DNA of 64,000 nt from an uncultured Gammaproteobacteria bacterium (GTDB lineage: Bacteria > Patescibacteriota > Patescibacteriia > UBA9934 > CAZDDW01). A program made the position numbers and the translations under genes. Below, piece after piece: positions 1 to 64,000 of this stretch (the stretch's first letter is position 1; each line of letters starts with the position of its first letter). The notes below the pieces were generated by a model. That model had not been told where the DNA came from, did no database searches, and saw only the letters and a list, made by a program, of their open reading frames with translations. The stretch spans positions 14,214 through 78,213 of the forward strand of contig CAZDDW010000004.1 of NCBI GenBank assembly GCA_964504365.1, given 5' to 3'.

Positions 1-444
1 GGTGAGGTTTTGAAAATCCTAATGATTGCAGCCATTGCAGTTTTCTTCGGCTCTTTGACTGGTCACGCCATTGTTGCTCTGGGCTTACAAAAACCCATGA
101 CCTTGGGATATGCTATCACGGCTGTTGTAACAGTAATTGGTTATGTGCTGGTAATTCCAGAACACGGCATGTGGGGCGCGGCCTGGATGACCGTGGTTGC
201 TGAGGTCTTGATTGCCATCTTCACCTTCGCTGTGGTTACCCATAAGAGCAGATTCTTCCCAAAACTAACCACGCTTGGAAAATCAATCATTGCCTGCGCA
301 GCTATGTATTTGGTCCTAATTGGATTACCCCCAATGAATGTGCTTATTCAGATATTAGTCGGCTGTATGACCTTCGGGGTAGTTATCTTTGCTATTGGTG
401 GTGTGCGTATGGAAACAATTAAAGACATGATGCGTCGCGAATAG
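1..444 (+). CDS. C-terminal fragment of a multi-TM polysaccharide-biosynthesis/MOP-family flippase-like membrane protein (gene continues upstream of window)
   Basis: ORF open to window edge; product is entirely hydrophobic TM helices, consistent with the C-terminus of a Wzx/MurJ/MATE-type exporter; next gene is O-antigen-ligase-like. Confidence 0.4.
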   Translation, partial: GEVLKILMIAAIAVFFGSLTGHAIVALGLQKPMTLGYAITAVVTVIGYVLVIPEHGMWGAAWMTVVAEVLIAIFTFAVVTHKSRFFPKLTTLGKSIIACAAMYLVLIGLPPMNVLIQILVGCMTFGVVIFAIGGVRMETIKDMMRRE

Positions 445-445
445 T

Positions 446-1684
446 ATGTTTACCGCATTGATAATACTTTTCACAATCGTTTTCACTGGCCTGGCCTGGG
501 TCAATCTCCGAACGGCCTGTTTTTTCATTTTAGCCACCCTACCACTTTATCTGATTCGTTTTGCAATCGGACCTTTGCCTCTGACTCTGCTCGAACTAAT
601 GCTATTGGCTGTAATCTTGATCTGGCTGATTCGACATCAAGGCTACAAAAAACTTACAACCGACTTTCGTATCCCGATCGTAATCGTCTTAGTCGCAGCA
701 ACAGTGGGTATTTTTGTTGCCCCTGACACAGTGGCCGCACTTGGTGTTTGGAAATCTTATTTTGTCGAACCAATTCTGTTTTTCTATATTCTGCGATCAA
801 TTATCAAGACTCGACAGGATGTCTACCGAGCAGTCTGGGCCCTTGGTCTTGGGGCCGGTTTTGTTGCCTTGTTTGCCTTCTTTCAAAAAATTACTGGCTT
901 AGCCCTCCCAGAACCCTGGGACCTGGCTCGACGGACAACTAGTATTTTCCCTTACCCAAATGCCGTCGGTCTATACCTGGCCCCACTAATCGCTCTTGGC
1001 TTTGCTGCAATATCGCACACAATAAAGCGTCTGCGGCCGGTTTCTAGCATCTTCTGGGCTACAACAATCATCCTGTCAATTCTAGCAATCATTTTTTCAG
1101 AAACCGAGGCTGTCTGGGTTGCTCTGCCAATCGTGCTTTGGATAATGAGCTGGTTCTCAGCCAGACTGCGCCGCTGGTCTGTGCCATTGGGCCTGATCAC
1201 AATCCTTGTGATCTTAGCTGTGCCCTCGATCAACCAGCCACTGTTCGAAAAAATAACTCTGCAAGATTATTCTGGGGGTGTGCGGTTGACACAATGGGAC
1301 GATACGATCGAGCTTCTCAAGGACACACCCCTGCTCGGAGCCGGACTATCTGGTTACCCAATTGCAATTGTGCCGTACCATCAAAATGAACACATTGAAA
1401 TCTTCCAATACCCACACAATGTTTTCCTAAACACCTGGATCGAGTTAGGACTACTCGGCCTGCTTGGCTTGGCTTGGTTATCTATCGAGGTCTTACGCCG
1501 ATCCTGGGCAAGATTCAAAAATCATCCAAAACAACGTTGGCTGATCATCGGCTGCTTAGGAGCCCTGACTGTCATGTTCATTCATGGCCTGGTCGATGTA
1601 CCATATTTCAAAAACGACCTGGCTGTAATGACCTGGTCACTCTTAGCACTTTTATCTGTTGCAACAAACAAATATGAAACTTAA
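446..1684 (+). CDS. O-antigen ligase / Wzy_C-family polytopic membrane protein
   Basis: about 10 TM helices with periplasmic loop motif YPHNVFLNTWIELGLLGLLG resembling the Wzy_C H-x-H-N...E-x-G signature; ATG overlaps previous stop (ATGA-type junction). Confidence 0.55.
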   Translation: MFTALIILFTIVFTGLAWVNLRTACFFILATLPLYLIRFAIGPLPLTLLELMLLAVILIWLIRHQGYKKLTTDFRIPIVIVLVAATVGIFVAPDTVAALGVWKSYFVEPILFFYILRSIIKTRQDVYRAVWALGLGAGFVALFAFFQKITGLALPEPWDLARRTTSIFPYPNAVGLYLAPLIALGFAAISHTIKRLRPVSSIFWATTIILSILAIIFSETEAVWVALPIVLWIMSWFSARLRRWSVPLGLITILVILAVPSINQPLFEKITLQDYSGGVRLTQWDDTIELLKDTPLLGAGLSGYPIAIVPYHQNEHIEIFQYPHNVFLNTWIELGLLGLLGLAWLSIEVLRRSWARFKNHPKQRWLIIGCLGALTVMFIHGLVDVPYFKNDLAVMTWSLLALLSVATNKYET

Positions 1685-2288
1685 AGACGCCGTCGCTGTT
1701 ATTAGTATTTTAATCCTTGTTGCTGTTTCTGGTTGGTTATATTATCGATTTTACTGGACCGATCAATTACCAGAAGCCCCAACCTTTGGCACAGAAGTAG
1801 AGCAACCATTGGCTGATCGTGAATATCACAACGAAACCCTTGGCTTTGGTTTCCGTTATCCAAGCAGTTATGAAATCACCAGGGAACAACTAATTGATTA
1901 TTCTGATGTCCGAGAAATCCGACCCTACATACTCACCCTGACCCTGGAACACAGAGACAATGTTGCCCGACCAAAACTAATCCTGCATGTAAACAAAGAA
2001 CCAACTAGCGAGCGAGCTGAACGAACACTGACTCTTCTACAAGACGATATAGGGGTCTACCTTGCTGATGTTTATGAAGATGACACTTTAGAACGAGATT
2101 ATGTGCGCACGATTGGATCACTTGTGATGACCGACAATAACGTCTACACTTGGGAGTACACTTTCCGCCGTGGTCGGGATGATTATCAACCACACCTTGA
2201 GGCGATGATTAAGTATTTTGGCATTTATCAAAATTTAGAAGCCGGGGAGCAGACAGTTGACACTGAAGAAAAAACCGGGCAAGATTGA
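1659..2288 (+). CDS. hypothetical membrane-anchored protein (single N-terminal TM, soluble acidic C-domain)
   Basis: ORF with N-terminal hydrophobic anchor AVAVISILILVAVSGWLYY; alternative ATG at 1674; no recognisable domain. Confidence 0.45.
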   Translation: MQQTNMKLKDAVAVISILILVAVSGWLYYRFYWTDQLPEAPTFGTEVEQPLADREYHNETLGFGFRYPSSYEITREQLIDYSDVREIRPYILTLTLEHRDNVARPKLILHVNKEPTSERAERTLTLLQDDIGVYLADVYEDDTLERDYVRTIGSLVMTDNNVYTWEYTFRRGRDDYQPHLEAMIKYFGIYQNLEAGEQTVDTEEKTGQD

Positions 2289-2297
2289 TCATCAACT

Positions 2298-2387
2298 GGT
2301 GGAGTGGCCGAGTGGACTAAGGCGCAGCACTCGAAATGCTGTGTGCTCGAAAGGGTACCGTGGGTTCGAATCCCACCTCCACCGCCA
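2298..2387 (+). tRNA. tRNA-Ser (anticodon CGA), CCA encoded
   Basis: GGTGGAG acceptor stem pairing CTCCACC, anticodon stem CAGCA/TGCTG with loop CTCGAAA, long variable arm, T-loop GGTTCGAATCC, 3' GCCA. Confidence 0.8.
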
Positions 2388-2433
2388 AAAACCGCTCGGG
2401 ATATTTCTCGTTTACGGATAAGTTAAAATAAAG

Positions 2434-2466
2434 TATACTAATATCGATATTAATCGATATTTTTTA
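2434..2466 (+). promoter_or_regulatory. -10-like TATACT followed by overlapping ATCGAT palindromes (ATATCGATATTAATCGATAT) upstream of galU
   Basis: sequence aagtatactaatatcgatattaatcgatatttttt immediately 5' of galU ATG at 2473. Confidence 0.3.
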
Positions 2467-2472
2467 GTATTT

Positions 2473-3339
2473 ATGAGCGTAAAAACCGCCATAATTCCTG
2501 TGGCTGGAATGGGAACCAGAATGCTCCCGGCAACCAAGGCCCAGCCCAAAGAAATGATAACCGTGGTAGACAAGCCGGTTATTCAATATATCGTTGAGGA
2601 AGCGGTTGATGCCGGAATTGAAAATATTGTCTTTGTGACAGCAATTGGGAAGCGGGCAATTGAGGACCATTTTGACCGAAACTTCGAACTCGAATATCGA
2701 TTGGAACAAAAAAAGAAAGTTGAGGCACTAAAAGAAGTTGCTGCCATTGGCAAATTAGCCAACTTCTCTTTTGTTCGCCAAAACAAACCGCTTGGTGATG
2801 GGCATGCAGTTTTAACTGCTGTGCCTTTTGTTGATCGGCACGAGCCAGTGGCTGTGCTTTTCGGTGACGATATTATTGATGCCAAGAAACCAGGTATTAA
2901 GCAACTGATCGATGTGTACAACCGATATGGTGATCCGGTAATCATGGTTACTGCCCTGCCAAAGAAAGAGGTTTCTAAGTACGGCGTGATCGACGGAACA
3001 GAGCTTGATGATAGGACATGGGAAATTAAGCGTTTTGTTGAAAAACCCGCACCAGAAAAAGCACCTTCAAATCTGGCTGTAATCGGGCGCTATGTGCTCA
3101 CTCCGGACTATCTTGAAGAACAGTTAATCAATGCCAAGCCAGGGAAGGACGGGGAGATTCGATTAGCTAATGGTTTTGTCGACCGGCTAAAAGCCAAGAA
3201 ACCGGTCTATGCCGGTGTCTTAGACGGTGCTTGGCGACAGTGTGGAGACAAGCTGAACATTATTAAAACCTCGGTTGAGCTTGGCCTGAAAGACCCTGAC
3301 ATCAAAAAAGAACTCAAAAAATACTTGAAGTCCTTATAA
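2473..3339 (+). CDS. galU: UTP--glucose-1-phosphate uridylyltransferase
   Basis: N-terminal AIIPVAGMGTRMLPATKAQPKEMITVVDKPVIQYIVEEA matches the GalU nucleotide-binding signature; length 288 aa. Confidence 0.9.
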   Translation: MSVKTAIIPVAGMGTRMLPATKAQPKEMITVVDKPVIQYIVEEAVDAGIENIVFVTAIGKRAIEDHFDRNFELEYRLEQKKKVEALKEVAAIGKLANFSFVRQNKPLGDGHAVLTAVPFVDRHEPVAVLFGDDIIDAKKPGIKQLIDVYNRYGDPVIMVTALPKKEVSKYGVIDGTELDDRTWEIKRFVEKPAPEKAPSNLAVIGRYVLTPDYLEEQLINAKPGKDGEIRLANGFVDRLKAKKPVYAGVLDGAWRQCGDKLNIIKTSVELGLKDPDIKKELKKYLKSL

Positions 3340-3341
3340 AT

Positions 3342-4736
3342 ATGAAAACAAAAATAATAGGTATTGCTCTGCTCTTGGTTCTGCTGGCTGGCACAGGCCT
3401 GGGTTGCCGCGGCGGTAGCAGCGAAGCCCAGCAAGCAGCTTTAGAAAACGTCACTCTTTATTACTGGCGAGTGTTTGATGATGACGATGATCTTGACGGG
3501 ATTATCAGTGAATATAGAAAATTACATCCAAATGTATCTATCAGGGTGGTTAAAAAACGTTTTGAAGAATTTGAAGAAGAATTGGTTCAAGCCTTTGCCG
3601 AAGACCGTGGCCCGGACATGTTCTCGATTCACAACACCTGGATCGGCCAATATGAACCACTAATCACACCAATGCCTGATTCTGTAGAATTGGTATATCA
3701 TGAGGTCCAAGGAACACTAAAACAGGAGGTTGTTGCGGTTATTCGTGAAAACGATTTAATGAGCCTTGGGGAGTTAGACGATGATTTTGTTGAGGTTGTT
3801 TACGATGATGTGGTTCGTACATACAAAGCCAGCTCATCCAGCAAGAGTGAGAATAGAATCTGGGCTCTTCCATATTCAGTAGACACTTTGACCTTGTTCT
3901 ACAACCAAGACTTGCTTGACGCGGCTGGAATTGCTGAGCCACCATCAAACTGGGAAGATTTCCAGGAGCATGTTCAAAAAATAACCTTGTTGGATCTGGA
4001 GGGTGACATAGTTCAATCAGGAGCAGCCCTAGGCACCACGGAAAACGTTGAACGCGCCTTTGATATTGTTTCTTTGTTAATGATGCAGAACGGCACTCAA
4101 ATGACCACTGATTCAGGATCAGAGGCCACCTTTGCTGAAGCTCCGGAAGGGTCATCAAGCCGGGTTTCTCCAGCCATATCAGCAATCGAGTTCTACACTG
4201 ACTTTGCCAATCCAATAAAAGTTGTTTATTCGTGGAATGAAAATCAACCAAGTTCCTTTGATGCTTTTGCTAATGGTACTGCCGCCTTTTTCTTGGGCTA
4301 CTCTTACCATATCCCAATGTTGCGCGCCCAATCACCAAAACTTAATTTCGACACCGCACCAGTACCCCAACTATCACAAAGCAAAACTGTGAATTATGCC
4401 AACTACTGGGTTGAAGTGGTTTCAAAGAACTCCGAAGACTCAGATTATGCTTGGGACTTTATTAACTTCGCTGCCAGCGCAGAACAAGTTGATTCATACT
4501 TGAGTCGAGCAGACAAGCCAACCGCTCTGCGTGGTTTAATCAGCACCCAACTCGATGACTTAGACCTTTCTGTTTTTGCCAGCCAGGTCTTAACTGCTGA
4601 AAGTTGGTACCGTGGTGATGATGCTTCTGTGGTTGAAGAAGCAATTCTGGATTATGTTGATGACTACTTGTCTGGTATTGAGAGTCCGGAAAGAGAACTG
4701 GGCGTGGCCCAAAGTAAAGTTAATCAAACCTTATGA
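3342..4736 (+). CDS. extracellular solute-binding lipoprotein (ABC-transporter SBP family 1-like), orphan (no adjacent permease/ATPase)
   Basis: signal peptide with Cys (LLAGTGLGC), overall SBP-like length and motifs (YYWRVF..., HNTWIGQY...); no transporter partners in window. Confidence 0.55.
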   Translation: MKTKIIGIALLLVLLAGTGLGCRGGSSEAQQAALENVTLYYWRVFDDDDDLDGIISEYRKLHPNVSIRVVKKRFEEFEEELVQAFAEDRGPDMFSIHNTWIGQYEPLITPMPDSVELVYHEVQGTLKQEVVAVIRENDLMSLGELDDDFVEVVYDDVVRTYKASSSSKSENRIWALPYSVDTLTLFYNQDLLDAAGIAEPPSNWEDFQEHVQKITLLDLEGDIVQSGAALGTTENVERAFDIVSLLMMQNGTQMTTDSGSEATFAEAPEGSSSRVSPAISAIEFYTDFANPIKVVYSWNENQPSSFDAFANGTAAFFLGYSYHIPMLRAQSPKLNFDTAPVPQLSQSKTVNYANYWVEVVSKNSEDSDYAWDFINFAASAEQVDSYLSRADKPTALRGLISTQLDDLDLSVFASQVLTAESWYRGDDASVVEEAILDYVDDYLSGIESPERELGVAQSKVNQTL

Positions 4737-5365
4737 AAAAAGTACTACTAATTGTATTCTTGTTACTAACACCTTCTGTGGCCTTGGCAGCAGACCCTCG
4801 TTGTGCAAGTCTTGTTAGTTGGGAAGAAGCTGGGTTGCTTATGGCAAACATTTGTGAAGAGTGTTGGACCCAAGGCAATTGCCAGCTTGAAGACATTCTA
4901 CAGGTCTTTGCAAATGTTTCTATGTATATTCTAACTATTGTTGGAAGCTTGGCCTTGCTTTTATTTGTTATCGGTGGCTTTTATTGGCTAATCGCCTCTG
5001 GGTCCAGTGACAGAATCACAAAGGGTAAAAAATATATGACTGGGGCAACTGTTGGCTTATTAATTGTTTTCGTTGCATACCTTGGCGTACAAACACTGGC
5101 CACAGCTCTGCAAACCGGGGAGCTTGTAGGAACCTCTGATTTTGACGTTTGTAGTGGTGCTAATGATGGAGTGTCATGTGCCACGCGCAGTCAATGCTAC
5201 CAAGGTATGTGTGTTTCAATTTGTGGTGCCAATTCAGAAATGGCTAGTTCATGTTTTGATCCAGAAAATATTCCAACTGGTATAACCAGCTGCGGCTCCG
5301 GAGCAACCTCTTGTCCTAATGAAGAATATCAGTGCTGTGTTGTTTACACTCCGCCATCAACATAA
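4733..5365 (+). CDS. TrbC/VirB2-like type IV secretion pilin paralog 1 with C-terminal Cys-rich extension
   Basis: signal peptide, then hydrophobic helix-loop-helix with motif IGGFYWLIASGSS shared with the next four ORFs; extra about 75 aa C-terminal domain with many Cys. Confidence 0.6.
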   Translation: MKKVLLIVFLLLTPSVALAADPRCASLVSWEEAGLLMANICEECWTQGNCQLEDILQVFANVSMYILTIVGSLALLLFVIGGFYWLIASGSSDRITKGKKYMTGATVGLLIVFVAYLGVQTLATALQTGELVGTSDFDVCSGANDGVSCATRSQCYQGMCVSICGANSEMASSCFDPENIPTGITSCGSGATSCPNEEYQCCVVYTPPST

Positions 5366-5381
5366 TAGTAATACTTAGAAT

Positions 5382-5717
5382 ATGAAAATAACAAAATACA
5401 TTCTACCTACCGCATTCATGTTTTTCTTGGCAACGCCAACCTTGGCTGTGACACTGTTTGATCCTTTAGGCGGTGCTTCTATACCTGAATTAATTGGTCG
5501 AGTGATTAAGGCGGCGCTTGGACTAAGCGGATCAGTGGCTTTGCTAATGTTTATTTATGGCGGCTTTCGCTGGCTTACTTCAGGCGGAAACAGCAAGAGT
5601 ATCGACGCGGGAAAACAAACTATTACTTGGGCAATTCTTGGTCTAATTATTATTTTTGCCTCTTACCTTATCGTAGACCTTATTATCCGAGCCATTACTT
5701 CTGGAACCACAACTTAA
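5382..5717 (+). CDS. TrbC/VirB2-like pilin paralog 2
   Basis: signal peptide + LLMFIYGGFRWLTSGGNSKS loop + second TM helix; 111 aa. Confidence 0.65.
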   Translation: MKITKYILPTAFMFFLATPTLAVTLFDPLGGASIPELIGRVIKAALGLSGSVALLMFIYGGFRWLTSGGNSKSIDAGKQTITWAILGLIIIFASYLIVDLIIRAITSGTTT

Positions 5718-5796
5718 ATAAGGCTTGTGGATAGTGTTTAGGCTTAATTGTGATATACTTTACTTAAATTAATAAGTTAATTAAATCAATTTATCT

Positions 5797-6231
5797 ATGA
5801 TAAATAAACTAATCGCTTCTGTTGTCGGTCTATCTCTTTGTTTGAGCTTTGCTTTGCCAGCAGTTCCGGCTTTTGCTCAGGACCCAGATCCAGACGAAGA
5901 TGATGCGGACTACATTACTGCAACCGAGCTTTTACAGGCAGGAGATGAGGGGACTATTGGTCAGGTTGCTGGTCTTGGTGAAGAGGACCTAACAGCAGTT
6001 GTTGCCAGAATCATCCGTGCCATTCTCGGATTCCTGGGTATTGTGGCTGTGATAATTATCCTTTGGGGTGGATTCCTTTGGATGACTTCAGGGGGTAGCG
6101 ATGAAAAAGTGGGCAAGGCCCGCAAGTTCATCATTATGGGTATTATCGGTCTAGCTATTGTTCTTGCTGCTTACGCTATTGCTAGTTTCGTTATTACTGC
6201 TCTTGTTGGTGCGGTTACACCGACGGTTTAG
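5797..6231 (+). CDS. TrbC/VirB2-like pilin paralog 3
   Basis: signal peptide (AFA-QD), acidic spacer, IILWGGFLWMTSGGSDEK loop, second TM helix. Confidence 0.65.
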   Translation: MINKLIASVVGLSLCLSFALPAVPAFAQDPDPDEDDADYITATELLQAGDEGTIGQVAGLGEEDLTAVVARIIRAILGFLGIVAVIIILWGGFLWMTSGGSDEKVGKARKFIIMGIIGLAIVLAAYAIASFVITALVGAVTPTV

Positions 6232-6300
6232 TTATAGAAAAATGCCCCTGCCAATGCAGGGGCATAACGTGAGTTGATCTGCCAAAGGTCATTTCACGTT

Positions 6301-6678
6301 ATGCAAAGACTTATTTTAATCATAGCCGCTGCTGTATTGATTCTGTTTCCAGTTTTAACCATGGCTCAAATCGATCCTTCAGCAACTGGTTTGGTTGAAA
6401 CCGCCCAAGAGGCCGGATATGTTGAAGCAGACAATCCACCAACATTAACAGGATTCATTGCAACACTTGTCAACGTGGTTCTTGGTTTAACTGGTCTGGC
6501 TTTAGTGATTCTTTTGATCTATGGTGGAATTAGATGGATGACAGCCATGGGTAATGAAAAAACAGTAACTGCTGCAAAACAAATCATTACCAATAGTATT
6601 ATTGGAATAATCATTATCGTTGCTGCCTATGCTATTGCCAATTATATTATTGTCGCTCTGATTGAAGCAGCTACTTAA
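6301..6678 (+). CDS. TrbC/VirB2-like pilin paralog 4 (start taken at internal ATG 6301; ORF track begins 6274)
   Basis: MQRLILIIAAAVL signal peptide; LLIYGGIRWMTAMGNEK motif; second TM helix. Confidence 0.6.
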   Translation: MQRLILIIAAAVLILFPVLTMAQIDPSATGLVETAQEAGYVEADNPPTLTGFIATLVNVVLGLTGLALVILLIYGGIRWMTAMGNEKTVTAAKQIITNSIIGIIIIVAAYAIANYIIVALIEAAT

Positions 6679-6716
6679 ACTATAAATTAATAAATAGATA
6701 ATTAATTAATTCAACT

Positions 6717-7121
6717 ATGCGAAAACTAATCAAAGGCATCGCAGCCTTGGTTCCCCTCTACTACATCAAAGCCAGTTTGGTATTTGCTCAGGAGCAAGAT
6801 GTTGGTGAAGGATTGACCGGAGCTGAGGAACAACTCGGTGAAGTTGGAGGACAGGTTGAAGGAGGAGCTTTGGCTTCTCAGACCCTACCACAGCTGGTTG
6901 GTAACATTATCAACATTGCCCTGGGTATTCTTGGTATTATCCTGGTTATCCTGATTGTTTACGGAGGGATTCTCTGGATGATAGCTATGGGTGATGAGAA
7001 AAAGATTGACAAAGCCAAGGCTATTTTAACCAATGCTATTGTTGGTCTGGTAATCACAGTTGCTGCTTATGCCATTTCTAGCTACGTCATTTCTGCTTTG
7101 ATCACAGCTGCAACAGGCTAA
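6717..7121 (+). CDS. TrbC/VirB2-like pilin paralog 5
   Basis: signal peptide, LIVYGGILWMIAMGDEKK motif, second TM helix; near-identical architecture to paralog 4. Confidence 0.65.
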   Translation: MRKLIKGIAALVPLYYIKASLVFAQEQDVGEGLTGAEEQLGEVGGQVEGGALASQTLPQLVGNIINIALGILGIILVILIVYGGILWMIAMGDEKKIDKAKAILTNAIVGLVITVAAYAISSYVISALITAATG

Positions 7122-7183
7122 TCGATATTTCGGAAAAGAAAAGGGCGCACCGCGTGCAATCGCGATGCGCCTTTTGAGTTGCC

Positions 7184-7858
7184 TTAGCTCCCGATCAGGA
7201 CGGAGATGTCCATCGGGTCGTTGCCCTGGGGGAGGACCCTGACGAAGCGTCCAGAACGAAGCGTCCGGTACCGCGGAGGCTCATCCGGAGAGAGGCGCGG
7301 CAGCTCGACTAGTAGGTCGACGTAGATCGTGGCCGTGTAGCGCTTCGAACCGCGCTCGTAGGCGTCGTCGAAAACGACCGTGAACAGGCCCCCGTTGGGG
7401 ATCGGTGTCGGCAGGCCGACGTTGATGTCGTGCCCGAGATCGTTCCGGTAGACACCGGCCACACCAGCGTCCAGGAGGTGTCCGATACCCATCCCAACCG
7501 GCTTGCCGTAGTACACGGTGTAGCCGTAGGAGGGCGTGACCATGGCCAGCAGGGGCTGCTCGACCTGGGCCGGTTCACCTTCATGCAAACGGATGGTGAC
7601 CACCTCGTCGTCCGCACGCGGCGGTGCGCTCGGCTCGGCAACTCGCTCGAACTCCATCGTGGCCATGCGGGCCTCGGCGTCGACGTAGAGGTCGCTGTAG
7701 AACAGGATGGCGCACTTCTCGGCATTGCGCTTGCCAGCCAGGCCGTGTTCGGCACAGAAGGCGTCATCCGGCGTGGGAATGCCGGACATGTCCTGTGCTG
7801 TTGCGACCGGAGCCGCAATCAACACGATCAGTACGAAAATGATTCGAATCGTATCCAT
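7184..7858 (-). CDS. hypothetical secreted protein, GC-rich island 1
   Basis: long ORF in about 65% GC DNA; N-terminal signal peptide IIFVLIVLIAAPVATAQD; no recognisable domain. Confidence 0.5.
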   Translation of the reverse strand: MDTIRIIFVLIVLIAAPVATAQDMSGIPTPDDAFCAEHGLAGKRNAEKCAILFYSDLYVDAEARMATMEFERVAEPSAPPRADDEVVTIRLHEGEPAQVEQPLLAMVTPSYGYTVYYGKPVGMGIGHLLDAGVAGVYRNDLGHDINVGLPTPIPNGGLFTVVFDDAYERGSKRYTATIYVDLLVELPRLSPDEPPRYRTLRSGRFVRVLPQGNDPMDISVLIGS

Positions 7859-7860
7859 TT

Positions 7861-8502
7861 CTATTCCTCGAGCAGTTCTCCCAGGCTCCGCAGAGTCCGG
7901 GCGGTTTCGTGGTCTGTGGTTCGCAGTTCACCGTCTGTGTCCTGCAGCTCTTCGATCTCCCGATCGTGTGCATCGAGTCGCTGGAGCACTCCGCTGACGT
8001 CGGTCGGTTCGACCGACAGATGGACACTACCACCCTCTTCGACGTCAGGCGCCACATCCTCGCTGATGTAGATCCGGAAGATCTGCTCCCCAGGACTCAC
8101 ATCCTCACGCTCGACCCGCACTTCCTGGCCACCAAAGGCAGCACTGGTAGTGTAGGCGGCAGCGGATGGACCGGTCACACGTGTGCCCTGGGCGTTTCCG
8201 ACCATGGCACCATTGACCAGGACCTGACCGTTGACACCAACGATCGCTGACCCTTGGCTGAAGCTTGCATCCGAATTGACCGGATCCACATGACTGACGA
8301 ACTGGCAGTACTGCCACTCGCCGGTTTCCCGACAGAGCTCGGCCATCTGCGCGATGTTCGTTGCTGCCCCAGCGTCCTTGCCAACGAGCTGAGCCTCTTC
8401 CAAGACCAACTGACCTGTGTCATTGGCCCTGAGTTCCGCTCGGCTCAGGCAGCCTGTTACGGCGAGCACCAGGCTCACCAACATGATCAAATTCACTCTC
8501 AC
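7861..8502 (-). CDS. hypothetical lipoprotein, GC-rich island 1
   Basis: signal peptide with lipobox-like LAVTGC; 3-nt gap to downstream ORF (operon); no recognisable domain. Confidence 0.5.
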   Translation of the reverse strand: MRVNLIMLVSLVLAVTGCLSRAELRANDTGQLVLEEAQLVGKDAGAATNIAQMAELCRETGEWQYCQFVSHVDPVNSDASFSQGSAIVGVNGQVLVNGAMVGNAQGTRVTGPSAAAYTTSAAFGGQEVRVEREDVSPGEQIFRIYISEDVAPDVEEGGSVHLSVEPTDVSGVLQRLDAHDREIEELQDTDGELRTTDHETARTLRSLGELLEE

Positions 8503-8660
8503 TGTCTTTCCTCTCCCGACATAAAGTCGATTTGTCCGTAAGTCTGTTGGTTTAGTTCTGAAAAGTTCACTATTTTATTTCTTTTTTGACGCTTAAATAT
8601 AGCACGTTTTTGGCTTTTTGTCAACCAGAATAGGCTTATTTTATGTATATTTAAGCTTAG

Positions 8661-8732
8661 GGGGTAGAAAGTAGAAGGTTAATAGTAGAAAGAGTCTGAA
8701 TCTTTCTACCTTCTACTTTCTCCTTTCTACTA
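8661..8732. repeat. cluster of 8-mer GTAGAA(A/G)G repeats (3 forward, 3 inverted copies) forming a complex palindrome in the AT-rich spacer inside island 1
   Basis: ggtagaaagtagaagg...tagtagaaagag...tctttctaccttctactttctcctttctac. Confidence 0.6.
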
Positions 8733-8740
8733 AAGTAAAA

Positions 8741-8781
8741 GACGGCCACCAGATGGTGACCGCCGTTGAGCGTATACGAGT
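8741..8781 (-). terminator. intrinsic terminator after the 856-aa ORF
   Basis: minus-strand ACGGCGGTCACCAtcTGGTGGCCGT hairpin followed by CTTTTACTTT directly after stop. Confidence 0.5.
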
Positions 8782-11352
8782 CTATTCCAGACTGGCCTCG
8801 AGCCGCTCCAGATTGCTCCAGAACTGCTTGGCCTTGTCCGAACGCTCGGGCAAAGAACCCGTCTGTGTGGGGGAATCCGAGGCGACGGGGGTGTTGTCCT
8901 CGGTTTCGTTGTTGGTGGGATCGATCGTCTCGTCGACGTTCGCGTCCTTTTCCCTCTCTTCCAACCACTCTGCGTAGTCTTCCGAGGCCGTGTCGTAGGT
9001 CCAGTTGGCAGCCACGTAGATGTTGGCCAGGAGCGGGTAGAAAACCATGACGCAGACGAGGAGAATCAATGCAACTACACCAGCAACGGTTCCAGCGCCA
9101 CCTGCAACACCCTTTACCCAGGCATTGTCATCGTTGGAGAGCAGACCCCAGGCCAGACTGACCAAGGACCCCCCAAAGAAGAAACAAAGGACGATCAGGA
9201 CGATCAGACCAAGAACGAAGATGCTCCAATGGACATGAAGTCCTTTGAAGACTGCTCCGAACACGGACTTGGGCCCGTGCTCCTTGACCTTGGCTGTCAG
9301 CACCGCTGCACCAACATCATCGACCTCGAGATCCTTCGGGGTGCTCACCACCGGTGTACCGTTCCAGCGCACCTTCCACTTGCGACCCTGCTCGTCGACT
9401 GACAGCACTTTCGCGCCGCGTGGCAGACAAACCGTGCCCACACCTCGTGCGTCATCGCAGGGAACCAGGGTTCCTGCCGCCTGAGCCTTTGCTGCTGGCG
9501 ACTCACTGACCCAGACTCTGTCCTGGTAATCCGTCACCAGGAAAGCGCGCTCCTCGTCGCTCAGGCCGTACTGCGGCGTGTAGCCGAAGTTCGAAGCCGG
9601 AGTATTCGGAAGCATGGCGTAGATCGGAACCAGCGCAACCGCGCCACCGACCATGGCCACCCGAGCCATCACCGCGAAGAACCTGGCCGTTCCACGAGCC
9701 TGCTTGAAGGCGAAAATGGAACCATACCAGCTGTTCGGGTCTCGATCGACCCAACCAGAGGCAGCCACCGTGCTCGGCGCTGCGTAGAAGAAGAACAGGA
9801 AGGCGCTGGCCATTGCGACCATGCAGATGTGATCGTAGCCGAGAATCCAGTTATTGAACATCGCTGTCAGAATCAGCCCAGTCTCGACCAGGATGATCAA
9901 AGCAATGCCAATACCAGTGTTGCGAGCGTGTTTGCCTCGCTCCTGCTCCGACCCCAACTCACTGTCACCTGTCAGCTTTTCCAGCTGTACATAAGCCACC
10001 TGACCTAGCTTGGTGCTAACGTCAGCGACGTGAGCAGCCAGATCGATTCCGCCCTGGATCAAGTACCCCAAGGACCACGGAATTATGGCCATGAACAGAC
10101 CACCGAACGCGTTGGCGCCGATGGAGATCAGCGGATGAAGATCGGTTGCGAAGAGCAAGACGATCCCACTGACCCACATGGAAAAACCGATGACGAACAA
10201 GGCAATAAGGCCAAAGACCACGCTTCGACCGTCGCCTCGAGCGAACTGGACCAGCTTGTCGCCGGCACTGTCAGACGCACCTCGACTGAAATTGACCACC
10301 CGAGTCCAGATGTTCATCCGGTCGGCCACGTCTGCCACTCTTGCCGTGTTCAGCGACCCTTCAGGCTCGAGAAGACCACGGAAACTCTGGACCACCAGAC
10401 CGATGCGGTCAGGGTTGTCCACGCCGGTGTAGCGGCGCTGAATTCCGTCCTTGTCTCCATCTTTGCCAACCAAGTTCATTGTTGCCAAGTGGTCTTCGAT
10501 GGCCTTGATCACCTTTGCCGGCGCGGGCCTGTTCATGCCGTTGCGGATGAAGAAGGAGTCCTCATGACCACCATCATCACGCCACCTCAGCTCTTCTAGA
10601 ACCGCGTGCAACTTCGTGTGCGCATCTCTGGAGAGTTGCTCGAAGGCCGCCTTGACCTTCTTGCTCGGCTCAGGCAGGACACCCATGCAGTGAGGGCACG
10701 GCTGCAGGCTGAGCTGATTCATGGCCGTGTCGTAGTCGATGTAATCGACGGAGTGACCAAACTGCGGAGTATCCGGGATCTGAGGTGCGTTTCTGCCCCT
10801 CTTCGGTGCATTACGCTTCGACAGGAAGTCCATCACCTTGTTCGTGAGCAGACTCTCATCGATGTGCTCGTGCACGGCTGGGCAGGTGCAGGCAGCCTGA
10901 TCGTCTACGCGCACTGCGGTGTGTACGTAACGACCAAGATAGCCAAGCCCCTTGACCCGAGCCACCACCGGAACCAATCCAGTGAAGTCGTCAGGCAGGT
11001 CACCGATGTCCGAACCGACCAGCGCGTCGGCACCACCAGAAGAGATGGCCTCGAGCAGCCGGTTCAGCTTTTCCTCGGCCTGGATGCGCTCTTCCGCGCT
11101 AACGAACAGGTCGTCAGGCAACGGAAAGTCGATCGCGCTCCCAAGACCACGCACTCCCCAGCTAAGCCACTTCACGGCTGCCGGGTTTTTCTGCAGCTTC
11201 TCGAGCGCTTCCCCGAACATCGTGGAAGTCATTTTCTCGGAGCCGTCGCGAATTCCGTCCTCAAGGAAAGGCCAGATGGCCTGCCCAGCGAAACTAGTGA
11301 AGAATGTCACCAGCGGAGCAACCAGCCCCTTTACCATGTCGTTAGTAACCAT
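8782..11352 (-). CDS. large hypothetical polytopic membrane protein (856 aa), GC-rich island 1
   Basis: single long ORF in about 60-65% GC DNA; multiple predicted TM segments in the middle and C-terminal thirds, CxxC/CxHC pairs, acidic C-terminal tail; no recognisable family. Confidence 0.55.
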   Translation of the reverse strand: MVTNDMVKGLVAPLVTFFTSFAGQAIWPFLEDGIRDGSEKMTSTMFGEALEKLQKNPAAVKWLSWGVRGLGSAIDFPLPDDLFVSAEERIQAEEKLNRLLEAISSGGADALVGSDIGDLPDDFTGLVPVVARVKGLGYLGRYVHTAVRVDDQAACTCPAVHEHIDESLLTNKVMDFLSKRNAPKRGRNAPQIPDTPQFGHSVDYIDYDTAMNQLSLQPCPHCMGVLPEPSKKVKAAFEQLSRDAHTKLHAVLEELRWRDDGGHEDSFFIRNGMNRPAPAKVIKAIEDHLATMNLVGKDGDKDGIQRRYTGVDNPDRIGLVVQSFRGLLEPEGSLNTARVADVADRMNIWTRVVNFSRGASDSAGDKLVQFARGDGRSVVFGLIALFVIGFSMWVSGIVLLFATDLHPLISIGANAFGGLFMAIIPWSLGYLIQGGIDLAAHVADVSTKLGQVAYVQLEKLTGDSELGSEQERGKHARNTGIGIALIILVETGLILTAMFNNWILGYDHICMVAMASAFLFFFYAAPSTVAASGWVDRDPNSWYGSIFAFKQARGTARFFAVMARVAMVGGAVALVPIYAMLPNTPASNFGYTPQYGLSDEERAFLVTDYQDRVWVSESPAAKAQAAGTLVPCDDARGVGTVCLPRGAKVLSVDEQGRKWKVRWNGTPVVSTPKDLEVDDVGAAVLTAKVKEHGPKSVFGAVFKGLHVHWSIFVLGLIVLIVLCFFFGGSLVSLAWGLLSNDDNAWVKGVAGGAGTVAGVVALILLVCVMVFYPLLANIYVAANWTYDTASEDYAEWLEEREKDANVDETIDPTNNETEDNTPVASDSPTQTGSLPERSDKAKQFWSNLERLEASLE

Positions 11353-11503
11353 TTCGAACCTCCGTACGCACAGGCTTTACCTGCCGCACTTGTTTGTGTT
11401 GAATTTAACGTCCAATTTTCAGACGAGTTATATTGAAAAGATCCAGAGAAGTTTTACCTCCCCCGAATCCGAATTTGAACTAAAGTGCAGCAAAAGCTGC
11501 GGA

Positions 11504-11555
11504 TACGGAGAAGGGAGAAATATACCACTTTTGAGCCTTTTTGTCAACCTTGAGA
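11504..11555 (-). promoter_or_regulatory. sigma70-type promoter for the 856-aa ORF: TTGACA-N17-TATATT (minus strand), immediately after the upstream terminator T-tract
   Basis: minus strand reads ...cgcttattttttgtgtctcaaggTTGACAaaaaggctcaaaagtggTATATTtctc. Confidence 0.5.
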
Positions 11556-11600
11556 CACAAAAAATAAGCGAGGTATCTTAGCCTCGCTTATTCATAGTTC
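11556..11600 (-). terminator. intrinsic terminator after FAD-oxidoreductase gene
   Basis: minus-strand AAGCGAGGctaagataCCTCGCTT hairpin followed by ATTTTTTGTG. Confidence 0.55.
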
Positions 11601-11604
11601 AAGC

Positions 11605-12786
11605 TTATTTAAGCTTAGGTATCCCCCGCTTATTTTGAATTGCTTCGGTTAAAATCCTGCGGTCTTTATTCCGTCCCAAAATAGCCGCCCCAACAACCTT
11701 ATCGTTTCGAACAAAAATCTGAGTTAAAGCACCTTGTTCCACGCTTCCCCAAACAACGACCTCATCCGCGGCCCGCTTGTCCGTGTCTCCGATAAATGTA
11801 ATATCCAGTCCAAGCAAACTAATTGCATATGAAGACACTTGTTCATGCGCCGTTCGTTCACCTGCCAGTGTTTTAGCAACAGTCCGACCCTGCATCATGG
11901 CCCGACCCCAATTACCTGCACAATACTGACGGTCAACAATTGGATCAAAACTCTCAGCAATATCACCAACAGCAAATACGTCCGTAATATTGGTTTCCAA
12001 AAACTCATCTGTTTTAATTCCCTGATTGATTTCGACCCCTGAGTCTTGAACCCAAGATAGTTCTGATGAATTTCCAATTGCCACTCCAAGAATCGAACAG
12101 GGTAGATCACCCTTGGTTGTATCAACGGCTTCCAGATTTTGTTCACCACAAGTATTTGTCATTTCGGCCTCAGACAAAACTTGAACATTCTCTTTTTCAA
12201 GATGATCCTGAATTAACTTACCGGCCTGACGATTTAAAATCTTATTCCAAAAATGTTTACCACGAAAAGCAACAACAGTATCAATATTATAATTTTGAAA
12301 AACATTAATAAATTCGCAAGCAATAAACCCCCCACCATGAACAACCGCTTGGGTGCGCAACGCATCATGCTTCAGGCCGCTAATCACAGGCAGCATATGA
12401 TCAACATCGTCAATGGTCCAAAAGTAAACCACCCCTTTTGGTTCGCCAGACACTGTCCGCGGCTCAGTTCCACCAGCAATTACCAGCTTGTCGTACGGTA
12501 ACTCACGCGCGTTATCGAGTTCAATAAATTTATTTTTTGTATCCAATCGACCAGCTCTCTGTCCAAGTAATAATTCAATATTCTGATCCTGATACCATTT
12601 CTCAGATTTCAAAAAACACTTCTCCCGCTCGACCTTGCCGGTCGCGTAATGAGGAAGCAGTACCCGAGAATATAGTGGGTGATGTTCTTCAGAAATAATT
12701 GTAATATTGGCTTCGGAATCAAGCTTGTGCAGCTCTTCGGCACAGCTTGTGCCAGCAATCCCACCACCAACGATGATAACCTGCAT
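11605..12786 (-). CDS. FAD-dependent pyridine nucleotide-disulfide oxidoreductase (ferredoxin/rubredoxin-reductase or NADH-oxidase-like)
   Basis: N-terminal MQVIIVGGGIAGTSCAEE Rossmann FAD motif, second GG motif (VVHGGGFIACEF); start placed at ATG 12786 (1 nt after ferredoxin stop) rather than ORF-track 12819. Confidence 0.75.
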   Translation of the reverse strand: MQVIIVGGGIAGTSCAEELHKLDSEANITIISEEHHPLYSRVLLPHYATGKVEREKCFLKSEKWYQDQNIELLLGQRAGRLDTKNKFIELDNARELPYDKLVIAGGTEPRTVSGEPKGVVYFWTIDDVDHMLPVISGLKHDALRTQAVVHGGGFIACEFINVFQNYNIDTVVAFRGKHFWNKILNRQAGKLIQDHLEKENVQVLSEAEMTNTCGEQNLEAVDTTKGDLPCSILGVAIGNSSELSWVQDSGVEINQGIKTDEFLETNITDVFAVGDIAESFDPIVDRQYCAGNWGRAMMQGRTVAKTLAGERTAHEQVSSYAISLLGLDITFIGDTDKRAADEVVVWGSVEQGALTQIFVRNDKVVGAAILGRNKDRRILTEAIQNKRGIPKLK

Positions 12787-12787
12787 G

Positions 12788-13135
12788 TTATTTTGGATAG
12801 ATTTGATTTCCCTGGTCATCGTAAACTATCACGGCCAGAACAGGACATGACTCGGCAGCCAAGAGAACATCTGCCAATTCCGCGTCAGTCACTTCCATTT
12901 CCCTTTCGTAGATATTTTCGTTCTTCCCATGATCCAATACGTAAGCTTTATTTTCATCATTCATTTCAAAAGTCCGGGGGTCAACAATGGCACATGATCC
13001 AGCTCCGATACATAAATCTGGATCTACTTTTACTTTAATTTTAGGCATATTATTTGCTACGATAATTTTCAATGGCGTTGCGCAGGGCCTGATGTGCCAG
13101 AACTGAACAATGGACTTTGCGAGCCGGCAAACCAC
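12788..13135 (-). CDS. small [4Fe-4S]/[3Fe-4S] ferredoxin
   Basis: CIGAGSCA...ESCP cysteine motif typical of single-cluster ferredoxins; 115 aa; operon with oxidoreductase. Confidence 0.65.
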   Translation of the reverse strand: MVCRLAKSIVQFWHIRPCATPLKIIVANNMPKIKVKVDPDLCIGAGSCAIVDPRTFEMNDENKAYVLDHGKNENIYEREMEVTDAELADVLLAAESCPVLAVIVYDDQGNQIYPK

Positions 13136-13508
13136 CGAGTCGCTCCATCACATCTTGAGGTTTCAATTTTACAGCCTCATCTAGAGTCATGCCTTTATTC
13201 TCAAGAACCATGACCGAGGCCATGCTCGTTGCGGCAATGGCCGAAGCACATCCAAAGGTCTTCCACTTGAAATCCCTGATTCGACTGGTCTTGGGATCAA
13301 CCTTGATCCAAACCCTCATCACATCACCACAAGCTGATGAACCGGTCTCACCAACCGCATCAAACTCACCCGGATCTGGATCGTCTTGCATAAAATTTTT
13401 CGGATTAAAAAAATGTTCTTTCACTTCATCGGAATACATCCAGGCCTCATCTCCGGCATGGTTAATAATATCACCATCTGTCATACTATTTGAAATATTT
13501 ATCATCAA
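13050..13508 (-). CDS. iscU: Fe-S cluster assembly scaffold IscU/NifU N-terminal domain protein
   Basis: conserved ...SACGDVMRV..., FGCASAIAATSM and HCSVLAHQAL motifs (three scaffold Cys + His). Confidence 0.85.
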   Translation of the reverse strand: MMINISNSMTDGDIINHAGDEAWMYSDEVKEHFFNPKNFMQDDPDPGEFDAVGETGSSACGDVMRVWIKVDPKTSRIRDFKWKTFGCASAIAATSMASVMVLENKGMTLDEAVKLKPQDVMERLGGLPARKVHCSVLAHQALRNAIENYRSK

Positions 13509-14682
13509 CTTTCACAGGGCTGATCTTACGCAACTTCTCAACCAATGACGGGAACACCTCAAGGACATAATCAATATCTTCTTCGACGGTCGAACGACCA
13601 AGAGTGAAACGAACTGAACCATGTGCAACTTCTGACGGCAGCCCCAAGGCCATAATAACATGTGATGGATCTAAAGATGCGCTGGTGCAGGCCGATCCTG
13701 TTGAACAATAAACCCTCTGCGCATCCAGATATAAAAGCATGGCCTCGCCCTCAACATCTCCGATCGACATGTTTACATTGTTTGGCAAACGTTTTGTTGG
13801 ATGACCGTTCAGTCGTACTTTGTCGACCCGATTCTTAATACCTTCAATCAATTTATCACGCAATTTAATCAAACGCTCAGATTCTTTTTTCTTTTCAGAA
13901 TCAGCAATCTCAAGCGCCTTTGCAAAACCAACTATCCCGGCAATATTTTCTGTGCCCGGACGAACACCTGACTCCTGTCCTCCGCCATACATCAACGACT
14001 CAACTTTTAGTGTGCGGCGTTTAAATAGCATTCCAACACCTTTTGGTCCATAGATTTTTGATCCATTCAAAGTCATCATGTCAACATGAATTTTCTCAAT
14101 ATTGATTTCCAACGCCCCAGCAGCCTGACAAGCATCAGTGTGAAAAACCAAGTGTTCGGCCTCGTTATCACGGCGATGCTTCTGAATCAAGTTCCCAATC
14201 TCAGCAATTGGCTGAATAACACCGATCTCGTTATTTGCATAAATAATCGAAACAAGGATCGTATCCGGACGAATGGCAGCCATAACCTTTTTCGGATCTA
14301 CCAGACCGTCAGAATCAACATTCAAATAAGTGACCTCAAAGCCCTCTTTTTCCAACTGCTGAGCCACATGCAACACCGCGTGATGTTCGGTCTTAGTCGT
14401 GATAACATGCTTGCCTTTGTCTTGATTTTTGCGGGCATATCCAAGCAAAGCCAGGTTATCTGACTCAGTTCCCCCAGAAGTAAATATAATCTCATCAGCC
14501 CGACAACCAATTACCTTAACCACGTCGGCCCGAGCCTGATCCAGATCATCTGCCACAGCCTTACCCACGGTATGAAAACTCGAAGGATTACCATATTTCT
14601 CAGTTAAATATGGCTGCATAACCTTGAGTACCTCAGGAGCCAAAGGGGTTGTTGCCGCATGGTCTAAATAAACCTGTTTCAT
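13486..14682 (-). CDS. iscS: cysteine desulfurase (IscS/NifS family, class V aminotransferase)
   Basis: MKQVYLDHAATTPLAPEV...GNPSSFHTVG...FTSGGTESDNLA; PLP-Lys region SGSKIYGPKGVG; active-site Cys in STGSACTS. Confidence 0.9.
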   Translation of the reverse strand: MKQVYLDHAATTPLAPEVLKVMQPYLTEKYGNPSSFHTVGKAVADDLDQARADVVKVIGCRADEIIFTSGGTESDNLALLGYARKNQDKGKHVITTKTEHHAVLHVAQQLEKEGFEVTYLNVDSDGLVDPKKVMAAIRPDTILVSIIYANNEIGVIQPIAEIGNLIQKHRRDNEAEHLVFHTDACQAAGALEINIEKIHVDMMTLNGSKIYGPKGVGMLFKRRTLKVESLMYGGGQESGVRPGTENIAGIVGFAKALEIADSEKKKESERLIKLRDKLIEGIKNRVDKVRLNGHPTKRLPNNVNMSIGDVEGEAMLLYLDAQRVYCSTGSACTSASLDPSHVIMALGLPSEVAHGSVRFTLGRSTVEEDIDYVLEVFPSLVEKLRKISPVKVDDKYFK

Positions 14683-14705
14683 AATAAAGCGAGTCTAACA
14701 AAAAA

Positions 14706-14727
14706 ACGCCCTTATTTCAAGGGTGTC
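14706..14727. terminator. bidirectional-looking hairpin CCCTTatttcAAGGG flanked by A/T runs (terminates tRNA-Cys transcript on minus strand)
   Basis: aaaaaacgCCCTTatttcAAGGGtgtcctttt. Confidence 0.5.
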
Positions 14728-14734
14728 CTTTTGC

Positions 14735-14809
14735 TGGAGGCCGCGGTCGGGATCGAACCGACGCATCGAGGTTTTGCAGACCCCTGCGTTACCACTTCGC
14801 CACGCGGCC
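14735..14809 (-). tRNA. tRNA-Cys (anticodon GCA), CCA encoded
   Basis: reverse complement GGCCGCGT...GGGGTCTGCAAAACCTC...GGTTCGATCCCGACCGCGGCCTCCA; anticodon loop CTGCAAA. Confidence 0.8.
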
Positions 14810-14835
14810 ACCTGGGCTAGAATTTATCATAAAAA

Positions 14836-15366
14836 TTAAAAGATTTCAACCGTAGCAAACTTAAGTCCAAAGTTAATCGCGTCAGGAGTTTCACTCATCC
14901 AAATATCCATATGATATGTATAACGTCGGTTCATGCGGTCCTCAACAATAAAAATCTTGTCGCCATAAAGCTCAGGAATTCGCACTCGGGTTCCAATTGG
15001 CAAAAAGTTTGTAGCCACAATACCGTCTCGAACATGAGTATTCGAAGCTGTAATAAACGGAGTTGAGTCAGTTTGCCAAGGCTCTGAAGAATAGGCAGTA
15101 ATAGGTAGTTCGATCAAATATCGCGGCTCAGCCATGGCAGATTTTGGAAACTCTCCGTACTCACGCCATTCGTTTTTCAATGCATCAAAAACAAGTTCCA
15201 GCTCGCGCACTTCGGTTGAGCTAATATCAATCATTGGCTGGACATCGGTAAAAGCTACTGCTGGAACGGAAAAATTAGCCAGACCAACTGATCCAACCAA
15301 GATAAGTAAGAGTTGTTTAAGCTTGTTTTTCATAGGAAATAAAAAATTGTCCTTCTTTGAGGACAT
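14836..15366 (-). CDS. secreted 3D-domain protein (MltA/YocH-like cell-wall associated)
   Basis: signal peptide; C-terminal region with conserved Asp pattern ...GTRVRIPELYGDKIFIVEDRMN...MDIWM resembling pfam 3D domain. Confidence 0.55.
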   Translation of the reverse strand: MSSKKDNFLFPMKNKLKQLLLILVGSVGLANFSVPAVAFTDVQPMIDISSTEVRELELVFDALKNEWREYGEFPKSAMAEPRYLIELPITAYSSEPWQTDSTPFITASNTHVRDGIVATNFLPIGTRVRIPELYGDKIFIVEDRMNRRYTYHMDIWMSETPDAINFGLKFATVEIF

Positions 15367-15473
15367 AACTATAATACCATATTTCTATTGACTTGTCAAG
15401 CTTATTTTAACCACAAGCCGTCTTGCCAATCACCTTATTTTAGAGTAATCTGGGACTCAGAAACACTATTAAT

Positions 15474-18416
15474 ATGGCTTACAAATACACCAAACAAGGA
15501 CCGAGTTGGCGTCGACATAAAATAAAGCGTCGCCGAAGACTACCAAAAAAATTCAACAAAGACCTGCTTTTCAAAAACGCTATTCTTCTCTTGGTTGCGT
15601 TGTTTGTTTTGGGATCAATATTCACTTTGGGAATTTTTGCTTGGGCAGTGAAAGACCTGCCAAATCCAGACGAACTGATTGATCGCAATGTGATTCAGTC
15701 AACCAAAATCTATGACAGCACTGGCGAACACCTGCTCTACGAAATCCATGGCGACAAGAACCGAACTCTGGTCGAACTTGAAAATATTCCGCAAACCCTG
15801 ATCGATGCCACTATTACTGTTGAAGACCAACAGTTCTACAAGCATTCGGGATTCAATCCATTCAGAATTTTTGAGGGTGTGGTTATTGGAACACTGTTCC
15901 GGGGAAGGGCCACTGGCGGATCAACTATTACTCAACAATTTGTGAAGAATGCTGTACTAACCAACGAGCGTCGAATTAGCCGAAAGATCAAGGAATTAAT
16001 TTTATCAATCGAGTTAGAGCGCCGGTTCGAAAAAGATGACATTTTGCAGATGTACTTCAACGAAATCCCATACGGCTCTACTAACTACGGTTGTGAGTCT
16101 GCTTCCCAGGCATACTTTGACAAACCAGTTACAGAATTAACTCTGGCTGAATCAGCAACCCTGGCTGCATTACCAAAAGCACCAAGCCGATATCTGAACA
16201 ACCCAGACCTGCTCGACGAGCGGCGCGATTTAATTCTATTCATGATGGTTGGGGAAGAGTACATCACACAAGAAGAAGCTGACGCAGCCATGGCCGAAGA
16301 AGTTGAAATTCAGGAAAGCGTTTCTAATATCGACGCCCCACACTTTGTGCTTTGGGTAAAACAAATGCTTGAAGAAACCTATGGTGAACGTTTGGTTGAA
16401 CAAGGTGGACTAAAAGTAACAACAACGATTGATTACGAAAAACAAATGATTGCTGAAGATGTGGTAGAAGAAAAGGTTGACGAGCTAGGACCACAACTTG
16501 GTTTTAGTAATGCCTCTCTAGTTGCTATTGATCCATCAAATGGTCATATCTTGGCCATGGTTGGTTCTAAAGATTATTTTGATGAAGACATCGATGGAGC
16601 AGTTAACGTGGCCCTGCGACCACGTCAGCCAGGATCTAGTTTCAAACCAATTGTTTATACCACAGCTTTCACAGAAGGATACACTCCGAACTCTATTCTT
16701 TGGGACGTGGAAACAACTTTCCCAACTGTCACTGGAGACTACGCACCAAAAAATTATGATCTTGGCGAACGAGGGCCAGTAACTATTCGAACAGCTGTTC
16801 AAGGTTCTTTAAATATCCCAGCGGTAAAAATGGTTTATTTAACTGAGATCGAAGATGCCCTTACCTTTGCCGAAGGATTGGGCTACACCACTTTTGAGGA
16901 TCGCTCACGTTTTGGTTTATCTGTTGTGCTTGGTGGTGCTGAGGTTGAACTACTTGAACATGTTGGGGCTTATGCCACTTTTGCTAATGAGGGTGTTCAC
17001 CACGAGCCGGTTTCCATTCTAAAAGTTGAGGATCCTGACGGCGAAGTTCTTGAAGAATGGGAAGAATCAAAAGGTTCTCAGGCTCTTGAAGAAAATATTG
17101 CACGCATGATTTCTGATGTGCTTTCAGATAACGCTGCGCGTTCATATGTCTTCGGCACTGGTAGTTATCTTCAACTAGAAGATCGACCAGTGGCAGCCAA
17201 AACCGGAACCACAAACGACTATCGAGACGCCTGGCTTCTTGGTTATACACCATCACTGGCTGCAGGAGTCTGGGCTGGAAACAATGATAACAGCGAAATG
17301 GTTCACGGAGCTGGTGGCTCAACTGCAGCTGGACCAATTTGGAATGCATTCATGAGCCAAGCCTTAGCAGGATCTGCTATTGAACCCTTTACTGAACCAG
17401 AAATCCCAGTAACTGGAAACTCTATTTTGGACGGACAACTTCCAGTACAAACCGTGACCCTCGACACAGCCTCTGGAAAATTGGCAACAGACTATACTCC
17501 TGAGTCATATCGGCAAACAACCACTTACGCCGAATACCACACCACACTACATTACATCGACAAAGACGATCCGCTTGGTGGCACACCAAAAAACCCAGAC
17601 AATGATCCGATGTATGAACCATGGGAAAATGCAGTTGTCGATTGGATCGCCCGCCAGCAAGCTGAGACCGGTATTATTATTGAGCAAGGCTCAGCCCCTA
17701 CTGAATATGATGACCTGCACGTGCCTTCAAATTTCCCTGACGTAGAAATTACATCCCCTGAGTCAAATGAAGAAATAACTTCTCGCAACATAGAATTATC
17801 CACTGACGCCAGTGCGCCGCGTGGCTTGTCACGAATCGAATATTATATCGACGGGCTGTATTTAACGGCAGATACTACCCCGGGTTCTTCAACTCATATT
17901 CTTCTGCCAAACACTATCGGTCGTGGCTGGCACGATCTGGAAGCGATTGCCTACGACGACATCGACAATTCCAGCGTCCACGAAATCAGTATCAATGTTC
18001 AAGTTGAACCAGCTGATAGTTCTTTTAGTTTTCAATCACCAACCAATGGACAAAATATTGACCCAATCGATCAAACATTCTCCGTCGTGCTCGAATTATC
18101 AGATTACGAAAATTATCATTCAATATCTCTTTATGGTGAGCCGGTGGGTACGGGATCAAAAACATTTGCTGGCAGCCTGACTGGTCCATCCTCACCATTC
18201 GTGACCATTGACTGGACACTGCCTGTTGCAGGTGATTACATCCTAACCGCGCGAGCCGATGCTCTCAGTGGCCCAGACATCGAAACTCTGGGAATACTAG
18301 TTCATGTTAGCGACGTGGTTCCAGAACCAGAAGAAGACCTCTCCGAGGGGAATGACGCCGGTAACGGCGTTATCGATGAGGAAGAACCTCCACCAAACCT
18401 AAACCCATTTGAATAG
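15474..18416 (+). CDS. class A penicillin-binding protein (PBP1A; transglycosylase + transpeptidase) with about 300-aa C-terminal extension
   Basis: GT51 motifs EDQQFYKHSGFNPF, GGSTITQQFVKN; transpeptidase SSFKP (SxxK), SLN, KTGTT; N-terminal TM anchor. Confidence 0.9.
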   Translation: MAYKYTKQGPSWRRHKIKRRRRLPKKFNKDLLFKNAILLLVALFVLGSIFTLGIFAWAVKDLPNPDELIDRNVIQSTKIYDSTGEHLLYEIHGDKNRTLVELENIPQTLIDATITVEDQQFYKHSGFNPFRIFEGVVIGTLFRGRATGGSTITQQFVKNAVLTNERRISRKIKELILSIELERRFEKDDILQMYFNEIPYGSTNYGCESASQAYFDKPVTELTLAESATLAALPKAPSRYLNNPDLLDERRDLILFMMVGEEYITQEEADAAMAEEVEIQESVSNIDAPHFVLWVKQMLEETYGERLVEQGGLKVTTTIDYEKQMIAEDVVEEKVDELGPQLGFSNASLVAIDPSNGHILAMVGSKDYFDEDIDGAVNVALRPRQPGSSFKPIVYTTAFTEGYTPNSILWDVETTFPTVTGDYAPKNYDLGERGPVTIRTAVQGSLNIPAVKMVYLTEIEDALTFAEGLGYTTFEDRSRFGLSVVLGGAEVELLEHVGAYATFANEGVHHEPVSILKVEDPDGEVLEEWEESKGSQALEENIARMISDVLSDNAARSYVFGTGSYLQLEDRPVAAKTGTTNDYRDAWLLGYTPSLAAGVWAGNNDNSEMVHGAGGSTAAGPIWNAFMSQALAGSAIEPFTEPEIPVTGNSILDGQLPVQTVTLDTASGKLATDYTPESYRQTTTYAEYHTTLHYIDKDDPLGGTPKNPDNDPMYEPWENAVVDWIARQQAETGIIIEQGSAPTEYDDLHVPSNFPDVEITSPESNEEITSRNIELSTDASAPRGLSRIEYYIDGLYLTADTTPGSSTHILLPNTIGRGWHDLEAIAYDDIDNSSVHEISINVQVEPADSSFSFQSPTNGQNIDPIDQTFSVVLELSDYENYHSISLYGEPVGTGSKTFAGSLTGPSSPFVTIDWTLPVAGDYILTARADALSGPDIETLGILVHVSDVVPEPEEDLSEGNDAGNGVIDEEEPPPNLNPFE

Positions 18417-18420
18417 CATT

Positions 18421-19140
18421 ATGAGTGACGCTAAAGAAGGTGTACAAACAGAAATAGGCCCAGCCACTTCTGAATCTAAGGATGCAGGCAATGAGACCGT
18501 TGTCACACCCGAAAGCCCCTCTCAGGCCTTTGAAAATATATCTGAGGCTGAACACCATCTAATGGCCGCAACCAATACATGCAGAGAGTTTGCAGACAAG
18601 GGCCAACATGGATTGGGCTCGCTTGAAAATGTACTTAGTTTTGGAAATGATATGACTGGTGAAATAGTCTTCAGATTTCAGCAAGAACTATCACAAGAGG
18701 TAGGACCAAGACAAATACAGCTTCGCCAAGATCTTGACCAACTAGAAAACATGCACCGTGACACCATGTCAGAAATTAGTGAAGCAATACAAAATATTAA
18801 TGAAACCAATGAATCCGAGGCCGTTGTACAACTAAAAAATAGACTGGGACAGAGAAAAGAAGAGGTGTCACAAGCCTTAGATTCATCTCGTGCTTTGCGT
18901 CTTGAAATTGCCCGAGCCTTTGAAAACAACACAAATCAAGCCATGTTCAAATTACAGGAAGGCGAGCAAAAGTTTGGAGACATGAGCGGTACCATGCTTT
19001 CAGAATTTGCAAATATCTCCAGAAGGCTTTCATCCGAGATGGCAGAAGACAATGTTAAAATTAGCGGCCTCAATGAAGCTTTTCGACGTGAATTAGAAGA
19101 AAAATTATCAAGACTAGAAGCAGCTCTTGGCTCCATCTAG
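18421..19140 (+). CDS. hypothetical acidic coiled-coil protein
   Basis: ORF directly after PBP gene (ORF-track start 18409 overlaps PBP stop; ATG 18421 used); no recognisable domain. Confidence 0.4.
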   Translation: MSDAKEGVQTEIGPATSESKDAGNETVVTPESPSQAFENISEAEHHLMAATNTCREFADKGQHGLGSLENVLSFGNDMTGEIVFRFQQELSQEVGPRQIQLRQDLDQLENMHRDTMSEISEAIQNINETNESEAVVQLKNRLGQRKEEVSQALDSSRALRLEIARAFENNTNQAMFKLQEGEQKFGDMSGTMLSEFANISRRLSSEMAEDNVKISGLNEAFRRELEEKLSRLEAALGSI

Positions 19141-19154
19141 ATTTATACGACAAT

Positions 19155-19192
19155 AAAACCGACACGCATGAAACGTGTCGGTTTTTTAATTT
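19155..19192. terminator. bidirectional intrinsic terminator between convergent hypothetical gene and dnaN
   Basis: aaaACCGACACGcatgaaaCGTGTCGGTtttttaattt. Confidence 0.65.
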
Positions 19193-19204
19193 ACAGTCCA
19201 GAAT

Positions 19205-20344
19205 TTATTGCTTGATCGGCATGACTATATACTGATAACCCTCAACATCTTTTGGACTAACCAAGCACGGATTTGATCCATCAATTGATCGGAACAAAAC
19301 CTGATCCGTAGACATGGCATTCAAACCATCTAAGAAATATCGATAATTAACTGTTATCGTGTTTTCATTTCCAGTTACATCAGCACTACAGTTTGCTGTA
19401 TTTTCACCACGTGTCGCATCAACCGCAGTGACCACCAGCTGTTTACCAGCAGGATCAACTCGCAAGGTCACATCAAACAAACCGGTTCGTGAGAACAAAC
19501 TTGCTGTCTTTACAGACTTAATCAGATCAGCTCGATTTAATACAGCTTCTGATTGAAAATCTTTTGGGATGATCTGAGCGTAGTCTGGATATTCACCTTC
19601 GATTGTTCGAGAAGTTAGTTCTACTGACCCAAAAGTAAAGACCACTTGATTATCAGTTAGCTGGATCTGCACTGTATCTGGTGACTCCACCCCATCTTTA
19701 AACAACGATAATGTTCTAGCAACCTCTCCTAGTGCCCGAGCTGGAATAATCACATCAAACGGCTCTTCGGCTGAGCCCTGACCTAAAGTAACAGTACTCT
19801 CGGCTAATCGATAACTATCTGTTGCCGCTAAAGTTAAATTATTCTTTCCAGCAGCTGGATTATGGAACCTCATAGAAACACCAGCAAGCTCAGGGCGTGA
19901 CTCGTTGCTAGCAACCGCAAATAAAACCTGGCTCAGGGCCATACGGAGAGCCTCAGCAGGCACTGAGTATGAACGACCTCCTGAAACTGGGGGTACCAAA
20001 GGGAACTCTGAAGCAGCCATTCCTTTTATTTTGGTTTTGTTTCCTCCACACTCAATTTGCAATACATCCCCCTCAATCAATAATTCAACATTCTCGTTAG
20101 GTAGCAGGGCCACATAATCAAAGAATAATTTTGATGGTATTGTAAATTCCCCCTCTTCTTCCACTTTTCCTCGCACCAGACAAGAGGTGGCTGTTTCTAG
20201 GTTCGTGGTTGTCATTCTCATTGAACCACCTTCTGTCTTCATCAGAACATTGTTTAATATTGGAAGGTTTACATTCTTACCAGCCAGGCTACTTGTGATG
20301 GCTAATCCTTGGTGCAAGTTATCTCGTGTACAGGATAGTTTCAT
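19205..20344 (-). CDS. dnaN: DNA polymerase III beta subunit (sliding clamp)
   Basis: MKLSCTRDNLHQGLAITSSLAGKNVNLPILNNVLMKTEGG... three-domain clamp length 379 aa; immediately downstream of dnaA. Confidence 0.9.
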   Translation of the reverse strand: MKLSCTRDNLHQGLAITSSLAGKNVNLPILNNVLMKTEGGSMRMTTTNLETATSCLVRGKVEEEGEFTIPSKLFFDYVALLPNENVELLIEGDVLQIECGGNKTKIKGMAASEFPLVPPVSGGRSYSVPAEALRMALSQVLFAVASNESRPELAGVSMRFHNPAAGKNNLTLAATDSYRLAESTVTLGQGSAEEPFDVIIPARALGEVARTLSLFKDGVESPDTVQIQLTDNQVVFTFGSVELTSRTIEGEYPDYAQIIPKDFQSEAVLNRADLIKSVKTASLFSRTGLFDVTLRVDPAGKQLVVTAVDATRGENTANCSADVTGNENTITVNYRYFLDGLNAMSTDQVLFRSIDGSNPCLVSPKDVEGYQYIVMPIKQ

Positions 20345-20599
20345 AGTTAGTAAGTAATTTATATATTTTTATAGTTGTAATAGTAGGGCCTGTGGACGGA
20401 GTTGATAAGTCGGAAAAAAGGCTCAAGTAATAGACGAATTATAAGTGGTCAATGTGGGTTACTTGTTTTTCAAACATGGTGAAATCTGTGTATGAATTTT
20501 GGGTGATATTTTTTGATAATATTATTGACATTGTTCCCTCTTTTTTCACACAACCCTATCCCCTGCCCATCATTCACTTACACACATTCTTTCGACAAT
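20345..20599. promoter_or_regulatory. dnaA-dnaN intergenic region with AT-rich stretch and degenerate DnaA-box-like 9-mers (possible second oriC half / DUE)
   Basis: taatttatatatttttatagttgtaatag AT tract; cctGTGGAcgg, gTTGATAAg, TTATaAgtg. Confidence 0.35.
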
Positions 20600-21970
20600 C
20601 TATGCAGCGTACAAACGTTGTTTGATCAGTTCCAGATCATGTTGTAACTTTTCATCTTCAGTAAGAATGTTAGAAATTTTGTCGTAAGCATGCATGGCTG
20701 TTGTATGATCACGTCCACCAAGCTCCTGTCCGATCTGCGGATAAGAACTCTTCATTTCTTCACGCATGATATACATAATAATCTGTCGTGGAAAAGCCAG
20801 TCTTTTTTCTCGACTCTTGCTAAGCACCTCATCAATAGCAATGTCATAATATGCAGCCACGGTTTGTATCAGTTGTTTTGGGGTAACGTTCTTACGATTC
20901 CGTGATGGTTGGAAACTAGCCAACATTGGTTTTACTGTTTCAATTGTTGGATCAATATTTTTGAACTGATGGAAAGCAATGATTTTATTTAAGGCACCCT
21001 CAAGCTCTCGGATATTTGACTGAACAACCGTGGCCATGTGGTGCAGAATTTCTCTGTCTAATAAATAGCTTTTATCTCTACTTTTAGCCTCAAGAATAGC
21101 AATTCTTGTTTCAAAATCAGGGGTTCCAATGTCAGTCATCATGCCCCACTCAAAACGTGACAATAAACGATTCTCAAGTGCAGGAATAGCTTTTGGCGGA
21201 CGATCTGAGGAAAGAACAATTTGCTTGTTTTCTTGGTGCAGGGCATTAAAGGTATGAAAGAATTCTTCCTGTGTTCCCTCTTTTCCAGTAAGAAACTGAA
21301 TGTCATCAACTAAAAGAATGTCTACGTTTCGATAGACATCCTTAAATTCCTTGGCGTGTCCTGTGCGCACAGCGTGAATAAAATCATTAGTGAATTTTTC
21401 ACAGGTAACATACAAAACACGGGTATTTGGATTTTGTTTGACTCGCTGGTGTCCAATAGCTTGTAGTAGATGGGTTTTTCCAAGCCCTACCCCACCATAA
21501 ATAAAGAGAGGATTGTATACATCGCCTGGTTGAGCAGAAACAGCCTGGGCAGCAGCATGGGCCAATTCGTTTTGTTTTCCAACAACAAACGAACTAAAAA
21601 TGTATTTTGGATTTAAAGAGACATCTTCATTGTTTTTGGTTGATGTTCCTTCGTTATTATCAACAAAACTAACTGGTTCAAAGGTTTCTTCTTCACTTGG
21701 AATAACTTGCGGGGCAGATTGTCTAGTTTCAACACGATAGATTACGGCTTTGACAGGAGTGTTGGCTAGATTCTGTAAAGAAACAAGAATGTCTTTGTGA
21801 TATTTCTTTTCTAACCAGGCTTTGGTAAAAGTATTAGGGACACCGACGGCTATTTCACCACCGTCCAACGATACAATAAAAGTATTTTTAAACCAGGTAG
21901 TAAAATTTGCTTTGCTTAGCTTCAATTCAAGCTCTCCAAGAGCAGCTTGCCAAAGTTCGTCGGTGTTCAT
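20600..21970 (-). CDS. dnaA: chromosomal replication initiator protein DnaA
   Basis: Walker A GGVGLGKTHLL, AAA+ box, C-terminal DNA-binding domain ...ISNILTEDEKLQHDLELI; 456 aa. Confidence 0.95.
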   Translation of the reverse strand: MNTDELWQAALGELELKLSKANFTTWFKNTFIVSLDGGEIAVGVPNTFTKAWLEKKYHKDILVSLQNLANTPVKAVIYRVETRQSAPQVIPSEEETFEPVSFVDNNEGTSTKNNEDVSLNPKYIFSSFVVGKQNELAHAAAQAVSAQPGDVYNPLFIYGGVGLGKTHLLQAIGHQRVKQNPNTRVLYVTCEKFTNDFIHAVRTGHAKEFKDVYRNVDILLVDDIQFLTGKEGTQEEFFHTFNALHQENKQIVLSSDRPPKAIPALENRLLSRFEWGMMTDIGTPDFETRIAILEAKSRDKSYLLDREILHHMATVVQSNIRELEGALNKIIAFHQFKNIDPTIETVKPMLASFQPSRNRKNVTPKQLIQTVAAYYDIAIDEVLSKSREKRLAFPRQIIMYIMREEMKSSYPQIGQELGGRDHTTAMHAYDKISNILTEDEKLQHDLELIKQRLYAA

Positions 21971-22151
21971 AATATTTTTGTTTTAATTCATTTTTCTATC
22001 TCAGTCACTATATACTAAATATCCACATGTGGGCAAGTGGGTGGATAGTGGGAATTTAGGTTGATTTTTTGGGGATAGTGTGTGTATAATGGGGCTCATT
22101 ACCTGATGGGTATGGCCAATCACTTTCATAAGAGCTAAAATATAGACACCT
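21971..22151. promoter_or_regulatory. putative oriC / dnaA promoter region with convergent DnaA-box-like motifs
   Basis: atATCCACA (22019-22027) and gGGTGGATAg (rc cTATCCACC, 22041-22050), ggGGATAGtg (22071-22080) between divergent dnaA and rpmH. Confidence 0.55.
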
Positions 22152-22307
22152 ATGCCAAAGAGAACATATCAACCTAAGAAGAGACGCAGTGTAAAGGTGC
22201 ACGGATTTCGTAAAAGAATGTCGACTAAAAGTGGACAAAATGTCATTAAGAGTCGTCGTGCTAAAGGACGAAAAAAACTCACTGTTTCCTTAAAAGGTAA
22301 AAAATAA
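22152..22307 (+). CDS. rpmH: 50S ribosomal protein L34 (not in ORF track: 51 aa)
   Basis: translation [51 protein letters not shown] matches L34 consensus; immediately upstream of rnpA. Confidence 0.85.
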
Positions 22308-22318
22308 GCCCAGGAGCT

Positions 22319-22660
22319 ATGCTCCCTCGTGAAAATAGGCTAAAAAGAGATAAAGATTTCCAGGCCCTGTTCAAAAAAGGACAGGGCACTTTTGGTTCTG
22401 TTTGTGGGGCTAAATGGCAAAAAAATGGCTTAGATAAGGTTCGAATTGCCGTTGTGGTTGGAACCAAAGTGTCAAAGAAGGCCGTGGCTCGCAATCGGTT
22501 GCGTCGGCAGATTCGGGAGGTTATTAGGCTTAAACTAGACCAATTTAAGCCCGGCTATGATTTAGTGATAATTGTTAATAAGCAGGCCTTGGATAAAAAG
22601 CAAGAAGAACTAGCCAAAGAAACGCTAAAGTTACTTAAAAAGACCCCTGTTTTTAAGTAA
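22319..22660 (+). CDS. rnpA: ribonuclease P protein component
   Basis: MLPRENRLKRDKDFQALFKKG... basic 113-aa protein with RNR-like motif region, canonical position after rpmH. Confidence 0.9.
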   Translation: MLPRENRLKRDKDFQALFKKGQGTFGSVCGAKWQKNGLDKVRIAVVVGTKVSKKAVARNRLRRQIREVIRLKLDQFKPGYDLVIIVNKQALDKKQEELAKETLKLLKKTPVFK

Positions 22661-22661
22661 T

Positions 22662-22928
22662 ATGTTTAAGCTTATTCCCCGGTTAGGGGTGTTAATTGCC
22701 ATTAGGATTTATCAAAGGACAATATCTTTGGATCACGGATTTCCAAAACACCTGTTCCCTAACGGATATTGTCAGTTTCATCCAACTTGCTCAGAATACG
22801 GATATCAAGCGATTGATCAACATGGAATTATCAAAGGGGGCTGGTTAACTGCTTGGCGAGTAATTAGATGCAATCCCTGGTCTCACGGAGGAATTGATCA
22901 GGTGCCAAACAAAAAAACACGCCCGTAG
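22662..22928 (+). CDS. yidD: membrane protein insertion efficiency factor YidD
   Basis: conserved CxFxPTCSxYxxxAI and NPWxxGGxD motifs (CQFHPTCSEYGYQAI...RCNPWSHGGIDQVP). Confidence 0.85.
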   Translation: MFKLIPRLGVLIAIRIYQRTISLDHGFPKHLFPNGYCQFHPTCSEYGYQAIDQHGIIKGGWLTAWRVIRCNPWSHGGIDQVPNKKTRP

Positions 22929-22938
22929 GCGCGATTTT

Positions 22939-23046
22939 TTATTTTGTGCAGGTGCATTTGCACTCTTTGCAGTCTGAGCACTGAGTACAGTCACACTCAC
23001 CGTCTTTGCACTCAGGACAAACATCCTTACCTTCACAACATCCCAT
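22939..23046 (-). CDS. putative 35-aa cysteine-rich (metallothionein-like) peptide, unannotated small ORF
   Basis: ATG 18 nt downstream of yggU stop, same strand; translation MGCCEGKDVCPECKDGECDCTQCSDCKECKCTCTK (11 Cys/35 aa); followed by hairpin + T-tract shared with yidD. Confidence 0.4.
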   Translation of the reverse strand: MGCCEGKDVCPECKDGECDCTQCSDCKECKCTCTK

Positions 23047-23063
23047 AGAACAATTTTCAATTG

Positions 23064-23327
23064 TTAATTATCAATTTTTAAAATATCACGGACTTGGTCT
23101 TCGGGCAGGTCAATTTTTATTTGTTTGACTCGGCCGGTTAGGCCCCTGTTAATTTGAATCAACGTTTTGGCCACTCCAAGCTTTTTGGACAGAAAGTCGA
23201 TTATGGTTTTGTTGGCCCTTCCTTCTGTTGCTGGTGCAGCAATTCTCATTTTTAGATTAGTTTTATCAATCCACTTAACAATTTTATTCTGTTTGGCATT
23301 CGGTTGTACATGAACAGTTATTGTCAT
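23064..23327 (-). CDS. DUF167/YggU-family protein
   Basis: 87 aa; ...KIVKWIDKTNLKMRIAAPATEGRANKTIIDFLSKKLGV... matches UPF0235 (YggU) pattern. Confidence 0.7.
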   Translation of the reverse strand: MTITVHVQPNAKQNKIVKWIDKTNLKMRIAAPATEGRANKTIIDFLSKKLGVAKTLIQINRGLTGRVKQIKIDLPEDQVRDILKIDN

Positions 23328-24160
23328 ACACGGAGGCCTTTTAATGCCTTCAGGTCCTTGGTAATTTTCCCGGCGGCATGCGGGGTTTCCAGGATCATGT
23401 CAATGTTCTTTAATTTTGGATGTTTGACAATGGCCTTGAATCCTTTTCTACCAATTTTTCCTTTACCAATATTTTCGTGACGATCCTTGTGAGAACCAAG
23501 ATCAGACATTGAATCGTTGGCATGGATTACTACCAAGTGTTTGAGACCAACTATTTTAGCAAACTCTTTTAAAGTTTTATCAACCGAAGCTTTGTCACGC
23601 AGATCATATCCAGACGCAAAGGAGTGCTGGGTGTCCAGACAAACTCCAATTTCCTTGCCTCGCTTTGCGCCCTTAATAAAAGTTGCAATCTCTTCGAATG
23701 TATCGCCCATAACCATACCAGCGCCAGCAGAGTTTTCAATTAGGAGCTGAGTAGATCCAGAGTAGCCATTCATAATTTTGTTTAGACCCTCAATAACAAA
23801 AGCCTCGGCCTGCTCTTGGTTAACATCGCGAGCGCTGCCGATATGAAACATTAGGGCCTTGGCTCCAAGCAAACTGGCTCGTTCCAAGTCCTCACGAACC
23901 ACTCGGGCTGTAGAAGAACGAATCGATTTTTTTGAAGAGGCCAGATTTAAATAATATGGCGCGTGTACATAAACACGAGCCATATTATTTTTTTTCTTTT
24001 CTTGTTTAAATTTAGCCAAGATTTCATCAGTCAGCTTTGATGCCGGTCCGCCCTGTGGTGAACGAGTGAAGATTTGGAAAACCTCGCAACCAATCTCAGC
24101 CGCGTTAGCTGGGGCATTGAACACCCCACCAGCAATTGATACGTGAGCTCCAAATAACAT
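23324..24160 (-). CDS. nfo: endonuclease IV (AP endonuclease family 2)
   Basis: MLFGAHVSIAGG...; His/Asp/Glu metal-ligand pattern of the xylose-isomerase-like TIM barrel (HAPYYLNLAS, VIHANDS). Confidence 0.9.
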   Translation of the reverse strand: MLFGAHVSIAGGVFNAPANAAEIGCEVFQIFTRSPQGGPASKLTDEILAKFKQEKKKNNMARVYVHAPYYLNLASSKKSIRSSTARVVREDLERASLLGAKALMFHIGSARDVNQEQAEAFVIEGLNKIMNGYSGSTQLLIENSAGAGMVMGDTFEEIATFIKGAKRGKEIGVCLDTQHSFASGYDLRDKASVDKTLKEFAKIVGLKHLVVIHANDSMSDLGSHKDRHENIGKGKIGRKGFKAIVKHPKLKNIDMILETPHAAGKITKDLKALKGLRV

Positions 24161-24164
24161 GACT

Positions 24165-25454
24165 TTATTTTACCATGGTCTGTCGTAGAAGGTCGATTAC
24201 CTTTCGGTTTTTAAGCATTACCTCGATATATTCTCGGTTTGCAGGAGAGTAAATATTTTTCTTGGCCTCCTCGTCTTCGTACTGTGAGGCCATCTTGTCT
24301 AATTCAGCATCTACCTCATCTGAGCTAGCGGCAACTCCTTCATCTTTGGCAATAGCCCGTATGACCAAAGCTACTTTAATTCGCAGAAGTGCTTCAGGAG
24401 TGAAATCTAGACGCAGATCACCAAGTGTTTTATTAATTGATTTTAGATAATCGTCAAACACCCCACCTTGATTCTCGACAGTGTGTTCTAGTTCGTGAAC
24501 CATTTTATGAACCTCTTCGTCAACTAATGAATCAGAGATTTCTTCAAATGTTGTTTTACTAGCAATTGTGTCCAGCATGCTGCGTTCCTGTCGTACACGC
24601 TCCTTCTGTTCACCTTCCTTTTCCATGTTGGCCTTTAGCATGTCCTTCATGGTTGCCAAATCCTTCATTCCCAAAGACTTGGCAAAGTCATCATCCATGG
24701 TTGGGCTTTCTAGGCGGTAGATTTCTTGAAGGGTAATTTCAAACTCTACGTCCTGTCCAGCTAAATGTTTTTGATAATGTGTTTCTGGAAATTTTAAAGT
24801 GAAAGTTTTTTTGTCTCCTTCTTTAAGTCCAATAATCTCATCACAGAATCCAGGGATGTAATGGTCCTCACAAAGGAAAATGGCATTTCCCTGTGCCTGG
24901 CCACCTTCTACTGGTACCCCTTCTTTTTTCATGTTCATATCAATCATGGCCTTGTCTTCTTTGGTGGCAACATGGCCTTTTTCCTCACGGATTTCCTTGG
25001 TCTGCATTTTACCTAGTCCTTCCAAAGCCTGATCTAAATCTTTATCAGCCACCTCAACTTTTTTGGATTCAACAGTCAGTGTTTTCCAATCAGCAAGCTT
25101 TGTGATTTTTGGCATCAAGGCCACCTCAACTGTATATTCTAGATCATTATCCGGAGCCATTTTTTCAACTTTGATTGCTGGCTCACCTGCGGTTTCCAAC
25201 TTTTCATTAGTCACTGCCTCGATATAACTTTTGCGAACAATTCCGTCCAAGGCTGCTTCGTAAATTTTCATTTCGCCAACACGATTCTTAACAACATCAT
25301 AAGGGGCCTTTCCGGCACGAAATCCCTCGATTGAGCTTTGTTCAGATAGTTCTTGGGCGGCTCGTTCAAGCTCAGGTCGCATTTCTTCAACCGGAACAGT
25401 GATGGTTAGTTTAACCGTGTTTTTAGGTAAATTTTCAAGTTTTACTTCAGACAT
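24165..25454 (-). CDS. tig: trigger factor
   Basis: N-terminal ribosome-binding region with GFRAGKAPY (GFRxGxxP signature); central PPIase-like and C-terminal domains; 429 aa. Confidence 0.9.
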   Translation of the reverse strand: MSEVKLENLPKNTVKLTITVPVEEMRPELERAAQELSEQSSIEGFRAGKAPYDVVKNRVGEMKIYEAALDGIVRKSYIEAVTNEKLETAGEPAIKVEKMAPDNDLEYTVEVALMPKITKLADWKTLTVESKKVEVADKDLDQALEGLGKMQTKEIREEKGHVATKEDKAMIDMNMKKEGVPVEGGQAQGNAIFLCEDHYIPGFCDEIIGLKEGDKKTFTLKFPETHYQKHLAGQDVEFEITLQEIYRLESPTMDDDFAKSLGMKDLATMKDMLKANMEKEGEQKERVRQERSMLDTIASKTTFEEISDSLVDEEVHKMVHELEHTVENQGGVFDDYLKSINKTLGDLRLDFTPEALLRIKVALVIRAIAKDEGVAASSDEVDAELDKMASQYEDEEAKKNIYSPANREYIEVMLKNRKVIDLLRQTMVK

Positions 25455-25512
25455 AATAGGTTTAAAAAATTAGGTTATGGGCCGAGTTTAATGTAATTTT
25501 AGCAAGATGTCA
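25455..25512 (-). promoter_or_regulatory. promoter for tig: TTGACA-N17-TAAACT fused to upstream terminator T-tract
   Basis: minus strand ...tctttttaTTGACAtcttgctaaaattacatTAAACTcggcc...ATG. Confidence 0.5.
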
Positions 25513-25519
25513 ATAAAAA

Positions 25520-25545
25520 GACCCCTGATACAACAGTGTCAGGGG
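25520..25545 (-). terminator. intrinsic terminator after DGQHR gene (CCCCTGA/TCAGGGG stem + TCTTTTTATT)
   Basis: minus strand cccctcaCCCCTGAcactgttgtaTCAGGGGtctttttattgaca. Confidence 0.7.
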
Positions 25546-25559
25546 TGAGGGGTTGGAGG

Positions 25560-26732
25560 TCAGGGCACGAGAGAAGTGGCCTGCAAAGGCGGTTCTTCCG
25601 GCGTGGCCTGGTTGTCTTCCGGTTTGCTTTCGGGGTCGCCGGGGTAGGTCGCTTCCTCAGGGGCTGGTCGAGAAGAGACCTCGACCTTCCAGAGGTAGTC
25701 ATCCAGTCGCAGAGACAGTGTCCCTGGATTCACAGATGCTGGGTCAGCACGAGTGACCCACTGGAACTTCTTGCCCAAGCTAAGGACTCGCTCCATGTTT
25801 TCTCGGCTGTGATCACGTCCGATCATGCCTGAGAAACGCGGCTGTCGAGACAGCAGGACTAGCAACGTGTCGATTCCGAGGGGTCGGGCCAGCGGGTGTC
25901 CGTCTCGTGTCCAGAAGGCAGGCCAGACCGCAGCCGCGGCCACGAAGAAGTTGACGATGATCTCCACCTGCTCTTCGATCGAGTACCCATGCAAGGAGCT
26001 GGTCTTGCCAACCGCTTGCTTGATGTACTGGAACAAAGACATCAGGTTGTGCCTGTCTCTGGGAAGGCGTCCACGAGTTGCCTGGTCGAAGAAGATCTTG
26101 TTGAGCAGAGGGGAACGCGGGTCCCGGTTCAGCTCAAGAGCGGCCAGGTAGGCTGCTTTCTCAGCGCGATTCTTGAAGCGGTCCACACGGTGAGCCTGAG
26201 CCAGACGAAGTCGTGGGTCAAGCTTCTTGCGCTTGCCCTGCTGGCCGAAGATGGCGATCCGTTGCTTTACCGGCAGGTTCACTGTGGTGGTCACTGGAAA
26301 GGACCAACGACCACGCTGTTCACCATCGAGCATCTCACAGGCAGCCAGTCGATGCTGGCCGTCGTCCACGAGCATGCAGCAGGCGTCCATCAGTTTTTCC
26401 GGATCGTCCTCAACCATGCCGGTCAGGGTGTGGCGCACCTCGTCGTATTCCCAACTGTGAACATCGTCGCCAGAACGCACATCTCCAAGGATGGAATCGA
26501 GCATGACCCCGCCCTCTTCCTTTTCCATGTGCAAGGCAATGCCGATGGCGTGATTGTTGGTCAGAGCCCTGTTCACACCTTCCGGGTGTTCGCCAAAGCG
26601 CAGGACAACAGCGATCTTCATCAAGAGCTCAGCTGAGAGCACGAAGGTGTAAAGGACGGTCTCCTTCTGCATGAACCGAGTAACGTTTGGAATTTCCACT
26701 TTTTGAAGGGCCATGTTTCCTCCCAACAGCAC
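25560..26732 (-). CDS. DGQHR-motif (DndB-like) protein, GC-rich island 2
   Basis: motif LVDDGQHRLAA (the DGQHR signature of DndB/DpdB-like ParB-fold proteins); about 58% GC DNA; 390 aa with acidic/Pro-rich C-terminal tail. Confidence 0.7.
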   Translation of the reverse strand: MLLGGNMALQKVEIPNVTRFMQKETVLYTFVLSAELLMKIAVVLRFGEHPEGVNRALTNNHAIGIALHMEKEEGGVMLDSILGDVRSGDDVHSWEYDEVRHTLTGMVEDDPEKLMDACCMLVDDGQHRLAACEMLDGEQRGRWSFPVTTTVNLPVKQRIAIFGQQGKRKKLDPRLRLAQAHRVDRFKNRAEKAAYLAALELNRDPRSPLLNKIFFDQATRGRLPRDRHNLMSLFQYIKQAVGKTSSLHGYSIEEQVEIIVNFFVAAAAVWPAFWTRDGHPLARPLGIDTLLVLLSRQPRFSGMIGRDHSRENMERVLSLGKKFQWVTRADPASVNPGTLSLRLDDYLWKVEVSSRPAPEEATYPGDPESKPEDNQATPEEPPLQATSLVP

Positions 26733-26790
26733 CGGGCATCACCAGCGTGCCCACACTGAAGAGAATTAACTTAACAGAATAAGCTTATCC

Positions 26791-26830
26791 TGTCAAGTAA
26801 CTGTATAAAAAAAGACCCGAGATTCGGGTC
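26791..26830 (-). terminator. terminator hairpin GACCCGA/TCGGGTC + T7, followed by TTGACA-N17-TAAGTT promoter for the DGQHR gene
   Basis: minus strand ccacttGACCCGAatcTCGGGTCtttttttatacagttacTTGACAggataagcttattctgtTAAGTT. Confidence 0.55.
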
Positions 26831-27203
26831 AAGTGGAATTATCCTGTTGATCAAGGAACTGACGAAGACTGGCTTCATCAGAATGGTCTTGACGTAGCCG
26901 GTCAAGGAAGGAGCCCAGAGTATCGCCTTGCTTGGCGGTCTGTTGGTAAACTTCCAGTATACGAGGCAGGTGACGCTGCAAATCTCCAAGCGGCAGAAGC
27001 TTCTTGGGCTCTGGTTTGCCAACATCCAAAGCTCTTCGCACTTTGGCTGCGAGCCGCTTTTTTATCTCAGGCAGGCGGTCAAGGATTTCCAAAGTACTTT
27101 TGTCGTCCTTGTCCAGGAATTGGCAAAAGGTTCCAGGCTTTCCCGCATCTACCCAGTCTTCGAAAGATTGTTCGATGCGGGGTATGATCAGGTCAGCTAA
27201 CAA
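26829..27203 (-). CDS. hypothetical protein (124 aa), island 2
   Basis: GC-rich ORF, 11 nt downstream of previous ORF stop; no recognisable domain. Confidence 0.4.
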   Translation of the reverse strand: MLADLIIPRIEQSFEDWVDAGKPGTFCQFLDKDDKSTLEILDRLPEIKKRLAAKVRRALDVGKPEPKKLLPLGDLQRHLPRILEVYQQTAKQGDTLGSFLDRLRQDHSDEASLRQFLDQQDNST

Positions 27204-27213
27204 ATTCCACCTC

Positions 27214-27822
27214 TCAGGAGTCCAGCCAGGCCCTGAGCTCGGCTTCGGTTGGGTGGTCTGTGGCTATACGACTGAGGTAATTGTCGAAGCTTTCGTCAGG
27301 AGTTGCCTCTTCGGTGAACCTTGTTGTGATTTGTCCCAGATACTGCTGAAGCACACTGCTTGGAAGTTGTTCTGCTGCTGCCGGCTTTTCCGCAGGCATA
27401 CCACTTGAAGCAACGGTTCCAGGGCTGAGAATACCATCGACCTGCAGCTCCAGGCCGCTACTGTCGGTTTCTTTGATTCGGCCGGTAAGACCATGCTCAT
27501 CGAAACCAAGCACCGTTGACACCCGACCTGCTCCACGTATCTCCTGGTCATCGAACTTGATCCCCTTGATCAAGACACAGCCGCCACTGACCCCTTGGTC
27601 AAGTGCAACAACCAAGAACAGGAACGAGTTTCGCGAACGAGCTACGTACACCTCACCAGGTCGCATTTCCAGCACTGGTTTGTAGATACCAGTGTCGTTA
27701 TCGCTTCGGCGATAAGGAACGGTCTGGGTAATGGTCACCATTCGCCCGTCAGGCAAGGAAAGGGTCAGTCCACGCAAGGTTGTTACCAACTCTTGTACGT
27801 CTTGGGTAAAGATCGAGGTCAT
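27214..27822 (-). CDS. hypothetical protein (202 aa), island 2
   Basis: GC-rich ORF with own TTGACA-N17-TATGGT promoter downstream of helicase terminator; no recognisable domain. Confidence 0.45.
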   Translation of the reverse strand: MTSIFTQDVQELVTTLRGLTLSLPDGRMVTITQTVPYRRSDNDTGIYKPVLEMRPGEVYVARSRNSFLFLVVALDQGVSGGCVLIKGIKFDDQEIRGAGRVSTVLGFDEHGLTGRIKETDSSGLELQVDGILSPGTVASSGMPAEKPAAAEQLPSSVLQQYLGQITTRFTEEATPDESFDNYLSRIATDHPTEAELRAWLDS

Positions 27823-27925
27823 GACTTCATCTCCTTTATGAAGGTAATTACCATATCAGACAACAAAGAGGCTGTCAAACCATATCGTTTGTGTTTACTT
27901 ATTAAAAAAGAGGCACTCAAGTGCC

Positions 27926-30900
27926 TCAAGTTGTTAGAGCAATTGCCCCACGGCTGGCCAGCTTTTGCAAAGTGCGCCAATCATGAGCAAAAAGGTCTAG
28001 TGCAGCCTGGTCTGGCGTCAAAGGTCCTGTGTCCGGACGAGCACCCCATCGTTGGAATTCTCTAAGGATGGTCCTTTTAACTGCCTCGTTATCCAAGACA
28101 GTGCCAGATCGACTGGCTAGCGGGTTGACCACTTCGAAGTCGTTATAGACAACTGTGCTTTGGTTACCAGGCTCAGGTCCTTTTCCTTTGCCGTTACGAA
28201 CGTTGATGTTTCGGGCAAGCTCAAAGGTAAAACGGAAAGCCTCATGGTCTGTAAACCGCGGCTTGTTTCCGTTTAGCGAGAACAGAATGGACCAGAAAGC
28301 AAACTTGGGCTTTGTTTTGTGGCCCTCTCCCTTTGGTACGATCAGACCAGAAAGAGGTAGTACATCACAACCCTCGCTGCGTAAGGCACTTACCCAACAC
28401 TCATAAAGCGTTTCATCAAGAGCCTGTCGGTTAAAGGTCAACCAGATCAAGCCGTATGATTCAGTAACGCGGACGAGTTCACGTAGAATCCGAATGCGCT
28501 CTGGCTCTTGTTGGTCTGCTTCCAGATTGGTCCAATCAATAGCCAAAGAACTTACAGTCAATCGGAACCTGTCTGTCCAATCACTGGGTAGCTGAGAAAG
28601 GCGTCCAACCTCAGCATTAGTGCCTTGGTGTGGGGAAAGGGTTCTGCCAAGATCAACGATCGTTGGGTTGATGTCAATCCCGTAGATCGGTTGGTCAAGG
28701 TAGCGTTCCATGGTCAATGGGCCACAGCCAGCATCAAAGATCAGTTCTGGGCGATCCAGGATCCCTGCTGGGATCAATCCACTGGTTAGCGACCGGGTCA
28801 TGAAACGGGCTATGTGCCCGGAAGCTCCAAAGTCCTGAACTTGGACAAAGCTTCTGGCAAATATCTCCGCATTGGTCCGTATGCCAAACTCGGTTGACAG
28901 TCGACGAATGACGCCGTCCTCACCAGCACCGCGCATGTCAGAGGCGATGAGGTTGACATGGTCGGTTGGAGAGCGGGTTAGGCGCTTTAGTCGAGTACTG
29001 TTGGGAGTAGTGTATTCGTTCCACTCCTCTTCAGTCGGTGGAACACGAGCCCTGAAACGAACCAAGTGTTCCCACTTGCGCTTGACCAGCTCATAGCGAC
29101 TCTCATCAGCAGTATCAACAATGTTGTCGTCTCCGACAAGCACTAGTGACAAGTACTCCACAGGCACAGTCAGACCTTCTCTCCAGAAACGACCAAGGAA
29201 CTGTTTCCAAGGCAACCATCCCTGGGCATAGGCGATCACCTTTACCCCTTGGACAGTTGGGTCGTTTCTGACCAGGACAGACAGGTTGATGCTGTCCGGA
29301 CAGGTCTTCATAGAAACCAGCAGGATCCTGGCACGTGGGTCAGTTCGCCAGCGAGCGATCAAAGAATCTCTCGCGTGACTACCAACGCCAACACTGCCAT
29401 CGAGCAACAAAACAGCTTCGTCGCCGTACCACTCCTTCAAGAGCTTGCCAACCCACACCCCGTCATCATCACCTTTGTAGGGCTGGGTTACCCCCTGGAC
29501 ATAAACGCCGGTAGCAACCACCACCTTATGGTTGTGGAGGCATTCGTCTAGCTGTCTTTTTAGCCAGACAAGCTTGGTTGACAGTCGCCAGTCGCTGAAA
29601 CGCTCAGCCATCTCGTCAGGCCAGTCGTAGGCAGTGTTTCCAGTCAGCACGTGCGGCATGTCCGCTGCATGAAGCAGGTGACGCACCTTGGCACTGGCAT
29701 CGATTCCAATTCCGTTACCATTTCCATTCTCTTGCTCAAGGTCAGGTTCGTGATCCTGAACAAAGCGGTACAACTCAGCATGATCCGGATTCATTTCAAG
29801 TGGCACTGGCCCGAACAGGTCCTCCCACGGCTGTGGGTTGATTGTTGGCAGGTCGCGCACCTCTTGAAGTTCTATGTCCAGGATACAGGTCCCGAAGATG
29901 GCTCGGAGCAAGCGGGGGCTGGCAAACACACCAGAACTGACAAACCGTTCTGGGTCTGGGAACAGGTCTGGTCTCAAGATCGTGGCCAAAGCAGCGCACT
30001 CAACAGGAGAATTCTCCCAAGGAGTTACTGAAAGGGCCAAAACCTTTTTCAGACGTGCCTCAGCACCCTTAATGATCGTCAGACAAGCAAGGGCTCGTTG
30101 TGCCGCGCTTTTTCCAAGGACATTTTTTCCGTATTGACACTCATCCCAAATCACACCATCGAAAGCCAGTTTGCTAAGAGCACTGACAATTTCAGGCCTG
30201 GTAAGGTTTGAATAGCCAACAACGATAAATCTGGCATTCCTTGGAATAAAGGCAACATCACGAATGCCTCGAATTACATGTACCACACCAGGCCGCCTAG
30301 CCCAGGGGAAGTAAATCTTTAGCTCGTTTTCCCAGTTGTCTCGAGCGCCAGGCGCACAAAAGACCAGGGTCTGTTGACAGCCAGCCTGAAGAACGTCAAG
30401 GGCCGCGTAACTGGTTTTGTACGTACCAGTATCTCCAATGTTGAGAACTCGCGACTCGTCTTTGGAACGAGCCAGCCACCAGCGCACATGAAGAGCTGGG
30501 AACATCCGGCTGTTGATCGTTTCGATCGTGTCCGGATAGGTCGTGGTCAAAAGGGCTTCGATGCGTTCGTGAGCGATTTGCCACACCTTACGTTCGTAGT
30601 CGTTGTTTGCTGCGGCCCGCTCTTCTCTTACGAAGTCATGGCCCAAATCAACGTCACGACTGAACCAGTAAAGCAACTCGCGTATACGACAATCAACATC
30701 CAGATCCAGAACCTCGGTTGGAATTCCTTTGATGATTTCCGGGTCGATCACTACCTTGGCGCCTGAATCGGTGCGGTTGGTGTTGAGTGGTCGTACCGTA
30801 ACCACACCCAGATTGGCCCGAAGTTTCATGTCTGCTTGGAGCTTGAGCACCAGGCGCGTCATCCATTCCACGTCTCCGTAGAAGAATTCAGGACAAACAC

Positions 30901-31147
30901 GGACAATCGCGTGAGCCAGGGCTTCGGGGAATGCTTCGAACCGTTCCCAGATAAAACGAAGTAAATCGTTTTTGTTGATTTGCTCAGCAAACAACGACGA
31001 CTTGTTTTCTACAACCTCAGCCAAACACTGATCAAGGTCCTTATCAGTCAGGTCACCACGTTGGTGGAGGAAGCGCAGGAATTCGTACTTCTTCTCGTTC
31101 TCTGGCATTTTGGCTAGCAGCGATACTATTTGTTGATGACTAAGCAT
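27926..31147 (-). CDS. SNF2-family helicase/ATPase fused to C-terminal class-I SAM-dependent methyltransferase domain, island 2
   Basis: helicase motifs IGDTGTYKT (I), VIWDECQYGKN (II), ALSVTPWEN (III), LLVSMKTCPDSINL and QGWLPWKQFLGRFWREG (V/VI); MTase motif I LIFDAGCGPL and IYGIDINP; start set at ATG 31147 (GGAGAGG SD) since the ORF-track GTG at 31240 lies inside the terminator/-35 element. Confidence 0.7.
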   Translation of the reverse strand: MLSHQQIVSLLAKMPENEKKYEFLRFLHQRGDLTDKDLDQCLAEVVENKSSLFAEQINKNDLLRFIWERFEAFPEALAHAIVRVCPEFFYGDVEWMTRLVLKLQADMKLRANLGVVTVRPLNTNRTDSGAKVVIDPEIIKGIPTEVLDLDVDCRIRELLYWFSRDVDLGHDFVREERAAANNDYERKVWQIAHERIEALLTTTYPDTIETINSRMFPALHVRWWLARSKDESRVLNIGDTGTYKTSYAALDVLQAGCQQTLVFCAPGARDNWENELKIYFPWARRPGVVHVIRGIRDVAFIPRNARFIVVGYSNLTRPEIVSALSKLAFDGVIWDECQYGKNVLGKSAAQRALACLTIIKGAEARLKKVLALSVTPWENSPVECAALATILRPDLFPDPERFVSSGVFASPRLLRAIFGTCILDIELQEVRDLPTINPQPWEDLFGPVPLEMNPDHAELYRFVQDHEPDLEQENGNGNGIGIDASAKVRHLLHAADMPHVLTGNTAYDWPDEMAERFSDWRLSTKLVWLKRQLDECLHNHKVVVATGVYVQGVTQPYKGDDDGVWVGKLLKEWYGDEAVLLLDGSVGVGSHARDSLIARWRTDPRARILLVSMKTCPDSINLSVLVRNDPTVQGVKVIAYAQGWLPWKQFLGRFWREGLTVPVEYLSLVLVGDDNIVDTADESRYELVKRKWEHLVRFRARVPPTEEEWNEYTTPNSTRLKRLTRSPTDHVNLIASDMRGAGEDGVIRRLSTEFGIRTNAEIFARSFVQVQDFGASGHIARFMTRSLTSGLIPAGILDRPELIFDAGCGPLTMERYLDQPIYGIDINPTIVDLGRTLSPHQGTNAEVGRLSQLPSDWTDRFRLTVSSLAIDWTNLEADQQEPERIRILRELVRVTESYGLIWLTFNRQALDETLYECWVSALRSEGCDVLPLSGLIVPKGEGHKTKPKFAFWSILFSLNGNKPRFTDHEAFRFTFELARNINVRNGKGKGPEPGNQSTVVYNDFEVVNPLASRSGTVLDNEAVKRTILREFQRWGARPDTGPLTPDQAALDLFAHDWRTLQKLASRGAIALTT

Positions 31148-31224
31148 CAAACCTCTCCGTTCCTTGTATTGCACAAGAAAATATTGAAAAGACCAAGGGA
31201 CCTTTTTAACAGATATAAGCCAAA

Positions 31225-31258
31225 TTGTCAATAAAAACACCCATCCAAGTGGATGGGT
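31225..31258 (-). terminator. intrinsic terminator after sigma-factor gene (ACCCATCC/GGATGGGT + GTTTTTATTGACAA)
   Basis: minus strand ctctaaACCCATCCacttGGATGGGTgtttttattgacaa. Confidence 0.65.
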
Positions 31259-32527
31259 TTAGAGTTCTGTTTCTTGGTTGACAATGGTGTGCAGGTCGCT
31301 GAACCACTGGCCTGGTGGCGCAACCTGATCATCGAGCTCGATTATTGCTTGGCCTCCACCATTGCAATAACTGAATCGGCAGAATTGAGCAGCTCCTGTC
31401 ACCAGTATGGTTTTTTCTTCTTTGTCTATCTTATCAGAGAACAGTAGTCCACAAGCAACTAGTTTCTGATAAAAAGCTTGACCCAGTTGATCCCTGATAC
31501 CAGATACACCATATTCGGCATCGGCTACATGCAATAGTGTTGCGGCTTGAGCGAGGCTGACAGAAATCTCCCAGAACACGGGTGCAGACCCGTTATTTTC
31601 TAGAGGCCGCCTGTCAACGTCTTGTATATCATCCAACTCATCTAGGCTGTTGGCACCTAAGTCAACCAACGCCTGTTTCATTTTATCTTTGGCTCTGATT
31701 TCGAGCTGTCTTATTCTTTCGCGACTGATACCTAGAGATTTTCCAAGTACTCGTAGCGACACTTTTTGCTCTAGGTAGCGGTGCTCAATAATGAAGCGTT
31801 CTCTTTCACTCAAGACGCCCAAAGCCAGTTCGGCTAATGCACGTTGATGCTCATTTTCCCGTGTAGAATCAACAGAATCTTCAGGTGAAGGGGTGTCTTC
31901 ATCTTCCAGCAGATCGATGAACATTACCTCAGAGTCATCCGAGGCTTTGTTGTGCAACGAAAGATCCTGGCCACTTAGACGCATGTCCATTTCGCGCACT
32001 ACTTTTTCATCTACACCGAGCTCGACGGCTATCAAAGACAGGCGCTCGTCTCCTGTTAGATCCAGATTTTTGTACTCTACCTTAGCCCGGGCTCGTCCGA
32101 GCCCACTGAAAACCTTTCTCTGTTTTTGGGTGGTTCCCATGCGGACTTGAGATCGGCTTCTGAGAATGAATTCCTTTATTTCGGCCTTCATCCAGTACTT
32201 GGCGTAGCCCAAGAACCTGACACCGCGGTCTGGATCAAAGCGCGTAATGGCTCGACATATACCAATCAAGGCCTGTTGAAGCAGTTCTTCCGCAGGAACA
32301 TGCCTGTTTGCATAACGCTTTGATAATTTAACAGCGTATTTGATATTTGCATCAACCAGGGCTGAGACAGCCTCTTTGTCTCCTGATTTGGCCAGGGCAA
32401 CCAGATCAAGTTCTTCATTTCGTTTAAGAATACGTACGGTTGGATTGCTAAGGTGCTTTGTTATGATCGGGGACAGGTCTGGTCTTTTGACATAACCCAA
32501 TCTATTCTCCCTTTCAGGTCGGAGCAT
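31259..32527 (-). CDS. sigma-70 family RNA polymerase sigma factor, RpoH (sigma-32)-like, with about 130-aa C-terminal extension of unknown function
   Basis: region 2 FLGYAKYWMKAEIKEFILRSR; RpoH-box-like MGTTQKQRKVFSGLGRA; region 4.2 HTH LGISRERIRQLEIRAKDKM; GC-rich. Confidence 0.75.
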   Translation of the reverse strand: MLRPERENRLGYVKRPDLSPIITKHLSNPTVRILKRNEELDLVALAKSGDKEAVSALVDANIKYAVKLSKRYANRHVPAEELLQQALIGICRAITRFDPDRGVRFLGYAKYWMKAEIKEFILRSRSQVRMGTTQKQRKVFSGLGRARAKVEYKNLDLTGDERLSLIAVELGVDEKVVREMDMRLSGQDLSLHNKASDDSEVMFIDLLEDEDTPSPEDSVDSTRENEHQRALAELALGVLSERERFIIEHRYLEQKVSLRVLGKSLGISRERIRQLEIRAKDKMKQALVDLGANSLDELDDIQDVDRRPLENNGSAPVFWEISVSLAQAATLLHVADAEYGVSGIRDQLGQAFYQKLVACGLLFSDKIDKEEKTILVTGAAQFCRFSYCNGGGQAIIELDDQVAPPGQWFSDLHTIVNQETEL

Positions 32528-32544
32528 AACTTGCTATATCGTTT

Positions 32545-32590
32545 TTGTCAATCAAAAAGCGGGGTCAAGGGACCCCGCCTATTCTATATT
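32545..32590 (-). terminator. intrinsic terminator after hppA (GCGGGGTC/GACCCCGC + CTTTTTGATTGACA)
   Basis: minus strand aggcGGGGTCccttGACCCCgctttttgattgacaaaaac. Confidence 0.65.
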
Positions 32591-32595
32591 CTGTA

Positions 32596-34587
32596 TTAAA
32601 CAATCAGAGCCACAATCAGCAAGGCAACAATGTTTAAGATCTTGATCATTGGGTTAATTGCTGGGCCAGCAGTATCCTTGTAGGGATCACCAACTGTATC
32701 TCCAGTAACCGCGGCATCATGAGCCGCAGATTTTTTACCACCAAAATTACCCATCTCAATGTACTTCTTAGCGTTGTCCCAAGCACCACCACCAGTGGTC
32801 ATGGAAATAGCTACGAACAGGCCAGTCACAATAGAACCGATCAATAGACCACCAAGAGCTTCGGGGCCAAGCAGCCAACCAACTAAGATTGGGGCAACTA
32901 CAGGAATTAACGCAGGCACGACCATTTGACTAATAGCGGATCGGGTTACGATATCTACCGCTTTTCCATATTCAGGCTTTGTTTCACCTTCCATGATTCC
33001 TTTGATCTCACGGAACTGGCGGCGTACTTCTTCAACAACCTTACCAGCTGTTTTTCCAACCGCTTCCATGGCAAACGAGGCAAACAGGTATGGGAGCAAT
33101 CCACCAATAAACAAACCAGCAATAATACGAGGATCAGAAAGCTGGAAAGCAAAGTCGTGTCCCAGGCGCAGTAGCTCTTCTGTATACGCACCAAAGAGAA
33201 CCAAGGTGGCAAGTCCGGCTGAACCAATAGCATATGCCTTGGTTACAGCTTTGGTTGTGTTTCCAACAGCGTCGAGTGGGTCAGTAATCTCGCGCACTTC
33301 TTTTGGTAATCCAGACATTTCAGCAATTCCACCAGCATTATCTGTAATTGGTCCGTAAGCATCAATGGCCACAATTACGCCAGTCAAAGAAAGCATTGCT
33401 ACAGCAGCAATAGCTACTCCATAAAGACCAGAGAAAAAGAAAGCAGCCAAGATTCCCATGGCAATCAAGAATACGGGCAAAGCGGTTGATCGCATTGACA
33501 AGGCCAGTCCGGCAATCACGTTAGTACCATGACCACTCTGGCTTGCTTCAGCAACCTTTTGTACCGGTTTGTACTGAGTTCCTGTGTAGTATTCAGTTAA
33601 GAGAATCAGTGCGGCAGTAACAACTAGTCCAACCAAAGAGCTATAAAATAGATTCATTGGATTTAGATCTACAATACCGCCCATCATCCAGTTTGTAATA
33701 AAGTAGAAACCAATCGCTGACAGAACACCAGAAACAACAAGTCCTTTATATAATGCACCCATGATATTTTTCTTTGGTCCAAGTTTGATAAAGAAAACAC
33801 CAATGATACAAGCAATGATGGCTAAAGCACCAATGGCTAAGGGGTATTCAAGAACAGCAGTTACATCACCGTAAGTCAGCTTCCCTAGGAACATTGTGGC
33901 TACTATGGTCACAGCGTATGTTTCAAATAGGTCAGCGGCCATACCAGCACAGTCACCAACATTATCACCAACATTGTCAGCAATTACAGCCGGGTTGCGC
34001 GGGTCGTCTTCTGGAATTCCTGCCTCTACTTTTCCAACCAAGTCTGCTCCAACGTCAGCGGCTTTGGTAAAGATACCGCCACCAAGCCGAGCAAATACAC
34101 TAATTAATGATCCACCAAAACCAAGACCGATCAAAGCTTCGACGTTATGGGTCAAAGCAAAGAAACCAGCCACGGCCAGCAAACCAAGGCCAACTACAAA
34201 GAAGCCTGTTACAGCCCCACCACGAACGGCCACGGCTAAGGCCTCAAGCATTCCTTTCTTAGCAGCTTCGGTTGTGCGCACGTTGGCACGGACAGAAACG
34301 GCCATTCCAATTGCTCCGGCAATTCCAGAGAACACTGCTCCGACTAAGAAGCCAAGAGCGATAGTCCAACCCAGCCCAAAACCGAGTAGTAAAAAAACAA
34401 CCACCCCGATCCAACCGATCACGGTGTATTGACGCGTCATATAAGCATTAGCTCCTTCCTGAATGGCAAGAGCAATACCCTTCATCTTTCCCTCTCCTGC
34501 TGGCTGACGTAGAATCCAGCGGGCGAGCACCGCACCATATAGGATGGCAATCACTGCGGCAAAAATCGCATAAACTGTTATGCTCAT
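32596..34587 (-). CDS. hppA: membrane-bound proton/sodium-translocating pyrophosphatase
   Basis: conserved [28 protein letters not shown] and EYYT motifs; about 15 TM helices; 663 aa. Confidence 0.95.
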
Positions 34588-34656
34588 AGAGTGAAGTTAT
34601 GTATTAATTGATTTATAAGTTACAAGCGGTTAATATGATATTAGGAATAAGATCTT

Positions 34657-35274
34657 ATGTCAATCCGAAAATCCCCAACCTTTAAAGAAGAGCGAGCCTT
34701 GCTTGAATCTGGTTATACGGCAATTGTTGGTGTTGATGAAGCGGGTTGTGGGGCATTGGCCGGGCCAGTTGTGGCTGCGGCTGTTATTTTTCCGCTCAGT
34801 TCTCGATTGGCTCAGGTTAAGGATTCCAAGCTGCTTAGTCCAGAAGCTCGTGATAAGTTATATAATTTAATCATAGGCAAAGCTGAGGCAGTGGGGGTTG
34901 CCCAGGCCTCAGTTGAAGAAATAACTAAGCACAACATTCGTCAGGCTACATTTTTGGCTATGCGCAGGGCAATTGATCAGATTGATCAGGTCGATTATGT
35001 TTTGGTTGATGGTTGGATGTTGCCTGGTATTCCAGTGCCACAAAAGCGAATTATCAAGGGCGACCGGACCGTAAAGTCAATTGCTGCTGCTTCGATCATT
35101 GCTAAGGTGACTCGGGACCGAATCATGGTACAATATGCTGAGGCACATCCGGAATATGGGTTTGATCAGCACAAGGGGTACGGTACTGAAGGGCACCTAA
35201 AGACGATTGCTAAGCACGGTCCATGCCCGATCCACAGGACCAGTTTCAAACCATTCCATCAGACCTTATTTTAG
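34657..35274 (+). CDS. rnhB: ribonuclease HII
   Basis: VGVDEAGCGALAGPVVAAAVIF active-site region (DEAG), ...DSKLLS..., ...GYGT... motifs; 205 aa. Confidence 0.85.
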   Translation: MSIRKSPTFKEERALLESGYTAIVGVDEAGCGALAGPVVAAAVIFPLSSRLAQVKDSKLLSPEARDKLYNLIIGKAEAVGVAQASVEEITKHNIRQATFLAMRRAIDQIDQVDYVLVDGWMLPGIPVPQKRIIKGDRTVKSIAAASIIAKVTRDRIMVQYAEAHPEYGFDQHKGYGTEGHLKTIAKHGPCPIHRTSFKPFHQTLF

Positions 35275-35408
35275 TCAAAAATTGGGGGTTAGGGGTTGAC
35301 ATTTTAGCCCTTTTATAGTATCCTCTTGGCACTAAATCTTGTAAATTGTCGGTTTGGAAAAGGCCGTAATTCAGGAAAAGGAAGACGTCAGCCGCTCCAG
35401 TTTGCAAG

Positions 35409-36740
35409 ATGTGCGAGGTTTATATAAGTATTACTATCAAACAATTCGGAGTACGATTTCTGCTCGTAATTTTGCGCGGGTTAGTTGTTGTAAAACAGAA
35501 GATTCGACCTACCTGCCGTGTGGTTTTTTGGCCAGTGGCGTTAGTAGGGCGATTTTTGTTTCGTTTTGTGGTTGTGCAGCTATATCGTCTTGGGTTTTTG
35601 ACAAAACGTCAGCTGGGCCGTGTTTACAACCCGGCAAAGAACCGGATCGTATATTTATTTTCCAATCGTTATGCAATTCACTTTGCAGTGATTGCTATTA
35701 CTGCCGTGGTTAGTGTGGTTAACTTTTCTGGTTCTGAGGTGCGAGCTGAAAATTTTGGTGAGCGCAGTACTTTGTATGGATTAGTGGCAGGAAACAAAGA
35801 CAATCTTTCAATTGTAGAAGAAGTTTCTATTGAGGAGGTGCGTGTACCAGAACCATCAAGTTATCTTGGTGAAGGTTTGGTTGTAAATGAGGCACGGATT
35901 TTTTACGGAGAGGCCGAAGGCTTGCTTGTAAAGACCACTGCCGGTGGTGGTGCGTTAGTTGCTCCGACCATGGCCGAGTCTGCAGAGAGCATTGCCCCAA
36001 GAACCGAGGTTGAGTTGTATGTTGTTCAGCCCGGTGATACAGCCAGTGGAATTGCTGAGGGCTTTGGTATTTCAACATCAACCTTGCTCTGGGCCAATGA
36101 CCTTTCATATTGGAGCTACATCCGTCCTGGAGACGAGCTGAACATTCCTCCAGTCAGCGGTGTCTTACACACCGTGGCCAGTGGAGATACGGTTTCAAGT
36201 ATTGCCAAGAAATATGAGGCAAATACAGAAAAGATTATTGCTTTCAATAAATTAGCCAGTGCTGATGATCTGGTAATAGGTGAAGATATTATCGTGCCAG
36301 AAGGAAAAAAGCGTACGGTTGTACCAACAACCACAAGTACGTATTCTGCGCCGTCAAGCTCTTCGTCTGCCCCATATTCTGGTGGTGGTTGGTACTGGCC
36401 AACTGACTGGCGTGTGATTACTCAGTACTATGGATGGCGCCACAATGGTCTTGATATTGATGGTAACTATTCGACCAACAACTATGCAGCTAAGTCTGGT
36501 GTGGTTAAATATGCTGGCTGGTTAGGTGGTTATGGGTTATTGGTGACCATTGATCACGGGGGTGGAATCGAGACTCGATACGGACACTTTAGTTCCATTG
36601 CTGTATCTCCTGGACAATATGTTGATGGCGGTCAGTACTTAGGAAAGGTTGGTACTACTGGACGATCAACTGGAACCCACCTTCACTTTGAGATCCGTGT
36701 TAATGGACAAACCAGAAATCCACTTGAATATATTCGATAA
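35409..36740 (+). CDS. LysM-domain M23-family metallopeptidase (start uncertain; long structured leader 35300-35700)
   Basis: two LysM repeats (YVVQPGDTASGIAEGFGIS..., HTVASGDTVSSIAKKYEAN...), M23 motifs HNGLDIDG and GTHLHFEIRVNG; N-terminal region has no clear start/RBS. Confidence 0.75.
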   Translation: MCEVYISITIKQFGVRFLLVILRGLVVVKQKIRPTCRVVFWPVALVGRFLFRFVVVQLYRLGFLTKRQLGRVYNPAKNRIVYLFSNRYAIHFAVIAITAVVSVVNFSGSEVRAENFGERSTLYGLVAGNKDNLSIVEEVSIEEVRVPEPSSYLGEGLVVNEARIFYGEAEGLLVKTTAGGGALVAPTMAESAESIAPRTEVELYVVQPGDTASGIAEGFGISTSTLLWANDLSYWSYIRPGDELNIPPVSGVLHTVASGDTVSSIAKKYEANTEKIIAFNKLASADDLVIGEDIIVPEGKKRTVVPTTTSTYSAPSSSSSAPYSGGGWYWPTDWRVITQYYGWRHNGLDIDGNYSTNNYAAKSGVVKYAGWLGGYGLLVTIDHGGGIETRYGHFSSIAVSPGQYVDGGQYLGKVGTTGRSTGTHLHFEIRVNGQTRNPLEYIR

Positions 36741-36797
36741 GATGTAAGGGCCGACCAATGTGTCGGCTCTTTTTGATTTCTGCTATAATGCTTTTAT

Positions 36798-37250
36798 ATG
36801 CGAGATAAGTACACTCCACCTGAAGCCCGAGGCGAAGCTGAGTCAATTGTTATTCCGGAGAGTGAAGTTGATGTTACATTTGTTAGATCTAGCGGTCCTG
36901 GAGGCCAAGGCGTGAACAAGACTAATTCAAAAGCTGAGCTGCGCTGGGATCTTAAGGGCTCTGGTTTATTAACGGAAGATCAGAAAGCCCTGGTTCGTGA
37001 GAAATTATCGACACGAATTAATAATGATGGCGTGCTAGTGCTTCATGTTCAGAAAACCAGATCGCAAATTAAGAATCGTGGAATTGCTTTGGAGCGTTTA
37101 AATGATTTGGTAAATGCGGCGCTTGAGGTTCCGAAAGAGCGGATGGCAACTAAAAAGCGTCGCGGCACCCAAGCCAAAGAACGCAAGGCCCGCACATACT
37201 TGAAAAAGAAAAAAGAAATGAGGCGCAAACCAACTCGAGATGATTATTAA
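36798..37250 (+). CDS. arfB: alternative ribosome-rescue factor ArfB (peptidyl-tRNA hydrolase, RF-1 domain)
   Basis: GGQ motif in VRSSGPGGQGVNKTNSKAELRW and basic C-terminal tail KKRRGTQAKERKARTYLKKKKE; 150 aa. Confidence 0.8.
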   Translation: MRDKYTPPEARGEAESIVIPESEVDVTFVRSSGPGGQGVNKTNSKAELRWDLKGSGLLTEDQKALVREKLSTRINNDGVLVLHVQKTRSQIKNRGIALERLNDLVNAALEVPKERMATKKRRGTQAKERKARTYLKKKKEMRRKPTRDDY

Positions 37251-37650
37251 TATGGCCCAGAAGAAACCAAAACAATCTTGCCCGGACTGCAAGGCTCGAG
37301 TTCGAGAACTTCAAGAACAATGCAAGGGCTGTGGGTTTAATATTATTGTTGAACCAAAAGAAGCAGCCCGCGCCAGATATCTGCGCGGCCCATCACTTGG
37401 GGCCTTGTTTTTTACTCAGGGCTGGACACTTGGTTCACGACAATATCTCTGGTTCATTGCTTCGCTGATTCCGGTTGTTGGTATTGCTGCCTTGATTATC
37501 TGCACCCTGTTTGGCCGCCGTTTGGCTTGGAAGTTTGGTGGCTGGGGGTCTTGGGAGGAATATCATCAACGGATGAAATTGCTTGATATCGTTGGTGTGG
37601 TTTGGATTTTAATTCTAATTAGTGCCTATTTAATAGCACGTTACTTATGA
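37240..37650 (+). CDS. hypothetical zinc-ribbon membrane protein
   Basis: N-terminal CPDCKARV...CKGCGF zinc ribbon followed by about 3 TM helices. Confidence 0.45.
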   Translation: MIINMAQKKPKQSCPDCKARVRELQEQCKGCGFNIIVEPKEAARARYLRGPSLGALFFTQGWTLGSRQYLWFIASLIPVVGIAALIICTLFGRRLAWKFGGWGSWEEYHQRMKLLDIVGVVWILILISAYLIARYL

Positions 37651-38654
37651 CTTATTTAATAGTTATTGTTCTGATCATGATGTCGGCCCTGTTTTCTGGG
37701 TTGACCCTAGGTTTCTTTAGTTTGAATAAAGACGACCTTGGTCGTAAAGCGGAGCTTGGTGACAAACAGGCCAAAAAGGTGTACAGCGTGCGCAAGAATG
37801 GGAATCTGCTCCTTTGTACATTGTTGATTGGTAACGTTGCAGTGAACTCTGTCCTGGCCATCTTTTTAGGATCGATTGCCTCTGGTGTTGCTGCTGGATT
37901 ACTGGCCACTGGATTGATTGTTATCTTTGGCGAAATTGTTCCGCAAGCCGCATTTTCTCGATATGCGCTAGCTCTGGGATCAAGGTTGGTTTGGTTGGTT
38001 CGAATTTTCTTAATCATTTTGTTCCCTATATGTTGGCCTTTGGCCTGGATCTTGGACAAGGTCCTTGGCGACGAGTTGGATACTGTTTATTCTAAACGTG
38101 AATTGATCAAAATGATTGAAAAACACGAGGATTTGTCTGAGAGTGAGATTGATGAGGACGAAGAAAGAATTATTAAGGGCGGGCTTTCATATTCTGAAAA
38201 GACTGCACAGGACATCATGACTCCACGTGTGGAAATGGTGGCCCTGAAGAAAGAACAAAGGCTTGATAAAAAAACTTTGGCCAAGGTTGTTGCCACTGGT
38301 CATTCCCGCATTCCTATTTATAAGGAGCGGATGGATAATGTGATTGGAATTTTGTATGTTAAAGATTTGATTGGTGTTGATTTGAAAAATAAGACAGCTG
38401 GATCTCTAGCCCGCAAAAATACTATCTTTGTTGATTCGTTGGCGTTCCTGGATAATCTGCTTGAAGATTTCAAACGAACTCGAAATCACTTGTTTGTTGT
38501 AATAGATAAATATAACAGTGTTGTTGGTGTAGTCACTATTGAAGACGTGCTCGAAGAAATTATTGGTGCAGAGATTGTTGATGAGTTTGATGACAGGGTC
38601 GATTTACAAGAGCAGGCCAAAAAGAAGGCCAAGAAAAGAACCAGAAAATCTTAG
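37647..38654 (+). CDS. CNNM/DUF21-CBS domain transporter-associated protein (CorB/HlyC-like, lacking CorC C-domain)
   Basis: N-terminal 4-TM DUF21 region, then tandem CBS pair (MTPRVEMVALK..., VIGILYVKDLIG...); 335 aa. Confidence 0.8.
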   Translation: MTYLIVIVLIMMSALFSGLTLGFFSLNKDDLGRKAELGDKQAKKVYSVRKNGNLLLCTLLIGNVAVNSVLAIFLGSIASGVAAGLLATGLIVIFGEIVPQAAFSRYALALGSRLVWLVRIFLIILFPICWPLAWILDKVLGDELDTVYSKRELIKMIEKHEDLSESEIDEDEERIIKGGLSYSEKTAQDIMTPRVEMVALKKEQRLDKKTLAKVVATGHSRIPIYKERMDNVIGILYVKDLIGVDLKNKTAGSLARKNTIFVDSLAFLDNLLEDFKRTRNHLFVVIDKYNSVVGVVTIEDVLEEIIGAEIVDEFDDRVDLQEQAKKKAKKRTRKS

Positions 38655-38669
38655 ATGTTTGAAAGAAAT

Positions 38670-38700
38670 AAAAGCACCCGCTGTGAAGCGGGTGTTTGAG
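38670..38700. terminator. bidirectional intrinsic terminator (CACCCGC/GCGGGTG) between convergent CNNM gene and island-3 ORF
   Basis: aaaaGCACCCGCtgtgaaGCGGGTGtttgag. Confidence 0.6.
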
Positions 38701-38701
38701 T

Positions 38702-39805
38702 TTAACTGGTCAGAAGACAGCGGAACGGCTCGTCTTCTCCCAGGCGTGGTGGGTGTATGGCCGCTCCTTCACTAGACAGGACCCAGCGAGCACCCATTCG
38801 ATGTGAGACCCCCATGCTGGTGTATGCTGGCCGTTGGCGTTGGTGTACCTCAAGCATGGGCAGGAAGTTGAAGATCTCAATGTTGATCTGGGCGCTGGTC
38901 TTCTTGTCGCGCAACCGGTCATGGACACTGTCCCAGATCACTGTGGGAATACGCAACTGCCAGGCCCCGAGCAGGCGACGCTCTCTACGGTCCATTCCCT
39001 TGAGAACATCTTTCTGCTCTCCGGGGAACAGGTAGGCCATTTCTCCGGTCCGGCGACCGTTCATTGGTTTTTTCCCTGGTGCGTATGTCTCGATGAACGA
39101 GCCAGGAACCAAGTTCAGCTCCCTGGTGTGCTGCCTGTTGGCTGCCACGTGGAGCGGAATACCGCCAGGCAGGTCGAACTTGGCCAGGATGTCAGCCCCA
39201 TGACTGGAAAGCAGGACATCATCAGCACCAACGCTACCCGGACGGTTGTAGTCGGATCTGAAACGCTGAAGGATCGTTGGGTAGTACTTGAGGAGGAATT
39301 CCGTTTGTGCGTACAACCACGGCACGCGTTCAAGAATTTCGGGCTTGTCCGGGGTTATACCCTCTTCTCTGTACTCGATATGGTCGAAGAGAACACGGGT
39401 TTCTTCGACCCGCATGATCCACTCAAGCAGGATCCAGGTGTAGTCCGCGTTGGGTATGACTATAGTCAGAGGTGTGGTCTGTTCGATCGGCACGGTTTCG
39501 CCGGTGAACAAGAAGTTCGGTTCCCGTAGGGAGCGCAAGAGCTCTTCGACCGCCGTCTGCTGCCCATCTCGATGCAGCTTGGCCAGCATGGTCAACAGAA
39601 CCCGGCCGTCACTTACCAGTTTGTCCCAGCGTCGCAAAGCTTCGCTGGGCGAGCCGGTTTGCTCAAGCAAGAACTTGTACAAACCAACCAGACCTCTGGC
39701 ACGGCCCCGCAACCGGGCAAACACCTGGTTCCCAACCAGCTGTTCGCGCAACGCGGCGATTTGGGTTTCTCTTAAAAGGGCTTCGTTGTTCTTGTCTTCA
39801 GGCAC
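38702..39805 (-). CDS. hypothetical protein (367 aa), GC-rich island 3
   Basis: long ORF in about 57% GC DNA; no recognisable domain. Confidence 0.45.
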   Translation of the reverse strand: MPEDKNNEALLRETQIAALREQLVGNQVFARLRGRARGLVGLYKFLLEQTGSPSEALRRWDKLVSDGRVLLTMLAKLHRDGQQTAVEELLRSLREPNFLFTGETVPIEQTTPLTIVIPNADYTWILLEWIMRVEETRVLFDHIEYREEGITPDKPEILERVPWLYAQTEFLLKYYPTILQRFRSDYNRPGSVGADDVLLSSHGADILAKFDLPGGIPLHVAANRQHTRELNLVPGSFIETYAPGKKPMNGRRTGEMAYLFPGEQKDVLKGMDRRERRLLGAWQLRIPTVIWDSVHDRLRDKKTSAQINIEIFNFLPMLEVHQRQRPAYTSMGVSHRMGARWVLSSEGAAIHPPRLGEDEPFRCLLTS

Positions 39806-39918
39806 TGCTCTTCTCCTTGAGCCATCTGAAGCAGTATCTCCTGGGAGGTACCAAGGTTCGGTCAGCGACCGGTTGTCTCCTGGGAGGCAACGTATCGATC
39901 TTGCCGGAAAATGTTAGA

Positions 39919-39959
39919 TTTGTCAATAAAAAGACCCGACAACAAGTGTCGGGCGAGGT
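39919..39959 (-). terminator. terminator/-35 cassette copy A (CCCGACA/TGTCGGG hairpin + TCTTTTTATTGACAA)
   Basis: ttgtcaataaaaagacccgacaacaagtgtcgggcgaggtt; 40/41 identical to 41166-41206. Confidence 0.7.
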
Positions 39960-39966
39960 TGTTCGA

Positions 39967-41034
39967 TCAGCCGGTGGCAGCTGCGGGCTTGCGTCGGATT
40001 TTGATCAGACGGCTTCGATCCAGTCCGTGAAGTTCCGGGTCGGTCTCTCCGCGGTTGAACCGCTCTAGCACGAGCACCAGCTCGTCGTGTAGCCTTTTGT
40101 CGCGCTGAGATGTCTTGAACTCCGGGCCGAGATAGGCGACCAATTCCTTGATCACGGATTGCAGGAAGCTGGCCCGGTCCACTTCCTTGCCCCACTCAGT
40201 GTCTGCGTGTTCGGTCTGTTTGGTGAACAGGTCGACCAGGTCGCCGTGGGGTCGTAGTCGGACGATCTCTTCGAGCAGATCAAGTCCGTTGGAAGAGATG
40301 CCACCTTCGCCCAAGATCTCCCGGGCGCCACTGTCAGAGACCAGCCAGAACTGCATCCGCATCTGGTCCATGCTCACTTCACGATCGCGAGTGATCTCCA
40401 GATGCCAGCCCATGTTGCCGAGCTCTCGTCCCAACGAGAGTTTTTGTTCCCAGCGTTGGAATGGACAAGCCGGGAAGCGAGAGAGTTCGGTTGTTCCTTC
40501 GGGCGTATTCTCGATCACGTCCAGGCACATCAGGAGCTGTTCGTTCTCTTTCATGCGCACGAGCATATAGGTTTGGTGTCTTAGAACCCAGACCTCTTTC
40601 ACTCGGACGATAGCCAGGATCAGGCGAGCCACCAAGGCGAGACCGATCAGAGCACAGACAAGGATCTGTCGGTACTGATCTACGTTCGGTCCTAGGGTCA
40701 ACGGTTCCGTGATGGCATAAAAACACCAAGCAAGACCAAAAGCCAGAAGTGCGAAGGCCACCACCATGCCAATAAAGATCGTTAGCATGAAGAGTACGAC
40801 GCACATCCACTGGATCCAGAAGAGGAACCCCTTGACCTTTTTGGAAAAGGCCTGGATCCACTTTGGGGAATCCGAGGTGTCCCAGTCGATCCTCTTGATC
40901 GGGTTGGCTCGGCGAAGCCCGCGGACAAGCTTGACCGCACCTCGCCAAAGGGTTTGCTCGAAGCCGAAAGCGATCCAGAAGACCAGTCGCTCCGGCAGGA
41001 GGGAGATGAACTCCCAGGAAAAGAACCACCGCAT
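39967..41034 (-). CDS. hypothetical membrane protein (355 aa; 2-3 TM + cytoplasmic domain), GC-rich island 3
   Basis: ORF with own TTGACA-N17-TAATCT promoter; TM segments FLFWIQWMCVVLFMLTIFIGMVVAFALLAFGLAW; no recognisable domain. Confidence 0.45.
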   Translation of the reverse strand: MRWFFSWEFISLLPERLVFWIAFGFEQTLWRGAVKLVRGLRRANPIKRIDWDTSDSPKWIQAFSKKVKGFLFWIQWMCVVLFMLTIFIGMVVAFALLAFGLAWCFYAITEPLTLGPNVDQYRQILVCALIGLALVARLILAIVRVKEVWVLRHQTYMLVRMKENEQLLMCLDVIENTPEGTTELSRFPACPFQRWEQKLSLGRELGNMGWHLEITRDREVSMDQMRMQFWLVSDSGAREILGEGGISSNGLDLLEEIVRLRPHGDLVDLFTKQTEHADTEWGKEVDRASFLQSVIKELVAYLGPEFKTSQRDKRLHDELVLVLERFNRGETDPELHGLDRSRLIKIRRKPAAATG

Positions 41035-41165
41035 GATTTACCTCCAAGGCCACGCAGTCTCGCCACCAAGCACCCGTTCGGGCATCACCAACACGAACTA
41101 CCGTGCGGATCTAGCTTAGACTTGACTGAAATCATGGAGGGTTAGATTATCATCGTGCCCACGGC

Positions 41166-41206
41166 TTGTCAATAAAAAGACCCGACAACAAGTGTCGGGT
41201 GAGGTG
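41166..41206 (-). terminator. terminator/-35 cassette copy B, then -10 TAATCT 17 nt downstream of TTGACA
   Basis: ttgtcaataaaaagacccgacaacaagtgtcgggtgaggtg; minus strand ...tctttttaTTGACAagccgtgggcacgatgaTAATCT. Confidence 0.7.
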
Positions 41207-42244
41207 TTAGGACCAGTGCCGCTCTGGTACGTAGAACTGCATCAGTTCCTCGATGATTTTTGGGTCACTATCGATGATTTCCAGGCCACGCTGACTTGGA
41301 AATTCCTGGTGGGCTTTTTGGAAGGCCTGGATGACCCGTTCGGGTGTGGGTTCACCACCAGGCCAGCATAGTTGGTTGTGGACTCTGAAAAGCCGGAACT
41401 CAGGGTGCTCGCCCCGGTCGACATGCACGTAGTGGCCAGCCGCCAATCGTTTCAGCTCCTCGTTGGTTGCTCCAGGGATGTGCCAGTAGAGGTTGCTTGA
41501 CCAGTAGGCTGCTTGTCCCAGCCTGCCGTGGGCCCACTCAGGCACCGGGTCTCCCCCTGCGAATAGTGGTTTGAATCCATGAAAGCGCAGGAACCATTCG
41601 ATTGGCGAGGGCCAGTACCGAAGGGCAGGGCCAGTACCACTGTTTGGGATTGGGGTGAAATCATTCCAGTAAGGGGTGAAACGGAAACTGTGGATTGCTG
41701 CCGCACCAAGGACCAGGCTGGTCGGGTAGGCGTCATGGGCAATGCTCCACAAAATCAGTCGCGGTGGATGTTTCTGGTCAAGGGTGTTACGCACCGGCTG
41801 GTTGAGAAGAGCTCTCCCAGCTCTGGTTTGGTCGTGTGGAAGGGGCAGGGTGATGACGATCCGCCCTTCTACGATTTCCAAGAGGTCATTGTCTCTGAGG
41901 CGTCCAATCCATTTGCGGAACATGTCCAGCTGAGGGTGTTCTCCGATTGGGCACGATGCTGATTCCCGAATCCAGGTATCCGGATCGAGTTGAAGGATGT
42001 CGTTGAGCACGATCTGAAACCCAGTCACCTTGTCCGGGCAAACGTGAATGACTCGGCGCAGTCCGGCAAGCCAGTCAGCAAACACGGTCGTGTCACCGGC
42101 CTCAGCCCTCGGGACCACTTGGTTGTTCCACATGTCATTGAACAGCTTGTTGAGGTGGTCAAGGCCGCGCTCGGCAGCGCGCATGATTTTACGATCGAAA
42201 CTACGTAGATTACTTCGATCCCATTTGTCACTTTGTCTACTCAT
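41207..42244 (-). CDS. hypothetical protein (345 aa), GC-rich island 3
   Basis: ORF in about 57% GC DNA, Trp/His-rich; no recognisable domain. Confidence 0.45.
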   Translation of the reverse strand: MSRQSDKWDRSNLRSFDRKIMRAAERGLDHLNKLFNDMWNNQVVPRAEAGDTTVFADWLAGLRRVIHVCPDKVTGFQIVLNDILQLDPDTWIRESASCPIGEHPQLDMFRKWIGRLRDNDLLEIVEGRIVITLPLPHDQTRAGRALLNQPVRNTLDQKHPPRLILWSIAHDAYPTSLVLGAAAIHSFRFTPYWNDFTPIPNSGTGPALRYWPSPIEWFLRFHGFKPLFAGGDPVPEWAHGRLGQAAYWSSNLYWHIPGATNEELKRLAAGHYVHVDRGEHPEFRLFRVHNQLCWPGGEPTPERVIQAFQKAHQEFPSQRGLEIIDSDPKIIEELMQFYVPERHWS

Positions 42245-42317
42245 TGGAAAGTTCTCCGGCTCATACCCGATGAATTCAGGTCGTGATGAGCACAGTCATC
42301 TCATCATTTATGCTTGC

Positions 42318-42356
42318 TTTTGTCAAAATAAAAACCCTGCTGATTACTCAGTAGGG
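42318..42356 (-). terminator. terminator after ABC exporter (ACCCTGCTGA/TCAGTAGGGT + TTTTTATTTTGACA)
   Basis: minus strand aaaACCCTACTGAgtaaTCAGCAGGGTttttattttgacaaaagc. Confidence 0.6.
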
Positions 42357-42358
42357 TT

Positions 42359-44089
42359 TTAGTGTCCGTTCTGGGCGCTAGCCAGGTCGTGGTACAGGCC
42401 GCCATGATTGAAGAGTTGTTTGTGCGTTCCCTCTTCAACAATCTTGCCCTTGTCCAAGACGATAATGCGGTCCGCATTTTGGATCGTGCTCAGACGGTGG
42501 GCGATCAGGATCATGGTTCGGCTGCCTTGCAGCTTAGTGATCGACTCATGGATCAGCTGCTCTGACAATGGATCCAGGTGGGACGTGGCTTCATCAAAGA
42601 TGAGCACGGCTGGGTCGGCGAGAATCGCGCGGGCAATACCCACGCGCTGCCGCTGTCCACCAGAAAGTTTAAGACCGCGCTCACCAACAAAGGTGTCGTA
42701 TCCCTTTTCCAACTGCTCGACAAATTCGTCTACGTTGGCAATCTCAGCTGCCCGACGAATTTCACCCATGGTTGCTTTCGGGTTTCCGTAAGCAATGTTC
42801 TCGGCTACAGTAGAATCAAAGATTTCTACTTCCTGCGGCACGATGGCGATGTGGCTGCGATAGGATGCGAGATTTAGATCACATACATCGTGTCCGTCAA
42901 TCGACACCTGTCCGCTACACACGTCATAGAACCGAGGGATCAGGCGGGCCAGAGTACTCTTGCCTCCACCAGATGGTCCACAAACACCAATGGTTTCTCC
43001 GGCAGCGACATCTAGATCAACTCCGTGCAGACCATTGTTAGTATTTGGGTAACAGAAGTGCACGTTGTCGAAAGCAATACGCCCTTCAGGTGAACGCAGT
43101 TTTTTGGCTGTTGGTTTGGAAGTGATCTCTGTTGGCTCATTCAAGATGTCTGATAGTCGCTCCACGCTTTCTCCTGCATCAACGATACGTTCATACAGAT
43201 GAGAAAAGACGTGTAGACTGTCAAAGAGCTTGTTTGACAACAGGAGTAGGAAGACCAATGTTCCCACAGTGATACTATCTTGAGTTAACTGATATACAGC
43301 AACACCGAGAATGGCTACACGACCAAGATTTACAACACCAGCCTGATACCAGTCGAAGTTAATCATGGTGTACCACTCTTTCAGCTCATCGCCGAAGATC
43401 AATTTTTTCAGCTTGCCAAAGGTGCTGTATTCTCTCGGCTCTTGAGTGAAGGACTGGACACTTTGGACGTTCAGCACCGCCTGAGTCATCATGTGATCTG
43501 CCTTTTCGTAGCGGTCAAAGCGCAGTTGACGCATTGGGCGGATGGTTTTGTCTAGTCTGAATACCGAGTACAGGTAGACAGTAACAACAACCATAAAAAT
43601 TGGTGCGACCTGCCAATCCATGATCAGGAAGATGCCGAAGATGAGAACCATTTCAAACAATACGGGGGAAACATCAAAGAAACACATAATAATGATTTCT
43701 ATTGCCTTCCAAGTGCCTCGGGTTATCTTGCCCATTTTGGCCCCGGTGTTTTCACGGACGTGGTATCCATATGACAGCTCAAGCAGCTTTTTCATACAGC
43801 GCTTTGGAAGATCTCTTTCCAAAATCAAGCTTGTCTTGAAAATGTTTTTGTACTTGATGTTATTCAGTCCAGTAATAATGAACTGAAGTGCCAACATGGT
43901 TGCTGTCAGGATCCAGATCATTTGGACCGACCCCTCGTTCCAGTTTTGGAACTCATCCAGGATCAGCTTGAAGATGTAAGGTCCGATCAGCAGGAAGACC
44001 TGAACAATTCCAATCCAAACGAAAGTGGTAACAATATTTCGTTTGTATGGTTTGATCAATTGCCAGTACTTGCTCCAGAATTCGAACAT
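42359..44089 (-). CDS. ABC transporter, fused permease/ATP-binding protein (MsbA/exporter family)
   Basis: 6-TM N-domain; Walker A GPSGGGKST, signature LSGGQRQRVGIARAIL, Walker B LIFDEATSHLD, H-loop. Confidence 0.9.
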   Translation of the reverse strand: MFEFWSKYWQLIKPYKRNIVTTFVWIGIVQVFLLIGPYIFKLILDEFQNWNEGSVQMIWILTATMLALQFIITGLNNIKYKNIFKTSLILERDLPKRCMKKLLELSYGYHVRENTGAKMGKITRGTWKAIEIIIMCFFDVSPVLFEMVLIFGIFLIMDWQVAPIFMVVVTVYLYSVFRLDKTIRPMRQLRFDRYEKADHMMTQAVLNVQSVQSFTQEPREYSTFGKLKKLIFGDELKEWYTMINFDWYQAGVVNLGRVAILGVAVYQLTQDSITVGTLVFLLLLSNKLFDSLHVFSHLYERIVDAGESVERLSDILNEPTEITSKPTAKKLRSPEGRIAFDNVHFCYPNTNNGLHGVDLDVAAGETIGVCGPSGGGKSTLARLIPRFYDVCSGQVSIDGHDVCDLNLASYRSHIAIVPQEVEIFDSTVAENIAYGNPKATMGEIRRAAEIANVDEFVEQLEKGYDTFVGERGLKLSGGQRQRVGIARAILADPAVLIFDEATSHLDPLSEQLIHESITKLQGSRTMILIAHRLSTIQNADRIIVLDKGKIVEEGTHKQLFNHGGLYHDLASAQNGH

Positions 44090-44118
44090 AGTTGCCTCCG
44101 CGTTAGTTGTGCCCGTTA

Positions 44119-44250
44119 GGCAGGGCGCGGGCGCACCCTGCCACGGACGAATAAGATGCCTAGTCTACAAAAGACCAAGCGAGATTCAACTAAGACGCAC
44201 TTAAACAACCATTTTGGACAAGCCAAAAAGGTTTTGTCTTAAGTTGAATC
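44119..44250 (-). promoter_or_regulatory. structured 5' leader of the ABC exporter gene: two strong hairpins (GGCAGGG/CCCTGCC; 14-bp imperfect IR GATTCAACTTAAGAC/GTCTTAGTTGAATC)
   Basis: inverted repeats at 44119-44142 and 44183-44196/44236-44250. Confidence 0.35.
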
Positions 44251-44279
44251 AAAAAGCCCGACTTGCGTCGGGCTTTCAC
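44251..44279 (-). terminator. intrinsic terminator after comM (GCCCGAC/GTCGGGC + TTTTTGATTC)
   Basis: minus strand gtgaaaGCCCGACgcaaGTCGGGCtttttgattc. Confidence 0.65.
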
Positions 44280-44485
44280 TAAAAAATAAACTTAAATTTA
44301 ACTAAGACATCTATTTTTCAGAGAAAACCCGACCAACCCTGATGCAATTGCAGCAGAGCGGATTACAAAACCGAACACAAGACGTGCAGGGGTTTGTCTG
44401 AAATTGTTCATAGACATCTTATTCATAAAGCTTTCCCGTTATGGGACGCCTTACATTACAATAAGTCACCGGAGCTGTCAAATAA

Positions 44486-46009
44486 TTACACTACGTCCCA
44501 ATTTGGGCGGAAGTTTAGAGCCTCGCCTAGATGTTGTGGTGTAATTTGTTTTGTGTTTTCTAGATCAGCGATAGTGCGTGCAATTTTAAGGATGCGTGTG
44601 TAAGCGCGAGCTGAAAGATGTTTTGAGTTGATTGCTTGGCGGATTAGTTTTGTGCCAGATGTATCGAGCGGACAGAAGCGCTTGATCATTTCAAGTGACA
44701 TCTCGCTGTTTGTAATAATTGGCAGGCTGCTGAATCGGTCAAGCTGTTGATTACGCGCAGACTGCACTCGTTTACGGATTGTTGATGAGGGTTCAGCAGA
44801 ACTGTCTTCAAGCAGTTTGTCAGTTTGCACTTTAGGAACTTCGATCCAGATGTCGATTCGATCCAGTAGCGGACCAGAGATTTTTTTACGATAGCGCACG
44901 ATTCGGGTTGGGGTGCAGGTGCATTGTTTGTCCGGGTCAGTGGCAAAGCCACAAGGGCAAGGGTTCATTGCAGCAACCAGCATGAATTTGGCTGGGAACA
45001 TGAAGGTACCGGCAGCGCGAGCCACAGTGATCGTTCCGTCTTCCAATGGCTGACGCAAGGTTTCAAGTACGTGTCGTGGAAATTCAGGGAACTCATCCAT
45101 GAAGAGTACGCCACGATGGGCCAGACTGATTTCTCCTGGCCGTGGCCAGCTCCCTCCCCCAACAATGGAAACACTGGAAGCGCTGTGGTGGGGGTTGCGG
45201 ATTGGTCGGGTTTTGATTAGTGAATCTTCGGCATTAAGAAGTCCGGCGATTGAATACAGTTTTGAAACTTCCAACGCCTCGCTCATGGTCAGGGCTGGCA
45301 GGATTGAGGGTAGGGTTTTGGCTAGCAGTGTTTTACCAGATCCGGGTGTGCCAGACATGAGTAGGTTATGTGCTCCAGCCGCAGCGATTTCTAAAGCTCG
45401 TTTGATAAACTCTTGGCCGCGCACACTGCTCATGTCCTGAGCGTGCTCTTGGTCCGGTGTGAGATCGTAAGTTGTTGCCGGGATCGGATCAATTGTCTTC
45501 TGGTTTGATAAGTGATCAATTAGTTCAAGTAGTGTTTTGATTGGATACACCTCAAGTCCTTGGACCAATGATGCTTCAGCCGCATTATCAGCTGGAACAA
45601 AGATTTTAGTAAAGCCATTTGTTTGGGCGCCTAGCGCGGCGATCAGTGTACCAGTTACCGGACGGACCGTTCCATCCAAACCTAGTTCGCCAAGGAATAA
45701 ACTTTTTCTTGAATCTCCCAGAGGGATTTCGCCCAGGCTTGCCAATAACGCTAGAGCGATCGGCACATCAAAGTGAGTACCGTGTTTTTTAACGCGAGCA
45801 GGAGCTAGATTAACGATTATCCTGCCTCGAGGAAATGGCAGGTTTGAACGCTTCATTGCCGCTCGAACTCGTTCTCTTGCTTCTTTGACCTCAGTATCAG
45901 GAAGGCCAACAATGAAAAAGTTGGCCATACCAAAGCTGGATGATGCCTCGACCTCGATTGGTTCTGCATCAAGGCCGATGATTGTGGCACTATAAATTTT
46001 TGTGGACAT
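44486..46009 (-). CDS. comM: Mg-chelatase-like AAA+ protein ComM/YifB
   Basis: N-terminal Lon-like domain (IIGLDAEPIEVE...), AAA+ Walker A LMSGTPGSGKT, ...VAAMNPCPCG..., 507 aa. Confidence 0.9.
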   Translation of the reverse strand: MSTKIYSATIIGLDAEPIEVEASSSFGMANFFIVGLPDTEVKEARERVRAAMKRSNLPFPRGRIIVNLAPARVKKHGTHFDVPIALALLASLGEIPLGDSRKSLFLGELGLDGTVRPVTGTLIAALGAQTNGFTKIFVPADNAAEASLVQGLEVYPIKTLLELIDHLSNQKTIDPIPATTYDLTPDQEHAQDMSSVRGQEFIKRALEIAAAGAHNLLMSGTPGSGKTLLAKTLPSILPALTMSEALEVSKLYSIAGLLNAEDSLIKTRPIRNPHHSASSVSIVGGGSWPRPGEISLAHRGVLFMDEFPEFPRHVLETLRQPLEDGTITVARAAGTFMFPAKFMLVAAMNPCPCGFATDPDKQCTCTPTRIVRYRKKISGPLLDRIDIWIEVPKVQTDKLLEDSSAEPSSTIRKRVQSARNQQLDRFSSLPIITNSEMSLEMIKRFCPLDTSGTKLIRQAINSKHLSARAYTRILKIARTIADLENTKQITPQHLGEALNFRPNWDVV

Positions 46010-46060
46010 AAAAAGCTCCTTTCTGGGGGAGCCAAATTTATATTAGTTTTGAGTTGTGAG

Positions 46061-46543
46061 TTAAGAGTTGTGAGTCTTTTGGTGGGGTTGGAAGCGGGCG
46101 ATTAAGAACCAGACCACACCTGCAATAATAACCAGGTCGGATAGGTTGATTGCTGAACGACCAAAGAAGATCAAATAGTCGATTACATATCCGTGGACCA
46201 GGCGATCATACAGATTGCCTAGGGCACCAATAATGATCAGGGCTGAGGCGCCGGTGTACCAAGCGTGTTTGCGATAGGCTTGTAGAAAGATCCAACAGAA
46301 GAACAAGATTAATCCGATCGAGAGCCCAACAATTATATCTCCACCAACAGGGGTGTCAAAAGCAATACCAAAGTTTTTATGTACTCCGAGCTGGAATATA
46401 TTTGGAATCACAAAGCTCCCTTCTGCGGGGAGCTTTTCTAGGGCGATTATTTTTAAGATTTCATCAAGAACAACCAGGAGTGCGGAAATAGTGATGATTA
46501 ACCAGGTTCGCTTCACACTTCTTGAGTCAAGGTCTTTTTGCAT
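46061..46543 (-). CDS. lspA: lipoprotein signal peptidase II
   Basis: 4-TM protein with conserved NxGxAF (NFGIAFD) and GALGNLYDRL...GYVIDY motifs. Confidence 0.8.
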   Translation of the reverse strand: MQKDLDSRSVKRTWLIITISALLVVLDEILKIIALEKLPAEGSFVIPNIFQLGVHKNFGIAFDTPVGGDIIVGLSIGLILFFCWIFLQAYRKHAWYTGASALIIIGALGNLYDRLVHGYVIDYLIFFGRSAINLSDLVIIAGVVWFLIARFQPHQKTHNS

Positions 46544-46845
46544 TTAATACAAGCTGACGAAGTTGGCCGCGCTTCAAGTCGTTGCTCATCAATCTCGTCT
46601 TTACAATACTTACAAACACCATAAGCACCTTTCTCAATTGTAGCCAGAGCAGCTTCAGCATCGCGTAATGACTTTTTTAAGGCATCCTCTAATGATAATT
46701 TGTCACTGTATTGGGCCACCTCGTATGCATTTTCCCCTTCTTCGTCACCAACATCTTCAAAATTAGTACGAGACAACTCTCCTTCTAGCCGCTCTTTATC
46801 AGCCTGAAGTCGTTCTTTCATTTTTTCTAGGAAATCTGGATTCAT
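46513..46845 (-). CDS. DksA/TraR-family C4 zinc-finger protein
   Basis: coiled-coil N-region and C-terminal CKYCKDEI...(17)...CIKCK zinc finger. Confidence 0.75.
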   Translation of the reverse strand: MNPDFLEKMKERLQADKERLEGELSRTNFEDVGDEEGENAYEVAQYSDKLSLEDALKKSLRDAEAALATIEKGAYGVCKYCKDEIDEQRLEARPTSSACIKCKKTLTQEV

Positions 46846-46849
46846 ATAT

Positions 46850-47460
46850 TTGGCGATTCTTATATCTAGAGTATAGGTTAAATTATTCTACTTGGGAAGA
46901 CCCATTCTGTCAAGATATAAGTTTTTAGGCAAACAGAAAAGGGGCATTGCCGCTATATATATAATTTCAAACGGTGCCCCTAAGAGGGACCCGAGTCGCC
47001 CTTGCGGGCACCGGCACTGAAGACAAGTGTTTGTCTGCACTGCTGGTACCCGTTCGGTGTCTCAAAGATCCAAGATTGGACTTGCTACACTACCTTCTTA
47101 TGGTCTTGCCTGCGGATGGCTGCTATAGCCATATAATTGCCGGCTGACCTAGATGTTTGCTTTTGTTTTTGTTTTTGTGACGTGCTATCAAGAGAGTAGC
47201 GTAGTGGGGTGTTTCCCGAAAGAAAGCTCAAAGAGCCGTGGGGACCTTCGGAAAACCTCCCTGTATCCAGGGTGTTTAAAAGAACTACTTGATCGTGTTT
47301 ATAGTTTACCATATTTTAAGCCCAAAGTCAATTCTTGATTATTGACTAAAACTAAATAAAAAATAGACTGTTGATAATGTCTGGTACCGAGCTGTGGGTA
47401 ATTTTTGTGTTCAGTTATCCCCTGAAAAACGGGTTTTTCCCATACTTATCCACAGTTTTG
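46850..47460. ncRNA. about 600-bp ORF-poor, hairpin-rich intergenic region; candidate structured ncRNA(s), identity unresolved
   Basis: nested stems GGTGCCC...GGGCACC (46975-47020), GACAAgtgtTTGTC, CCGAA...TTCGG / CCCTGtatcCAGGG (47215-47275), (TTTTTG)3 tract at 47157-47178; no convincing protein-coding ORF. Confidence 0.3.
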
Positions 47461-48696
47461 TTAAAAACAAGCACGAAAAGTGTTCATATTACCTTCTTTG
47501 TCCAAACCTACCTGGACAAAGCGATTGAATGATTCAATGGGGCTGTTGATGTTGGTGTGTTTCGAGTTCAGGACCTGTAAGAGCGTTAGAAGGTTAACTG
47601 GGTCAATGGTCATGGTTGGTTTGGTAATGCATTCTGTGCTTGCATCAGTGCTGATGCTTTGGAATGGCCCATTTTCAGACTCTGAAGTAATCACAAATAA
47701 AGTTGTGTTGCTTTCTGACATGGTTGTCAAACGATTACTACTCAGAATAGTTGCGTTTCCTAAGGTTGATTCTGATATTTGAATCGATCCGGTGTTTGAA
47801 ATTATTTCTGCTAGTCTAGTGTTATCATCCAGGGTCTTTATCGCTAGATCAGGTTCACTGTATGAAGCTAAGTATTGATGTAGTTGCTTTAGCTCATCAT
47901 TAGGGATTTGGTAGTTAACTGATAAGCTTATTCTCTGCGAATTGGTTTCTTGATTAAGCATAAATACAATTTGGCCACCGTTTGATTGCAAATAATTAAG
48001 TAATGGGGCTGGAACCGAGTTTAAATAGGTGGGCACTTGCGCACCAGCAGAGATTTCTGCGGCCAGAACAGAGTCATGTGGAATAAGGTTGGGTAATGTT
48101 GAGGACTCAAATTTTCCAAGTTTAATATTGAATCCTTGCCCCGTGAGCTTAATTGGAGAAGCACCTGTCTCGTCTTGGTTAACTTCAGTGAGTTGTCCTA
48201 TTGTTCTGGGGTTGATTCGGTTAATCAAGCTTAATTTGTGCTTATAATTTGTTGTTTCATCAATATTTATGTTGATGGTTGTGGTGCTTGAGCTTGGCTC
48301 ATTAACGACAAGTCCATGGGTAAGTAGTGCTTGTTTAACATTTTTAGGCAATTCTCCGTGAAATGCCAGCGATCGATCCCCATTTTTTTGAATAAATATT
48401 GATAATTCACCACGCACGTGTGGGGCGATGGATTGTAAAGATAGGCTGCTGTTAAGTATGGGGGCATGAGAAAAACGATCTAGTAGAACAGGCCAAGTAT
48501 TTTTTGTGGGAGTTAAGTGAATTATGGCTTTGGTGTTTTGTGGGGCATATGCAGCCAAAGTGTCTCTTGTAAACCAGTTATGGATAAGCATACATCCAAG
48601 CAACAACAAAACAACAAAACCAACCATATTCCAAACAGCTCGCCGTTTATGGCGAGCTGTTGTTCTACTATGTAATGGAATGTTTAATCGAGTCAT
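47461..48696 (-). CDS. hypothetical membrane-anchored Ser/Thr/Asn-rich protein (411 aa)
   Basis: N-terminal TM anchor VGFVVLLLLGCMLI; start overlaps pnp stop by 1 nt (operon); no recognisable domain. Confidence 0.5.
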   Translation of the reverse strand: MTRLNIPLHSRTTARHKRRAVWNMVGFVVLLLLGCMLIHNWFTRDTLAAYAPQNTKAIIHLTPTKNTWPVLLDRFSHAPILNSSLSLQSIAPHVRGELSIFIQKNGDRSLAFHGELPKNVKQALLTHGLVVNEPSSSTTTININIDETTNYKHKLSLINRINPRTIGQLTEVNQDETGASPIKLTGQGFNIKLGKFESSTLPNLIPHDSVLAAEISAGAQVPTYLNSVPAPLLNYLQSNGGQIVFMLNQETNSQRISLSVNYQIPNDELKQLHQYLASYSEPDLAIKTLDDNTRLAEIISNTGSIQISESTLGNATILSSNRLTTMSESNTTLFVITSESENGPFQSISTDASTECITKPTMTIDPVNLLTLLQVLNSKHTNINSPIESFNRFVQVGLDKEGNMNTFRACF

Positions 48697-50978
48697 TATC
48701 TCTGATTATTTCGTGGAGGTCTTGATCCGCCACTTCGATTGTTATCACGCCGCGGCTTATCAAAGGACCGTGAGCGGTCTTGTTTTGGGCGTTCAGGATA
48801 AACATTACCAGGAGCTTGTTTCATAGACAGATTAACTCGGCCCATGTTATCAATCTCCATTACCTTAACAGACACCTCATCACCTAGATTAACAATATCA
48901 GTTACTTTGTCAACGTGCCATGGTGCCAGTTCTGAAACGTGTACCATGCCGTCCTTCTTAGGCAGGAGCTCAACAAAAGCACCGAAGTCCATGATTCGAA
49001 CCACTTTACCCTTGAAGATTTCACCAACGGCGATTTCTCTGGTCAGGTTTTTGATCATGGCCAAAGCTTTCTCTGCTGGCTCGCCACCGACTGAGGTGAT
49101 CATGATTAATCCACTATCTTCAATGTCAATTGCTTGTACACCAGTGGTTTCAATAATCTCATTAATAATCTTTCCACCAGGACCAATTACGTCACCGATA
49201 TTTTCTGGATTGATCTTGTGTGTGATAATTCGCGGAGCATACGGAGACATTTCCTTACGTGGTTCAGCGATTGCCTTTGCTATTCCATCAAGGATATCTT
49301 GACGACCTTGCTTGGACTGCTTGAAAGTCTCTTCAACAATGTCGTGCGTAAGACCGTGAGTCTTGGTGTCCATTTGGATTGCAGTAATACCATCCTTTGT
49401 TCCAGTGATTTTGAAATCCATTCCACCAGGACCATCTTCAAGGTCTTGGATATCAGTTATTACTTTCCAGTTACCTTTGTCATCACCAGCCAATCCCATA
49501 GCAACACCAGCCACTGGGTTTTTGATCGGCACACCAGCATCCATCAGTGCCAAAGTAGACGCACATGTAGAAGCCATTGAACTAGATCCGTTTGATTCAA
49601 ACACTTCAGAAACAACACGGATCGCATATGGAAATTCTTCTTTTTCAGGAATCATTGCTGCCAAAGCTTTTTCGGCCAGCGCCCCATGACCAATGTCTCG
49701 TCGTCCAGGACCACGCATGAACTTGGCTTCACCAACAGAGAAAGGAGGGAAGTTGTAGTGGTGCATGTAGCGCTTGGTGCCCATGGTTTCCATGCCATCC
49801 AAAGTCTGTTCATCACCAGGCGAGCCAAGGGTTACTATAGACATGACCTGAGTCTCTCCGCGTTTGAAGTGACCTGAACCATGAACTCGTGGCAGTACAC
49901 CAACTTCATTGACCAGGGTCCGTACTTCAGTCAACTTACGACCATCAACCCGTTTACCTTCTTGAACAATGGCTCGTGACACCTCGGCTTCAATTAATTC
50001 ATAAACTAAACCGCGACCATAACCAAGATATTCCTCATCAATCTCCTTTTCAATTAGGTGTTCAGCAAGCTCATCTTTGATCTGGGCCATAGCAGCCAAG
50101 CGCTCTTTTTTAGCAGCCTTTGGTTTAGAGAAGTAGTATTCTTTGGTTTTTTCAGCTACAAAAGTTTTAGCTAAATCATGCACTTTATCTCGGGTTTCTT
50201 TGGCCGCCTTTTCCTCATCTGTTTTAGGTGACATGACATCAATCTTTTCTGATCCAGCCTTAGTGCGCACCTCTTCCATTAGGTCGATTACTTTCTTTAA
50301 ATGCTTGCGTCCGAAAGCAAAGGCATCAACAACAGTGTCTTCGCTAACTTCTTTTGCGTCAGCTTCGACCATTAAGATTTTTTCTGCGGTTCCAGAAAAA
50401 GCCAGGTCAAGTACAGATTTCTTTCGTGCCTCATATGATGGATTGATCACCCATTCGCCATCGATCTGTCCAACTCGGATGCCACCAAGCGGACCATTCC
50501 AAGGGATATCAGACATGTGTAATACACAAGAGGCACCAATAATGGCTAGGATGTCTGGATCATTCTCTCCGTCAAAAGAGAGCACAGTCAGAACTACCTG
50601 AACCTCGTTACGCATTTCTTGGTCAAACAGTGGGCGAATACCGCGGTCAATTGAACGACCAACCAATACCGCTTCATCAGTGGCTCGGCCCTCACGTTTC
50701 ATAAAACGCGAACCTTTGATACGTCCAGCAGCGTACAGCTTTTCTTCGTATTCAATCATTAGTGGAAAGAAATCAATTCCTTCGCGTTTTTGTTTGCTCA
50801 TTACGGCCGTAGCCAAAAGAACGGTCTCCCCGTACTGAATAGTACAAGCAGCATTTGCTTGAGCGGCATATTTGCCAGTCTCAATGATCAGGGGTTTGCC
50901 ACCCCACTCGATCTCAAATCTTTGTATGTCAGACATAGTGTGATTTGTGTGGTCACACAGAGGCTCAAGACCCTTCAA
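48696..50978 (-). CDS. pnp: polyribonucleotide nucleotidyltransferase (PNPase) with Arg/Gly-rich C-terminal tail
   Basis: two RNase PH domains, KH and S1 domains (GEIFKGKVVRIMDFGAFVEL...); 760 aa. Confidence 0.95.
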   Translation of the reverse strand: MKGLEPLCDHTNHTMSDIQRFEIEWGGKPLIIETGKYAAQANAACTIQYGETVLLATAVMSKQKREGIDFFPLMIEYEEKLYAAGRIKGSRFMKREGRATDEAVLVGRSIDRGIRPLFDQEMRNEVQVVLTVLSFDGENDPDILAIIGASCVLHMSDIPWNGPLGGIRVGQIDGEWVINPSYEARKKSVLDLAFSGTAEKILMVEADAKEVSEDTVVDAFAFGRKHLKKVIDLMEEVRTKAGSEKIDVMSPKTDEEKAAKETRDKVHDLAKTFVAEKTKEYYFSKPKAAKKERLAAMAQIKDELAEHLIEKEIDEEYLGYGRGLVYELIEAEVSRAIVQEGKRVDGRKLTEVRTLVNEVGVLPRVHGSGHFKRGETQVMSIVTLGSPGDEQTLDGMETMGTKRYMHHYNFPPFSVGEAKFMRGPGRRDIGHGALAEKALAAMIPEKEEFPYAIRVVSEVFESNGSSSMASTCASTLALMDAGVPIKNPVAGVAMGLAGDDKGNWKVITDIQDLEDGPGGMDFKITGTKDGITAIQMDTKTHGLTHDIVEETFKQSKQGRQDILDGIAKAIAEPRKEMSPYAPRIITHKINPENIGDVIGPGGKIINEIIETTGVQAIDIEDSGLIMITSVGGEPAEKALAMIKNLTREIAVGEIFKGKVVRIMDFGAFVELLPKKDGMVHVSELAPWHVDKVTDIVNLGDEVSVKVMEIDNMGRVNLSMKQAPGNVYPERPKQDRSRSFDKPRRDNNRSGGSRPPRNNQR

Positions 50979-51022
50979 AGGATCTCATTGTCTCCATGCG
51001 ACCGGAATTAGTTATTAATTAT

Positions 51023-51607
51023 TTATTTTTTTGTTCTTGGTTTTTTAGATTTTGTTTTTCTCTGTGTAACAATCAAGTAGCGCCGCTTGTTTTCTGATAG
51101 GTTGGTATATTTGTCGACCGCTTCGATCAGACGTGAAGAAGTTGTTTCACGAAAAGCTGACACTTCAACTATGCGACCGCGATTTTTCATGTACTCAACC
51201 AATGGAATAAAGTCTCCATCTCCTGAAACCAAGACGACCACGTCGACCATGTCTAGCATCTTGATTGCGTCAACTGCAATCCCCACGTCCCAATCTGCTT
51301 TTTTCAAACCAGACGCGTACTCCATCAGCTCTTTTTCCTTGGTCTCGATTCCAAGATTTTTTAAGGCCTCGAAAAAAGGAGTTTCTTCACCAGTCTTAGT
51401 GCTCACCACATAAGCGATGGCGCGAACCAATTTACGGTCACCAACTGCGTCTTTAACAATGTTTCCAAAATTGACCTTGCGGTTAAAAACATTGCGGGCT
51501 GAATAGTACATGTTTTGGGTGTCGATGAAGACAGCGACACGCTGGTCAGGACGAGAGATCATATTTTTGTTTTTATATGTCAGAACCCGCCTCAAAGAGG
51601 CGGGCAA
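51023..51607 (-). CDS. NYN-domain (LabA/DUF88-like PIN-fold) protein
   Basis: VAVFIDTQNMYYS...VVLVSGDGDFIPLV pattern of NYN/LabA nucleases; sits between rpsO and pnp. Confidence 0.75.
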   Translation of the reverse strand: MPASLRRVLTYKNKNMISRPDQRVAVFIDTQNMYYSARNVFNRKVNFGNIVKDAVGDRKLVRAIAYVVSTKTGEETPFFEALKNLGIETKEKELMEYASGLKKADWDVGIAVDAIKMLDMVDVVVLVSGDGDFIPLVEYMKNRGRIVEVSAFRETTSSRLIEAVDKYTNLSENKRRYLIVTQRKTKSKKPRTKK

Positions 51608-51613
51608 TAAACA

Positions 51614-51889
51614 TTATTTCAATTTCAAGGCCTCTTTTAACTTGGTATACGCTTTTTCATCTTCTCGTTCCAAGTATTTAAGAAGGCGACGTCGCTCTGA
51701 AACCTTTTTAATCAGTCCTCGGCGACTTGAGAAGTCTTTTTTGTGCTCTTTCAAGTGTTTGGTCAGATCAATAACCTCAGCGGTTAGAATAGCGATCTGT
51801 ACTTGAGGAGAACCAGTGTCAGACTCGTGAGTCCGATACTTCTCAATAATCCTCTGCTTCTTTTTTGCAGTAAGCATACTGTGTGACAC
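51614..51889 (-). CDS. rpsO: 30S ribosomal protein S15
   Basis: ...HESDTGSPQVQIAILTAEVIDLTKHLKEHKKDFSSRRGLIKKVSERRRLLKYL... canonical S15. Confidence 0.9.
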   Translation of the reverse strand: MSHSMLTAKKKQRIIEKYRTHESDTGSPQVQIAILTAEVIDLTKHLKEHKKDFSSRRGLIKKVSERRRLLKYLEREDEKAYTKLKEALKLK

Positions 51890-52021
51890 GCAGACCCTAG
51901 AAAACGGAGCTTAAACCACGATCCAAGATATACGTCATTAATTCTTAATACGTCGCTTAATATAGCAGAGCATTGATATTGTGTCAAATATATAAGGCAA
52001 CTAAAAACCGCGAGAGTTACG

Positions 52022-52066
52022 TCCTCTCGCGGCGTGGTTGCTCTACGGTCAGTCTAGCGCAGGTTG
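52022..52066 (-). terminator. intrinsic terminator after island-4 ORF (CCGCGAGAG/CTCTCGCGG + TTTTTAGTTG), followed by TTGACA
   Basis: minus strand cgCCGCGAGAGgacgtaaCTCTCGCGGtttttagttgcc...tttgacacaa. Confidence 0.6.
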
Positions 52067-52068
52067 AG

Positions 52069-53316
52069 CTAGAGGCGCATCGGTCCATTCGGACCGATGA
52101 TGATCGGGCCACCCTCACCCGGGCCGCCGAATCCGGCGAGAGCCTCGGCCAGTTCCGGGGGCATGGAGCCGAGCGCCTCGGCCATGCCAGCGGACATGTC
52201 ACCACCCAATCGGGCTTCCCAGGTCTTGCGGGCCTCGGCCGGAGCCTCGGCGTAGCGTTGCTCTTGGTCATCCTTGTCCAGGGCCATGTCGATGGTCAGC
52301 ATCTGCTGCAGGGCGTGGATGCCCTGTTCTGGCGAAAAGCCGTAGCGCTCCATGAGATCCATGATCATCAGGAGGCCATTGATCACGTTCTCCAGTCGCT
52401 TGCCATTGCCGTGGCTGATGGAGCCGTGCGGCAGCGGGTAGCAGTTTTCGGCCAGGCACTGCTCGAAGCCGAATCCCTCGCCGTCGAAGCCTTCGGGAAG
52501 CTGGAACTCGCGCACGGCTGCCATCAGCACCGCGGTATCCGCGGGCATGGTGACCTTGGTCAAGTCTTCGCGCAGCGGCGCGATCATCTCGTCGCCGAGC
52601 GCCTTGGTCAAGGTGACCAGGTTCCGTTCGGCCTGAGCACCTGTTATCGAGCCGTAGCTCTGGTCGCCGATGAGGATCTGGACGCGACTGAAGCCGACCA
52701 GGCTCAGCAGCGGATCCTTGATGGCCTCCAGGCGCGGCGCGCTCATGGCGGCCTGTTCGCGCAGGTGTGCGTTGAGCGTGTCCGTCCGCTGCCGCTCCTC
52801 CGCGGCCTTGCGGCGGTCCTGCAGCGCATGCGCATCCAGGGCCAGGTCTGCGGCCATGAGCAGCTTGAAGCCGTGGATGCTCTGCTCGGGCGAGATCACG
52901 CCACCCTCGGCCGCCTCGGCCAGCTGTAGCCAGGCCGTGCTCAGGTGCTCGACCGGGATGCGGCCGCCGGGATGGTCCAGGAGACCGTGAGGGATCGGGT
53001 TGCTGCAGTCGCATGGGATGAAGTCGAAGCCTTTGCCATCGAAGCTGTCGGGTAGCTCGATCGCGTTCAGAGCCAGAGCTACTGCTGTGGCGTCTGCGGC
53101 CAAACCGTCGAAGTTGTCGACGGTCGCGCGCGCCTCGGTCAGCATCTCGGTGGTGACGTTGAACTGCGTCATGTGTTCCTCGACTTCGTCCAGGATCGCG
53201 TGCGCTTCGACCTTGTGCGCACCCTTGGCACTGTCACCGGGCACCAACACGACCAGGCGCTTCAGCCCGGCCAACTTGAACATCGGGTCGTTCCCGATCG
53301 TTTCGATTCTCAGCAT
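52069..53316 (-). CDS. hypothetical protein (415 aa) with internal tandem duplication, GC-rich island 4
   Basis: about 65% GC ORF; two homologous halves (LPDSFDGKGFDFIPCDCSNPIPHGLLDHPGG...EQSIHGFKLLMAADLALD vs LPEGFDGEGFGFEQCLAENCYPLPHGSISHGNG...EQGIHALQQMLTIDMALD); Gly/Pro-rich C-terminus. Confidence 0.5.
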   Translation of the reverse strand: MLRIETIGNDPMFKLAGLKRLVVLVPGDSAKGAHKVEAHAILDEVEEHMTQFNVTTEMLTEARATVDNFDGLAADATAVALALNAIELPDSFDGKGFDFIPCDCSNPIPHGLLDHPGGRIPVEHLSTAWLQLAEAAEGGVISPEQSIHGFKLLMAADLALDAHALQDRRKAAEERQRTDTLNAHLREQAAMSAPRLEAIKDPLLSLVGFSRVQILIGDQSYGSITGAQAERNLVTLTKALGDEMIAPLREDLTKVTMPADTAVLMAAVREFQLPEGFDGEGFGFEQCLAENCYPLPHGSISHGNGKRLENVINGLLMIMDLMERYGFSPEQGIHALQQMLTIDMALDKDDQEQRYAEAPAEARKTWEARLGGDMSAGMAEALGSMPPELAEALAGFGGPGEGGPIIIGPNGPMRL

Positions 53317-53526
53317 TCTGCTTTCTCCATCGTTGTGTTCTGTTGCTTTGTTTTCCCTCCAAGCAACAAAACAGTTGTAGGTTCACGAGGGTAGAAAATA
53401 GACTAAATTAGCCTGCTTTCTGCCTTCGTGAACCATGAATTTAAAGAGCAGACAAGAAGAGAAAATATCATGGAAATTATTTTTTGTCAAGCCAAACACA
53501 AAACCCCGAATAAGCTCGGGGCTTTG

Positions 53527-53603
53527 TGGTACACCCGGTAGGACTCGAACCTACAACCTTGAGGTTAGAACCCTCCTGCTCTATCCGGTTGAGCTACGGG
53601 TGC
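53527..53603 (-). tRNA. tRNA-Arg (anticodon TCT), CCA encoded
   Basis: rc GCACCCGTAGCTCAACCGGATAGAGC...GGAGGGTTCTAACCTCA...GTAGGTTCGAGTCCTACCGGGTGTACCA; anticodon loop GTTCTAA (one non-WC pair at base of anticodon stem). Confidence 0.65.
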
Positions 53604-53638
53604 TTGGGTGGCAAAGATACCACTTTTTAGCCTAATTG

Positions 53639-54595
53639 TCAACCTTTCTTCCTGCCTTTGCCGTGAAATTTCTTGTGAATCGTTTTAAGCTGTTTATCCG
53701 TAATATGAGTGTAAATTTGAGTGGTGGTGATTGATGCGTGACCAAGCAGGTCTTGGACAGCTCGCACGTCAGCTCCAGCCATAAGCATGTCAGTAGCAAA
53801 GGTGTGGCGTAAGGTGTGTGGGGTGATCCGTTTGGTGATTCCTGCATCTTTTGCGTAGCGTTGAACTAGGCGTTCGATTGACCGAGGGGTTAGTGGACCA
53901 GATTCTTTGCGGCCCTTTTTTGCTCGGTCGTGTGAAACAAATAAGTATGCTGAGGTGTCAGCCCGCTTTGTTAGGTATTGCTTAACCCACTTCTTAGCCT
54001 CGTCTGACAAAAAGACCACTCGTGGCTTGTCACCCTTCCCACGAACCGTAAATTCGTCACGTTTTAGATTGACTTGCTCGATTTTTAAATTGGCCAGCTC
54101 TGATACACGCAGCCCGGTAGAGAACAACAGTTCTATAATAGCTCGATCGCGCAACTGAACTACAGACCAACCACCAGCTTCCATGTCCTTGCGACGATGT
54201 TTGTTCATTGGCGCGTTGAGTAATCGTTCTAGTTCGTCGTCTTCCAAGAACTCGACCGTACGCACCGGTTGTTTGGCTAGCTCGATCTGTTCCGGGGCCA
54301 GGCTTTGAATGTCACGTTTAGATAAGTATTTCAAAAAAGCACGCAAAGCAATCAAATGATAATTCTGCGTGTTCTTTTTTAGGTTTTCACCAGCGCGTCC
54401 TGGTAACGAACGATTCAGCCATAAACGATATTTACGAACCGATTCTTTTGTAATTTGTTTCGGTGTTGGATTTTTGGCCCACTCTGAAAAACGGCGTAAA
54501 TAAAAATCATAATTACGAATCGTCTTAGGTGAACGACCCTTTTCGATTTCAAGATGTTCGAGAAATTCAGTGATCAGTTTATTTGTGTTCGCCAT
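53639..54595 (-). CDS. XerC/XerD-family tyrosine site-specific recombinase
   Basis: N-terminal core-binding domain (FLEHLEIEKGRSPKTIRNYDFYLRRF), catalytic R...HxxR...Y (LGHASITTTQIYTHI); 318 aa. Confidence 0.85.
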   Translation of the reverse strand: MANTNKLITEFLEHLEIEKGRSPKTIRNYDFYLRRFSEWAKNPTPKQITKESVRKYRLWLNRSLPGRAGENLKKNTQNYHLIALRAFLKYLSKRDIQSLAPEQIELAKQPVRTVEFLEDDELERLLNAPMNKHRRKDMEAGGWSVVQLRDRAIIELLFSTGLRVSELANLKIEQVNLKRDEFTVRGKGDKPRVVFLSDEAKKWVKQYLTKRADTSAYLFVSHDRAKKGRKESGPLTPRSIERLVQRYAKDAGITKRITPHTLRHTFATDMLMAGADVRAVQDLLGHASITTTQIYTHITDKQLKTIHKKFHGKGRKKG

Positions 54596-54671
54596 ATCCT
54601 CCAGAGGTTATCTATTATATTATACGACACAAATCAAAAACACGGAAGCGTTTGCTGTCCGTGTTTTGTTT

Positions 54672-55547
54672 TTATGCTGCTAGAGCCGGTGTTTCTGCTT
54701 CTGGCTTCTCTTTTTCAGCAAAAGCTGCCTGGAACATGTCGATCGGTGGTTCAAGCCCGGTTTCGTTTAAGACTTGTTTCATACCTGAGACAATTGTTTG
54801 ACGCCGTTGTACTGCTTGGCGTTGTCGTTCTATTCCCCACTTAGCTTTTTCTTCACCTGCTTCAGTTGGTTCACCTGGGAGATCAATGTGATCAAAGGCC
54901 TTGTAGGACAAGGTGCCTTCTTTCCATTTGCGGCCGCCATAAGCATGTTCCCCGGCCAACAAGTTAACCGCCTCTTGTGGAGTCTCAAAAACAGTTCCTA
55001 AATATTCTGCTAACCCATCCTTTTGTGCTTCCGGTGGTAAGGTTTGAACAAACTTTTCGAATGTTTTTAGTCTTTCCGTATTGGCTTCTTCAGCCTCTCG
55101 TGTAACTCGCTCTCTAGTTCGTTTTTCCCAACCCGGAGTCCAGCGTTGTATTCTTGTCGGTTCAGGCATGTTGATTTTACGGGTGCGAGCGTACATGGTT
55201 TGTAGTTTCTCAACCTGCGTTTGATCAGGTTCAAATTCAGCCATTGGTTGTGCACGTAATTCAGCTTCTTCTCGAGCGCGCGTGGCCAGCCGCTCTTCTT
55301 TGGCAGCAGTCTTTTGTTTTATTGCCTCAGTCTCAGCTTTTGTCACTTCGGCCTGCTCAATTCGTGCAATCTCTTCTTGAAGGGCAGCCTTTTGTTCAGC
55401 AAAAGACAAAGGCGCCTCAACAACATCCTGAGCTGTTTCAGGGTCTGTTTGAGCTCTAGTCATCTCAACAACATTGTCTGGTGTTGGTTGTTCGTTTTCT
55501 GTCATATTGTTTCCATCATAGCAAAACAAAAACACCTTGCCTAGCAA
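54672..55547 (-). CDS. hypothetical charged coiled-coil protein (moderately GC-rich)
   Basis: long ORF, Glu/Lys/Arg/Ala-rich; no recognisable domain; likely start at internal MTENEQ. Confidence 0.4.
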   Translation of the reverse strand: MLGKVFLFCYDGNNMTENEQPTPDNVVEMTRAQTDPETAQDVVEAPLSFAEQKAALQEEIARIEQAEVTKAETEAIKQKTAAKEERLATRAREEAELRAQPMAEFEPDQTQVEKLQTMYARTRKINMPEPTRIQRWTPGWEKRTRERVTREAEEANTERLKTFEKFVQTLPPEAQKDGLAEYLGTVFETPQEAVNLLAGEHAYGGRKWKEGTLSYKAFDHIDLPGEPTEAGEEKAKWGIERQRQAVQRRQTIVSGMKQVLNETGLEPPIDMFQAAFAEKEKPEAETPALAA

Positions 55548-55593
55548 GATGTTTTTGTGGGTCCGCCATAGCTCCGATAGGAGCGATGGTGGA

Positions 55594-55668
55594 TGGGGCG
55601 GCTAGAGGGAATTGAACCCTCGTGACCGGCTCCACAAGCCGGTGTTCTGCCATTGAACTATAGCCGCC
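55594..55668 (-). tRNA. tRNA-His (anticodon GTG) with encoded G-1 and CCA
   Basis: rc G-GCGGCTATAGTTCAATGG...CCGGCTTGTGGAGCCGG...GGGTTCAATTCCCTCTAGCCGCC-CCA. Confidence 0.8.
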
Positions 55669-55693
55669 ATGTTGTAGAGGAGTTTAGCACGGT

Positions 55694-55745
55694 TTTGAGG
55701 TTGAGTCAAGGCTTTAAGCCATGCCTCAGACGTGATAGAATGCAC
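55694..55745 (+). promoter_or_regulatory. polA promoter with extended -10 (TGaTAGAAT) and -35-like TTGAGT
   Basis: ggTTGAGTcaaggctttaagccatgcctcagacgTGaTAGAATgcactcATG. Confidence 0.45.
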
Positions 55746-55747
55746 TC

Positions 55748-58423
55748 ATGCCTAAGAAGAAAACATTTTTGATTTTAGACGGTAATGCCCTGCTTCACCG
55801 TGCTTGGCATGCCCTACCCCCACTGACTACAAAAGACGGTCGGGTGGTTCATGCTGCCTATGGTTTCACCATGGTCATTGAGAAGCTGCTTGAGACAGTC
55901 AATCCAGAGTACATGGCTGTGGCTTGGGATTTGCCTGGTAAGACTTTCCGGCATGAGAAGTGTGAGTCTTATAAAGGTACACGTAAGAAAAAAGAGCCTG
56001 AGTTATATGAACAGATTCCGATTATCCAAGATATTCTTCTAGCCTTTGGAATCCCGTCGTTGGATGCTGAAGGCTATGAAGCGGATGATGTGATTGGTAC
56101 GTTGACCAAGAAGATAGAAAAGAACAAGGACGTGGTGGTAAAAATAGTGACCGGTGATTTGGACGCTTTGCAGCTTGTTGATACCGACACACACGTCTTG
56201 TTTTTTGTAAAAGGGATTTCTGAGACTAAGCTATATGATGAGAAGGCTGTTAAAGATCGTTATGGTTTTGGTCCTGATCAGTTGATTGACTATAAGGCTT
56301 TGCGTGGTGATCCTTCAGATAATATTCCGGGCGTGCCTGGTGTGGGAGACAAAACAGCAACTGAGATTGTTAAGGAGTTTGGTTCGGTTGAGAGGTTATA
56401 TAAAGACTTGAAGAAGGACAAAGTAGGAGATCTGTCACCACGTATTGTTCAGAAACTACTTGATCACGAGGACGATGCAATGGACTCGTTGGAGCTGGTC
56501 ACGATTGTAACTGATGTGTCAGTAGATTTTCGTTTGACTGATGCAAAAGTGAAAGAGCCAGACGAGGAAGAGTTGGTTGAGATGTATCAGGATTTGGAAT
56601 TTCGAACGTTGTTGAGAAAACGAGGAAAAGAAACCAGACAACTAGAAAATAAGACAACCAGAAAATCCAAGTCCGTGAAAGGGGTTGAATTGATCCGTGA
56701 CAAAAAAGAAACCAAGAAGGCGTTGGAAGCGTTGTCTAAGAAACAAATTGCGTTGTTGGTTGGGCAGAACAAGCAAGTAGATCTTTTTGGTCAAGCCTTG
56801 GCTGTGATTGCTGTGTCGGATGGAGCCAAGACGGTTGTTGTTCCAAACCCCGAAGCTGGTCAGGTTGAATTAATTCTTGATCTGGTTAAAAAAACAGATG
56901 AGGTTGTAATTCATGGGCTAAAAGATTTGATGAGTGTCATTGATGTACAATCCCTGGCCGGCGACATACAATTTATTGATCTCAAGATTGCCTCGTATCT
57001 TCTGCATTCAGGATCACGTTCGCACGATATTGCCTCGATTGCTCACCAAGCAATGAAAACAAAATTGCCAGCATTACCCGAGAGCTATGCTACAGATAAG
57101 GACTATCAAACAATCGGCACTGTTGTGTCAGTCTTCCCTGTCCTGGCAGATGCGATGCAAAAAGATTTAAAAGACAAGGGCATGTCCAAGTTGTTTGAAG
57201 AAATTGAAATGCCTTTAGTGCCGGTTTTATGGGAAATGGAACAAGCGGGAATTAAGATTGATACAAAATTTTTAGATCAGTTTTCTAAGAAACTAAACTC
57301 CAGAATCAATCAATTAACAAAGAAGATATATAAAGAAGCTGGTCAGGAATTTAATGTTCGTTCCCCGATTCAACTGGCTGAGATTTTGTTCGACAAGTTA
57401 GAGCTGCCAACTAAAGGGATTAAAAAAACTAAAACCGGATATTCAACAGCTGCACCAGAACTGATTAAACTGAAAGATACTCATCCGATCATTGTCATGG
57501 TCGAAGAGTATCGTGAATTAGCAAAGCTAGTTTCGACTTATGTTGATGCGCTACCAAAATTGGTGGCAAAAGATGGGCGAGTGCACACAAGCTTCAATCA
57601 AACAGTGACAGCAACCGGGCGCTTGAGTTCGTCGAATCCAAATTTGCAGAATATCCCGATTCGCACTGAGCTGGGGCGTGAGATTCGCAAAGCCTTTGTG
57701 GCTGATCAGGGTAAGGTTTTGATTGCGGCTGATTATTCGCAGATCGAGTTACGTGTGGTTTCGATTATTACCAAAGACAAGGCGTTTGTTAAGGCCTTTA
57801 AAGAAGGTGCTGACATTCATACACGAACCGCGGCTGAGGTTTGGGGGGTTGATGAAAAAGATGTGACCAAAGATCAACGTCGAGCAGCCAAAGCAATTAA
57901 TTTTGGAATTATTTATGGTATGGGGCCACGGGCCCTCGCAGTCTCAACAGGGCTTAGTTTTTCCGAGGCTCAGGATTTTATTCAACGCTATCTTGATCTT
58001 CATGGCGCGGTTCAGAATTATCTTGACGAATCTAAACTAAAGGCACATGAGGATGGTTATGTTGAAACCTTGTTTGGTCGTCGTCGATATTTTCCTGAAA
58101 TTAATTCTGGGGTGCAGATGTTGGTGGCTGCCGCGGAACGCATGGCTGTGAATATGCCAGCTCAAGGAACAGCGGCTGATATGATGAAAATGGCAATGAT
58201 TGCAGTGGGCAAGGAACTGAAGAACTCAAAAACTAAAGAACTGAAGAACATCAAAATGCTGTTACAGGTACATGATGAATTGGTTTTTGAAGTACCTCGG
58301 GCTGATGCAGAAAAGGCTGCAAAACGAATTAAAGATATAATGGAAAATGCAGTTACATTTGAGGTGCCGTTGGTGGTTGATGTGGATGTTGGAAAAAATT
58401 GGGGAGAGATGAAGAGGATTTAA
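55748..58423 (+). CDS. polA: DNA polymerase I
   Basis: 5'-3' exonuclease N-domain (FLILDGNALLHRAWHA), polymerase motifs A (DYSQIELR), B (RRAAKAINFGIIYG), C (VHDELVFE); 891 aa. Confidence 0.95.
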   Translation: MPKKKTFLILDGNALLHRAWHALPPLTTKDGRVVHAAYGFTMVIEKLLETVNPEYMAVAWDLPGKTFRHEKCESYKGTRKKKEPELYEQIPIIQDILLAFGIPSLDAEGYEADDVIGTLTKKIEKNKDVVVKIVTGDLDALQLVDTDTHVLFFVKGISETKLYDEKAVKDRYGFGPDQLIDYKALRGDPSDNIPGVPGVGDKTATEIVKEFGSVERLYKDLKKDKVGDLSPRIVQKLLDHEDDAMDSLELVTIVTDVSVDFRLTDAKVKEPDEEELVEMYQDLEFRTLLRKRGKETRQLENKTTRKSKSVKGVELIRDKKETKKALEALSKKQIALLVGQNKQVDLFGQALAVIAVSDGAKTVVVPNPEAGQVELILDLVKKTDEVVIHGLKDLMSVIDVQSLAGDIQFIDLKIASYLLHSGSRSHDIASIAHQAMKTKLPALPESYATDKDYQTIGTVVSVFPVLADAMQKDLKDKGMSKLFEEIEMPLVPVLWEMEQAGIKIDTKFLDQFSKKLNSRINQLTKKIYKEAGQEFNVRSPIQLAEILFDKLELPTKGIKKTKTGYSTAAPELIKLKDTHPIIVMVEEYRELAKLVSTYVDALPKLVAKDGRVHTSFNQTVTATGRLSSSNPNLQNIPIRTELGREIRKAFVADQGKVLIAADYSQIELRVVSIITKDKAFVKAFKEGADIHTRTAAEVWGVDEKDVTKDQRRAAKAINFGIIYGMGPRALAVSTGLSFSEAQDFIQRYLDLHGAVQNYLDESKLKAHEDGYVETLFGRRRYFPEINSGVQMLVAAAERMAVNMPAQGTAADMMKMAMIAVGKELKNSKTKELKNIKMLLQVHDELVFEVPRADAEKAAKRIKDIMENAVTFEVPLVVDVDVGKNWGEMKRI

Positions 58424-58449
58424 AAAGCGGGGCCAGACCTCGCTTTTTG

Positions 58450-58496
58450 CTTGACAACCTGGGCCAGTCAGATTATGTTGGAAATAGGAGTAAAGG
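58450..58496 (+). promoter_or_regulatory. promoter for pgeF: T-tract + TTGACA-N17-TATGTT
   Basis: cgctttttgcTTGACAacctgggccagtcagatTATGTTggaaataggag. Confidence 0.45.
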
Positions 58497-59246
58497 TTGT
58501 ATATGTCTGATAAACACTGGCAATCAAAGCTCCTTGGCGAATTGCCTTGGGTAACGCACGCTACATCAACGCGGGCTTGGGGTTCGCTTCGTTATCCTGG
58601 TTCTGATGAAGATGAAGACAAAACACTGTCTGATCGTGAAGAGTTTATCCGGTCAGCTGGGATTGATCCAACAACCTCGATTTATTTAGACAACGTACAC
58701 GGAGCCAAGGTCGCTTGTGTTGGGACCAATCTGGCTTCTAATCGAATGAACGGCTGTGATGCCGCTTTTTCTATTATTAAGGGTCGTCACCTGGTGACAA
58801 AGACGGCTGACTGTTTACCGATTTTTATTGTTGACCGACGATTATATTATGTGGGTTTGGTTCACGCTGGTTGGCAAGGTGTGTCACACGGGATTGTTAA
58901 GAATTTAATTGAAGCACTCAAGCAAGAACGTTCATATCCGCACGATTTGTTGGTGGCTATTGGCCCCTCGATCGGAGCTTGTCATTATACGGTTGATCAT
59001 GAGCGCAAGCAAGAAATGTTGCAACGAAGTGGCGGCCTTAGTTCATCAGACTTTACTGGTCAAAAGGATAATCGTCACACCGTTGATTTGCGCGAGGTGG
59101 TTGTTCGTCAGTTTATGGCTCAAGGTGTTCCACAGAAACAAATTGAAAACGCGGCGCCTTGCACCGCGTGTGACAATGATAATTATTTTTCTTATCACCT
59201 AACCCAAGAGCCTGATTGCATGTTGTCCGTGATAGGGATCAAGTGA
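58497..59246 (+). CDS. pgeF: YfiH/PgeF (DUF152, laccase-domain) purine-nucleoside phosphorylase/peptidoglycan-editing family protein
   Basis: TADCLPIFIVD, VHAGWQG, CTACDNDNYFSYH conserved motifs. Confidence 0.85.
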   Translation: MYMSDKHWQSKLLGELPWVTHATSTRAWGSLRYPGSDEDEDKTLSDREEFIRSAGIDPTTSIYLDNVHGAKVACVGTNLASNRMNGCDAAFSIIKGRHLVTKTADCLPIFIVDRRLYYVGLVHAGWQGVSHGIVKNLIEALKQERSYPHDLLVAIGPSIGACHYTVDHERKQEMLQRSGGLSSSDFTGQKDNRHTVDLREVVVRQFMAQGVPQKQIENAAPCTACDNDNYFSYHLTQEPDCMLSVIGIK

Positions 59247-59876
59247 TTATTGAAACTTGTCTCCAACTTTGAGTCGAGTCTCTCCGTTCCAATGCCAGTC
59301 GTGTGGATTAGAACCCTGGATTTCATGCCAGAGTTTTTTTGCTGTTTCAGTATGTAGGCCTTCATTAATAACAATTTGTCGCATCTCAGCAAGCTGTTTC
59401 CTAAGAGAGTGCCCGCGAGCTTCTTGTTCTTTTAGTTCTAGATCACAGTCTAGATTATCAGCATCTTTAACTATCTTGGCTTCAATACTTTCCCGTTTTT
59501 CATACTCTTCCCAAATACTCATCATTTCTTCTTGAAATACAGTGTCGTGCAATATGTGTTTCATGGATTTTTCCTCGTCACGACTAACATACTGACGTGT
59601 TAATTGATTGACATCATTGCTCCTGCTTTCACAAATATCATGAACCAAAGCCATTTTTATTATCTTTTCATGATCACCGACTTTTTCATGGTTGGCAATA
59701 ACTAATGCCAGCCACATTACGCGGAAGGTGTGTTCAGTATTGTTCTGAACATCTGGGTTTAAGAATTGAACCCAATTGCGCTTCTGATTGCGCAAACATC
59801 CAAGTTCATACATTAATTCAAGGTCTCGTTTAATATCCATATTTTGCTTTTTATTAGTACAAGCATTAGAATACAC
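59247..59876 (-). CDS. HD-domain phosphohydrolase
   Basis: H...HD...D metal-ligand pattern (NTEHTFRVMWLALVIANHEK...MALVHDICESR...D). Confidence 0.7.
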   Translation of the reverse strand: MYSNACTNKKQNMDIKRDLELMYELGCLRNQKRNWVQFLNPDVQNNTEHTFRVMWLALVIANHEKVGDHEKIIKMALVHDICESRSNDVNQLTRQYVSRDEEKSMKHILHDTVFQEEMMSIWEEYEKRESIEAKIVKDADNLDCDLELKEQEARGHSLRKQLAEMRQIVINEGLHTETAKKLWHEIQGSNPHDWHWNGETRLKVGDKFQ

Positions 59877-59880
59877 CTGT

Positions 59881-60846
59881 ATGTTGATATTTGTCTATGG
59901 TGAAGACACCTTCCGTGTGCGAGAAAAGGTGCAGGTAATGAAGAAAAAGTTTTCTGAGAAATTCGATAAAGGTGGAATGAACCTGGTTGAATTTTCTAAT
60001 AAGCCGGTTTTAGGTGAGGTGATGCAGGCTATTCAGAGCCCACCATTTTTGGGTGAAAAACGGATGGTAGTTATTCGTGATATCTGTGGAACATTGAAAA
60101 AGGACCAGGTTGAAGTTTGGCAGGATGGATTGTCCAAGGTCCCAGAAACAACGATCGTAATTTTGTGGGAGGAGATTGATCCAAAGAAGCTGGAGAAGCA
60201 TGCTTTATTCAAAGCTCTTTCAAAGCAGTCTGAAGTTCATGCATATTCATTCCCTCTGCTTCAGGGTGCAGCACTAACGCAATGGGTGGTTGGTCGTGTT
60301 CAGGAAATGGGAGCACAGATTGATCAAGCTGCGCTGATGTCTTTGGTTGAGAGGGTTGGATCTGATTTGTGGCAGATGCAACATGAACTTGAGAAGTTGG
60401 TGGCCTATGCTGGATCGAACATGATTACAAATGAGGTGGTTGAGAAACTTGTTCGCGCCAGTTTTGAAGATCAGATATTTCAATTAGTCGATGCCATAAG
60501 TCATCGAAATGCAAATCAGGCTGTTCGTCTGTTGAATGAAGAACGCTGGAGCGGAGCTAGTGATCAGTATATTTTTGGAATGCTTGCACGGCAGGTGCGT
60601 ATTTTGTTGGGAGCACGATCGGTTCTTGATCTGAATGCCAATGCGACAAAAGATTATGTTGCATCAGAGCTATCTTTGCATCCGTTTGTTGCTCAGAAGG
60701 CTGTGGGTCAAGCGCGGTCGTTTGTGACCAAGGATCTGGTGCAAGCACATGAACTTTTATTTGAACTTGATCAGGCTTCAAAGACTGGTCGGTTGGGAGC
60801 TGATCTGGCCGTTGATCTTGTCGTGGCTGAGATGTTGGAAAAATAG
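59881..60846 (+). CDS. holA: DNA polymerase III delta subunit
   Basis: MLIFVYGEDTFRVREKV N-terminus and overall length typical of HolA; start at ATG 59881 (ORF-track 59788 extension overlaps divergent HD gene). Confidence 0.7.
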   Translation: MLIFVYGEDTFRVREKVQVMKKKFSEKFDKGGMNLVEFSNKPVLGEVMQAIQSPPFLGEKRMVVIRDICGTLKKDQVEVWQDGLSKVPETTIVILWEEIDPKKLEKHALFKALSKQSEVHAYSFPLLQGAALTQWVVGRVQEMGAQIDQAALMSLVERVGSDLWQMQHELEKLVAYAGSNMITNEVVEKLVRASFEDQIFQLVDAISHRNANQAVRLLNEERWSGASDQYIFGMLARQVRILLGARSVLDLNANATKDYVASELSLHPFVAQKAVGQARSFVTKDLVQAHELLFELDQASKTGRLGADLAVDLVVAEMLEK

Positions 60847-60849
60847 GAA

Positions 60850-60905
60850 AAACAAAAACCGCGGGCATGACCCGTGGTTTTCTTGTCCACCAAAGCCTTG
60901 GCGAA
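60850..60905. terminator. hairpin (ACCGCGGG/CCCGTGGT) between convergent holA and rpsT
   Basis: aaaaACCGCGGGcatgaCCCGTGGTtttctt. Confidence 0.5.
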
Positions 60906-60911
60906 GGTGGA

Positions 60912-61184
60912 TTATTTTGTCTTTTTCAATTCGTTCAGCCTCTTCATCATTCGTGACTTTACTCGTGCTGCATTGTTGGGGTGAAAGATGTTGTTCTTGG
61001 TAGCCTTATCAATCATTTTACCGATTTTGTGATAAAGTTCCTCAGCTTTTTTTGCATCCTTGGCTTCAATGGCCTTTCGGAAGTATCGCTTGTGTGAGCT
61101 AAGTTCATCTTTCACAATCTTGTTTCGTGCAGCCCGTTTTTCACTTTGACGAAGCGCTTTTTTGGCTTGTCTAAGAATTGGCAT
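60912..61184 (-). CDS. rpsT: 30S ribosomal protein S20
   Basis: MPILRQAKKALRQSEKRAARNKIVKD... basic 90-aa protein matching S20. Confidence 0.9.
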   Translation of the reverse strand: MPILRQAKKALRQSEKRAARNKIVKDELSSHKRYFRKAIEAKDAKKAEELYHKIGKMIDKATKNNIFHPNNAARVKSRMMKRLNELKKTK

Positions 61185-61245
61185 AAATATAGTTGAGCAT
61201 GATATTTAAACTTGGGACGACTGAATTCTAACGGAAACGATAAAA

Positions 61246-62223
61246 TTAGTCAAGGGAGGAGTCTTCTCCACCACCAAGCAGTTTTACCTGCTCGATTTTG
61301 TTTGAAAACCTGTCGTATTGACTATTGGTTGAATCCATCGCACTTTTAGCGTGTGTAAGATGTCGATTAACCAATGATAGACCTTCGCCGAATTTAACGT
61401 TTTCTTTTTGAATTGTTTTTAATAACTCGATTATCCTTTCAGTCTCTTCTTCAATTTTTGCTCGCTCTAGTCCGATCATGATTGTCCGCAGATAGTACAG
61501 GAAGGTATTCGGAGAGACAAGTAGGATGTGTCGGTCGTGTGCGTACTGCAGGAGCTCTTCAGAATCCATAACGATTTCGTAGAATACTTTCTCTGATGGA
61601 ACATACATAACTGCGTATTCAAGAGTTCCCTCACCTGGCAAAATATATTTATTTTGTACGTCGTCAATATGTTTCTTGACTTGTCTTATGAAGTCTTTCA
61701 AACAACGTTTCCGTTCCACATCCGTTTCCGCCTTAGTCATTTGCAGAAAATTTTCCATTGGAAATTTTGCATCAATAGAGATGATCCCGCTATCAGTTTT
61801 AATTACAGCGTCAACTGTTTTTCCTTCTTTAAATTTATACTGTGTCTGATAATGAGAGCTAGGTAGCGTTTGAGATAATGTGTCGTACAATATTTGTTCG
61901 CCCAAGTTACCGCGTAGTTTTGGAGAACTAAGTAGGTTCTGGAAATCTTTTATTGAACGACCAATCTCTGACATTGATCCCAGTTCCTTATTTACTGCTC
62001 CGATTACTTGTGCCGCCTTGTCTAGCCGCTGGTTTAAAGAATCAGTTGTCTTGTCAATTCTGTTTTGCAATCCCTGCATGTTTTGATTCATCATGTGCAG
62101 GGCTTTTGCGTCATCACTTTTTAATTGAAGATCGCGCAGCTCAGAAAGTTTTTTATAAACCAAAAAGATTGATCCAATAATTACAATCGCGAGAATTAAT
62201 AAAATGTATGTGAGAGCTTCCAT
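61246..62223 (-). CDS. rmuC: DNA recombination protein RmuC
   Basis: N-terminal TM + long coiled coil, C-terminal RmuC domain (LEYAVMYVPSEKVFYEI...); start at ATG 62223 (ORF-track extension overlaps tRNA). Confidence 0.8.
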   Translation of the reverse strand: MEALTYILLILAIVIIGSIFLVYKKLSELRDLQLKSDDAKALHMMNQNMQGLQNRIDKTTDSLNQRLDKAAQVIGAVNKELGSMSEIGRSIKDFQNLLSSPKLRGNLGEQILYDTLSQTLPSSHYQTQYKFKEGKTVDAVIKTDSGIISIDAKFPMENFLQMTKAETDVERKRCLKDFIRQVKKHIDDVQNKYILPGEGTLEYAVMYVPSEKVFYEIVMDSEELLQYAHDRHILLVSPNTFLYYLRTIMIGLERAKIEEETERIIELLKTIQKENVKFGEGLSLVNRHLTHAKSAMDSTNSQYDRFSNKIEQVKLLGGGEDSSLD

Positions 62224-62322
62224 GTTGTTTGTCAAAGTTAGATCAGTTATAATCAAGCACGTGTAGTATAGCAGAACAACTGTCTTGAAAGAAGATGAGT
62301 GTTTTACGACACATAATAAAAT

Positions 62323-62397
62323 GCTCCTGTAGTTAAGTGGATATAACAAATCCCTCCTAAGGATTAGTCGCAGGTTCGATTCCTGCCAGGAGCACCA
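62323..62397 (+). tRNA. tRNA-Arg (anticodon CCT), CCA encoded
   Basis: GCTCCTGTAGTTAAGTGGATATAACAAATCCCTCCTAAGGATT...GCAGGTTCGATTCCTGCCAGGAGCACCA. Confidence 0.8.
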
Positions 62398-62410
62398 GAA
62401 ACATACCGTA

Positions 62411-63001
62411 ATGAATCAGACAAAATCAAAAAGAATTTTTATTGTTCACTGCTGGGATGGGTATCCAGAGTATTGTTGGTATTCATGGTTAAAGACAGAG
62501 CTTGAGGTGCGCGGGCACGAAGTTGTTGTTCCTAAGATGCCTCAAACAGAAGAGCCAAGGATCAATAAGTGGGTTCCTGAACTTATCAAGCAAGTCGGTA
62601 AAGTCAATAATAATACATTTTTTGTTGGGCACAGCATGGGCAACCAGGCAATTGCTCGTTTCCTTGAACAATTACCTCAAGATCAGATTGCTGGCGGCGC
62701 GGTGTTTGTAGCTGGTTTTTTCGATAATTTAAGTGGGCTCAAAAATGATACGGTTGTCCGATCAGTTGTGAAGGAGTGGCTGGAGACCAAGATTGATTTA
62801 GACGAGGTTAAACAACACCTATTAAAAAGTGTTGCTATTTTTTCAGATGATGATCCTTACGTTCCCTTAAATAATGCAGATACATTTAGAAATATATTTG
62901 GTGCAGATATACATATATTAGAAAAACAAGGACATTTTAGTGGAGATGATTATCAGCAGTTACCTAAGGCGTTGGAAGAGTTGGAAAAAATGGGGTTATA
63001 A
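62411..63001 (+). CDS. alpha/beta-fold serine hydrolase (YdeN/RBBP9-like)
   Basis: nucleophile elbow VGHSMGN, overall about 190 aa and HCWDG...D...H arrangement of the Ser_hydrolase family. Confidence 0.65.
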   Translation: MNQTKSKRIFIVHCWDGYPEYCWYSWLKTELEVRGHEVVVPKMPQTEEPRINKWVPELIKQVGKVNNNTFFVGHSMGNQAIARFLEQLPQDQIAGGAVFVAGFFDNLSGLKNDTVVRSVVKEWLETKIDLDEVKQHLLKSVAIFSDDDPYVPLNNADTFRNIFGADIHILEKQGHFSGDDYQQLPKALEELEKMGL

Positions 63002-63017
63002 ATTTAAAAACGAATCA

Positions 63018-63047
63018 ATTAAAAAAGCGGCCTTAGTGGCCGTTTTT
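63018..63047 (+). terminator. intrinsic terminator after hydrolase gene
   Basis: aaaaaaGCGGCCttagtGGCCGttttttgat. Confidence 0.65.
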
Positions 63048-63180
63048 TGATATTGAAATTATAAGAACACCCCTAACACTGACACAGTATACCACAAGTC
63101 AGCACTCAGTTCCATAGGGAACCGCAAGATTAAATATCATAAGCATAGATGTCTACACCAGAATGGACAAATAGGCTTGT

Positions 63181-63227
63181 TGTGGATAACGTATAATTTT
63201 TTTGCTCAGTTAAGCTTGATATCCACA
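63181..63227. promoter_or_regulatory. pair of inverted DnaA-box-like 9-mers (TGTGGATAA = rc TTATCCACA perfect; ATATCCACA)
   Basis: ttgTGTGGATAAcg ... cttgATATCCACAgaa. Confidence 0.3.
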
Positions 63228-63258
63228 GAAAAATAGGAAAACTAGTGAAAAATGGTTA

Positions 63259-63320
63259 AAAATTATGCTAAGCTTAGCATAATTTTGGATTGACTAAATT
63301 ATGTATTCATGGTAGAATAA
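63259..63320 (+). promoter_or_regulatory. 28-bp perfect palindrome (operator-like) abutting a TTGACT-N17-TAGAAT promoter for the downstream secreted-protein gene
   Basis: AAAATTATGCTAAGCTTAGCATAATTTTggaTTGACTaaattatgtattcatggTAGAAT. Confidence 0.5.
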
Positions 63321-63339
63321 GAAGGTAGGAAAATAATAT

Positions 63340-64000
63340 ATGCGTGCTTACCTATTAGCCTTATTTTGTATAACGGCATTTTTAGCCGGTAATATTGCAT
63401 TCGCTCAGATGACCTCGACAAATTACGAGATTCGTTGGGATTCTGTTGGTTTCGGTGGTTCTGATACTTCTTCTTCAGCAAGTTATCAGTTAAGGGACAC
63501 TATTGGTAGCATTGGAGCCGGACAAGGCACAAGCACATCCTACATCTTGGACTCAGGCTATCGGGCTGGAATATTCGATCAGATCGTTACATTTGAGCTG
63601 TTTATTCAAGGCACGACTGTTACAACCGCATCGGCCTTATCAAGTACAACAGTAACTGTTGCAGATACTTCTAGTTTTTCTGTGGGAGACAAGATTGTGA
63701 TAATTCAAGATCGTGGAACATCGCAGGTTGCAGGTGTTGGTGAAATCACAGGTATTGCCGGTAGTGATATTACAGTTGATGCGATCGAAGACGGGGCCGG
63801 ATCAGTATCAATTGACGGGACCGATGACTATGTTTATTTGATGGATGCAAGTTCTGTGAATTATGGGGACGTTAGTGATTCCGAGGTTGTTCAATCAATC
63901 ATCGGATGGGAGGTATCTATTGATATGGATGGAGGGTATGCCGTGTCTGTTGTTGATGATGGAAATCTTCGATCAGGTTCAAATGACATAGATGATGTTA
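63340..64000 (+). CDS. hypothetical secreted Ser/Thr/Gly-rich protein, 3'-truncated by window end (not in ORF track)
   Basis: ATG 63340 after AGGTAGGA SD; signal peptide MRAYLLALFCITAFLAGNIAFAQ; open frame to position 64000. Confidence 0.5.
   Translation, partial: MRAYLLALFCITAFLAGNIAFAQMTSTNYEIRWDSVGFGGSDTSSSASYQLRDTIGSIGAGQGTSTSYILDSGYRAGIFDQIVTFELFIQGTTVTTASALSSTTVTVADTSSFSVGDKIVIIQDRGTSQVAGVGEITGIAGSDITVDAIEDGAGSVSIDGTDDYVYLMDASSVNYGDVSDSEVVQSIIGWEVSIDMDGGYAVSVVDDGNLRSGSNDIDDV

Follow-up and report, generated by a model that had tools for sequence, protein, structure and literature searches.

The window, by which we mean the whole stretch of DNA analyzed here (64,000 nucleotides), carries on its minus strand the genes tig, nfo and yggU and, directly beyond them, a short cysteine-rich reading frame that we call the mini-ORF (Table 1). 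The translation given for it in the preliminary description, with 35 residues and 11 cysteines, was identical to the one obtained when the sequence was read again. An in-frame stop lies seven codons upstream of the ATG with no other start in between, and this ATG is therefore the first possible start of the frame. The earlier description had also placed it 18 nt after the yggU stop, which agrees with a spacer of 17 nt and an ATG that begins at the eighteenth. The 17-nt leader folds at -2.2 kcal/mol, no better than shuffled sequences. The genes dnaA, dnaN, tig and nfo of the same genome are likewise preceded by A/T-rich leaders that lack a Shine-Dalgarno sequence; the leader of the mini-ORF is of the type usual in this genome.

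The terminator hairpin begins 5 nt past the mini-ORF stop and is predicted at -18.7 kcal/mol (z = -4.5) on the mini-ORF strand, the same hairpin being much weaker on the plus strand (-8.5 kcal/mol, z = -1.3). The stop codon of the convergent yidD gene (22926-22928) falls inside it. The frame was thus rightly said to end just ahead of a hairpin and T-tract shared with yidD, and its description as the last gene of the tig-nfo-yggU unit also held, in that the mini-ORF of every relative carrying one follows the yggU stop and precedes the terminator. By its position, the mini-ORF is the final cistron of the predicted tig-nfo-yggU mRNA, with the operon terminator placed directly after it.

Table 1. 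Features of the tig-nfo-yggU region, in coordinates of the window
Feature	Position	Strand	Description
yidD	22662-22928	plus	convergent; Pfam YidD, E = 1.1e-25; 3' end within the terminator hairpin
Predicted intrinsic terminator of the tig-nfo-yggU-mini-ORF unit	22907-22933	minus	hairpin 22933-22918, then T7
Mini-ORF	22939-23046	minus	35 aa, 11 Cys; ATG 23046-23044, TAA stop 22941-22939; MGCCEGKDVCPECKDGECDCTQCSDCKECKCTCTK
Cys module 2	22948-22980	minus	residues 23-33, CSDCKECKCTC; second C-x2-C-x4-C-x-C unit (alignments A1, A2)
Cys module 1	22987-23019	minus	residues 10-20, CPECKDGECDC; invariant core, with C10, C13, C18 and C20 in 10/10 members
Spacer from yggU stop to mini-ORF start	23047-23063	minus	17 nt, A/T-rich, no Shine-Dalgarno sequence, unstructured
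yggU (DUF167)	23064-23327	minus	directly upstream of the mini-ORF; Pfam PF02594, E = 6.6e-23; stop codon 23066-23064
nfo (endonuclease IV)	23324-24160	minus	Pfam AP_endonuc_2, E = 1.8e-47; stop overlaps the yggU start
tig (trigger factor)	24165-25454	minus	first gene of the unit; Pfam Trigger_N, FKBP_C, Trigger_C
Promoter-like TTGACA-17-TAAACT	25485-25513	minus	upstream of tig; consensus match only

An alternative-frame ORF of 71 aa on the minus strand (22845-23060) was considered and rejected as spurious; it shows no constraint (pN/pS about 1) and extends across the terminator into sequence antisense to yidD. A gene caller or ORF track would display this 71-aa ORF in place of the mini-ORF.

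Relatives of the mini-ORF and its coding signature

The gene order tig-nfo-(variable gene)-yggU, converging on yidD-rnpA-rpmH beside dnaA, is found clade-wide. The yggU-yidD gap was read in each syntenic locus obtained, the Nfo proteins of these relatives being 61-88% identical to that of the window. Homologues of Nfo carry the source name deoxyribonuclease IV, and its best named relatives belong to Candidatus Uhrbacteria and "Patescibacteria group" MAGs; identity does not exceed 63% for the best match in a collection of species-level genomes, and metagenome proteins are 72-88% identical. One locus, L180, which ends before yggU, was left out of the comparison, and the ORF is identical in ten metagenome contigs from the same strain, which hence give no comparative information.

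A Cys-rich mini-ORF occupies the identical slot, between the yggU stop and the terminator and facing the convergent yidD, in L040, L050, L174-L179, L013 and L033 (Table 2), and is intact in L040, L050, L174, L175, L176, L179, L013 and L033. A hairpin and T-run follow it in every relative that carries one. Two forms are found. Those with two cysteine modules (n = 7, including the window and L177, which has no canonical start) have 31-38 aa and 9-11 cysteines, and those with one module (n = 4: L176, L178, L013 and L033) have 15-18 aa, one of the four (L178) being frameshifted. The contig of the closest relative, P0002, with YggU 82% and Nfo 88% identical to those of the window, has a yggU-yidD gap of 151 nt that is compatible with a mini-ORF. 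When 344 kb of related loci were scanned in six frames for C-x2-C-x(3-5)-C-x-C near a stop, the pattern was found only in the yggU-yidD slot, plus one low-complexity match, with a filter that missed the slot mini-ORF of L033 itself.

Table 2. The mini-ORF in the window and in syntenic relatives
Locus	Form	Nfo identity to window	Peptide and remarks
Window	two-module	100%	MGCCEGKDVCPECKDGECDCTQCSDCKECKCTCTK
L040	two-module	88%	MGCCDDSNKESCSECKNSDCQCDSCPDCKEDPCTCK
L050	two-module	80%	MGCCGSEDKCSECKDSECRCDDKCPECKTSPCKCK
L174	two-module	79%	MDCGCKKEDCPTCKECQDKDCSCEEKCSESDPKSCKCK
L175	two-module	77%	MGCCGEGVCPECKADPCTCDKKACCPECKDGGECKCE
L177	two-module	76%	..CSKKDTCPNCKQEKCVCEEKCSGCGEECTCD; no canonical in-frame start
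L176	one-module	75%	MGCSKKCAKCGKKPCRCK
L178	one-module	73%	same gene as in L176, frameshifted in an A6/A7 run; initiation at TTG would still yield MFKKCAKCGKKPCRCK
L179	two-module	72%	MGCCDNSEKCPKCGNETCTCEKCAECGCDKCKCE
L013	one-module	63%	MNEVCPVCKKDPCQCP; Shine-Dalgarno sequence AAGGGGAG ahead
L033	one-module	61%	MNETCPTCGNDPCTC; ATG overlaps the yggU TGA as ATGA

The substitutions among relatives have the pattern of a coding sequence. In the Cys frame of the seven long forms (21 pairs), pN/pS was 0.23-0.67 with a mean of 0.42, at pS values of 0.54-1.26 that are mostly near or past saturation. Four of the five other frames gave about 0.8-2.7, and the antisense frame that shares the wobble positions gave 0.32-0.84. 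Third codon positions were 38-53% identical as compared to 65-79% at positions 1 and 2, and TGT and TGC interchange in nine of ten Cys columns. The ten shared cysteines are invariant among the window, L040 and L050, whose overall identity is only 56%. The preliminary description had made its proposal depend on conservation of the reading frame in relatives, and this was found: the frame, the Cys positions and the place in the operon are kept, together with a coding pattern of substitution. On these comparative grounds the mini-ORF is well supported as a real, conserved gene.

We consider it very improbable that no gene is present, the frame being either a chance ORF in a TGY-rich spacer or a sequence kept just for the terminator. 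What speaks for that reading is the failure of gene callers to predict the mini-ORF on any contig, in keeping with its earlier description as unannotated, and the lack of a relative in the protein databases; relatives cannot be present there because gene callers do not predict such ORFs. Against it, nine diverged lineages have an intact frame, as does a tenth (L177) except that it lacks a canonical start, the substitutions are frame-specific, and the cysteines are all kept despite saturated synonymous change. The Cys density also lies above that of all 100 first-order Markov simulations of the window, in which the maximum Cys count per stop-free stretch of 35 codons was 9 (mean 6.8); in the 64 kb itself, all such stretches with at least nine cysteines fall in the mini-ORF, and 11 cysteines in 35 codons exceed chance. 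Finally, the mini-ORF is absent from the syntenic loci L046, L012, L015, L017, L019 and L030, in which the gap is 0-36 nt. Because these ORF-less relatives have only a short gap, the spacer is not required for termination. The comparative data thus already contradict a chance ORF, and the absence of the mini-ORF from several syntenic relatives indicates in addition that it is dispensable.

Modular anatomy of the peptides

The peptides are built from an 11-residue unit whose C-x2-C-x4-C-x-C core is invariant in all ten members of alignment A2. This unit alone, as in module 1, makes up the whole 15-18-aa peptides of L013, L033 and L176, and the long forms consist of two modules plus an N-terminal MGCC, with the CC and the second module conserved among them. 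The counterpart of module 2 reads CPDCKEDPCTC in L040 and CPECKTSPCKC in L050, and the eleventh cysteine of the window peptide corresponds to a D-to-C change within the spacer of this module. In alignment A2, Pro is preferred after the first cysteine of a module and K or G after the second. Cysteine accounts for 31% of the window peptide and 29% of the family overall (members 25-32%); K, E and D contribute 16%, 11% and 9.5%, or 36% together, and H, F, W, Y, L and I are absent from the 295 residues of the ten members. The net charge varies from -5 to +7.

This anatomy bears on whether the cysteine codons, rather than the peptide, are the functional element. The mini-ORF might act as a Cys-sensing regulatory ORF on the model of the mycobacterial polycysteine short ORFs (bioRxiv 10.1101/834739), at which stalling at scarce Cys-tRNA would alter the terminator, mRNA stability or read-through antisense to yidD-rnpA-rpmH, the peptide itself being functionless. 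Eleven Cys codons in 35, the poor conservation of the non-Cys residues, and a stop only 5 nt ahead of the hairpin, so close that a ribosome at the stop codon would sit on the 5' arm, are all consistent with such a role, as is a weak, sub-threshold Leu_leader-like match in Rfam that spans the end of the ORF and the terminator (22 bits against a gathering score of 50, E = 0.054). Codon counting, however, would not demand the exact Cys spacing or the Pro and K/G residues that are kept, and the one-module relatives have only four or five Cys codons. The mini-ORF is, moreover, the last cistron and not the first, with only the antisense of a convergent gene downstream on its strand, and no alternative antiterminator structure is evident. 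This type of regulation is thus quite unlikely.

Searches of the databases placed the peptides in no known family. Pfam-A hmmscan at E up to 10 returned no family for the window peptide or for any of the seven members of at least 20 aa, and NCBIfam gave no match for the mini-ORF peptide. An exhaustive phmmer search of 1.84 billion protein representatives yielded no match at E up to 0.001, and a word-index search of 5.8 billion proteins with an in-frame padded 42-aa query yielded no candidate. In metagenome DNA, the pattern MGCC-x(3-9)-C-x2-C-x4-C-x-C found no family member among the matches listed (at least 120), which were dominated by TGY microsatellites giving poly-Cys frames. The PDB, queried by sequence and by family profile, gave nothing significant; the best matches had E = 0.25-1, and the proteins matched were scorpion toxins, C2H2 knuckles and RPB3. 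An AlphaFold2 single-sequence model of the peptide was of low confidence (pLDDT 65, pTM 0.25). In the literature searched, we found no description of Patescibacteria peptides of this type.

The preliminary description had also raised the possibility of a ribosomally synthesized precursor, which our analysis disfavors. A RiPP precursor, for example one of a SCIFF/ranthipeptide-type thioether peptide, would be short and Cys-rich as the mini-ORF product is, SCIFF-type precursors being Cys-rich and about 45 aa long. The surroundings of the mini-ORF do not resemble those of such a precursor. Pfam searches of the large ORFs across about 8.8-34.6 kb of the window, reaching about 14 kb to one side and 11.5 kb to the other, detected no gene for a radical-SAM protein, a YcaO protein or a lanthionine synthetase, four of the scanned ORFs having no Pfam family and several smaller ORFs lying outside the scan; the earlier statement that no maturase is adjacent therefore stands for these large ORFs. 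Those around the locus encode a PBP, dnaN, dnaA, a sigma factor, an H+-PPase, a DndB-like protein, an aminotransferase and an oxidoreductase, and no maturase gene was called in the flanks of the relatives' loci. The peptide has no division into leader and core, because its cysteines begin at position 3, no precursor family in NCBIfam matches it, and it occupies a fixed place among housekeeping genes of reduced genomes. A precursor of this kind is, in our estimation, very improbable.

A proposed role in metal binding

Taken together, the mini-ORF is probably a genuine translated small-protein gene, representing a family of modular Cys-rich peptides that has so far escaped annotation in Uhrbacteria-like Patescibacteria and would bind metal. 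Its likeness to metallothioneins, pointed out before, is maintained in our analysis with respect to small size, Cys content, the CC, CxC and CxxC arrangements and the scarcity of His and aromatic residues (here without any), features by which metallothioneins are operationally recognized; homology to known families was not found. The family most probably constitutes new, modular metallothionein-like peptides, and metal binding is the property that its sequences suggest. Cys-rich metal-binding peptides as such are an expected kind of molecule.

The mechanism that we propose follows from the composition of the peptides. With Leu, Ile, Phe, Tyr, Trp and His all missing from it, the product would have no hydrophobic core, and folding would then be possible only around metal ions held by the Cys thiolates. 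Each 11-residue C-x2-C-x4-C-x-C module may hold one metal ion through its four thiolates, and would do so alone in the relatives of 15-18 aa. The window peptide, with two modules and the N-terminal CC providing 10-11 thiolates, could accordingly hold two separate ions or else, in the manner of a single metallothionein domain, a cluster of 3-4 M(II) or of Cu(I). Metallothionein domains with 9 Cys hold 3 M(II) and those with 11 Cys hold 4 M(II), and since 10-11 thiolates correspond to one such domain, a thiolate cluster is equally possible.

A different use of the same modules would be that of a zinc-knuckle micro-protein, in which one structural Zn per module would go with binding to a specific macromolecule (YggU, Nfo and the ribosome are candidates) in place of general metal buffering, on the pattern of the haloarchaeal C(P)XCG zinc-finger micro-proteins (PMC11241148, PMC10716476). 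Most members have a CPxC[K/G] knuckle, the mini-ORF is strictly linked to yggU, and the non-significant profile matches in the PDB (E = 0.25-2) include CPECGK knuckles and the RPB3 stretch CTCEEFCPEC. In the latter, four Cys coordinate one Zn, and it is a compact precedent for one ion per module. Against a specific partner, the non-Cys residues are hardly kept and the net charge swings from -5 to +7, so that no interaction surface is conserved; it is the thiol pattern, and not a binding surface, that would be under selection. The number of modules also varies between one and two, and extra cysteines (the CC, the eleventh Cys) accumulate, as they should in thiolate-cluster peptides, and the mini-ORF has been lost in several relatives that keep yggU. 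A partner-binding role is thus unlikely.

For the metallothionein-like peptides that we favor, metal buffering or delivery would be the likely role. Nfo is a tri-zinc enzyme encoded in the same predicted transcript, and for this reason Zn(II) would be the most probable metal; the peptide possibly serves zinc to Nfo, a suggestion drawn from the predicted co-transcription. The most specific form of this idea, in which Patescibacteria-specific peptides of 15-38 aa, made of one or two Cys4 modules of 11 residues, store zinc specifically for the DNA-repair enzyme Nfo of the same transcript or deliver it as a chaperone, is put forward only tentatively, as a doubtful proposal. The operons of L050 and L175 contain an inserted NUDIX hydrolase gene, which lends them a damage-control flavor, and as a secondary possibility the thiols may therefore protect against metal or oxidative stress.

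Patescibacteria have minimal genomes, and their metal and redox homeostasis is poorly understood. A conserved metallothionein-like peptide in a core housekeeping operon would give a first handle on zinc, copper and cadmium buffering in these organisms and, if the proposal is true, would be part of the first metallothionein-type system described in the Candidate Phyla Radiation. The peptides would then rank among the smallest that are genetically encoded and bind metal, and the step from one module to two, plus a further gain of Cys, would have been caught in living lineages. The series of 15-aa one-module and roughly 35-aa two-module peptides offers very small, synthesizable models of how duplication of a module shapes the evolution of Cys4 sites and thiolate clusters. 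Should the connection with Nfo be true as well, it would be a case of an enzyme co-transcribed with its own metal donor. Unseen by gene callers and absent from billion-entry protein databases, the family is also a concrete case of missed small-protein biology.

Comparison with known systems

SCIFF/ranthipeptide precursors are defined by an adjacent radical-SAM maturase. The mini-ORF product resembles them in being short, Cys-rich and, as predicted, ribosomally made, and differs from them in that no radical-SAM maturase was found among the large ORFs scanned around it and NCBIfam gave no match. A second resemblance is to the polycysteine leaderless short ORFs of mycobacteria, which act as Cys-responsive attenuators of downstream genes, stand first in the transcript and depend on runs of Cys codons and not on the peptide (bioRxiv 10.1101/834739). 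Like these, the mini-ORF is unannotated, dense in Cys codons and predicted to be part of an operon transcript; unlike these, it is located not at the 5' end but as the last cistron before the terminator, with its Cys spacing conserved.

The defining feature of haloarchaeal zinc-finger micro-proteins is a pair of C(P)XCG motifs (PMC11241148), which together make one zinc site, and those of Haloferax volcanii have fewer than 70 aa, are often missed by annotation and are expected to bind Zn through four Cys (PMC11241148, PMC10716476, PMC6562870). The mini-ORF peptides share with them the size of a micro-protein, a CPxC[G/K] knuckle and the failure of annotation to find them. They differ in having a single CPxC[K/G] knuckle per module, followed four residues on by CxC in place of a second such motif, and in being much shorter and richer in Cys. 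Because the CxC pair stands only four residues after the first pair, the putative site would be far more compact than the C(P)XCG site.

Among bacterial metallothioneins, SmtA and BmtA have about 55 aa, His and Cys ligands, a zinc-finger-like fold and aromatic residues, and the mycobacterial MymT is a Cu(I) protein of 53 aa. These small proteins sequester metals, Zn in the case of SmtA and Cu in that of MymT (PMC7387436). The mini-ORF family is like SmtA/BmtA (Pfam Metallothio_Pro) and MymT in being small, bacterial and Cys-rich, but its members have only 15-38 aa, lack His and aromatic residues, match no profile and have no adjacent metal-sensing regulator.

The Cu-metallothionein of Neurospora crassa has 26 aa, and the beta domain of mammalian MT-1/2 has 30 aa with 9 Cys. 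The mini-ORF peptides differ from these proteins in being bacterial and embedded in an operon, and their metal binding is putative. They also stand apart from metallothionein families in homology, in that no Pfam metallothionein model matched and BLASTP against human MT2A gave E = 8 after composition correction, despite a heptapeptide (CKECKCT) that is identical in the window peptide and in MT2A. In their general design the likeness is nonetheless extensive: as in N. crassa Cu-MT and the mammalian beta domain, the peptides are very small, contain about 30% Cys in CC, CxC and CxxC arrangements, have a high content of K, S, T, D and E, lack both His and aromatic residues, and grow by repeated Cys units, the unit here being their own invariant C-x2-C-x4-C-x-C module.

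Translation starts and a competing reading frame

In the genome of the window, core genes including dnaA (21970), dnaN (20344), tig (25454) and nfo (24160) have A/T-rich leaders from which a Shine-Dalgarno motif is absent. Across the window the motif was found for only 16 of the 56 long ORFs, a rough count that includes overlapping and probably spurious ORFs. The mini-ORF, the cysteine-rich last cistron of the tig-nfo-yggU unit, is overlapped by a 71-aa ORF (see table), which was rejected as a gene since its pN/pS of ~1 marks it as spurious. A comparable spurious gene is called at 4919-5233 of L175, a relative with the same synteny, and both yidD and the mini-ORF are overlooked there.

Irregular members of the family

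Two relatives carry irregular forms of the gene. The one-module gene of L178 (4363-4413; OZ246408.1, a 1.0-Mb genome) is frameshifted with respect to that of L176 at an A6/A7 homopolymer. Because yidD is uncalled in L178 as well, assembly indels are likely to lie behind the frameshift. A complete Cys4 module is still encoded in L178 if TTG serves as the start. In the two-module L177 (4374-4478), nine in-frame cysteines are retained, and no ATG, GTG or TTG occurs downstream of the preceding in-frame stop.

Variable gene content within and around the unit

The interval between nfo and yggU is variable, with relatives carrying an inserted NUDIX hydrolase and/or a protein of ~250 aa; the operon of the window has neither. 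The ~250-aa protein matches DUF7847 weakly in L175 and L179, and that of L176-L178 has no Pfam match.

Upstream of tig, GC content over 25560-31240 is ~52%, as compared to 41-46% in the surroundings, and this block holds four ORFs, two of them small and the others the DndB-like/DGQHR ORF and the 1104-aa ORF of the table. In L046, a syntenic relative lacking the mini-ORF, and in L175, L177 and L179, tig lies immediately downstream of the sigma-70 gene with no block between, an arrangement that makes the block look like an inserted island, possibly a defence-related one. GC contents of 54-58% also occur at 8001-12000, 40001-42000 and 52001-54000, in a genome of ~43-46% GC, and these patches may represent additional foreign DNA. 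Genes for an FAD oxidoreductase and a class-V aminotransferase lie ~8-11 kb away from the Cys peptide.

Features in the window and, in the last row, in relatives (own coordinates)
Feature	Position	Strand	Remarks
71-aa ORF	22845-23060	-	TTG start; frame other than that of the mini-ORF; overlaps mini-ORF, terminator and, antisense, yidD
856-aa ORF	8782-11352		Within a GC-rich patch; no Pfam match
FAD oxidoreductase	11605-12819	-	Rubredoxin-reductase C-terminal domain
Class-V aminotransferase	13486-14682	-	Cysteine-desulfurase-like
DndB-like/DGQHR ORF	25560-26732		Pfam DndB, 25 bits, under cut-off
1104-aa ORF	27926-31240		No Pfam match
Sigma-70 gene	31259-32527	-	Bounds the GC-richer block opposite tig
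nfo-yggU insertions	L050 1282-1686; L175 3348-4538; L176-L179 ~3340-4100		

Leu_leader match at the end of the mini-ORF

The end of the mini-ORF and the terminator are together spanned by a sub-threshold match to the Rfam family Leu_leader (22911-22968, minus strand; 22 bits against a gathering score of 50, E = 0.054), which most likely reflects only the hairpin and U-tract.

Follow-up and report, generated by a model that had tools for sequence, protein, structure and literature searches.

An SNF2::methyltransferase fusion with an AAG/MPG-fold partner in an Uhrbacteria-like CPR genome: a candidate DNA-tracking modification module

What kind of system is encoded by five co-directional genes lodged between hppA and tig in a candidate-phyla-radiation (CPR), Uhrbacteria-like genome? 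These minus-strand ORFs, all of which we confirmed, occupy positions 25560-32527 of the 64,000-nucleotide stretch analysed here (the window). The original prediction read them as a GC-rich island, gained by horizontal transfer, whose DGQHR protein, SNF2-methyltransferase and dedicated sigma factor form a new modification-restriction system akin to Dnd/Dpd. The module looks different once 30 related loci are compared. Its core is a fusion of an SNF2 dsDNA translocase with a class-I SAM methyltransferase, accompanied by a partner with a tail of ~50 aa, a gene set that has so far not been described. The partner's fold is that of the alkyladenine/methylpurine DNA glycosylases (AAG/MPG), base-flipping enzymes that repair alkylated bases.

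The fusion is a 1073-aa protein (27926..31147, minus strand), defined by profiles, structure models and 42 full-length homologue clusters; its start at 31147 agrees with the JGI gene call and with homologue N-termini. A helical N-terminal region (aa 1-~214, nt 31147-30506) precedes the SNF2 ATPase lobes (aa ~215-700, nt 30505-29048), which carry the motifs GDTGTYKT (aa 238), DECQ (335), SVTP (373) and QFLGRFWREG (649). The methyltransferase domain follows (aa ~795-960, nt 28765-28268), with DAGCG at 805 and GIDIN at 823, and no function could be assigned to the C-terminal ~110 aa. The predicted SNF2 and class-I methyltransferase assignments hold, although they become secure only once family profiles and structure models are used.

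The substrate of the methyltransferase is less obvious. By sequence the domain is of the generic Methyltransf_11/25 type, closest to small-molecule methyltransferases, and it could act on RNA, protein or a small molecule, which counts against a role in DNA modification. Its best structural neighbours are rRNA m1A/m7G methyltransferase families, and it lacks the amino-DNA-methyltransferase motif (D/N/S)PP(Y/F/W). Both features would suit a module acting on RNA, with an Rrp8/Bud23-like rRNA/tRNA methyltransferase and an 'AAG fold' that is really an FMT-C-like RNA-binding domain. However, SNF2 ATPases translocate on dsDNA, and by fold this one matches DNA-bound remodellers; Pfam places the partner in a DNA glycosylase family (PF02245), not FMT_C; and other tail-bearing partners in relatives carry typical DNA-binding repeats (PF18780, PF14311). 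We consider action on RNA very improbable.

The partner gene, orf202 (27214..27822, minus strand), lies directly downstream of the fusion and encodes 202 aa: an AAG-like domain (aa 1-~135, nt 27822-27418), a disordered linker and a helical tail domain (aa ~152-202, nt 27369-27217). Unlike AAG/MPG itself, the orf202 family does not conserve the equivalent of the catalytic Glu125. This position is Val35 in the window; of 20 family members, just 11 have an acidic residue there and 9 lack it, so base excision cannot be assumed. In addition, the H136 loop is deleted, Y159, Y162 and N169 are replaced, and the family has conserved residues of its own (R39, N42, Y47 and P49), together with the added tail and a genetic tie to the SNF2-methyltransferase. 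The window has the AAG-like gene directly after the fusion, as do 18 of the 19 related tight-family loci with downstream DNA, despite changing flanks; the exception (L022) is an SNF2-only truncation without the methyltransferase. The pair also occurs in three of six sampled distant SNF2::methyltransferase lineages (L028, E 7e-17; L034, E 4e-19, also matching Pfam PF02245; L032, E 5e-6).

A second partner follows. The 124-aa helical protein encoded at 26829..27203 (minus strand, TTG start) had been set aside with orf202 as one of 'two small ORFans', yet both belong to conserved families and are real conserved partners of the SNF2-methyltransferase. The C-terminal ~50 aa of orf124 (nt ~26981-26838) constitute the tail domain also seen at the end of orf202: an HMM built from orf202-family tails alone matches it at E 2.4e-10. 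The HMM also matches ~125-aa proteins adjoining the fusion in L006-8, L011, L012, L014, L017, L020, L021, L023, L025 and L027. In relatives, the tail is also joined to HNH-associated-repeat and treble-clef zinc-ribbon DNA-binding proteins whose genes adjoin the fusion. The domain thus occurs in at least four architectures (E 1e-14 to 1e-5), every one encoded beside the fusion, and has no match in Pfam or PDB.

Was this module acquired as an island? From the DGQHR gene to the SNF2-methyltransferase gene, mean GC is 52.6% against a background of 43.6 ± 3.4%, and GC3 is 0.50-0.68 against 0.32-0.47. The raised GC of these four genes stands. The proposed 57-60%, however, was overstated: the DGQHR gene has 57.7% GC, whereas orf124 (50.1%), orf202 (53.5%) and the SNF2-methyltransferase gene (51.7%) do not, and the figure therefore fits the DGQHR gene only. 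Nor does the island reach 32527, since the offset stops at ~31150 and the sigma gene (GC 47.0%, GC3 0.44) is host-like, matching hppA (46.7%; tig has 41.5%). The same offset recurs in relatives. Moreover, the block lies near dnaA in a conserved hppA-...-tig-...-rnpA-dnaA synteny, and so is vertically inherited. Identity to relatives fits vertical descent, at 49-50% for the SNF2-methyltransferase and 47-48% for tig. No integrase or flanking repeats were found at the locus, and PHROG gave no match except a generic DNA-helicase family (to the SNF2 part) and sigma-factor families. Joint acquisition as an island is contradicted by the synteny, the tig-like identity and the shared offset.

The sigma factor fares no better as a module component. 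This 422-aa protein (31259..32527, minus strand) is indeed RpoH-like, although its 204 bits fall short of the equivalog cut-offs (241-323), and has a 130-aa C-terminal extension that has no match. It is present at this slot in the window's genome only; all seven close relatives in which the slot is covered have a non-homologous protein of ~610-765 aa instead. We judge it an unrelated neighbour. The module's own transcription signals are of sigma-70 type, with promoters and terminators at each unit, and terminator-like hairpins lie 3′ of hppA, sigma, the SNF2-methyltransferase gene and orf124. The hairpin after sigma is followed directly by TTGACA (31221..31258, minus strand; same layout in relatives), which is probably the promoter of the SNF2-methyltransferase gene. 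Within the element 27850..27927, a terminator-like hairpin 3′ of that gene (27927-27910, minus strand) precedes a sigma-70-type promoter (27878-27850, minus strand) that serves the orf202-orf124 unit. The view that each gene has its own terminator and promoter was nearly right, except that orf124 starts 10 nt past the orf202 stop codon, so that these two genes form one transcription unit.

The DGQHR protein requires closer attention. This 384-aa member of the ParB/DndB superfamily (25560..26714, minus strand) matches NCBIfam TIGR03187 at 76.8 bits (cut-off 58.85), as predicted, while its Pfam DndB match is below cut-off (25.2 vs 29.1). The gene is adjacent and co-oriented in 5/5 syntenic genomes of the window's Uhrbacteria clade, its orthologues being confined to L006, L007, L008 and L020, each flanked by the small tail protein on one side and tig on the other. 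None of the 21 more distant loci scanned (11 genome loci and 10 contigs) has the gene, which was thus wrongly taken for a core component. Its link to the module consists of adjacency in one syntenic clade and the shared GC offset. The island model can claim this real DGQHR domain, its GC3 offset in common with the SNF2-methyltransferase genes in the window and relatives, its constant position within the clade, and a weak resemblance of the SNF2 part to DpdE in PADLOC; against the sigma-70-type promoters, the sigma and distant-locus absences, the vertical descent and the lack of nearby DndACDE or DpdA, it is highly improbable, and for the sigma factor and recent acquisition largely refuted.

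Alternatively, the DGQHR gene might be an independent, origin-proximal ParB/DndB-superfamily protein, such as a DNA-binding regulator or partition-related factor, that merely neighbours the module. It lies near dnaA, is absent wherever the module sits elsewhere, and is served by a promoter and terminator of its own; ~100-150 nt separate it from the gene before it in 5/5 genomes. The promoter (TTGACA-N17-TAAGTT; 26769..26798, minus strand) has a layout conserved in five genomes. In its spacer is a 20-nt dyad (9/10 pairs), strong only in the window and L006, which could be an operator and suggests autoregulation; work cited in PMC10853773 reports DndB to be a transcriptional regulator. Yet in several genomes the gene has the same unusual GC3 offset as the module, and it always adjoins the small tail protein, and matches only the generic TIGR03187 model rather than canonical ParB. 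Full independence seems unlikely to us; the gene is a neighbour specific to this clade and may serve as an accessory or regulator.

The region maps to no described system, as first proposed, and membership of Dnd, Dpd, DISARM or BREX is unsupported. Like Dpd (DpdA TGT, DpdB DGQHR/ParB-like, DpdE/DpdJ helicases) and Dnd (DndB), the locus places a DGQHR protein beside an SNF2-type helicase, and weak PADLOC DpdE matches (best E 8.9e-10) are confined to the SNF2 core. However, precomputed Pfam annotation within +/-10 kb contains no DndA/C/D/E or TGT, DpdC is also lacking, and in most lineages the module does without DGQHR. DISARM (DrmD SNF2 helicase, DrmMI methyltransferase) and BREX likewise combine a motor ATPase and a methyltransferase without an obligatory recognisable nuclease, and there modification separates self from non-self, as we propose here. 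They differ in methyltransferase class and are not known to have AAG-fold or tail-domain partners, whereas the module lacks DrmA/B/C, PglX, PglZ and BrxC, and weak generic DrmD matches occur in only 3/24 family members (best E 6.5e-5). In contrast to the SNF2 helicases ZorD (Zorya) and mad2 (MADS), the fusion has a C-terminal methyltransferase instead of an Mrr-like nuclease domain, and neither ZorABC nor MADS partners are present. A further parallel is the DarB-type DNA adenine methylase-SWI2/SNF2 helicase dyad found in phages, plasmids and conjugative elements, which joins a SAM methyltransferase and an SNF2-clade translocase on one polypeptide and is proposed to methylate during DNA tracking (Iyer et al. 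2017, PMC5512222). Here the domain order is reversed (SNF2 N-terminal), the methyltransferase is of another type, the context is chromosomal, syntenic and CPR-restricted rather than mobile, and the fusion has its conserved AAG-fold partner and tail-domain adaptors.

Could the module instead serve housekeeping DNA repair? An SNF2 motor like CSB, Mfd or RapA would scan DNA or rescue stalled polymerases and bring an AAG-type glycosylase to alkylated purines, in a lineage-specific base-excision repair of reduced CPR genomes. CSB/Rad26 and RapA are among the structural neighbours of the SNF2 part, orf202 has the AAG fold, and the vertical synteny runs beside tig, rnpA, dnaA and nfo (endonuclease IV, an AP endonuclease; 23324-24160). 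Single copy, stable oriC-proximal synteny and host-type promoters are just as consistent with a housekeeping role, and the lack of a nuclease or toxin favours it too. Nevertheless, we regard repair as unlikely: the catalytic Glu is missing from the window protein and 9/20 members, the invariant SAM-binding methyltransferase domain would have no role, the family is rare (42 clusters at 90% identity), and the pair stands in unrelated contexts in other lineages. Furthermore, close relatives differ in tail-bearing paralogues (none in the window and L020, one in L006 and L007, three in L008) and in large, non-homologous ORFan neighbours.

This variability, together with the rapid evolution of module genes (41-50% identity, vs 75% for hppA and 68% for dnaA), lends the module the flavour of a conflict system; one divergent fusion member is surrounded by an HNH-repeat expansion and AbiEii. 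Although the module contains no nuclease or other recognisable effector, and PADLOC returned only generic SNF2 similarity with no system-specific match, we tentatively favour, a little short of even confidence, a vertically inherited, CPR-restricted, defence-type machine for DNA-tracking modification and recognition. Physical docking, DNA as the methylation substrate and the defence role are what we infer. We speculate that the tail serves to dock exchangeable DNA-reader subunits onto the motor. The ATP-driven motor would move along DNA while the methyltransferase domain methylates its target, most likely at a ring position of a purine and not at the exocyclic amino group. The AAG-fold subunit would flip out and inspect purines, and perhaps excise them in some orthologues. 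Such an assembly might allow these bacteria to tell marked from unmarked DNA, as in BREX/DISARM-type defence.

We consider it very likely that these genes form an undescribed module, as the original prediction proposed, although its composition differs from that first suggested. The module consists of an SNF2 ATPase joined to a class-I SAM methyltransferase (the SNF2-MTase fusion), an AAG-fold protein and a small protein carrying a tail domain, with a DGQHR protein as a clade-specific addition. The sigma factor is not one of its parts, and the module is no newly acquired island. The five predicted minus-strand ORFs are all real. Gene calls and homologue N-termini place the DGQHR gene at 25560-26714 (384 aa), the small tail-domain gene orf124 at 26829-27203 (124 aa), the AAG-fold gene orf202 at 27214-27822 (202 aa), the SNF2-MTase fusion at 27926-31147 (1073 aa) and the RpoH-like sigma factor gene at 31259-32527 (422 aa). 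The nearest relatives of the window's genes are annotated as Candidatus Uhrbacteria or Parcubacteria, that is, CPR/Patescibacteria.

Gene neighbourhoods were compared across 19 species-representative genome loci, three further contigs of the tight fusion family, and seven contigs drawn from six SNF2::MTase fusion lineages that are more distant. The conserved order is hppA-X-fusion-orf202-(variable tail proteins)-orf124-DGQHR-tig-...-rnpA-dnaA. The SNF2::MTase and AAG-fold genes form a conserved pair, accompanied by a third small component and by optional DNA-binding proteins. What links these components is their adjacency, to which the tight family adds a common domain. Several of the MAG records used here (TPA; L005, L014, L016, L018, L021 and L023) combine a CPR-type module with Uhrbacteria-like flanks under the titles 'uncultured Gammaproteobacteria' or 'Saccharibacteria', and are probably mislabelled bins.

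The fusion has the helicase motifs I, II (DExx), III and VI of a SWI2/SNF2 ATPase, set in a two-lobe fold with SNF2 inserts. Its methyltransferase domain shows the GxGxG-type loop of motif I and the acidic residue that ends beta-2, and scores over the cut-off of the class-I SAM methyltransferase model (Methyltransf_11/25). The helicase motifs and the SAM-binding motifs are both conserved. A regular-expression search for motif IV of amino-DNA-methyltransferases, (D/N/S)PP(Y/F/W), found it in none of 24 family sequences, and the absence of this DPPY-type motif rejects a canonical amino (N6-A/N4-C) DNA methyltransferase such as those of DarB, DrmMI and PglX. The closest PDB sequences are small-molecule class-I methyltransferases. 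The tight family comprises 42 clusters, while a wider, exhaustive profile search yields 168 clusters at E<=1e-30. All eight members sampled from this wider set, of 780-1566 aa, carry SNF2 and Methyltransf_11 domains, and one comes from Roizmanbacteria. Consequently, the fusion is broader than this clade, yet unannotated. Around one divergent SNF2-MTase (P0197; L029 6670-19273 and L030) lie five genes annotated as HNH_repeat on faint Pfam matches, together with a 126-aa small ORF, a DUF4143 AAA ATPase and an AbiEii toxin, with no AAG-like gene among them.

The AAG-fold protein is a conserved partner of the fusion. Of the 19 related tight-family loci with downstream DNA, 18 have a homologue of orf202 immediately after the fusion, whatever the flanks; the sole exception, L022, is an SNF2-only truncation. 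There, at 8015-11520, the SNF2 part stands alone (707 aa, no methyltransferase), and after it comes a DUF4379 zinc-ribbon repeat protein that carries the tail domain at its N-terminus. Among the six distant lineages, three also have the pair (L028, E 7e-17; L034, E 4e-19 and a Pfam Pur_DNA_glyco match; L032, E 5e-6). The fold of orf202 is that of the AAG/MPG alkylpurine DNA glycosylases (PF02245), and is visible only by family-level analysis; searches with orf202 as a single sequence returned nothing useful. Its active site departs from the catalytic general base Glu125 and the lesion-pocket residues H136, Y159 and N169. These residues are in human numbering, which was checked at seven residues. 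The E125 position is occupied by Val35 in the window's protein and varies across the family (E8 D3 Q2 K3 R1 V1 S1 T1), being acidic in 11 of 20. Further, Y159 is replaced by A or P and N169 by V or I, and the H136 loop is deleted. Other residues (R39, N42, Y47, P49 and C82) are conserved within the AAG-like family.

Orf202 ends in a distinct helical domain of ~50 residues. An HMM of this tail alone matches the C-terminus of orf124 (E 2.4e-10) and, in at least 12 loci, the C-termini of ~125-aa proteins encoded next to the fusion. The tail is also found on HNH-associated-repeat proteins (PF18780) in three loci of the window's own Uhrbacteria clade (L006-L008), at the N-terminus of the L022 zinc-ribbon protein, and on two larger proteins of L019. 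Searches with the tail domain against Pfam and PDB gave no match; a DUF3323 match was sub-threshold (E 0.016), and membership of a known family was rejected. A variant arrangement occurs in L015 (7635-9045), where a short AAG-like ORF of 132 aa without a tail-domain match precedes a related protein of 285 aa, in which the N-terminal tail match is weak.

The DGQHR assignment of the original prediction holds, with 76.8 bits against a cut-off of 58.85 for the domain model TIGR03187 and with the motif LVDDGQHRLAA in place. The protein scores below the DndB-specific models, at 25.2 against 29.1 bits for PF14072 and 30.7 against 450 bits for the equivalog TIGR04172. Its proposed place in the module core did not survive comparison: orthologues occur only in the window's clade (L006, L007, L008 and L020), in each case flanked by the small tail protein and tig, and none was found in 21 loci of other lineages. 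It is thus a clade-specific add-on. A metagenome scan for this subfamily recovered one 1.4-kb contig. The DGQHR gene is ~3-4 kb away from dnaN, dnaA and rnpA (19205-22660), which places the module near the origin in this clade. In the spacer of the DGQHR promoter (26769-26798) there is a 20-nt dyad, ACA-N14-TGT, with 9 of 10 positions paired, which may be an autoregulatory operator. The same dyad appears in L006 (~7806-7835; 8/10 pairs, with a different inner sequence) and more weakly in L020, L007 and L008; a conserved operator was rejected, the dyad being convincing in only two of five genomes.

The sigma factor had been counted as part of the module. It is RpoH-like overall, with regions 2 and 4 present, but scores below the RpoH equivalog cut-offs (TIGR02392, 204.3 vs 323.1 bits; NF005143, 204.6 vs 241 bits), and it contains a partial RpoH-box-like motif, QRKVFSGL. 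Neither a tail domain nor a PDB match was found in its 130-aa C-terminal extension. The gene is found in this genome only: all seven close relatives with the corresponding DNA hold a non-homologous protein of 610-765 aa (fam3) in the slot. We therefore exclude it from the module, on its lack of conservation, its host composition and its extension. Other lineages carry different large ORFans, fam7 and fam36, between hppA and the fusion. A common origin of fam3, fam7 and fam36 was rejected (hhalign probabilities <1%). No relationship was detected between any two of them or with known proteins, and Pfam, PHROG and PDB gave no matches. In L014, two fam7 paralogues (52-1974 and 6446-8278) flank the module in one genome, and the ~50 residues conserved at the C-terminus of fam7 recur in 450-aa neighbours in L013 and L016.

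The locus was previously described as a GC-rich island that included the sigma factor. From the DGQHR gene to the fusion, GC is 52.6% against a background of 43.6 ± 3.4% (500-nt windows), and ~58% is reached in the DGQHR gene only. GC3 is 0.50-0.68 in the four module genes, whose GC excess is located at synonymous sites, compared with 0.32-0.47 in the background. The sigma gene, with a GC of 47.0%, indistinguishable from hppA (46.7%), and a GC3 of 0.44, is host-like; there is thus a genuine patch, though it is weaker and shorter than claimed and leaves out the sigma gene. In relatives (L005, L006, L007 and L008) module GC also stands ~8-10 points over the flanks, despite vertical descent. The offset, gene-specific and seen in GC3, is thus a persistent property of these genes and not a sign of recent transfer. 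Three other GC3-rich patches lie in the window (7184-11352, 38702-42244 and 52069-53316; GC3 0.62-0.84 vs background 0.32-0.47). Their ORFs (213-856 aa) have no Pfam match, and the seven scanned against PADLOC gave none there either. Lineage-specific genes in GC-rich 'islands' thus seem to be a general trait of this genome. As a warning, GC-rich patches in CPR genomes can exist without recent horizontal transfer.

Recent acquisition, or carriage on a mobile element, is rejected by the conserved hppA...tig...dnaA synteny and by the identities to relatives, which are 49-50% for SNF2-MTase, 47-48% for tig, 66-70% for dnaA and ~75% for hppA. These values fit vertical descent of the block. The locus also showed no convincing flanking repeats, no integrase and no adjacent tRNA, and matches in PHROGs were limited to generic helicase and sigma-factor families, which again speaks against a mobile element.

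Hairpins resembling terminators stand after hppA, sigma, the fusion and orf124, and sigma-70-type promoters are predicted before sigma and orf202. Two further promoters are predicted, one from a TTGACA that immediately follows the sigma terminator, the other from a conserved TTGACA-N17-TA(A/G)GTT upstream of the DGQHR gene. Together, these signals indicate the units [sigma], [SNF2-MTase], [orf202-orf124] and [DGQHR], all with ordinary promoters, and hence no sign of a need for a dedicated sigma factor. A junction recurs at 25503-25529, 26802-26823 and 31221-31247, in which a terminator hairpin and T-run run at once into TTGACA (or TATACA), such that the terminator of one gene touches the -35 of the next; the layout is repeated upstream of relatives' orthologous genes.

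The earlier view that the locus maps to no described system is borne out, since the defining features of each candidate fail. Dnd partners (dndA/C/D/E or dndFGH) are absent from the precomputed Pfam annotation within +/-10 kb, and PADLOC detected none among the island ORFs and 10 further large ORFs of the window. The predicted lack of a DpdA partner for Dpd (DpdA TGT-like plus DpdC with DpdB) is likewise upheld, as no TGT-like gene lies within +/-10 kb. DpdE-type similarity is weak and confined to the SNF2 core (PADLOC E 3e-3 for the window's protein; best 8.9e-10 in the family). For DISARM, PADLOC detected no DrmA (DUF1998 helicase), DrmB or DrmC, and DrmD matches in 3 of 24 fusion family members (best E 6.5e-5). 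For BREX (PglX, PglZ, BrxC), the PADLOC match was one BrxHII helicase in 1 of 24 members. Membership of Dnd, Dpd, DISARM, BREX, Zorya or MADS was accordingly rejected, the PADLOC similarity being generic to SNF2. Among described architectures, the DarB-type adenine-methylase/SNF2 dyad of mobile elements (PMC5512222) comes closest; the module differs from it in domain order, methyltransferase class, genomic context and partners. No description of the module was found in the literature searched, and its parts are not covered by PADLOC or Pfam architecture annotation. Elsewhere in the window (55748-58423), an 891-aa ORF matches the PADLOC 'RTasPolA' model (E 1e-42) and is most likely DNA polymerase I.

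We propose that the tail domain docks subunits onto the motor, which would track DNA while the methyltransferase marks it. The AAG-fold subunit could flip and read purines, and its Glu-bearing orthologues might excise them instead. The purpose would be modification-based discrimination of DNA, a defence-type role to which we give slightly less than an even chance. Variable tail-bearing paralogues, ORFan neighbours, fast evolution and rarity favour such a conflict role, as do the HNH-repeat expansion and AbiEii around the divergent member. The module may alternatively serve a housekeeping function in repair or chromatin, in keeping with its lack of a nuclease, its stable synteny near oriC, its host-type promoters and the closeness of nfo.

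A more novel reading, which we regard as improbable, is a writer-reader system for 'lesion-like' methylpurines in DNA. The methyltransferase domain is structurally nearest to Rrp8/nucleomethylin and Bud23. Under this proposal, the SNF2-driven enzyme would be a DNA purine ring-nitrogen methyltransferase (m1A, m3A or m7G type), and the AAG-fold partner a dedicated reader or eraser of what the fusion writes. The system could either mark self DNA, or poison invading DNA and turn it abasic. Interchangeable DNA-binding adaptors would plug in via a new docking domain, and a DpdB-like DGQHR ATPase would act as a cofactor in one clade.

CPR/Patescibacteria have very small genomes, in which few defence systems are recognised and many proteins lack an assigned function. 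The analysis defines among them a conserved three-part module of an SNF2-MTase fusion, an AAG-fold partner and tail-domain adaptors. If this is a defence or epigenetic system, it would represent a new motor-plus-methyltransferase logic, in which a repair-glycosylase fold serves as the reader and a new small domain provides the docking. If the methyltransferase writes ring-methylated purines on DNA, that would be a new DNA chemistry.

Follow-up and report, generated by a model that had tools for sequence, protein, structure and literature searches.

A SNF2-type ATPase fused to a SAM methyltransferase and paired with an AAG-like gene in a Patescibacteria chromosome

The fusion gene and its flanking signals

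The window analyzed here, a stretch of 64,000 nucleotides from a Patescibacteria (Uhrbacteria-type) chromosome, contains a gene on its reverse strand that encodes a SNF2 DNA-motor ATPase and a SAM methyltransferase on one chain (Table 1). The mechanical open reading frame call begins at a GTG (27926..31240, 1104 aa), while translation from the ATG at 31147 gives 1073 aa. All 33 full-length homologues start no more than ~3 residues away from the Met at 31147. None contains a counterpart of the 31-residue extension that follows from the GTG start. These results bear out the proposal in an earlier note on this DNA that the ATG is the true start and the GTG is artefactual. As that note also held, the GTG lies inside the upstream terminator hairpin region, with its nucleotides (31240-31238) sharing the last bases of the stem. 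This hairpin, ACCCATCC-ACTT-GGATGGGT followed by a T-run, is located immediately 3' of the stop codon (TAA) that ends the upstream sigma gene and has a folding energy of -14.2 kcal/mol (z -3.9; 0 of 200 shuffles equally stable). The TTGACA box (31231-31226) and the GGAGAGG Shine-Dalgarno (31158-31152) quoted previously are both present. The best -10 candidate for the former, TAAAAA at 17 nt 3', was not accepted by the promoter scan, which listed no full promoter at this position.

The N-terminal region was initially described as ~280 residues long, a length that holds if it is counted from the artefactual GTG. Counted from the true start, ~235 residues precede helicase motif I and ~210 precede the first conserved SNF2 block. 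Residues 1-210 matched no known domain in Pfam and profile searches, and the AlphaFold model has low confidence at residues 89-135.

Table 1. Features of the fusion locus (positions are those of the window)
Feature	Position (nt)	Strand	Remarks
Sigma-factor gene terminator hairpin	31239..31258	-	intrinsic terminator; 8-bp stem, T-run
TTGACA box	31226..31231	-	tentative candidate for -35 of the fusion gene's own promoter, read from sequence
Shine-Dalgarno GGAGAGG	31152..31158	-	4 nt 5' of ATG; by sequence
Fusion CDS	27926..31147	-	1073 aa + TGA stop; 36 homologues, 33 of them full-length with N-termini aligned to ATG
N-terminal helical region, aa 1-210	30518..31147	-	conserved blocks within family; predicted secondary structure
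SNF2 lobe 1, aa 211-400	29948..30517	-	FPALHVRWW block, Walker A, motifs II and III
Walker A GDTGTYKT, aa 238-245	30413-30436	-	atypical, GDTGT-Y-KT
Motif II DECQYGKN (DECQ, aa 335-338)	30134-30145 (DECQ)	-	
Motif III SVTPWEN, aa 373-379	30011-30031	-	
Helical insertion between ATPase lobes, aa 401-520	29588..29947	-	homologue comparison and AlphaFold model
SNF2 lobe 2, aa 521-700	29048..29587	-	motif V LLVSMKTCPDSINL and motif VI
Motif VI KQFLGRFWREG	29174-29206	-	both arginine fingers invariant
Helical linker, motor to methyltransferase, aa 701-795	28763..29047	-	AlphaFold model
Class I SAM methyltransferase domain, aa 796-960	28268..28762	-	Methyltransf_11/25 type; no DPPY-type motif
Methyltransferase motif I IFDAGCGPLT, aa 803-812	28712-28741	-	
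Acidic beta2 motif GIDINP, aa 823-828	28664-28681	-	
C-terminal tail, aa 961-1073	27929..28267	-	basic Gly/Lys-rich linker, then two helices ending DWRxLxxLxxRG
Terminator hairpin across fusion gene's TGA	27910..27927	-	intrinsic; -12.1 kcal/mol, z -4.2
Promoter-like TTGACA-17-TATGGT	27850..27878	-	5' of partner gene; TG before -10; 10/12 matches
Partner gene, 202 aa	27214..27822	-	AAG/Mpg-like core aa 1-130; ~50-aa C-terminal helical module (nt 27217-27375)
124-aa gene	26829..27203	-	begins 10 nt after partner's stop; same C-terminal helical module
Terminator-like hairpin	26814..26830	-	ends transcription unit of partner and 124-aa gene; -11.3 kcal/mol, z -4.5
DGQHR-domain (DndB/DpdB-like) gene	25560..26732	-	TIGR03187, 76.8 bits vs cut-off 58.85

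The ATPase and methyltransferase halves

Family profiles and an AlphaFold model establish that residues ~211-700 have a SWI2/SNF2 ATPase fold. On the single sequence, Pfam SNF2-rel_dom gives 15 bits, under the threshold of 24.9. The family profile matches the Sulfolobus SNF2 core (1z63) over both lobes (E 1.5e-10), and the top PDB matches of the model (pLDDT 80) are solely SWI2/SNF2 remodelers (E 1e-14 to 1e-10). In distant relatives with the same architecture, SNF2-rel_dom, Helicase_C, and Methyltransf_11 all score above their Pfam thresholds. Together, these results substantiate the earlier assignment of an SNF2-family motor, and the motifs quoted with it (GDTGTYKT, DECQ, SVTPWEN, the helicase-C motifs, and methyltransferase motifs I/II) are all found in one polypeptide. 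The motif matches do not arise by chance, as the key side chains Lys244, Asp335/Glu336, Thr375/Pro376/Asn379, and Gln649/Arg653/Arg656 are invariant across 34 homologues sharing only 38-53% identity. Within the insertion between the lobes, residues 474-479 form a variable acidic or Gly-rich loop.

The residue preceding the Walker A Lys is Tyr in 27 of the 34 members (including the protein described here), Gln in 4, Phe in 2, and His in 1, and is Gly in none. Other CPR and DPANN-like subfamilies likewise have a residue other than Gly at this position (Q, M, Y, or T), while more distant fusions retain the canonical GxGKT. This pattern could be explained by a pseudo-ATPase scaffold, wherein replacement of the glycine by Tyr, Gln, Phe, or His has abolished ATP hydrolysis and the motor is merely a DNA-binding platform for the methyltransferase. 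Such a scaffold is very improbable, since no member departs from the Lys and Thr of Walker A, the DE pair of motif II, motif III, or the Gln and both arginine fingers of motif VI; conservation of these ATPase motifs among proteins this divergent points to selection to bind and hydrolyze nucleotide.

RapA (8spg, 6bog, 8t0l; E ~5e-11 to 1.5e-10) and CSB are also among the fold matches of the model. It is conceivable, if improbable, that the protein is a transcription factor of the RapA kind, with a methyltransferase directed at RNA or at a protein (RNA polymerase, a sigma factor, or a nucleoid protein, for instance). Some rRNA and tRNA methyltransferases are of the Methyltransf_11 type, a sigma-70-family gene lies directly 5' of the fusion gene in the window, and rpoD-dnaG are near the fusion at locus L003. 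However, a strong terminator separates the sigma and fusion genes, and the sigma adjacency is seen in two lineages only, an unrelated gene of 610-765 aa occupying this position in close relatives. Furthermore, the NCBIfam RapA model gives no match to the fusion protein, and the RapA-like role leaves the AAG-like partner described below unexplained.

Residues ~796-960 have a class I SAM-methyltransferase fold of the Methyltransf_11 type, based on family profiles and the AlphaFold model. The family profile matches the SAM methyltransferase structures 3sm3 (E 5.5e-8) and ToxA (E 7e-6), and the model has the strand order expected for a class I methyltransferase (beta1-alphaA-beta2...beta6-beta7). 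The SAM-site residues Asp805/Gly809 and Asp825/Asn827 are invariant in the 34 homologues. A [DNS]PP[YFWH] motif was searched for in 34 sequences and found in none, and the methyltransferase half contains neither C5 methyltransferase motifs nor a recognizable target-recognition domain. The suggestion that the C-terminus is a methyltransferase, and not a canonical DNA amino-methyltransferase, is thus upheld. The nearest solved relatives of this domain are small-molecule enzymes or uncharacterized proteins, and we know of no DNA methyltransferase described in the Methyltransf_11/25 subgroup. The two catalytic halves are about equally conserved, with a mean column conservation of 0.63-0.64 in the ATPase lobes and 0.60 in the methyltransferase. 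The last ~40 profile positions of the C-terminal tail are matched by the closest relatives alone.

The AAG-like partner and the genome setting

In 22 of 23 loci (17 of 18 non-redundant), a partner gene of ~200 aa lies directly 3' of the fusion gene and in the same orientation. No AAG-like gene was found at the close outgroup locus L030. The partner has the alkyladenine-DNA-glycosylase (AAG/Mpg) fold. Pfam Pur_DNA_glyco (PF02245) is matched by three of four members (1.2e-5), the top Foldseek matches are to human AAG (E 5e-5, probability 1.0), and hhalign against AAG gives 92% (E 6e-7). NCBIfam scores are 25-30 bits, compared with cut-offs of 116-182. At the position aligned to human AAG Glu125, the catalytic residue, the 46 partners have E (20), K (11), Q (9), V (2), R (2), and D (2), the partner in the window having Val35. 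More distantly related SNF2-methyltransferase fusions are accompanied by versions of the partner that are 125-136 aa long; in all four contexts checked, a fusion of 1012-1384 aa has a 126-136-aa version next to it or a few genes away. The helical module shared with the 124-aa gene is recognized by hhalign (97.7% and 97.5-98.2%), and homologues of that gene adjoin the fusion gene in both clades. The DGQHR gene is syntenic with the fusion-partner pair in the window's own clade only, and counts only as a tentative member of the module.

The variable Glu125 position, Glu in just 20 of the 46 partners, fits a binder over an enzyme. This is the starting point of a possible, though rather unlikely, alternative in which alkylation-damage surveillance is coupled to nucleotide excision repair. 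The degenerate partner would, like alkyltransferase-like (ATL) proteins, flip an alkylated purine without excision, and the flipped site would be passed to UvrABC or AP-endonuclease pathways. The motor would resemble CSB/Mfd, a DNA- or RNA-polymerase-associated translocase, and the methyltransferase domain would be a SAM-binding regulator or protein methylator instead of a DNA methyltransferase. Genes for repair are found repeatedly in the neighbourhood: UvrA with UvrB 5' at L001, UvrB at L003 and L019, UvrA at L004, a divergent AlkB-like 2OG-Fe(II) oxygenase 5' at L028, and nfo three genes away in the window clade. An independent distant subfamily has the order UvrA / fusion / two genes / mini-AAG / UvrC. 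In addition to the CSB and RapA fold matches, ATL provides a precedent (PMC10779285). However, the within-clade uvr linkages may be a single inherited synteny, leaving just two or three independent cases, and the window itself contains no uvr gene. No UvrA- or UvrB-interaction domain was found, and the invariant SAM-binding residues are hard to reconcile with a merely regulatory domain.

The narrow family is seen only in Patescibacteria-type genomes, where it sits amid core genes in conserved gene order. Fusions of this architecture are widespread, with 171 representatives at E <= 1e-30 in a profile search, and both SNF2-rel_dom and Methyltransf_11 are above Pfam thresholds in 9 of 12 large relatives scanned. 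No curated family or defence model covers the fusion protein. The order rnhB-PPase-...-fusion-partner-...-tig-nfo is maintained in at least seven species, among which the fusion protein has diverged to ~50% identity. The window is core chromosome (dnaA, dnaN, polA, pnp, and PBP1 are present), no integrase or transposase was found around the locus in the window clade, and the locus does not look like a mobile island. The fusion gene and trigger factor evolve at similar rates, and tblastn returned no plasmid matches and only generic helicase matches in phages. The atypical Walker A, the pairing with an AAG-like gene, and the core-chromosome setting had not been mentioned in the earlier note.

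This stable position amid core genes, the trigger-factor-like rate, and the plasmid and phage searches all argue against anti-phage or anti-foreign-DNA defence, a role that we consider distinctly unlikely. Following restriction-modification logic, the fused methyltransferase would mark self DNA, the motor would translocate as in Type I or DISARM systems, and the AAG-like protein would be the effector (a restriction glycosylase), with the DGQHR and HNH_repeat proteins serving as accessory or specificity subunits. DISARM, BREX, and Dpd typically combine SNF2 helicases with methyltransferases. The fusion protein has weak PADLOC matches to DpdE, and its relatives match ZorD, DrmD, DpdE, and the MADS methyltransferase mad2 (E 2.5e-10). 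The DGQHR (DndB/DpdB-like) gene is close by, HNH_repeat paralogues recur next to fusions in CPR and one archaeal contig, and AbiEii and a transposase occur in the L030 context. The SNF2 matches to defence models are, however, generic and far under curated cut-offs, while the defining partners of DISARM, BREX, and Dpd (DrmA/B/C, PglZ/BrxC/BrxL, and DpdA/C) are absent from the six neighbouring proteins scanned with PADLOC. The proposed effector also lacks a conserved catalytic Glu.

Proposed function and comparison with known systems

The family is uncharacterized; consequently, we infer its target rather than know it. The best reading, put forward tentatively and falling a little short of probable, is a motor that uses ATP and methylates DNA with the help of an AAG-like base-flipping partner. 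The fusion of a dsDNA-tracking SWI2/SNF2 motor with a class I SAM methyltransferase would form a fixed two-gene module with the small AAG-like protein. The motor would bind duplex DNA, and ATP would power movement along the DNA or its distortion, opening the target to the tethered methyltransferase. DNA is the presumed substrate, as characterized SNF2 enzymes are double-stranded-DNA translocases and the partner has the fold of a DNA glycosylase. The methyltransferase would most likely modify a nucleobase at a position other than the exocyclic amino group. The partner, in a putative physical complex with the fusion protein, would flip out the purine concerned and recognize or further process it. 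The shared ~50-aa helical module may mediate docking of the partner, and of other small proteins, in the window clade. The module would then be a vertically inherited chromosomal function of Patescibacteria in genome marking or maintenance, and not a mobile island. Coupling of ATP hydrolysis to methylation is suggested by analogy with Dnmt5, a precedent for a SNF2 ATPase step that gates DNA methylation (bioRxiv 10.1101/2020.01.05.895227).

Several observations count against the proposal of a DNA-methylating motor. The methyltransferase belongs to the Methyltransf_11/25 group, and no recognizable target-recognition domain, DPPY motif, or C5 motif is present in it. ATP hydrolysis could be slowed or lost through replacement of the Walker A glycine. 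At L030, an AAG-like gene is missing. The partner does not conserve the catalytic Glu, and it has no equivalents of His136 and Tyr159 in the AAG pocket.

The partner shares its fold and the PG-x-VY, GGCVL-IR, and GPG-V-x-ALG blocks with human AAG and bacterial Mpg. In contrast to AAG, its core of ~125 aa is without the 23-residue insertion and is followed by an extra C-terminal helical module, and the intercalating Tyr162 is replaced by an Arg inside a conserved PRxRN hairpin. ATL proteins have the fold of a repair enzyme minus its catalytic residue; they flip out the damaged base and bring in nucleotide excision repair (PMC10779285). The partner resembles ATL by analogy only, in the loss of the catalytic Glu and the recurrence of uvr genes nearby; the O6-alkylguanine alkyltransferase fold of ATL is unrelated to that of AAG.

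The bacterial SNF2 core of RapA (HepA), an RNA-polymerase-associated ATPase, is like that of the fusion protein, but RapA has no methyltransferase. RapA has N-terminal Tudor-like domains, whereas the N-terminal region of the fusion is helical. DISARM (DrmD with DrmMI/MII), BREX, and Dpd (DpdE) functionally link a SNF2-type helicase to a DNA-modifying enzyme. The comparisons with these systems proposed earlier reduce to generic, weak similarity in the SNF2 core. Their helicases and modifying enzymes are separate proteins, and the DNA methyltransferases involved are, as far as is known, N6-adenine or C5 enzymes. The fusion gene, for its part, lies in core chromosome and not in an island. Type I restriction-modification enzymes, P1 DarB, and 'polyvalent proteins' join a SF2 translocase to a methyltransferase in one complex or chain, as here. 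As far as is known, these Type I enzymes and phage/conjugative-element fusions contain N6-adenine methyltransferases with DPPY and non-SNF2 or DExH motors and are found on mobile elements, unlike the present family.

Dnmt5 of Cryptococcus neoformans likewise has a SNF2-family ATPase and a SAM methyltransferase on one chain. Its methyltransferase is a C5-cytosine enzyme located N-terminal to the ATPase, whereas the fusion protein has a C-terminal Methyltransf_11-type domain with neither C5 nor amino-methyltransferase motifs. Dnmt5 is also eukaryotic and is not known to have an AAG-like partner. Methylation by Dnmt5 requires the ATPase step and takes place on naked DNA, with no nucleosomes (bioRxiv 10.1101/2020.01.05.895227), and this enzyme is the best model for how the fusion protein could work.

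Gene boundaries and domain architecture

The fusion gene was delimited mechanically as an open reading frame of 1104 codons with a GTG start (27926..31240, minus strand), a start that the earlier note had called an artefact, placing the true start at the ATG at 31147. Reading from this ATG yields a fusion protein of 1073 residues. In the alignment, 33 of 33 full-length homologues start within about three residues of the Met encoded at 31147, and none of them has a counterpart of the 31-residue extension that follows from the GTG start. The GTG codon itself (31240-31238) overlaps the final two bases of the terminator stem upstream. Because the homologue N-termini align and a GGAGAGG is present, the correction is supported both by comparison and by a ribosome-binding site, and both agree with the start proposed earlier. 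The gene should be annotated from ATG 31147, and its product called not a DNA methylase but an SNF2-family ATPase / class I SAM methyltransferase fusion. Placement of the fusion-gene promoter at the TTGACA is less certain than the start-codon correction; the promoter scan accepted no -10 box after this hexamer, and the best candidate is TAAAAA. At the other end of the gene, a hairpin at the stop codon followed by a promoter-like site makes the fusion gene look monocistronic.

Signals, downstream genes and protein domains at the fusion locus (nucleotide positions in the window; aa, residues of the fusion protein)
Feature	Position	Strand	Basis
TAA stop of the preceding (sigma-factor) gene	31261-31259	-	sequence
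Terminator hairpin ACCCATCC-ACTT-GGATGGGT with T-run	31258-31239	-	terminator scan; -14.2 kcal/mol, z -3.9
TTGACA	31231-31226	-	sequence
GGAGAGG	31158-31152	-	sequence; four bases, then ATG 31147
Second hairpin, over the fusion TGA stop	27927-27910	-	terminator scan; -12.1 kcal/mol
Promoter-like TTGACA-17-TATGGT	27878-27850	-	promoter scan
AAG-like partner gene	27214-27822	-	
Helical module at the partner C-terminus	27217-27375		
124-aa gene	26829-27203		
Terminator after the 124-aa gene	26830-26814		
N-terminal helical region, without known relative	aa 1-210		
ATPase lobe 1	aa 211-400		
Helical insertion	aa 401-520		
ATPase lobe 2	aa 521-700		
Helical linker	aa 701-795		
Methyltransferase	aa 796-960		
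Tail (last ~40 positions matched only within the narrow family)	aa 961-1073		

Single-sequence scans against Pfam, PADLOC and NCBIfam gave sub-threshold matches only for the fusion protein, and its identification therefore rests on profiles and fold. The AlphaFold model has a mean pLDDT of 80, with low values only at aa 89-135 and in a few loops. SNF2 enzymes are recognized here by DExH..KN in motif II, (S/T)xTPxxN in motif III, a motif V ending in NL, QxxxRxxRxGQ in motif VI and two arginine fingers; the fusion carries DECQYGKN (II), SVTPWEN (III), LLVSMKTCPDSINL (V) and KQFLGRFWREGL (VI). Across the 34 aligned sequences of the narrow family, which comprises the close full-length homologues, the invariant residues are Walker A Lys244, Asp335 and Glu336 of DECQYGKN, Thr375, Pro376 and Asn379 of SVTPWEN, Ser612, Pro617, Asp618 and Leu622 of motif V, and Gln649, Arg653 and Arg656 of motif VI, with Thr245 of Walker A conserved in at least 90% of sequences. 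The family profile matches both lobes of the Sulfolobus SNF2 core 1z63 (positions 250-666, E 1.5e-10). Among the 50 Foldseek PDB matches listed for the two-lobe fold, all are SWI2/SNF2 enzymes (E 4e-14 to 2.6e-10), including ISW1, SMARCAD1, INO80, Rad54, CSB, Mot1 and RapA. The single sequence scores 15.0 bits against Pfam SNF2-rel_dom, below the gathering score of 24.9 that relatives with the same architecture pass at 37-86 bits. The assignment of this half to the SNF2-family helicases, made earlier from the sequence, is thus borne out by invariant motifs, the 1z63 match and the Foldseek matches.

The P-loop of the fusion is atypical. In place of the canonical Walker A sequence xxGxGK(T/S), the motif reads GDTGT-Y-KT, and the residue before the P-loop Lys is Tyr in 27, Gln in four, Phe in two and His in one of the 34 members, and Gly in none. 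A non-Gly residue at this position is also found in other subfamilies from similar organisms (GDVGTQKT, GGTGTMKT, DGMGLYKT), and distant fusions of ~800 aa retain ADEMGVGKT, with a canonical GxGKT. Because all of the remaining catalytic residues are invariant, we read this P-loop as that of an altered ATPase and not a dead one. The same invariance of the ATP-hydrolysis residues makes a pseudo-ATPase that serves as a scaffold highly improbable.

The C-terminal half was evaluated against the features of class I methyltransferases, namely motif I, (D/E)xGxGxx, an acidic residue ending β2 and a seven-stranded Rossmann-like fold. Motif I reads IFDAGCGPLT, in which Asp805 and Gly809 are invariant in the 34 sequences, as are Asp825 and Asn827 of the acidic motif GIDINP at the end of β2. 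The AlphaFold model of aa 803-957 has the order β1-αA-β2-αB-β3-β4-αD-β5-αE-β6-β7, with pLDDT mostly above 88. The family profile matches solved SAM methyltransferases (3sm3, 5.5e-8; 8rdl ToxA, 7e-6; 3l8d, 1.4e-4), and the single sequence scores 19.6 bits against Pfam Methyltransf_11, below the cut-off of 21.2. Conserved motifs, profile matches and the strand order of the model together uphold the proposal of a C-terminal SAM methyltransferase. The reported lack of a (D/N)PPY motif likewise stands: the amino-methyltransferase motif IV, searched for as the regular expression [DNS]PP[YFWH], is absent from all 34 narrow-family members and from 33 distant fusions (looser relatives of the same architecture). 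The C5 motifs PCQ and ENV are not conserved either: 4 of 34 sequences have chance matches, which are scattered and do not align. Pfam DNA_methylase does not match the fusion protein.

The AAG-like partner and neighboring genes

A gene of ~200 aa follows the fusion on the same strand in 22 of the 23 loci that reach past the fusion 3' end (17 of 18 after removal of redundancy), with a spacing of -4 to 235 nt; in the window the spacing is 103 nt. Pfam Pur_DNA_glyco is matched by three of four members (best 1.2e-5), and about a third of 46 partner homologues carry this annotation in precomputed form. The AlphaFold model of the partner is confident (pLDDT 91.6), and its only significant PDB matches are to human alkyladenine DNA glycosylase (AAG; E 5e-5, probability 1.0). 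The next PDB matches are to formyltransferase C-terminal domains, which have the AAG fold. An hhalign comparison with the catalytic domain of human AAG, using an AAG reference sequence partly confirmed by an alignment, gave 92% and an E-value of 6e-7.

Comparison with this partly checked AAG reference indicates that the column of the catalytic base Glu125 holds E20, K11, Q9, V2, R2 and D2 across the 46 partners, with Val35 in the window, that Tyr127 is kept as Y or F, that His136 falls in a gap, that Tyr159 aligns with Pro, and that an Arg, part of a conserved PRxRN hairpin, stands in place of the intercalating Tyr162. The combination of Glu125 and the pocket residues of AAG is not found in the partner, which is not a canonical glycosylase. 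Its fold is nevertheless that of AAG, and it can probably still accommodate a nucleotide that has been flipped out. The pairing also extends to distant fusions (1012, 1112, 1115 and 1384 aa): each of the four contexts examined has a shorter version of the partner, 126-136 aa long, no more than a few genes away. The AAG-like partner is absent from one close outgroup locus.

Several neighbors of the pair are DNA repair genes. Four loci of one clade (L001, L003, L004 and L019, where L numbers denote homologous loci in other genomes) have UvrA and/or UvrB no more than 10 kb from the pair, and a distant subfamily has the gene order UvrA, fusion, two genes, mini-AAG, UvrC. In L028, a gene for an AlkB-like oxygenase (1257-1904) is oriented divergently to the fusion, and nfo is nearby in the window clade; no uvr gene lies within the window. 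These neighbors, together with the lost Glu, would be accounted for by the chief rival to a DNA-methylating role, a lesion-surveillance device feeding excision repair in which the degenerate AAG acts like the ATL proteins, a precedent for such a role (PMC10779285). Such a device would leave the invariant SAM site unexplained, and we consider it somewhat unlikely.

The gene for a 124-aa protein begins 10 nt after the partner stop, and a terminator closes the unit; its homologues adjoin the fusion in both clades (hhalign 97.7%). This protein and the partner C-terminus have in common a helical module of ~50 aa (97.5-98.2%), the profile of which also matches HNH_repeat proteins at their C-termini, DUF4379 zinc-finger proteins at their N-termini and an HTH protein at its N-terminus, all adjacent to fusions. 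The module roughly follows the pattern L.R.M..I...Y, a gap of 6-9 residues, then F..FL......C.TE..L...L, which is also seen in L009-L011, L018, L022 and L025; its carriers are the AAG-like partner, proteins of 124-136 aa, and the HNH_repeat, DUF4379 zinc-finger and HTH proteins. That the module is a copy of Pfam HNH_repeat was rejected, as hhalign matches only the C-terminal unit of HNH_repeat proteins. A database search with the module profile, which is too short for the size of the database, returned a single 46-aa fragment. Speculatively, the module may be a docking domain, as unrelated proteins encoded around a single large ATPase carry it as a common terminal tag. HNH_repeat proteins lie beside fusions in L030 (6625-19273, seven paralogues), L026 (5795-8017), L028 (5012-6535) and L009-L011, and one lies upstream in an archaeal contig. 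These proteins could be DNA-recognition subunits or merely an abundant selfish family in these genomes.

Distribution and genomic setting

The protein database contains 36 fusion homologues, nearly all of 1030-1077 aa and 38-53% identity, and the few that are named are labelled Candidatus Uhrbacteria or Patescibacteria. When 1.84 billion representative proteins were searched with a profile, 14,240 reached E <= 1e-3 and 171 reached E <= 1e-30. Many of them (780-2256 aa) span helicase and methyltransferase together. SNF2-rel_dom and Methyltransf_11 both exceed the Pfam thresholds in 9 of 12 relatives scanned, six of which also match Helicase_C. One fusion cluster comes from Candidatus Roizmanbacteria, and an 800-aa member is identified as archaeal by the prefoldin, eIF-6 and ribosomal protein S19e genes on its contig. 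A pattern scan that took one genome from each of 185,579 species found the narrow family at 18 loci. All of those with an informative title are Patescibacteria-type MAGs (Uhrbacteria, Andersenbacteria, Parcubacteria), and several TPA assemblies carrying the family are labelled otherwise, as uncultured Gammaproteobacteria or Saccharibacteria. The fusion is split into two ORFs in L024 (5970-9154), and in L025 (7953-10076) it is truncated at about residue 707 with no AAG-like gene after it; either case may reflect decay or assembly error.

No NCBIfam or PADLOC model comes near its cut-off for the fusion family, and literature searches found no description of it. Given many relatives of the same architecture without a curated model or a published description, the SNF2-methyltransferase fusion is an established yet unstudied architecture. 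The gene in the window is an uncharacterized, Patescibacteria-specific branch of this superfamily whose P-loop is atypical and whose AAG-like partner is fixed.

The window carries the core genes dnaA, dnaN, trigger factor, nfo, membrane pyrophosphatase, RNase HII, PBP1, PNPase and PolA. At least seven species of the window clade have the order rnhB - pyrophosphatase - (one variable gene) - fusion - partner - ... - DGQHR gene - tig - nfo, and across those species identity is ~74% for the pyrophosphatase, ~50% for the fusion and ~47% for trigger factor. A tblastn search of plasmids gave no fusion match, a search of phages gave only two generic helicase matches, and a fold search of viral models returned plain SNF2 helicases only; a mobile-element origin was rejected on these grounds. 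The conserved synteny of the clade and the absence of plasmid or phage counterparts indicate that the fusion behaves as a chromosomal gene passed on vertically. The high GC3 of the cluster was considered as a sign of recent horizontal transfer and rejected, since the offset occurs in every clade relative whatever its genomic GC; other lineage-specific genes in the window are GC-rich too, which also counters this idea.

Several further features of the region were recorded. Compared with flanking housekeeping genes, the fusion, partner and DGQHR genes have a GC3 that is higher by 0.1-0.3 in the window (25500-31150), L005 and L008-L013. Other GC-rich patches of the window lie at 8-12, 40-42 and 52-54 kb, the first of which contains an 856-aa ORF (8782-11352, minus strand) with no Pfam match at E <= 1e-5. 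The cumulative GC-skew minimum at ~34600, ~3.5 kb from the fusion, coincides with a switch in gene orientation between pyrophosphatase (minus) and rnhB (plus); dnaA and dnaN are 13 kb distant, at 19.2-22.0 kb, and the origin of replication may lie near 34.6 kb instead of beside dnaA. The DGQHR-domain (DndB/DpdB-like) gene (25560-26732, minus strand; TIGR03187, 76.8 bits) has the highest GC3 of the region (0.68) and is syntenic with the fusion-partner pair only in the window clade, and its surroundings showed no dnd or dpd genes.

Upstream of the fusion lies a 422-aa sigma-70-family gene (31259-32527, minus strand) with RpoH-like scores below curated cut-offs and an extension of ~130 aa beyond region 4; in close relatives its position holds an unrelated protein of 610-765 aa with no known domain. 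Three families of large upstream genes (F6, F12 and F55; 450-765 aa) were considered as a third component and rejected, as they lack Pfam domains and a homologue in the window. F6 is unrelated to F12 and F55, which have only a short C-terminal stretch in common.

Proposed function and comparison with known systems

What has to be explained is a single chain with two conserved catalytic modules, its conserved partner of the AAG fold and their place in the core genome. It is established that SNF2 enzymes move along double-stranded DNA or distort it, and that proteins of the AAG fold bind purine nucleotides in the flipped state. The best reading, which we hold tentatively and at somewhat less than an even chance, is that the motor would travel along DNA or distort it, the tethered methyltransferase would methylate the DNA, and the partner would recognize or process the base concerned. 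Because the amino-methyltransferase motif is absent, the site of methylation would probably not be an exocyclic amine. The main weakness of this reading is that we know of no DNA-modifying member in the Methyltransf_11-type subgroup. A bolder version, which is improbable as a whole, envisages remodeler-coupled methylation in prokaryotes of the CPR and apparently also some DPANN-like archaea. Here the SNF2 motor would drive a Methyltransf_11-type methyltransferase that places a DNA methyl group other than at N6-A, N4-C or C5-C (e.g. on a purine ring nitrogen), a degenerate mini-AAG would read or process the mark, and adaptors would dock by the ~50-aa tag. If true, this would represent new DNA modification chemistry and a write-read system fixed in an episymbiont core genome.

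To our knowledge, SNF2 motors coupled to methyltransferases are understood in few cases only, such as Dnmt5 and defence systems with separate subunits. The fusion and its AAG-fold pairing are fixed and vertically inherited in organisms with very small genomes and few dispensable genes. If the methyltransferase acts on DNA, methylation chemistry would extend beyond the three canonical enzyme classes; if the pair serves lesion surveillance, it would provide a bacterial SNF2-based route into excision repair. Under either reading, the pair is a well-defined system of two proteins, amenable to expression and assay. The fusion is moderately interesting now and would be highly so if the methyltransferase writes a non-canonical DNA mark. 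Overall, the observation and interpretation in the earlier note were judged correct.

The comparison with DISARM, BREX and Dpd that had been suggested earlier was carried through along with domain searches; profiles and fold give SNF2 plus methyltransferase, and membership in DISARM, BREX, Dpd, Zorya or MADS was rejected, the SNF2 matches being generic. PADLOC found no Drm protein among the fusion gene and six neighbors, and the set that defines DISARM (DrmA helicase, DrmB DUF1998, DrmC PLD, or the methyltransferase DrmMI/MII, with DrmD) is not present among them; fusion relatives score 20-89 bits against NCBIfam DrmD, which has cut-offs of 610-950. DpdE matches the fusion only weakly (E 3e-3, 13 bits; PADLOC), and the 7-deazaguanine modification set of DpdA transglycosylase, DpdB, DpdC, DpdE and further helicases is not found here, with no DpdA or DpdC among the neighbors although a DGQHR-domain gene is present. 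The MADS protein mad2 is matched, at E 2.5e-10 or weaker, by the methyltransferase region in four relatives, and not by the fusion itself. A defence function with restriction-modification logic is unlikely in view of the stable core-genome position and the lack of a defining partner of any known system among the six neighbors scanned.

A RapA-like role in transcription is quite improbable, as a terminator separates the sigma gene from the fusion and the AAG-like partner would be unaccounted for. The NCBIfam RapA model does not match the fusion, whose N-terminal 210 aa are helical, in contrast to the Tudor-like domains of RapA. For the preferred reading of a motor-driven DNA methyltransferase, the mechanistic precedent for SNF2-coupled methylation is Dnmt5 (bioRxiv 10.1101/2020.01.05.895227); the fusion differs in being paired with an AAG-fold protein.
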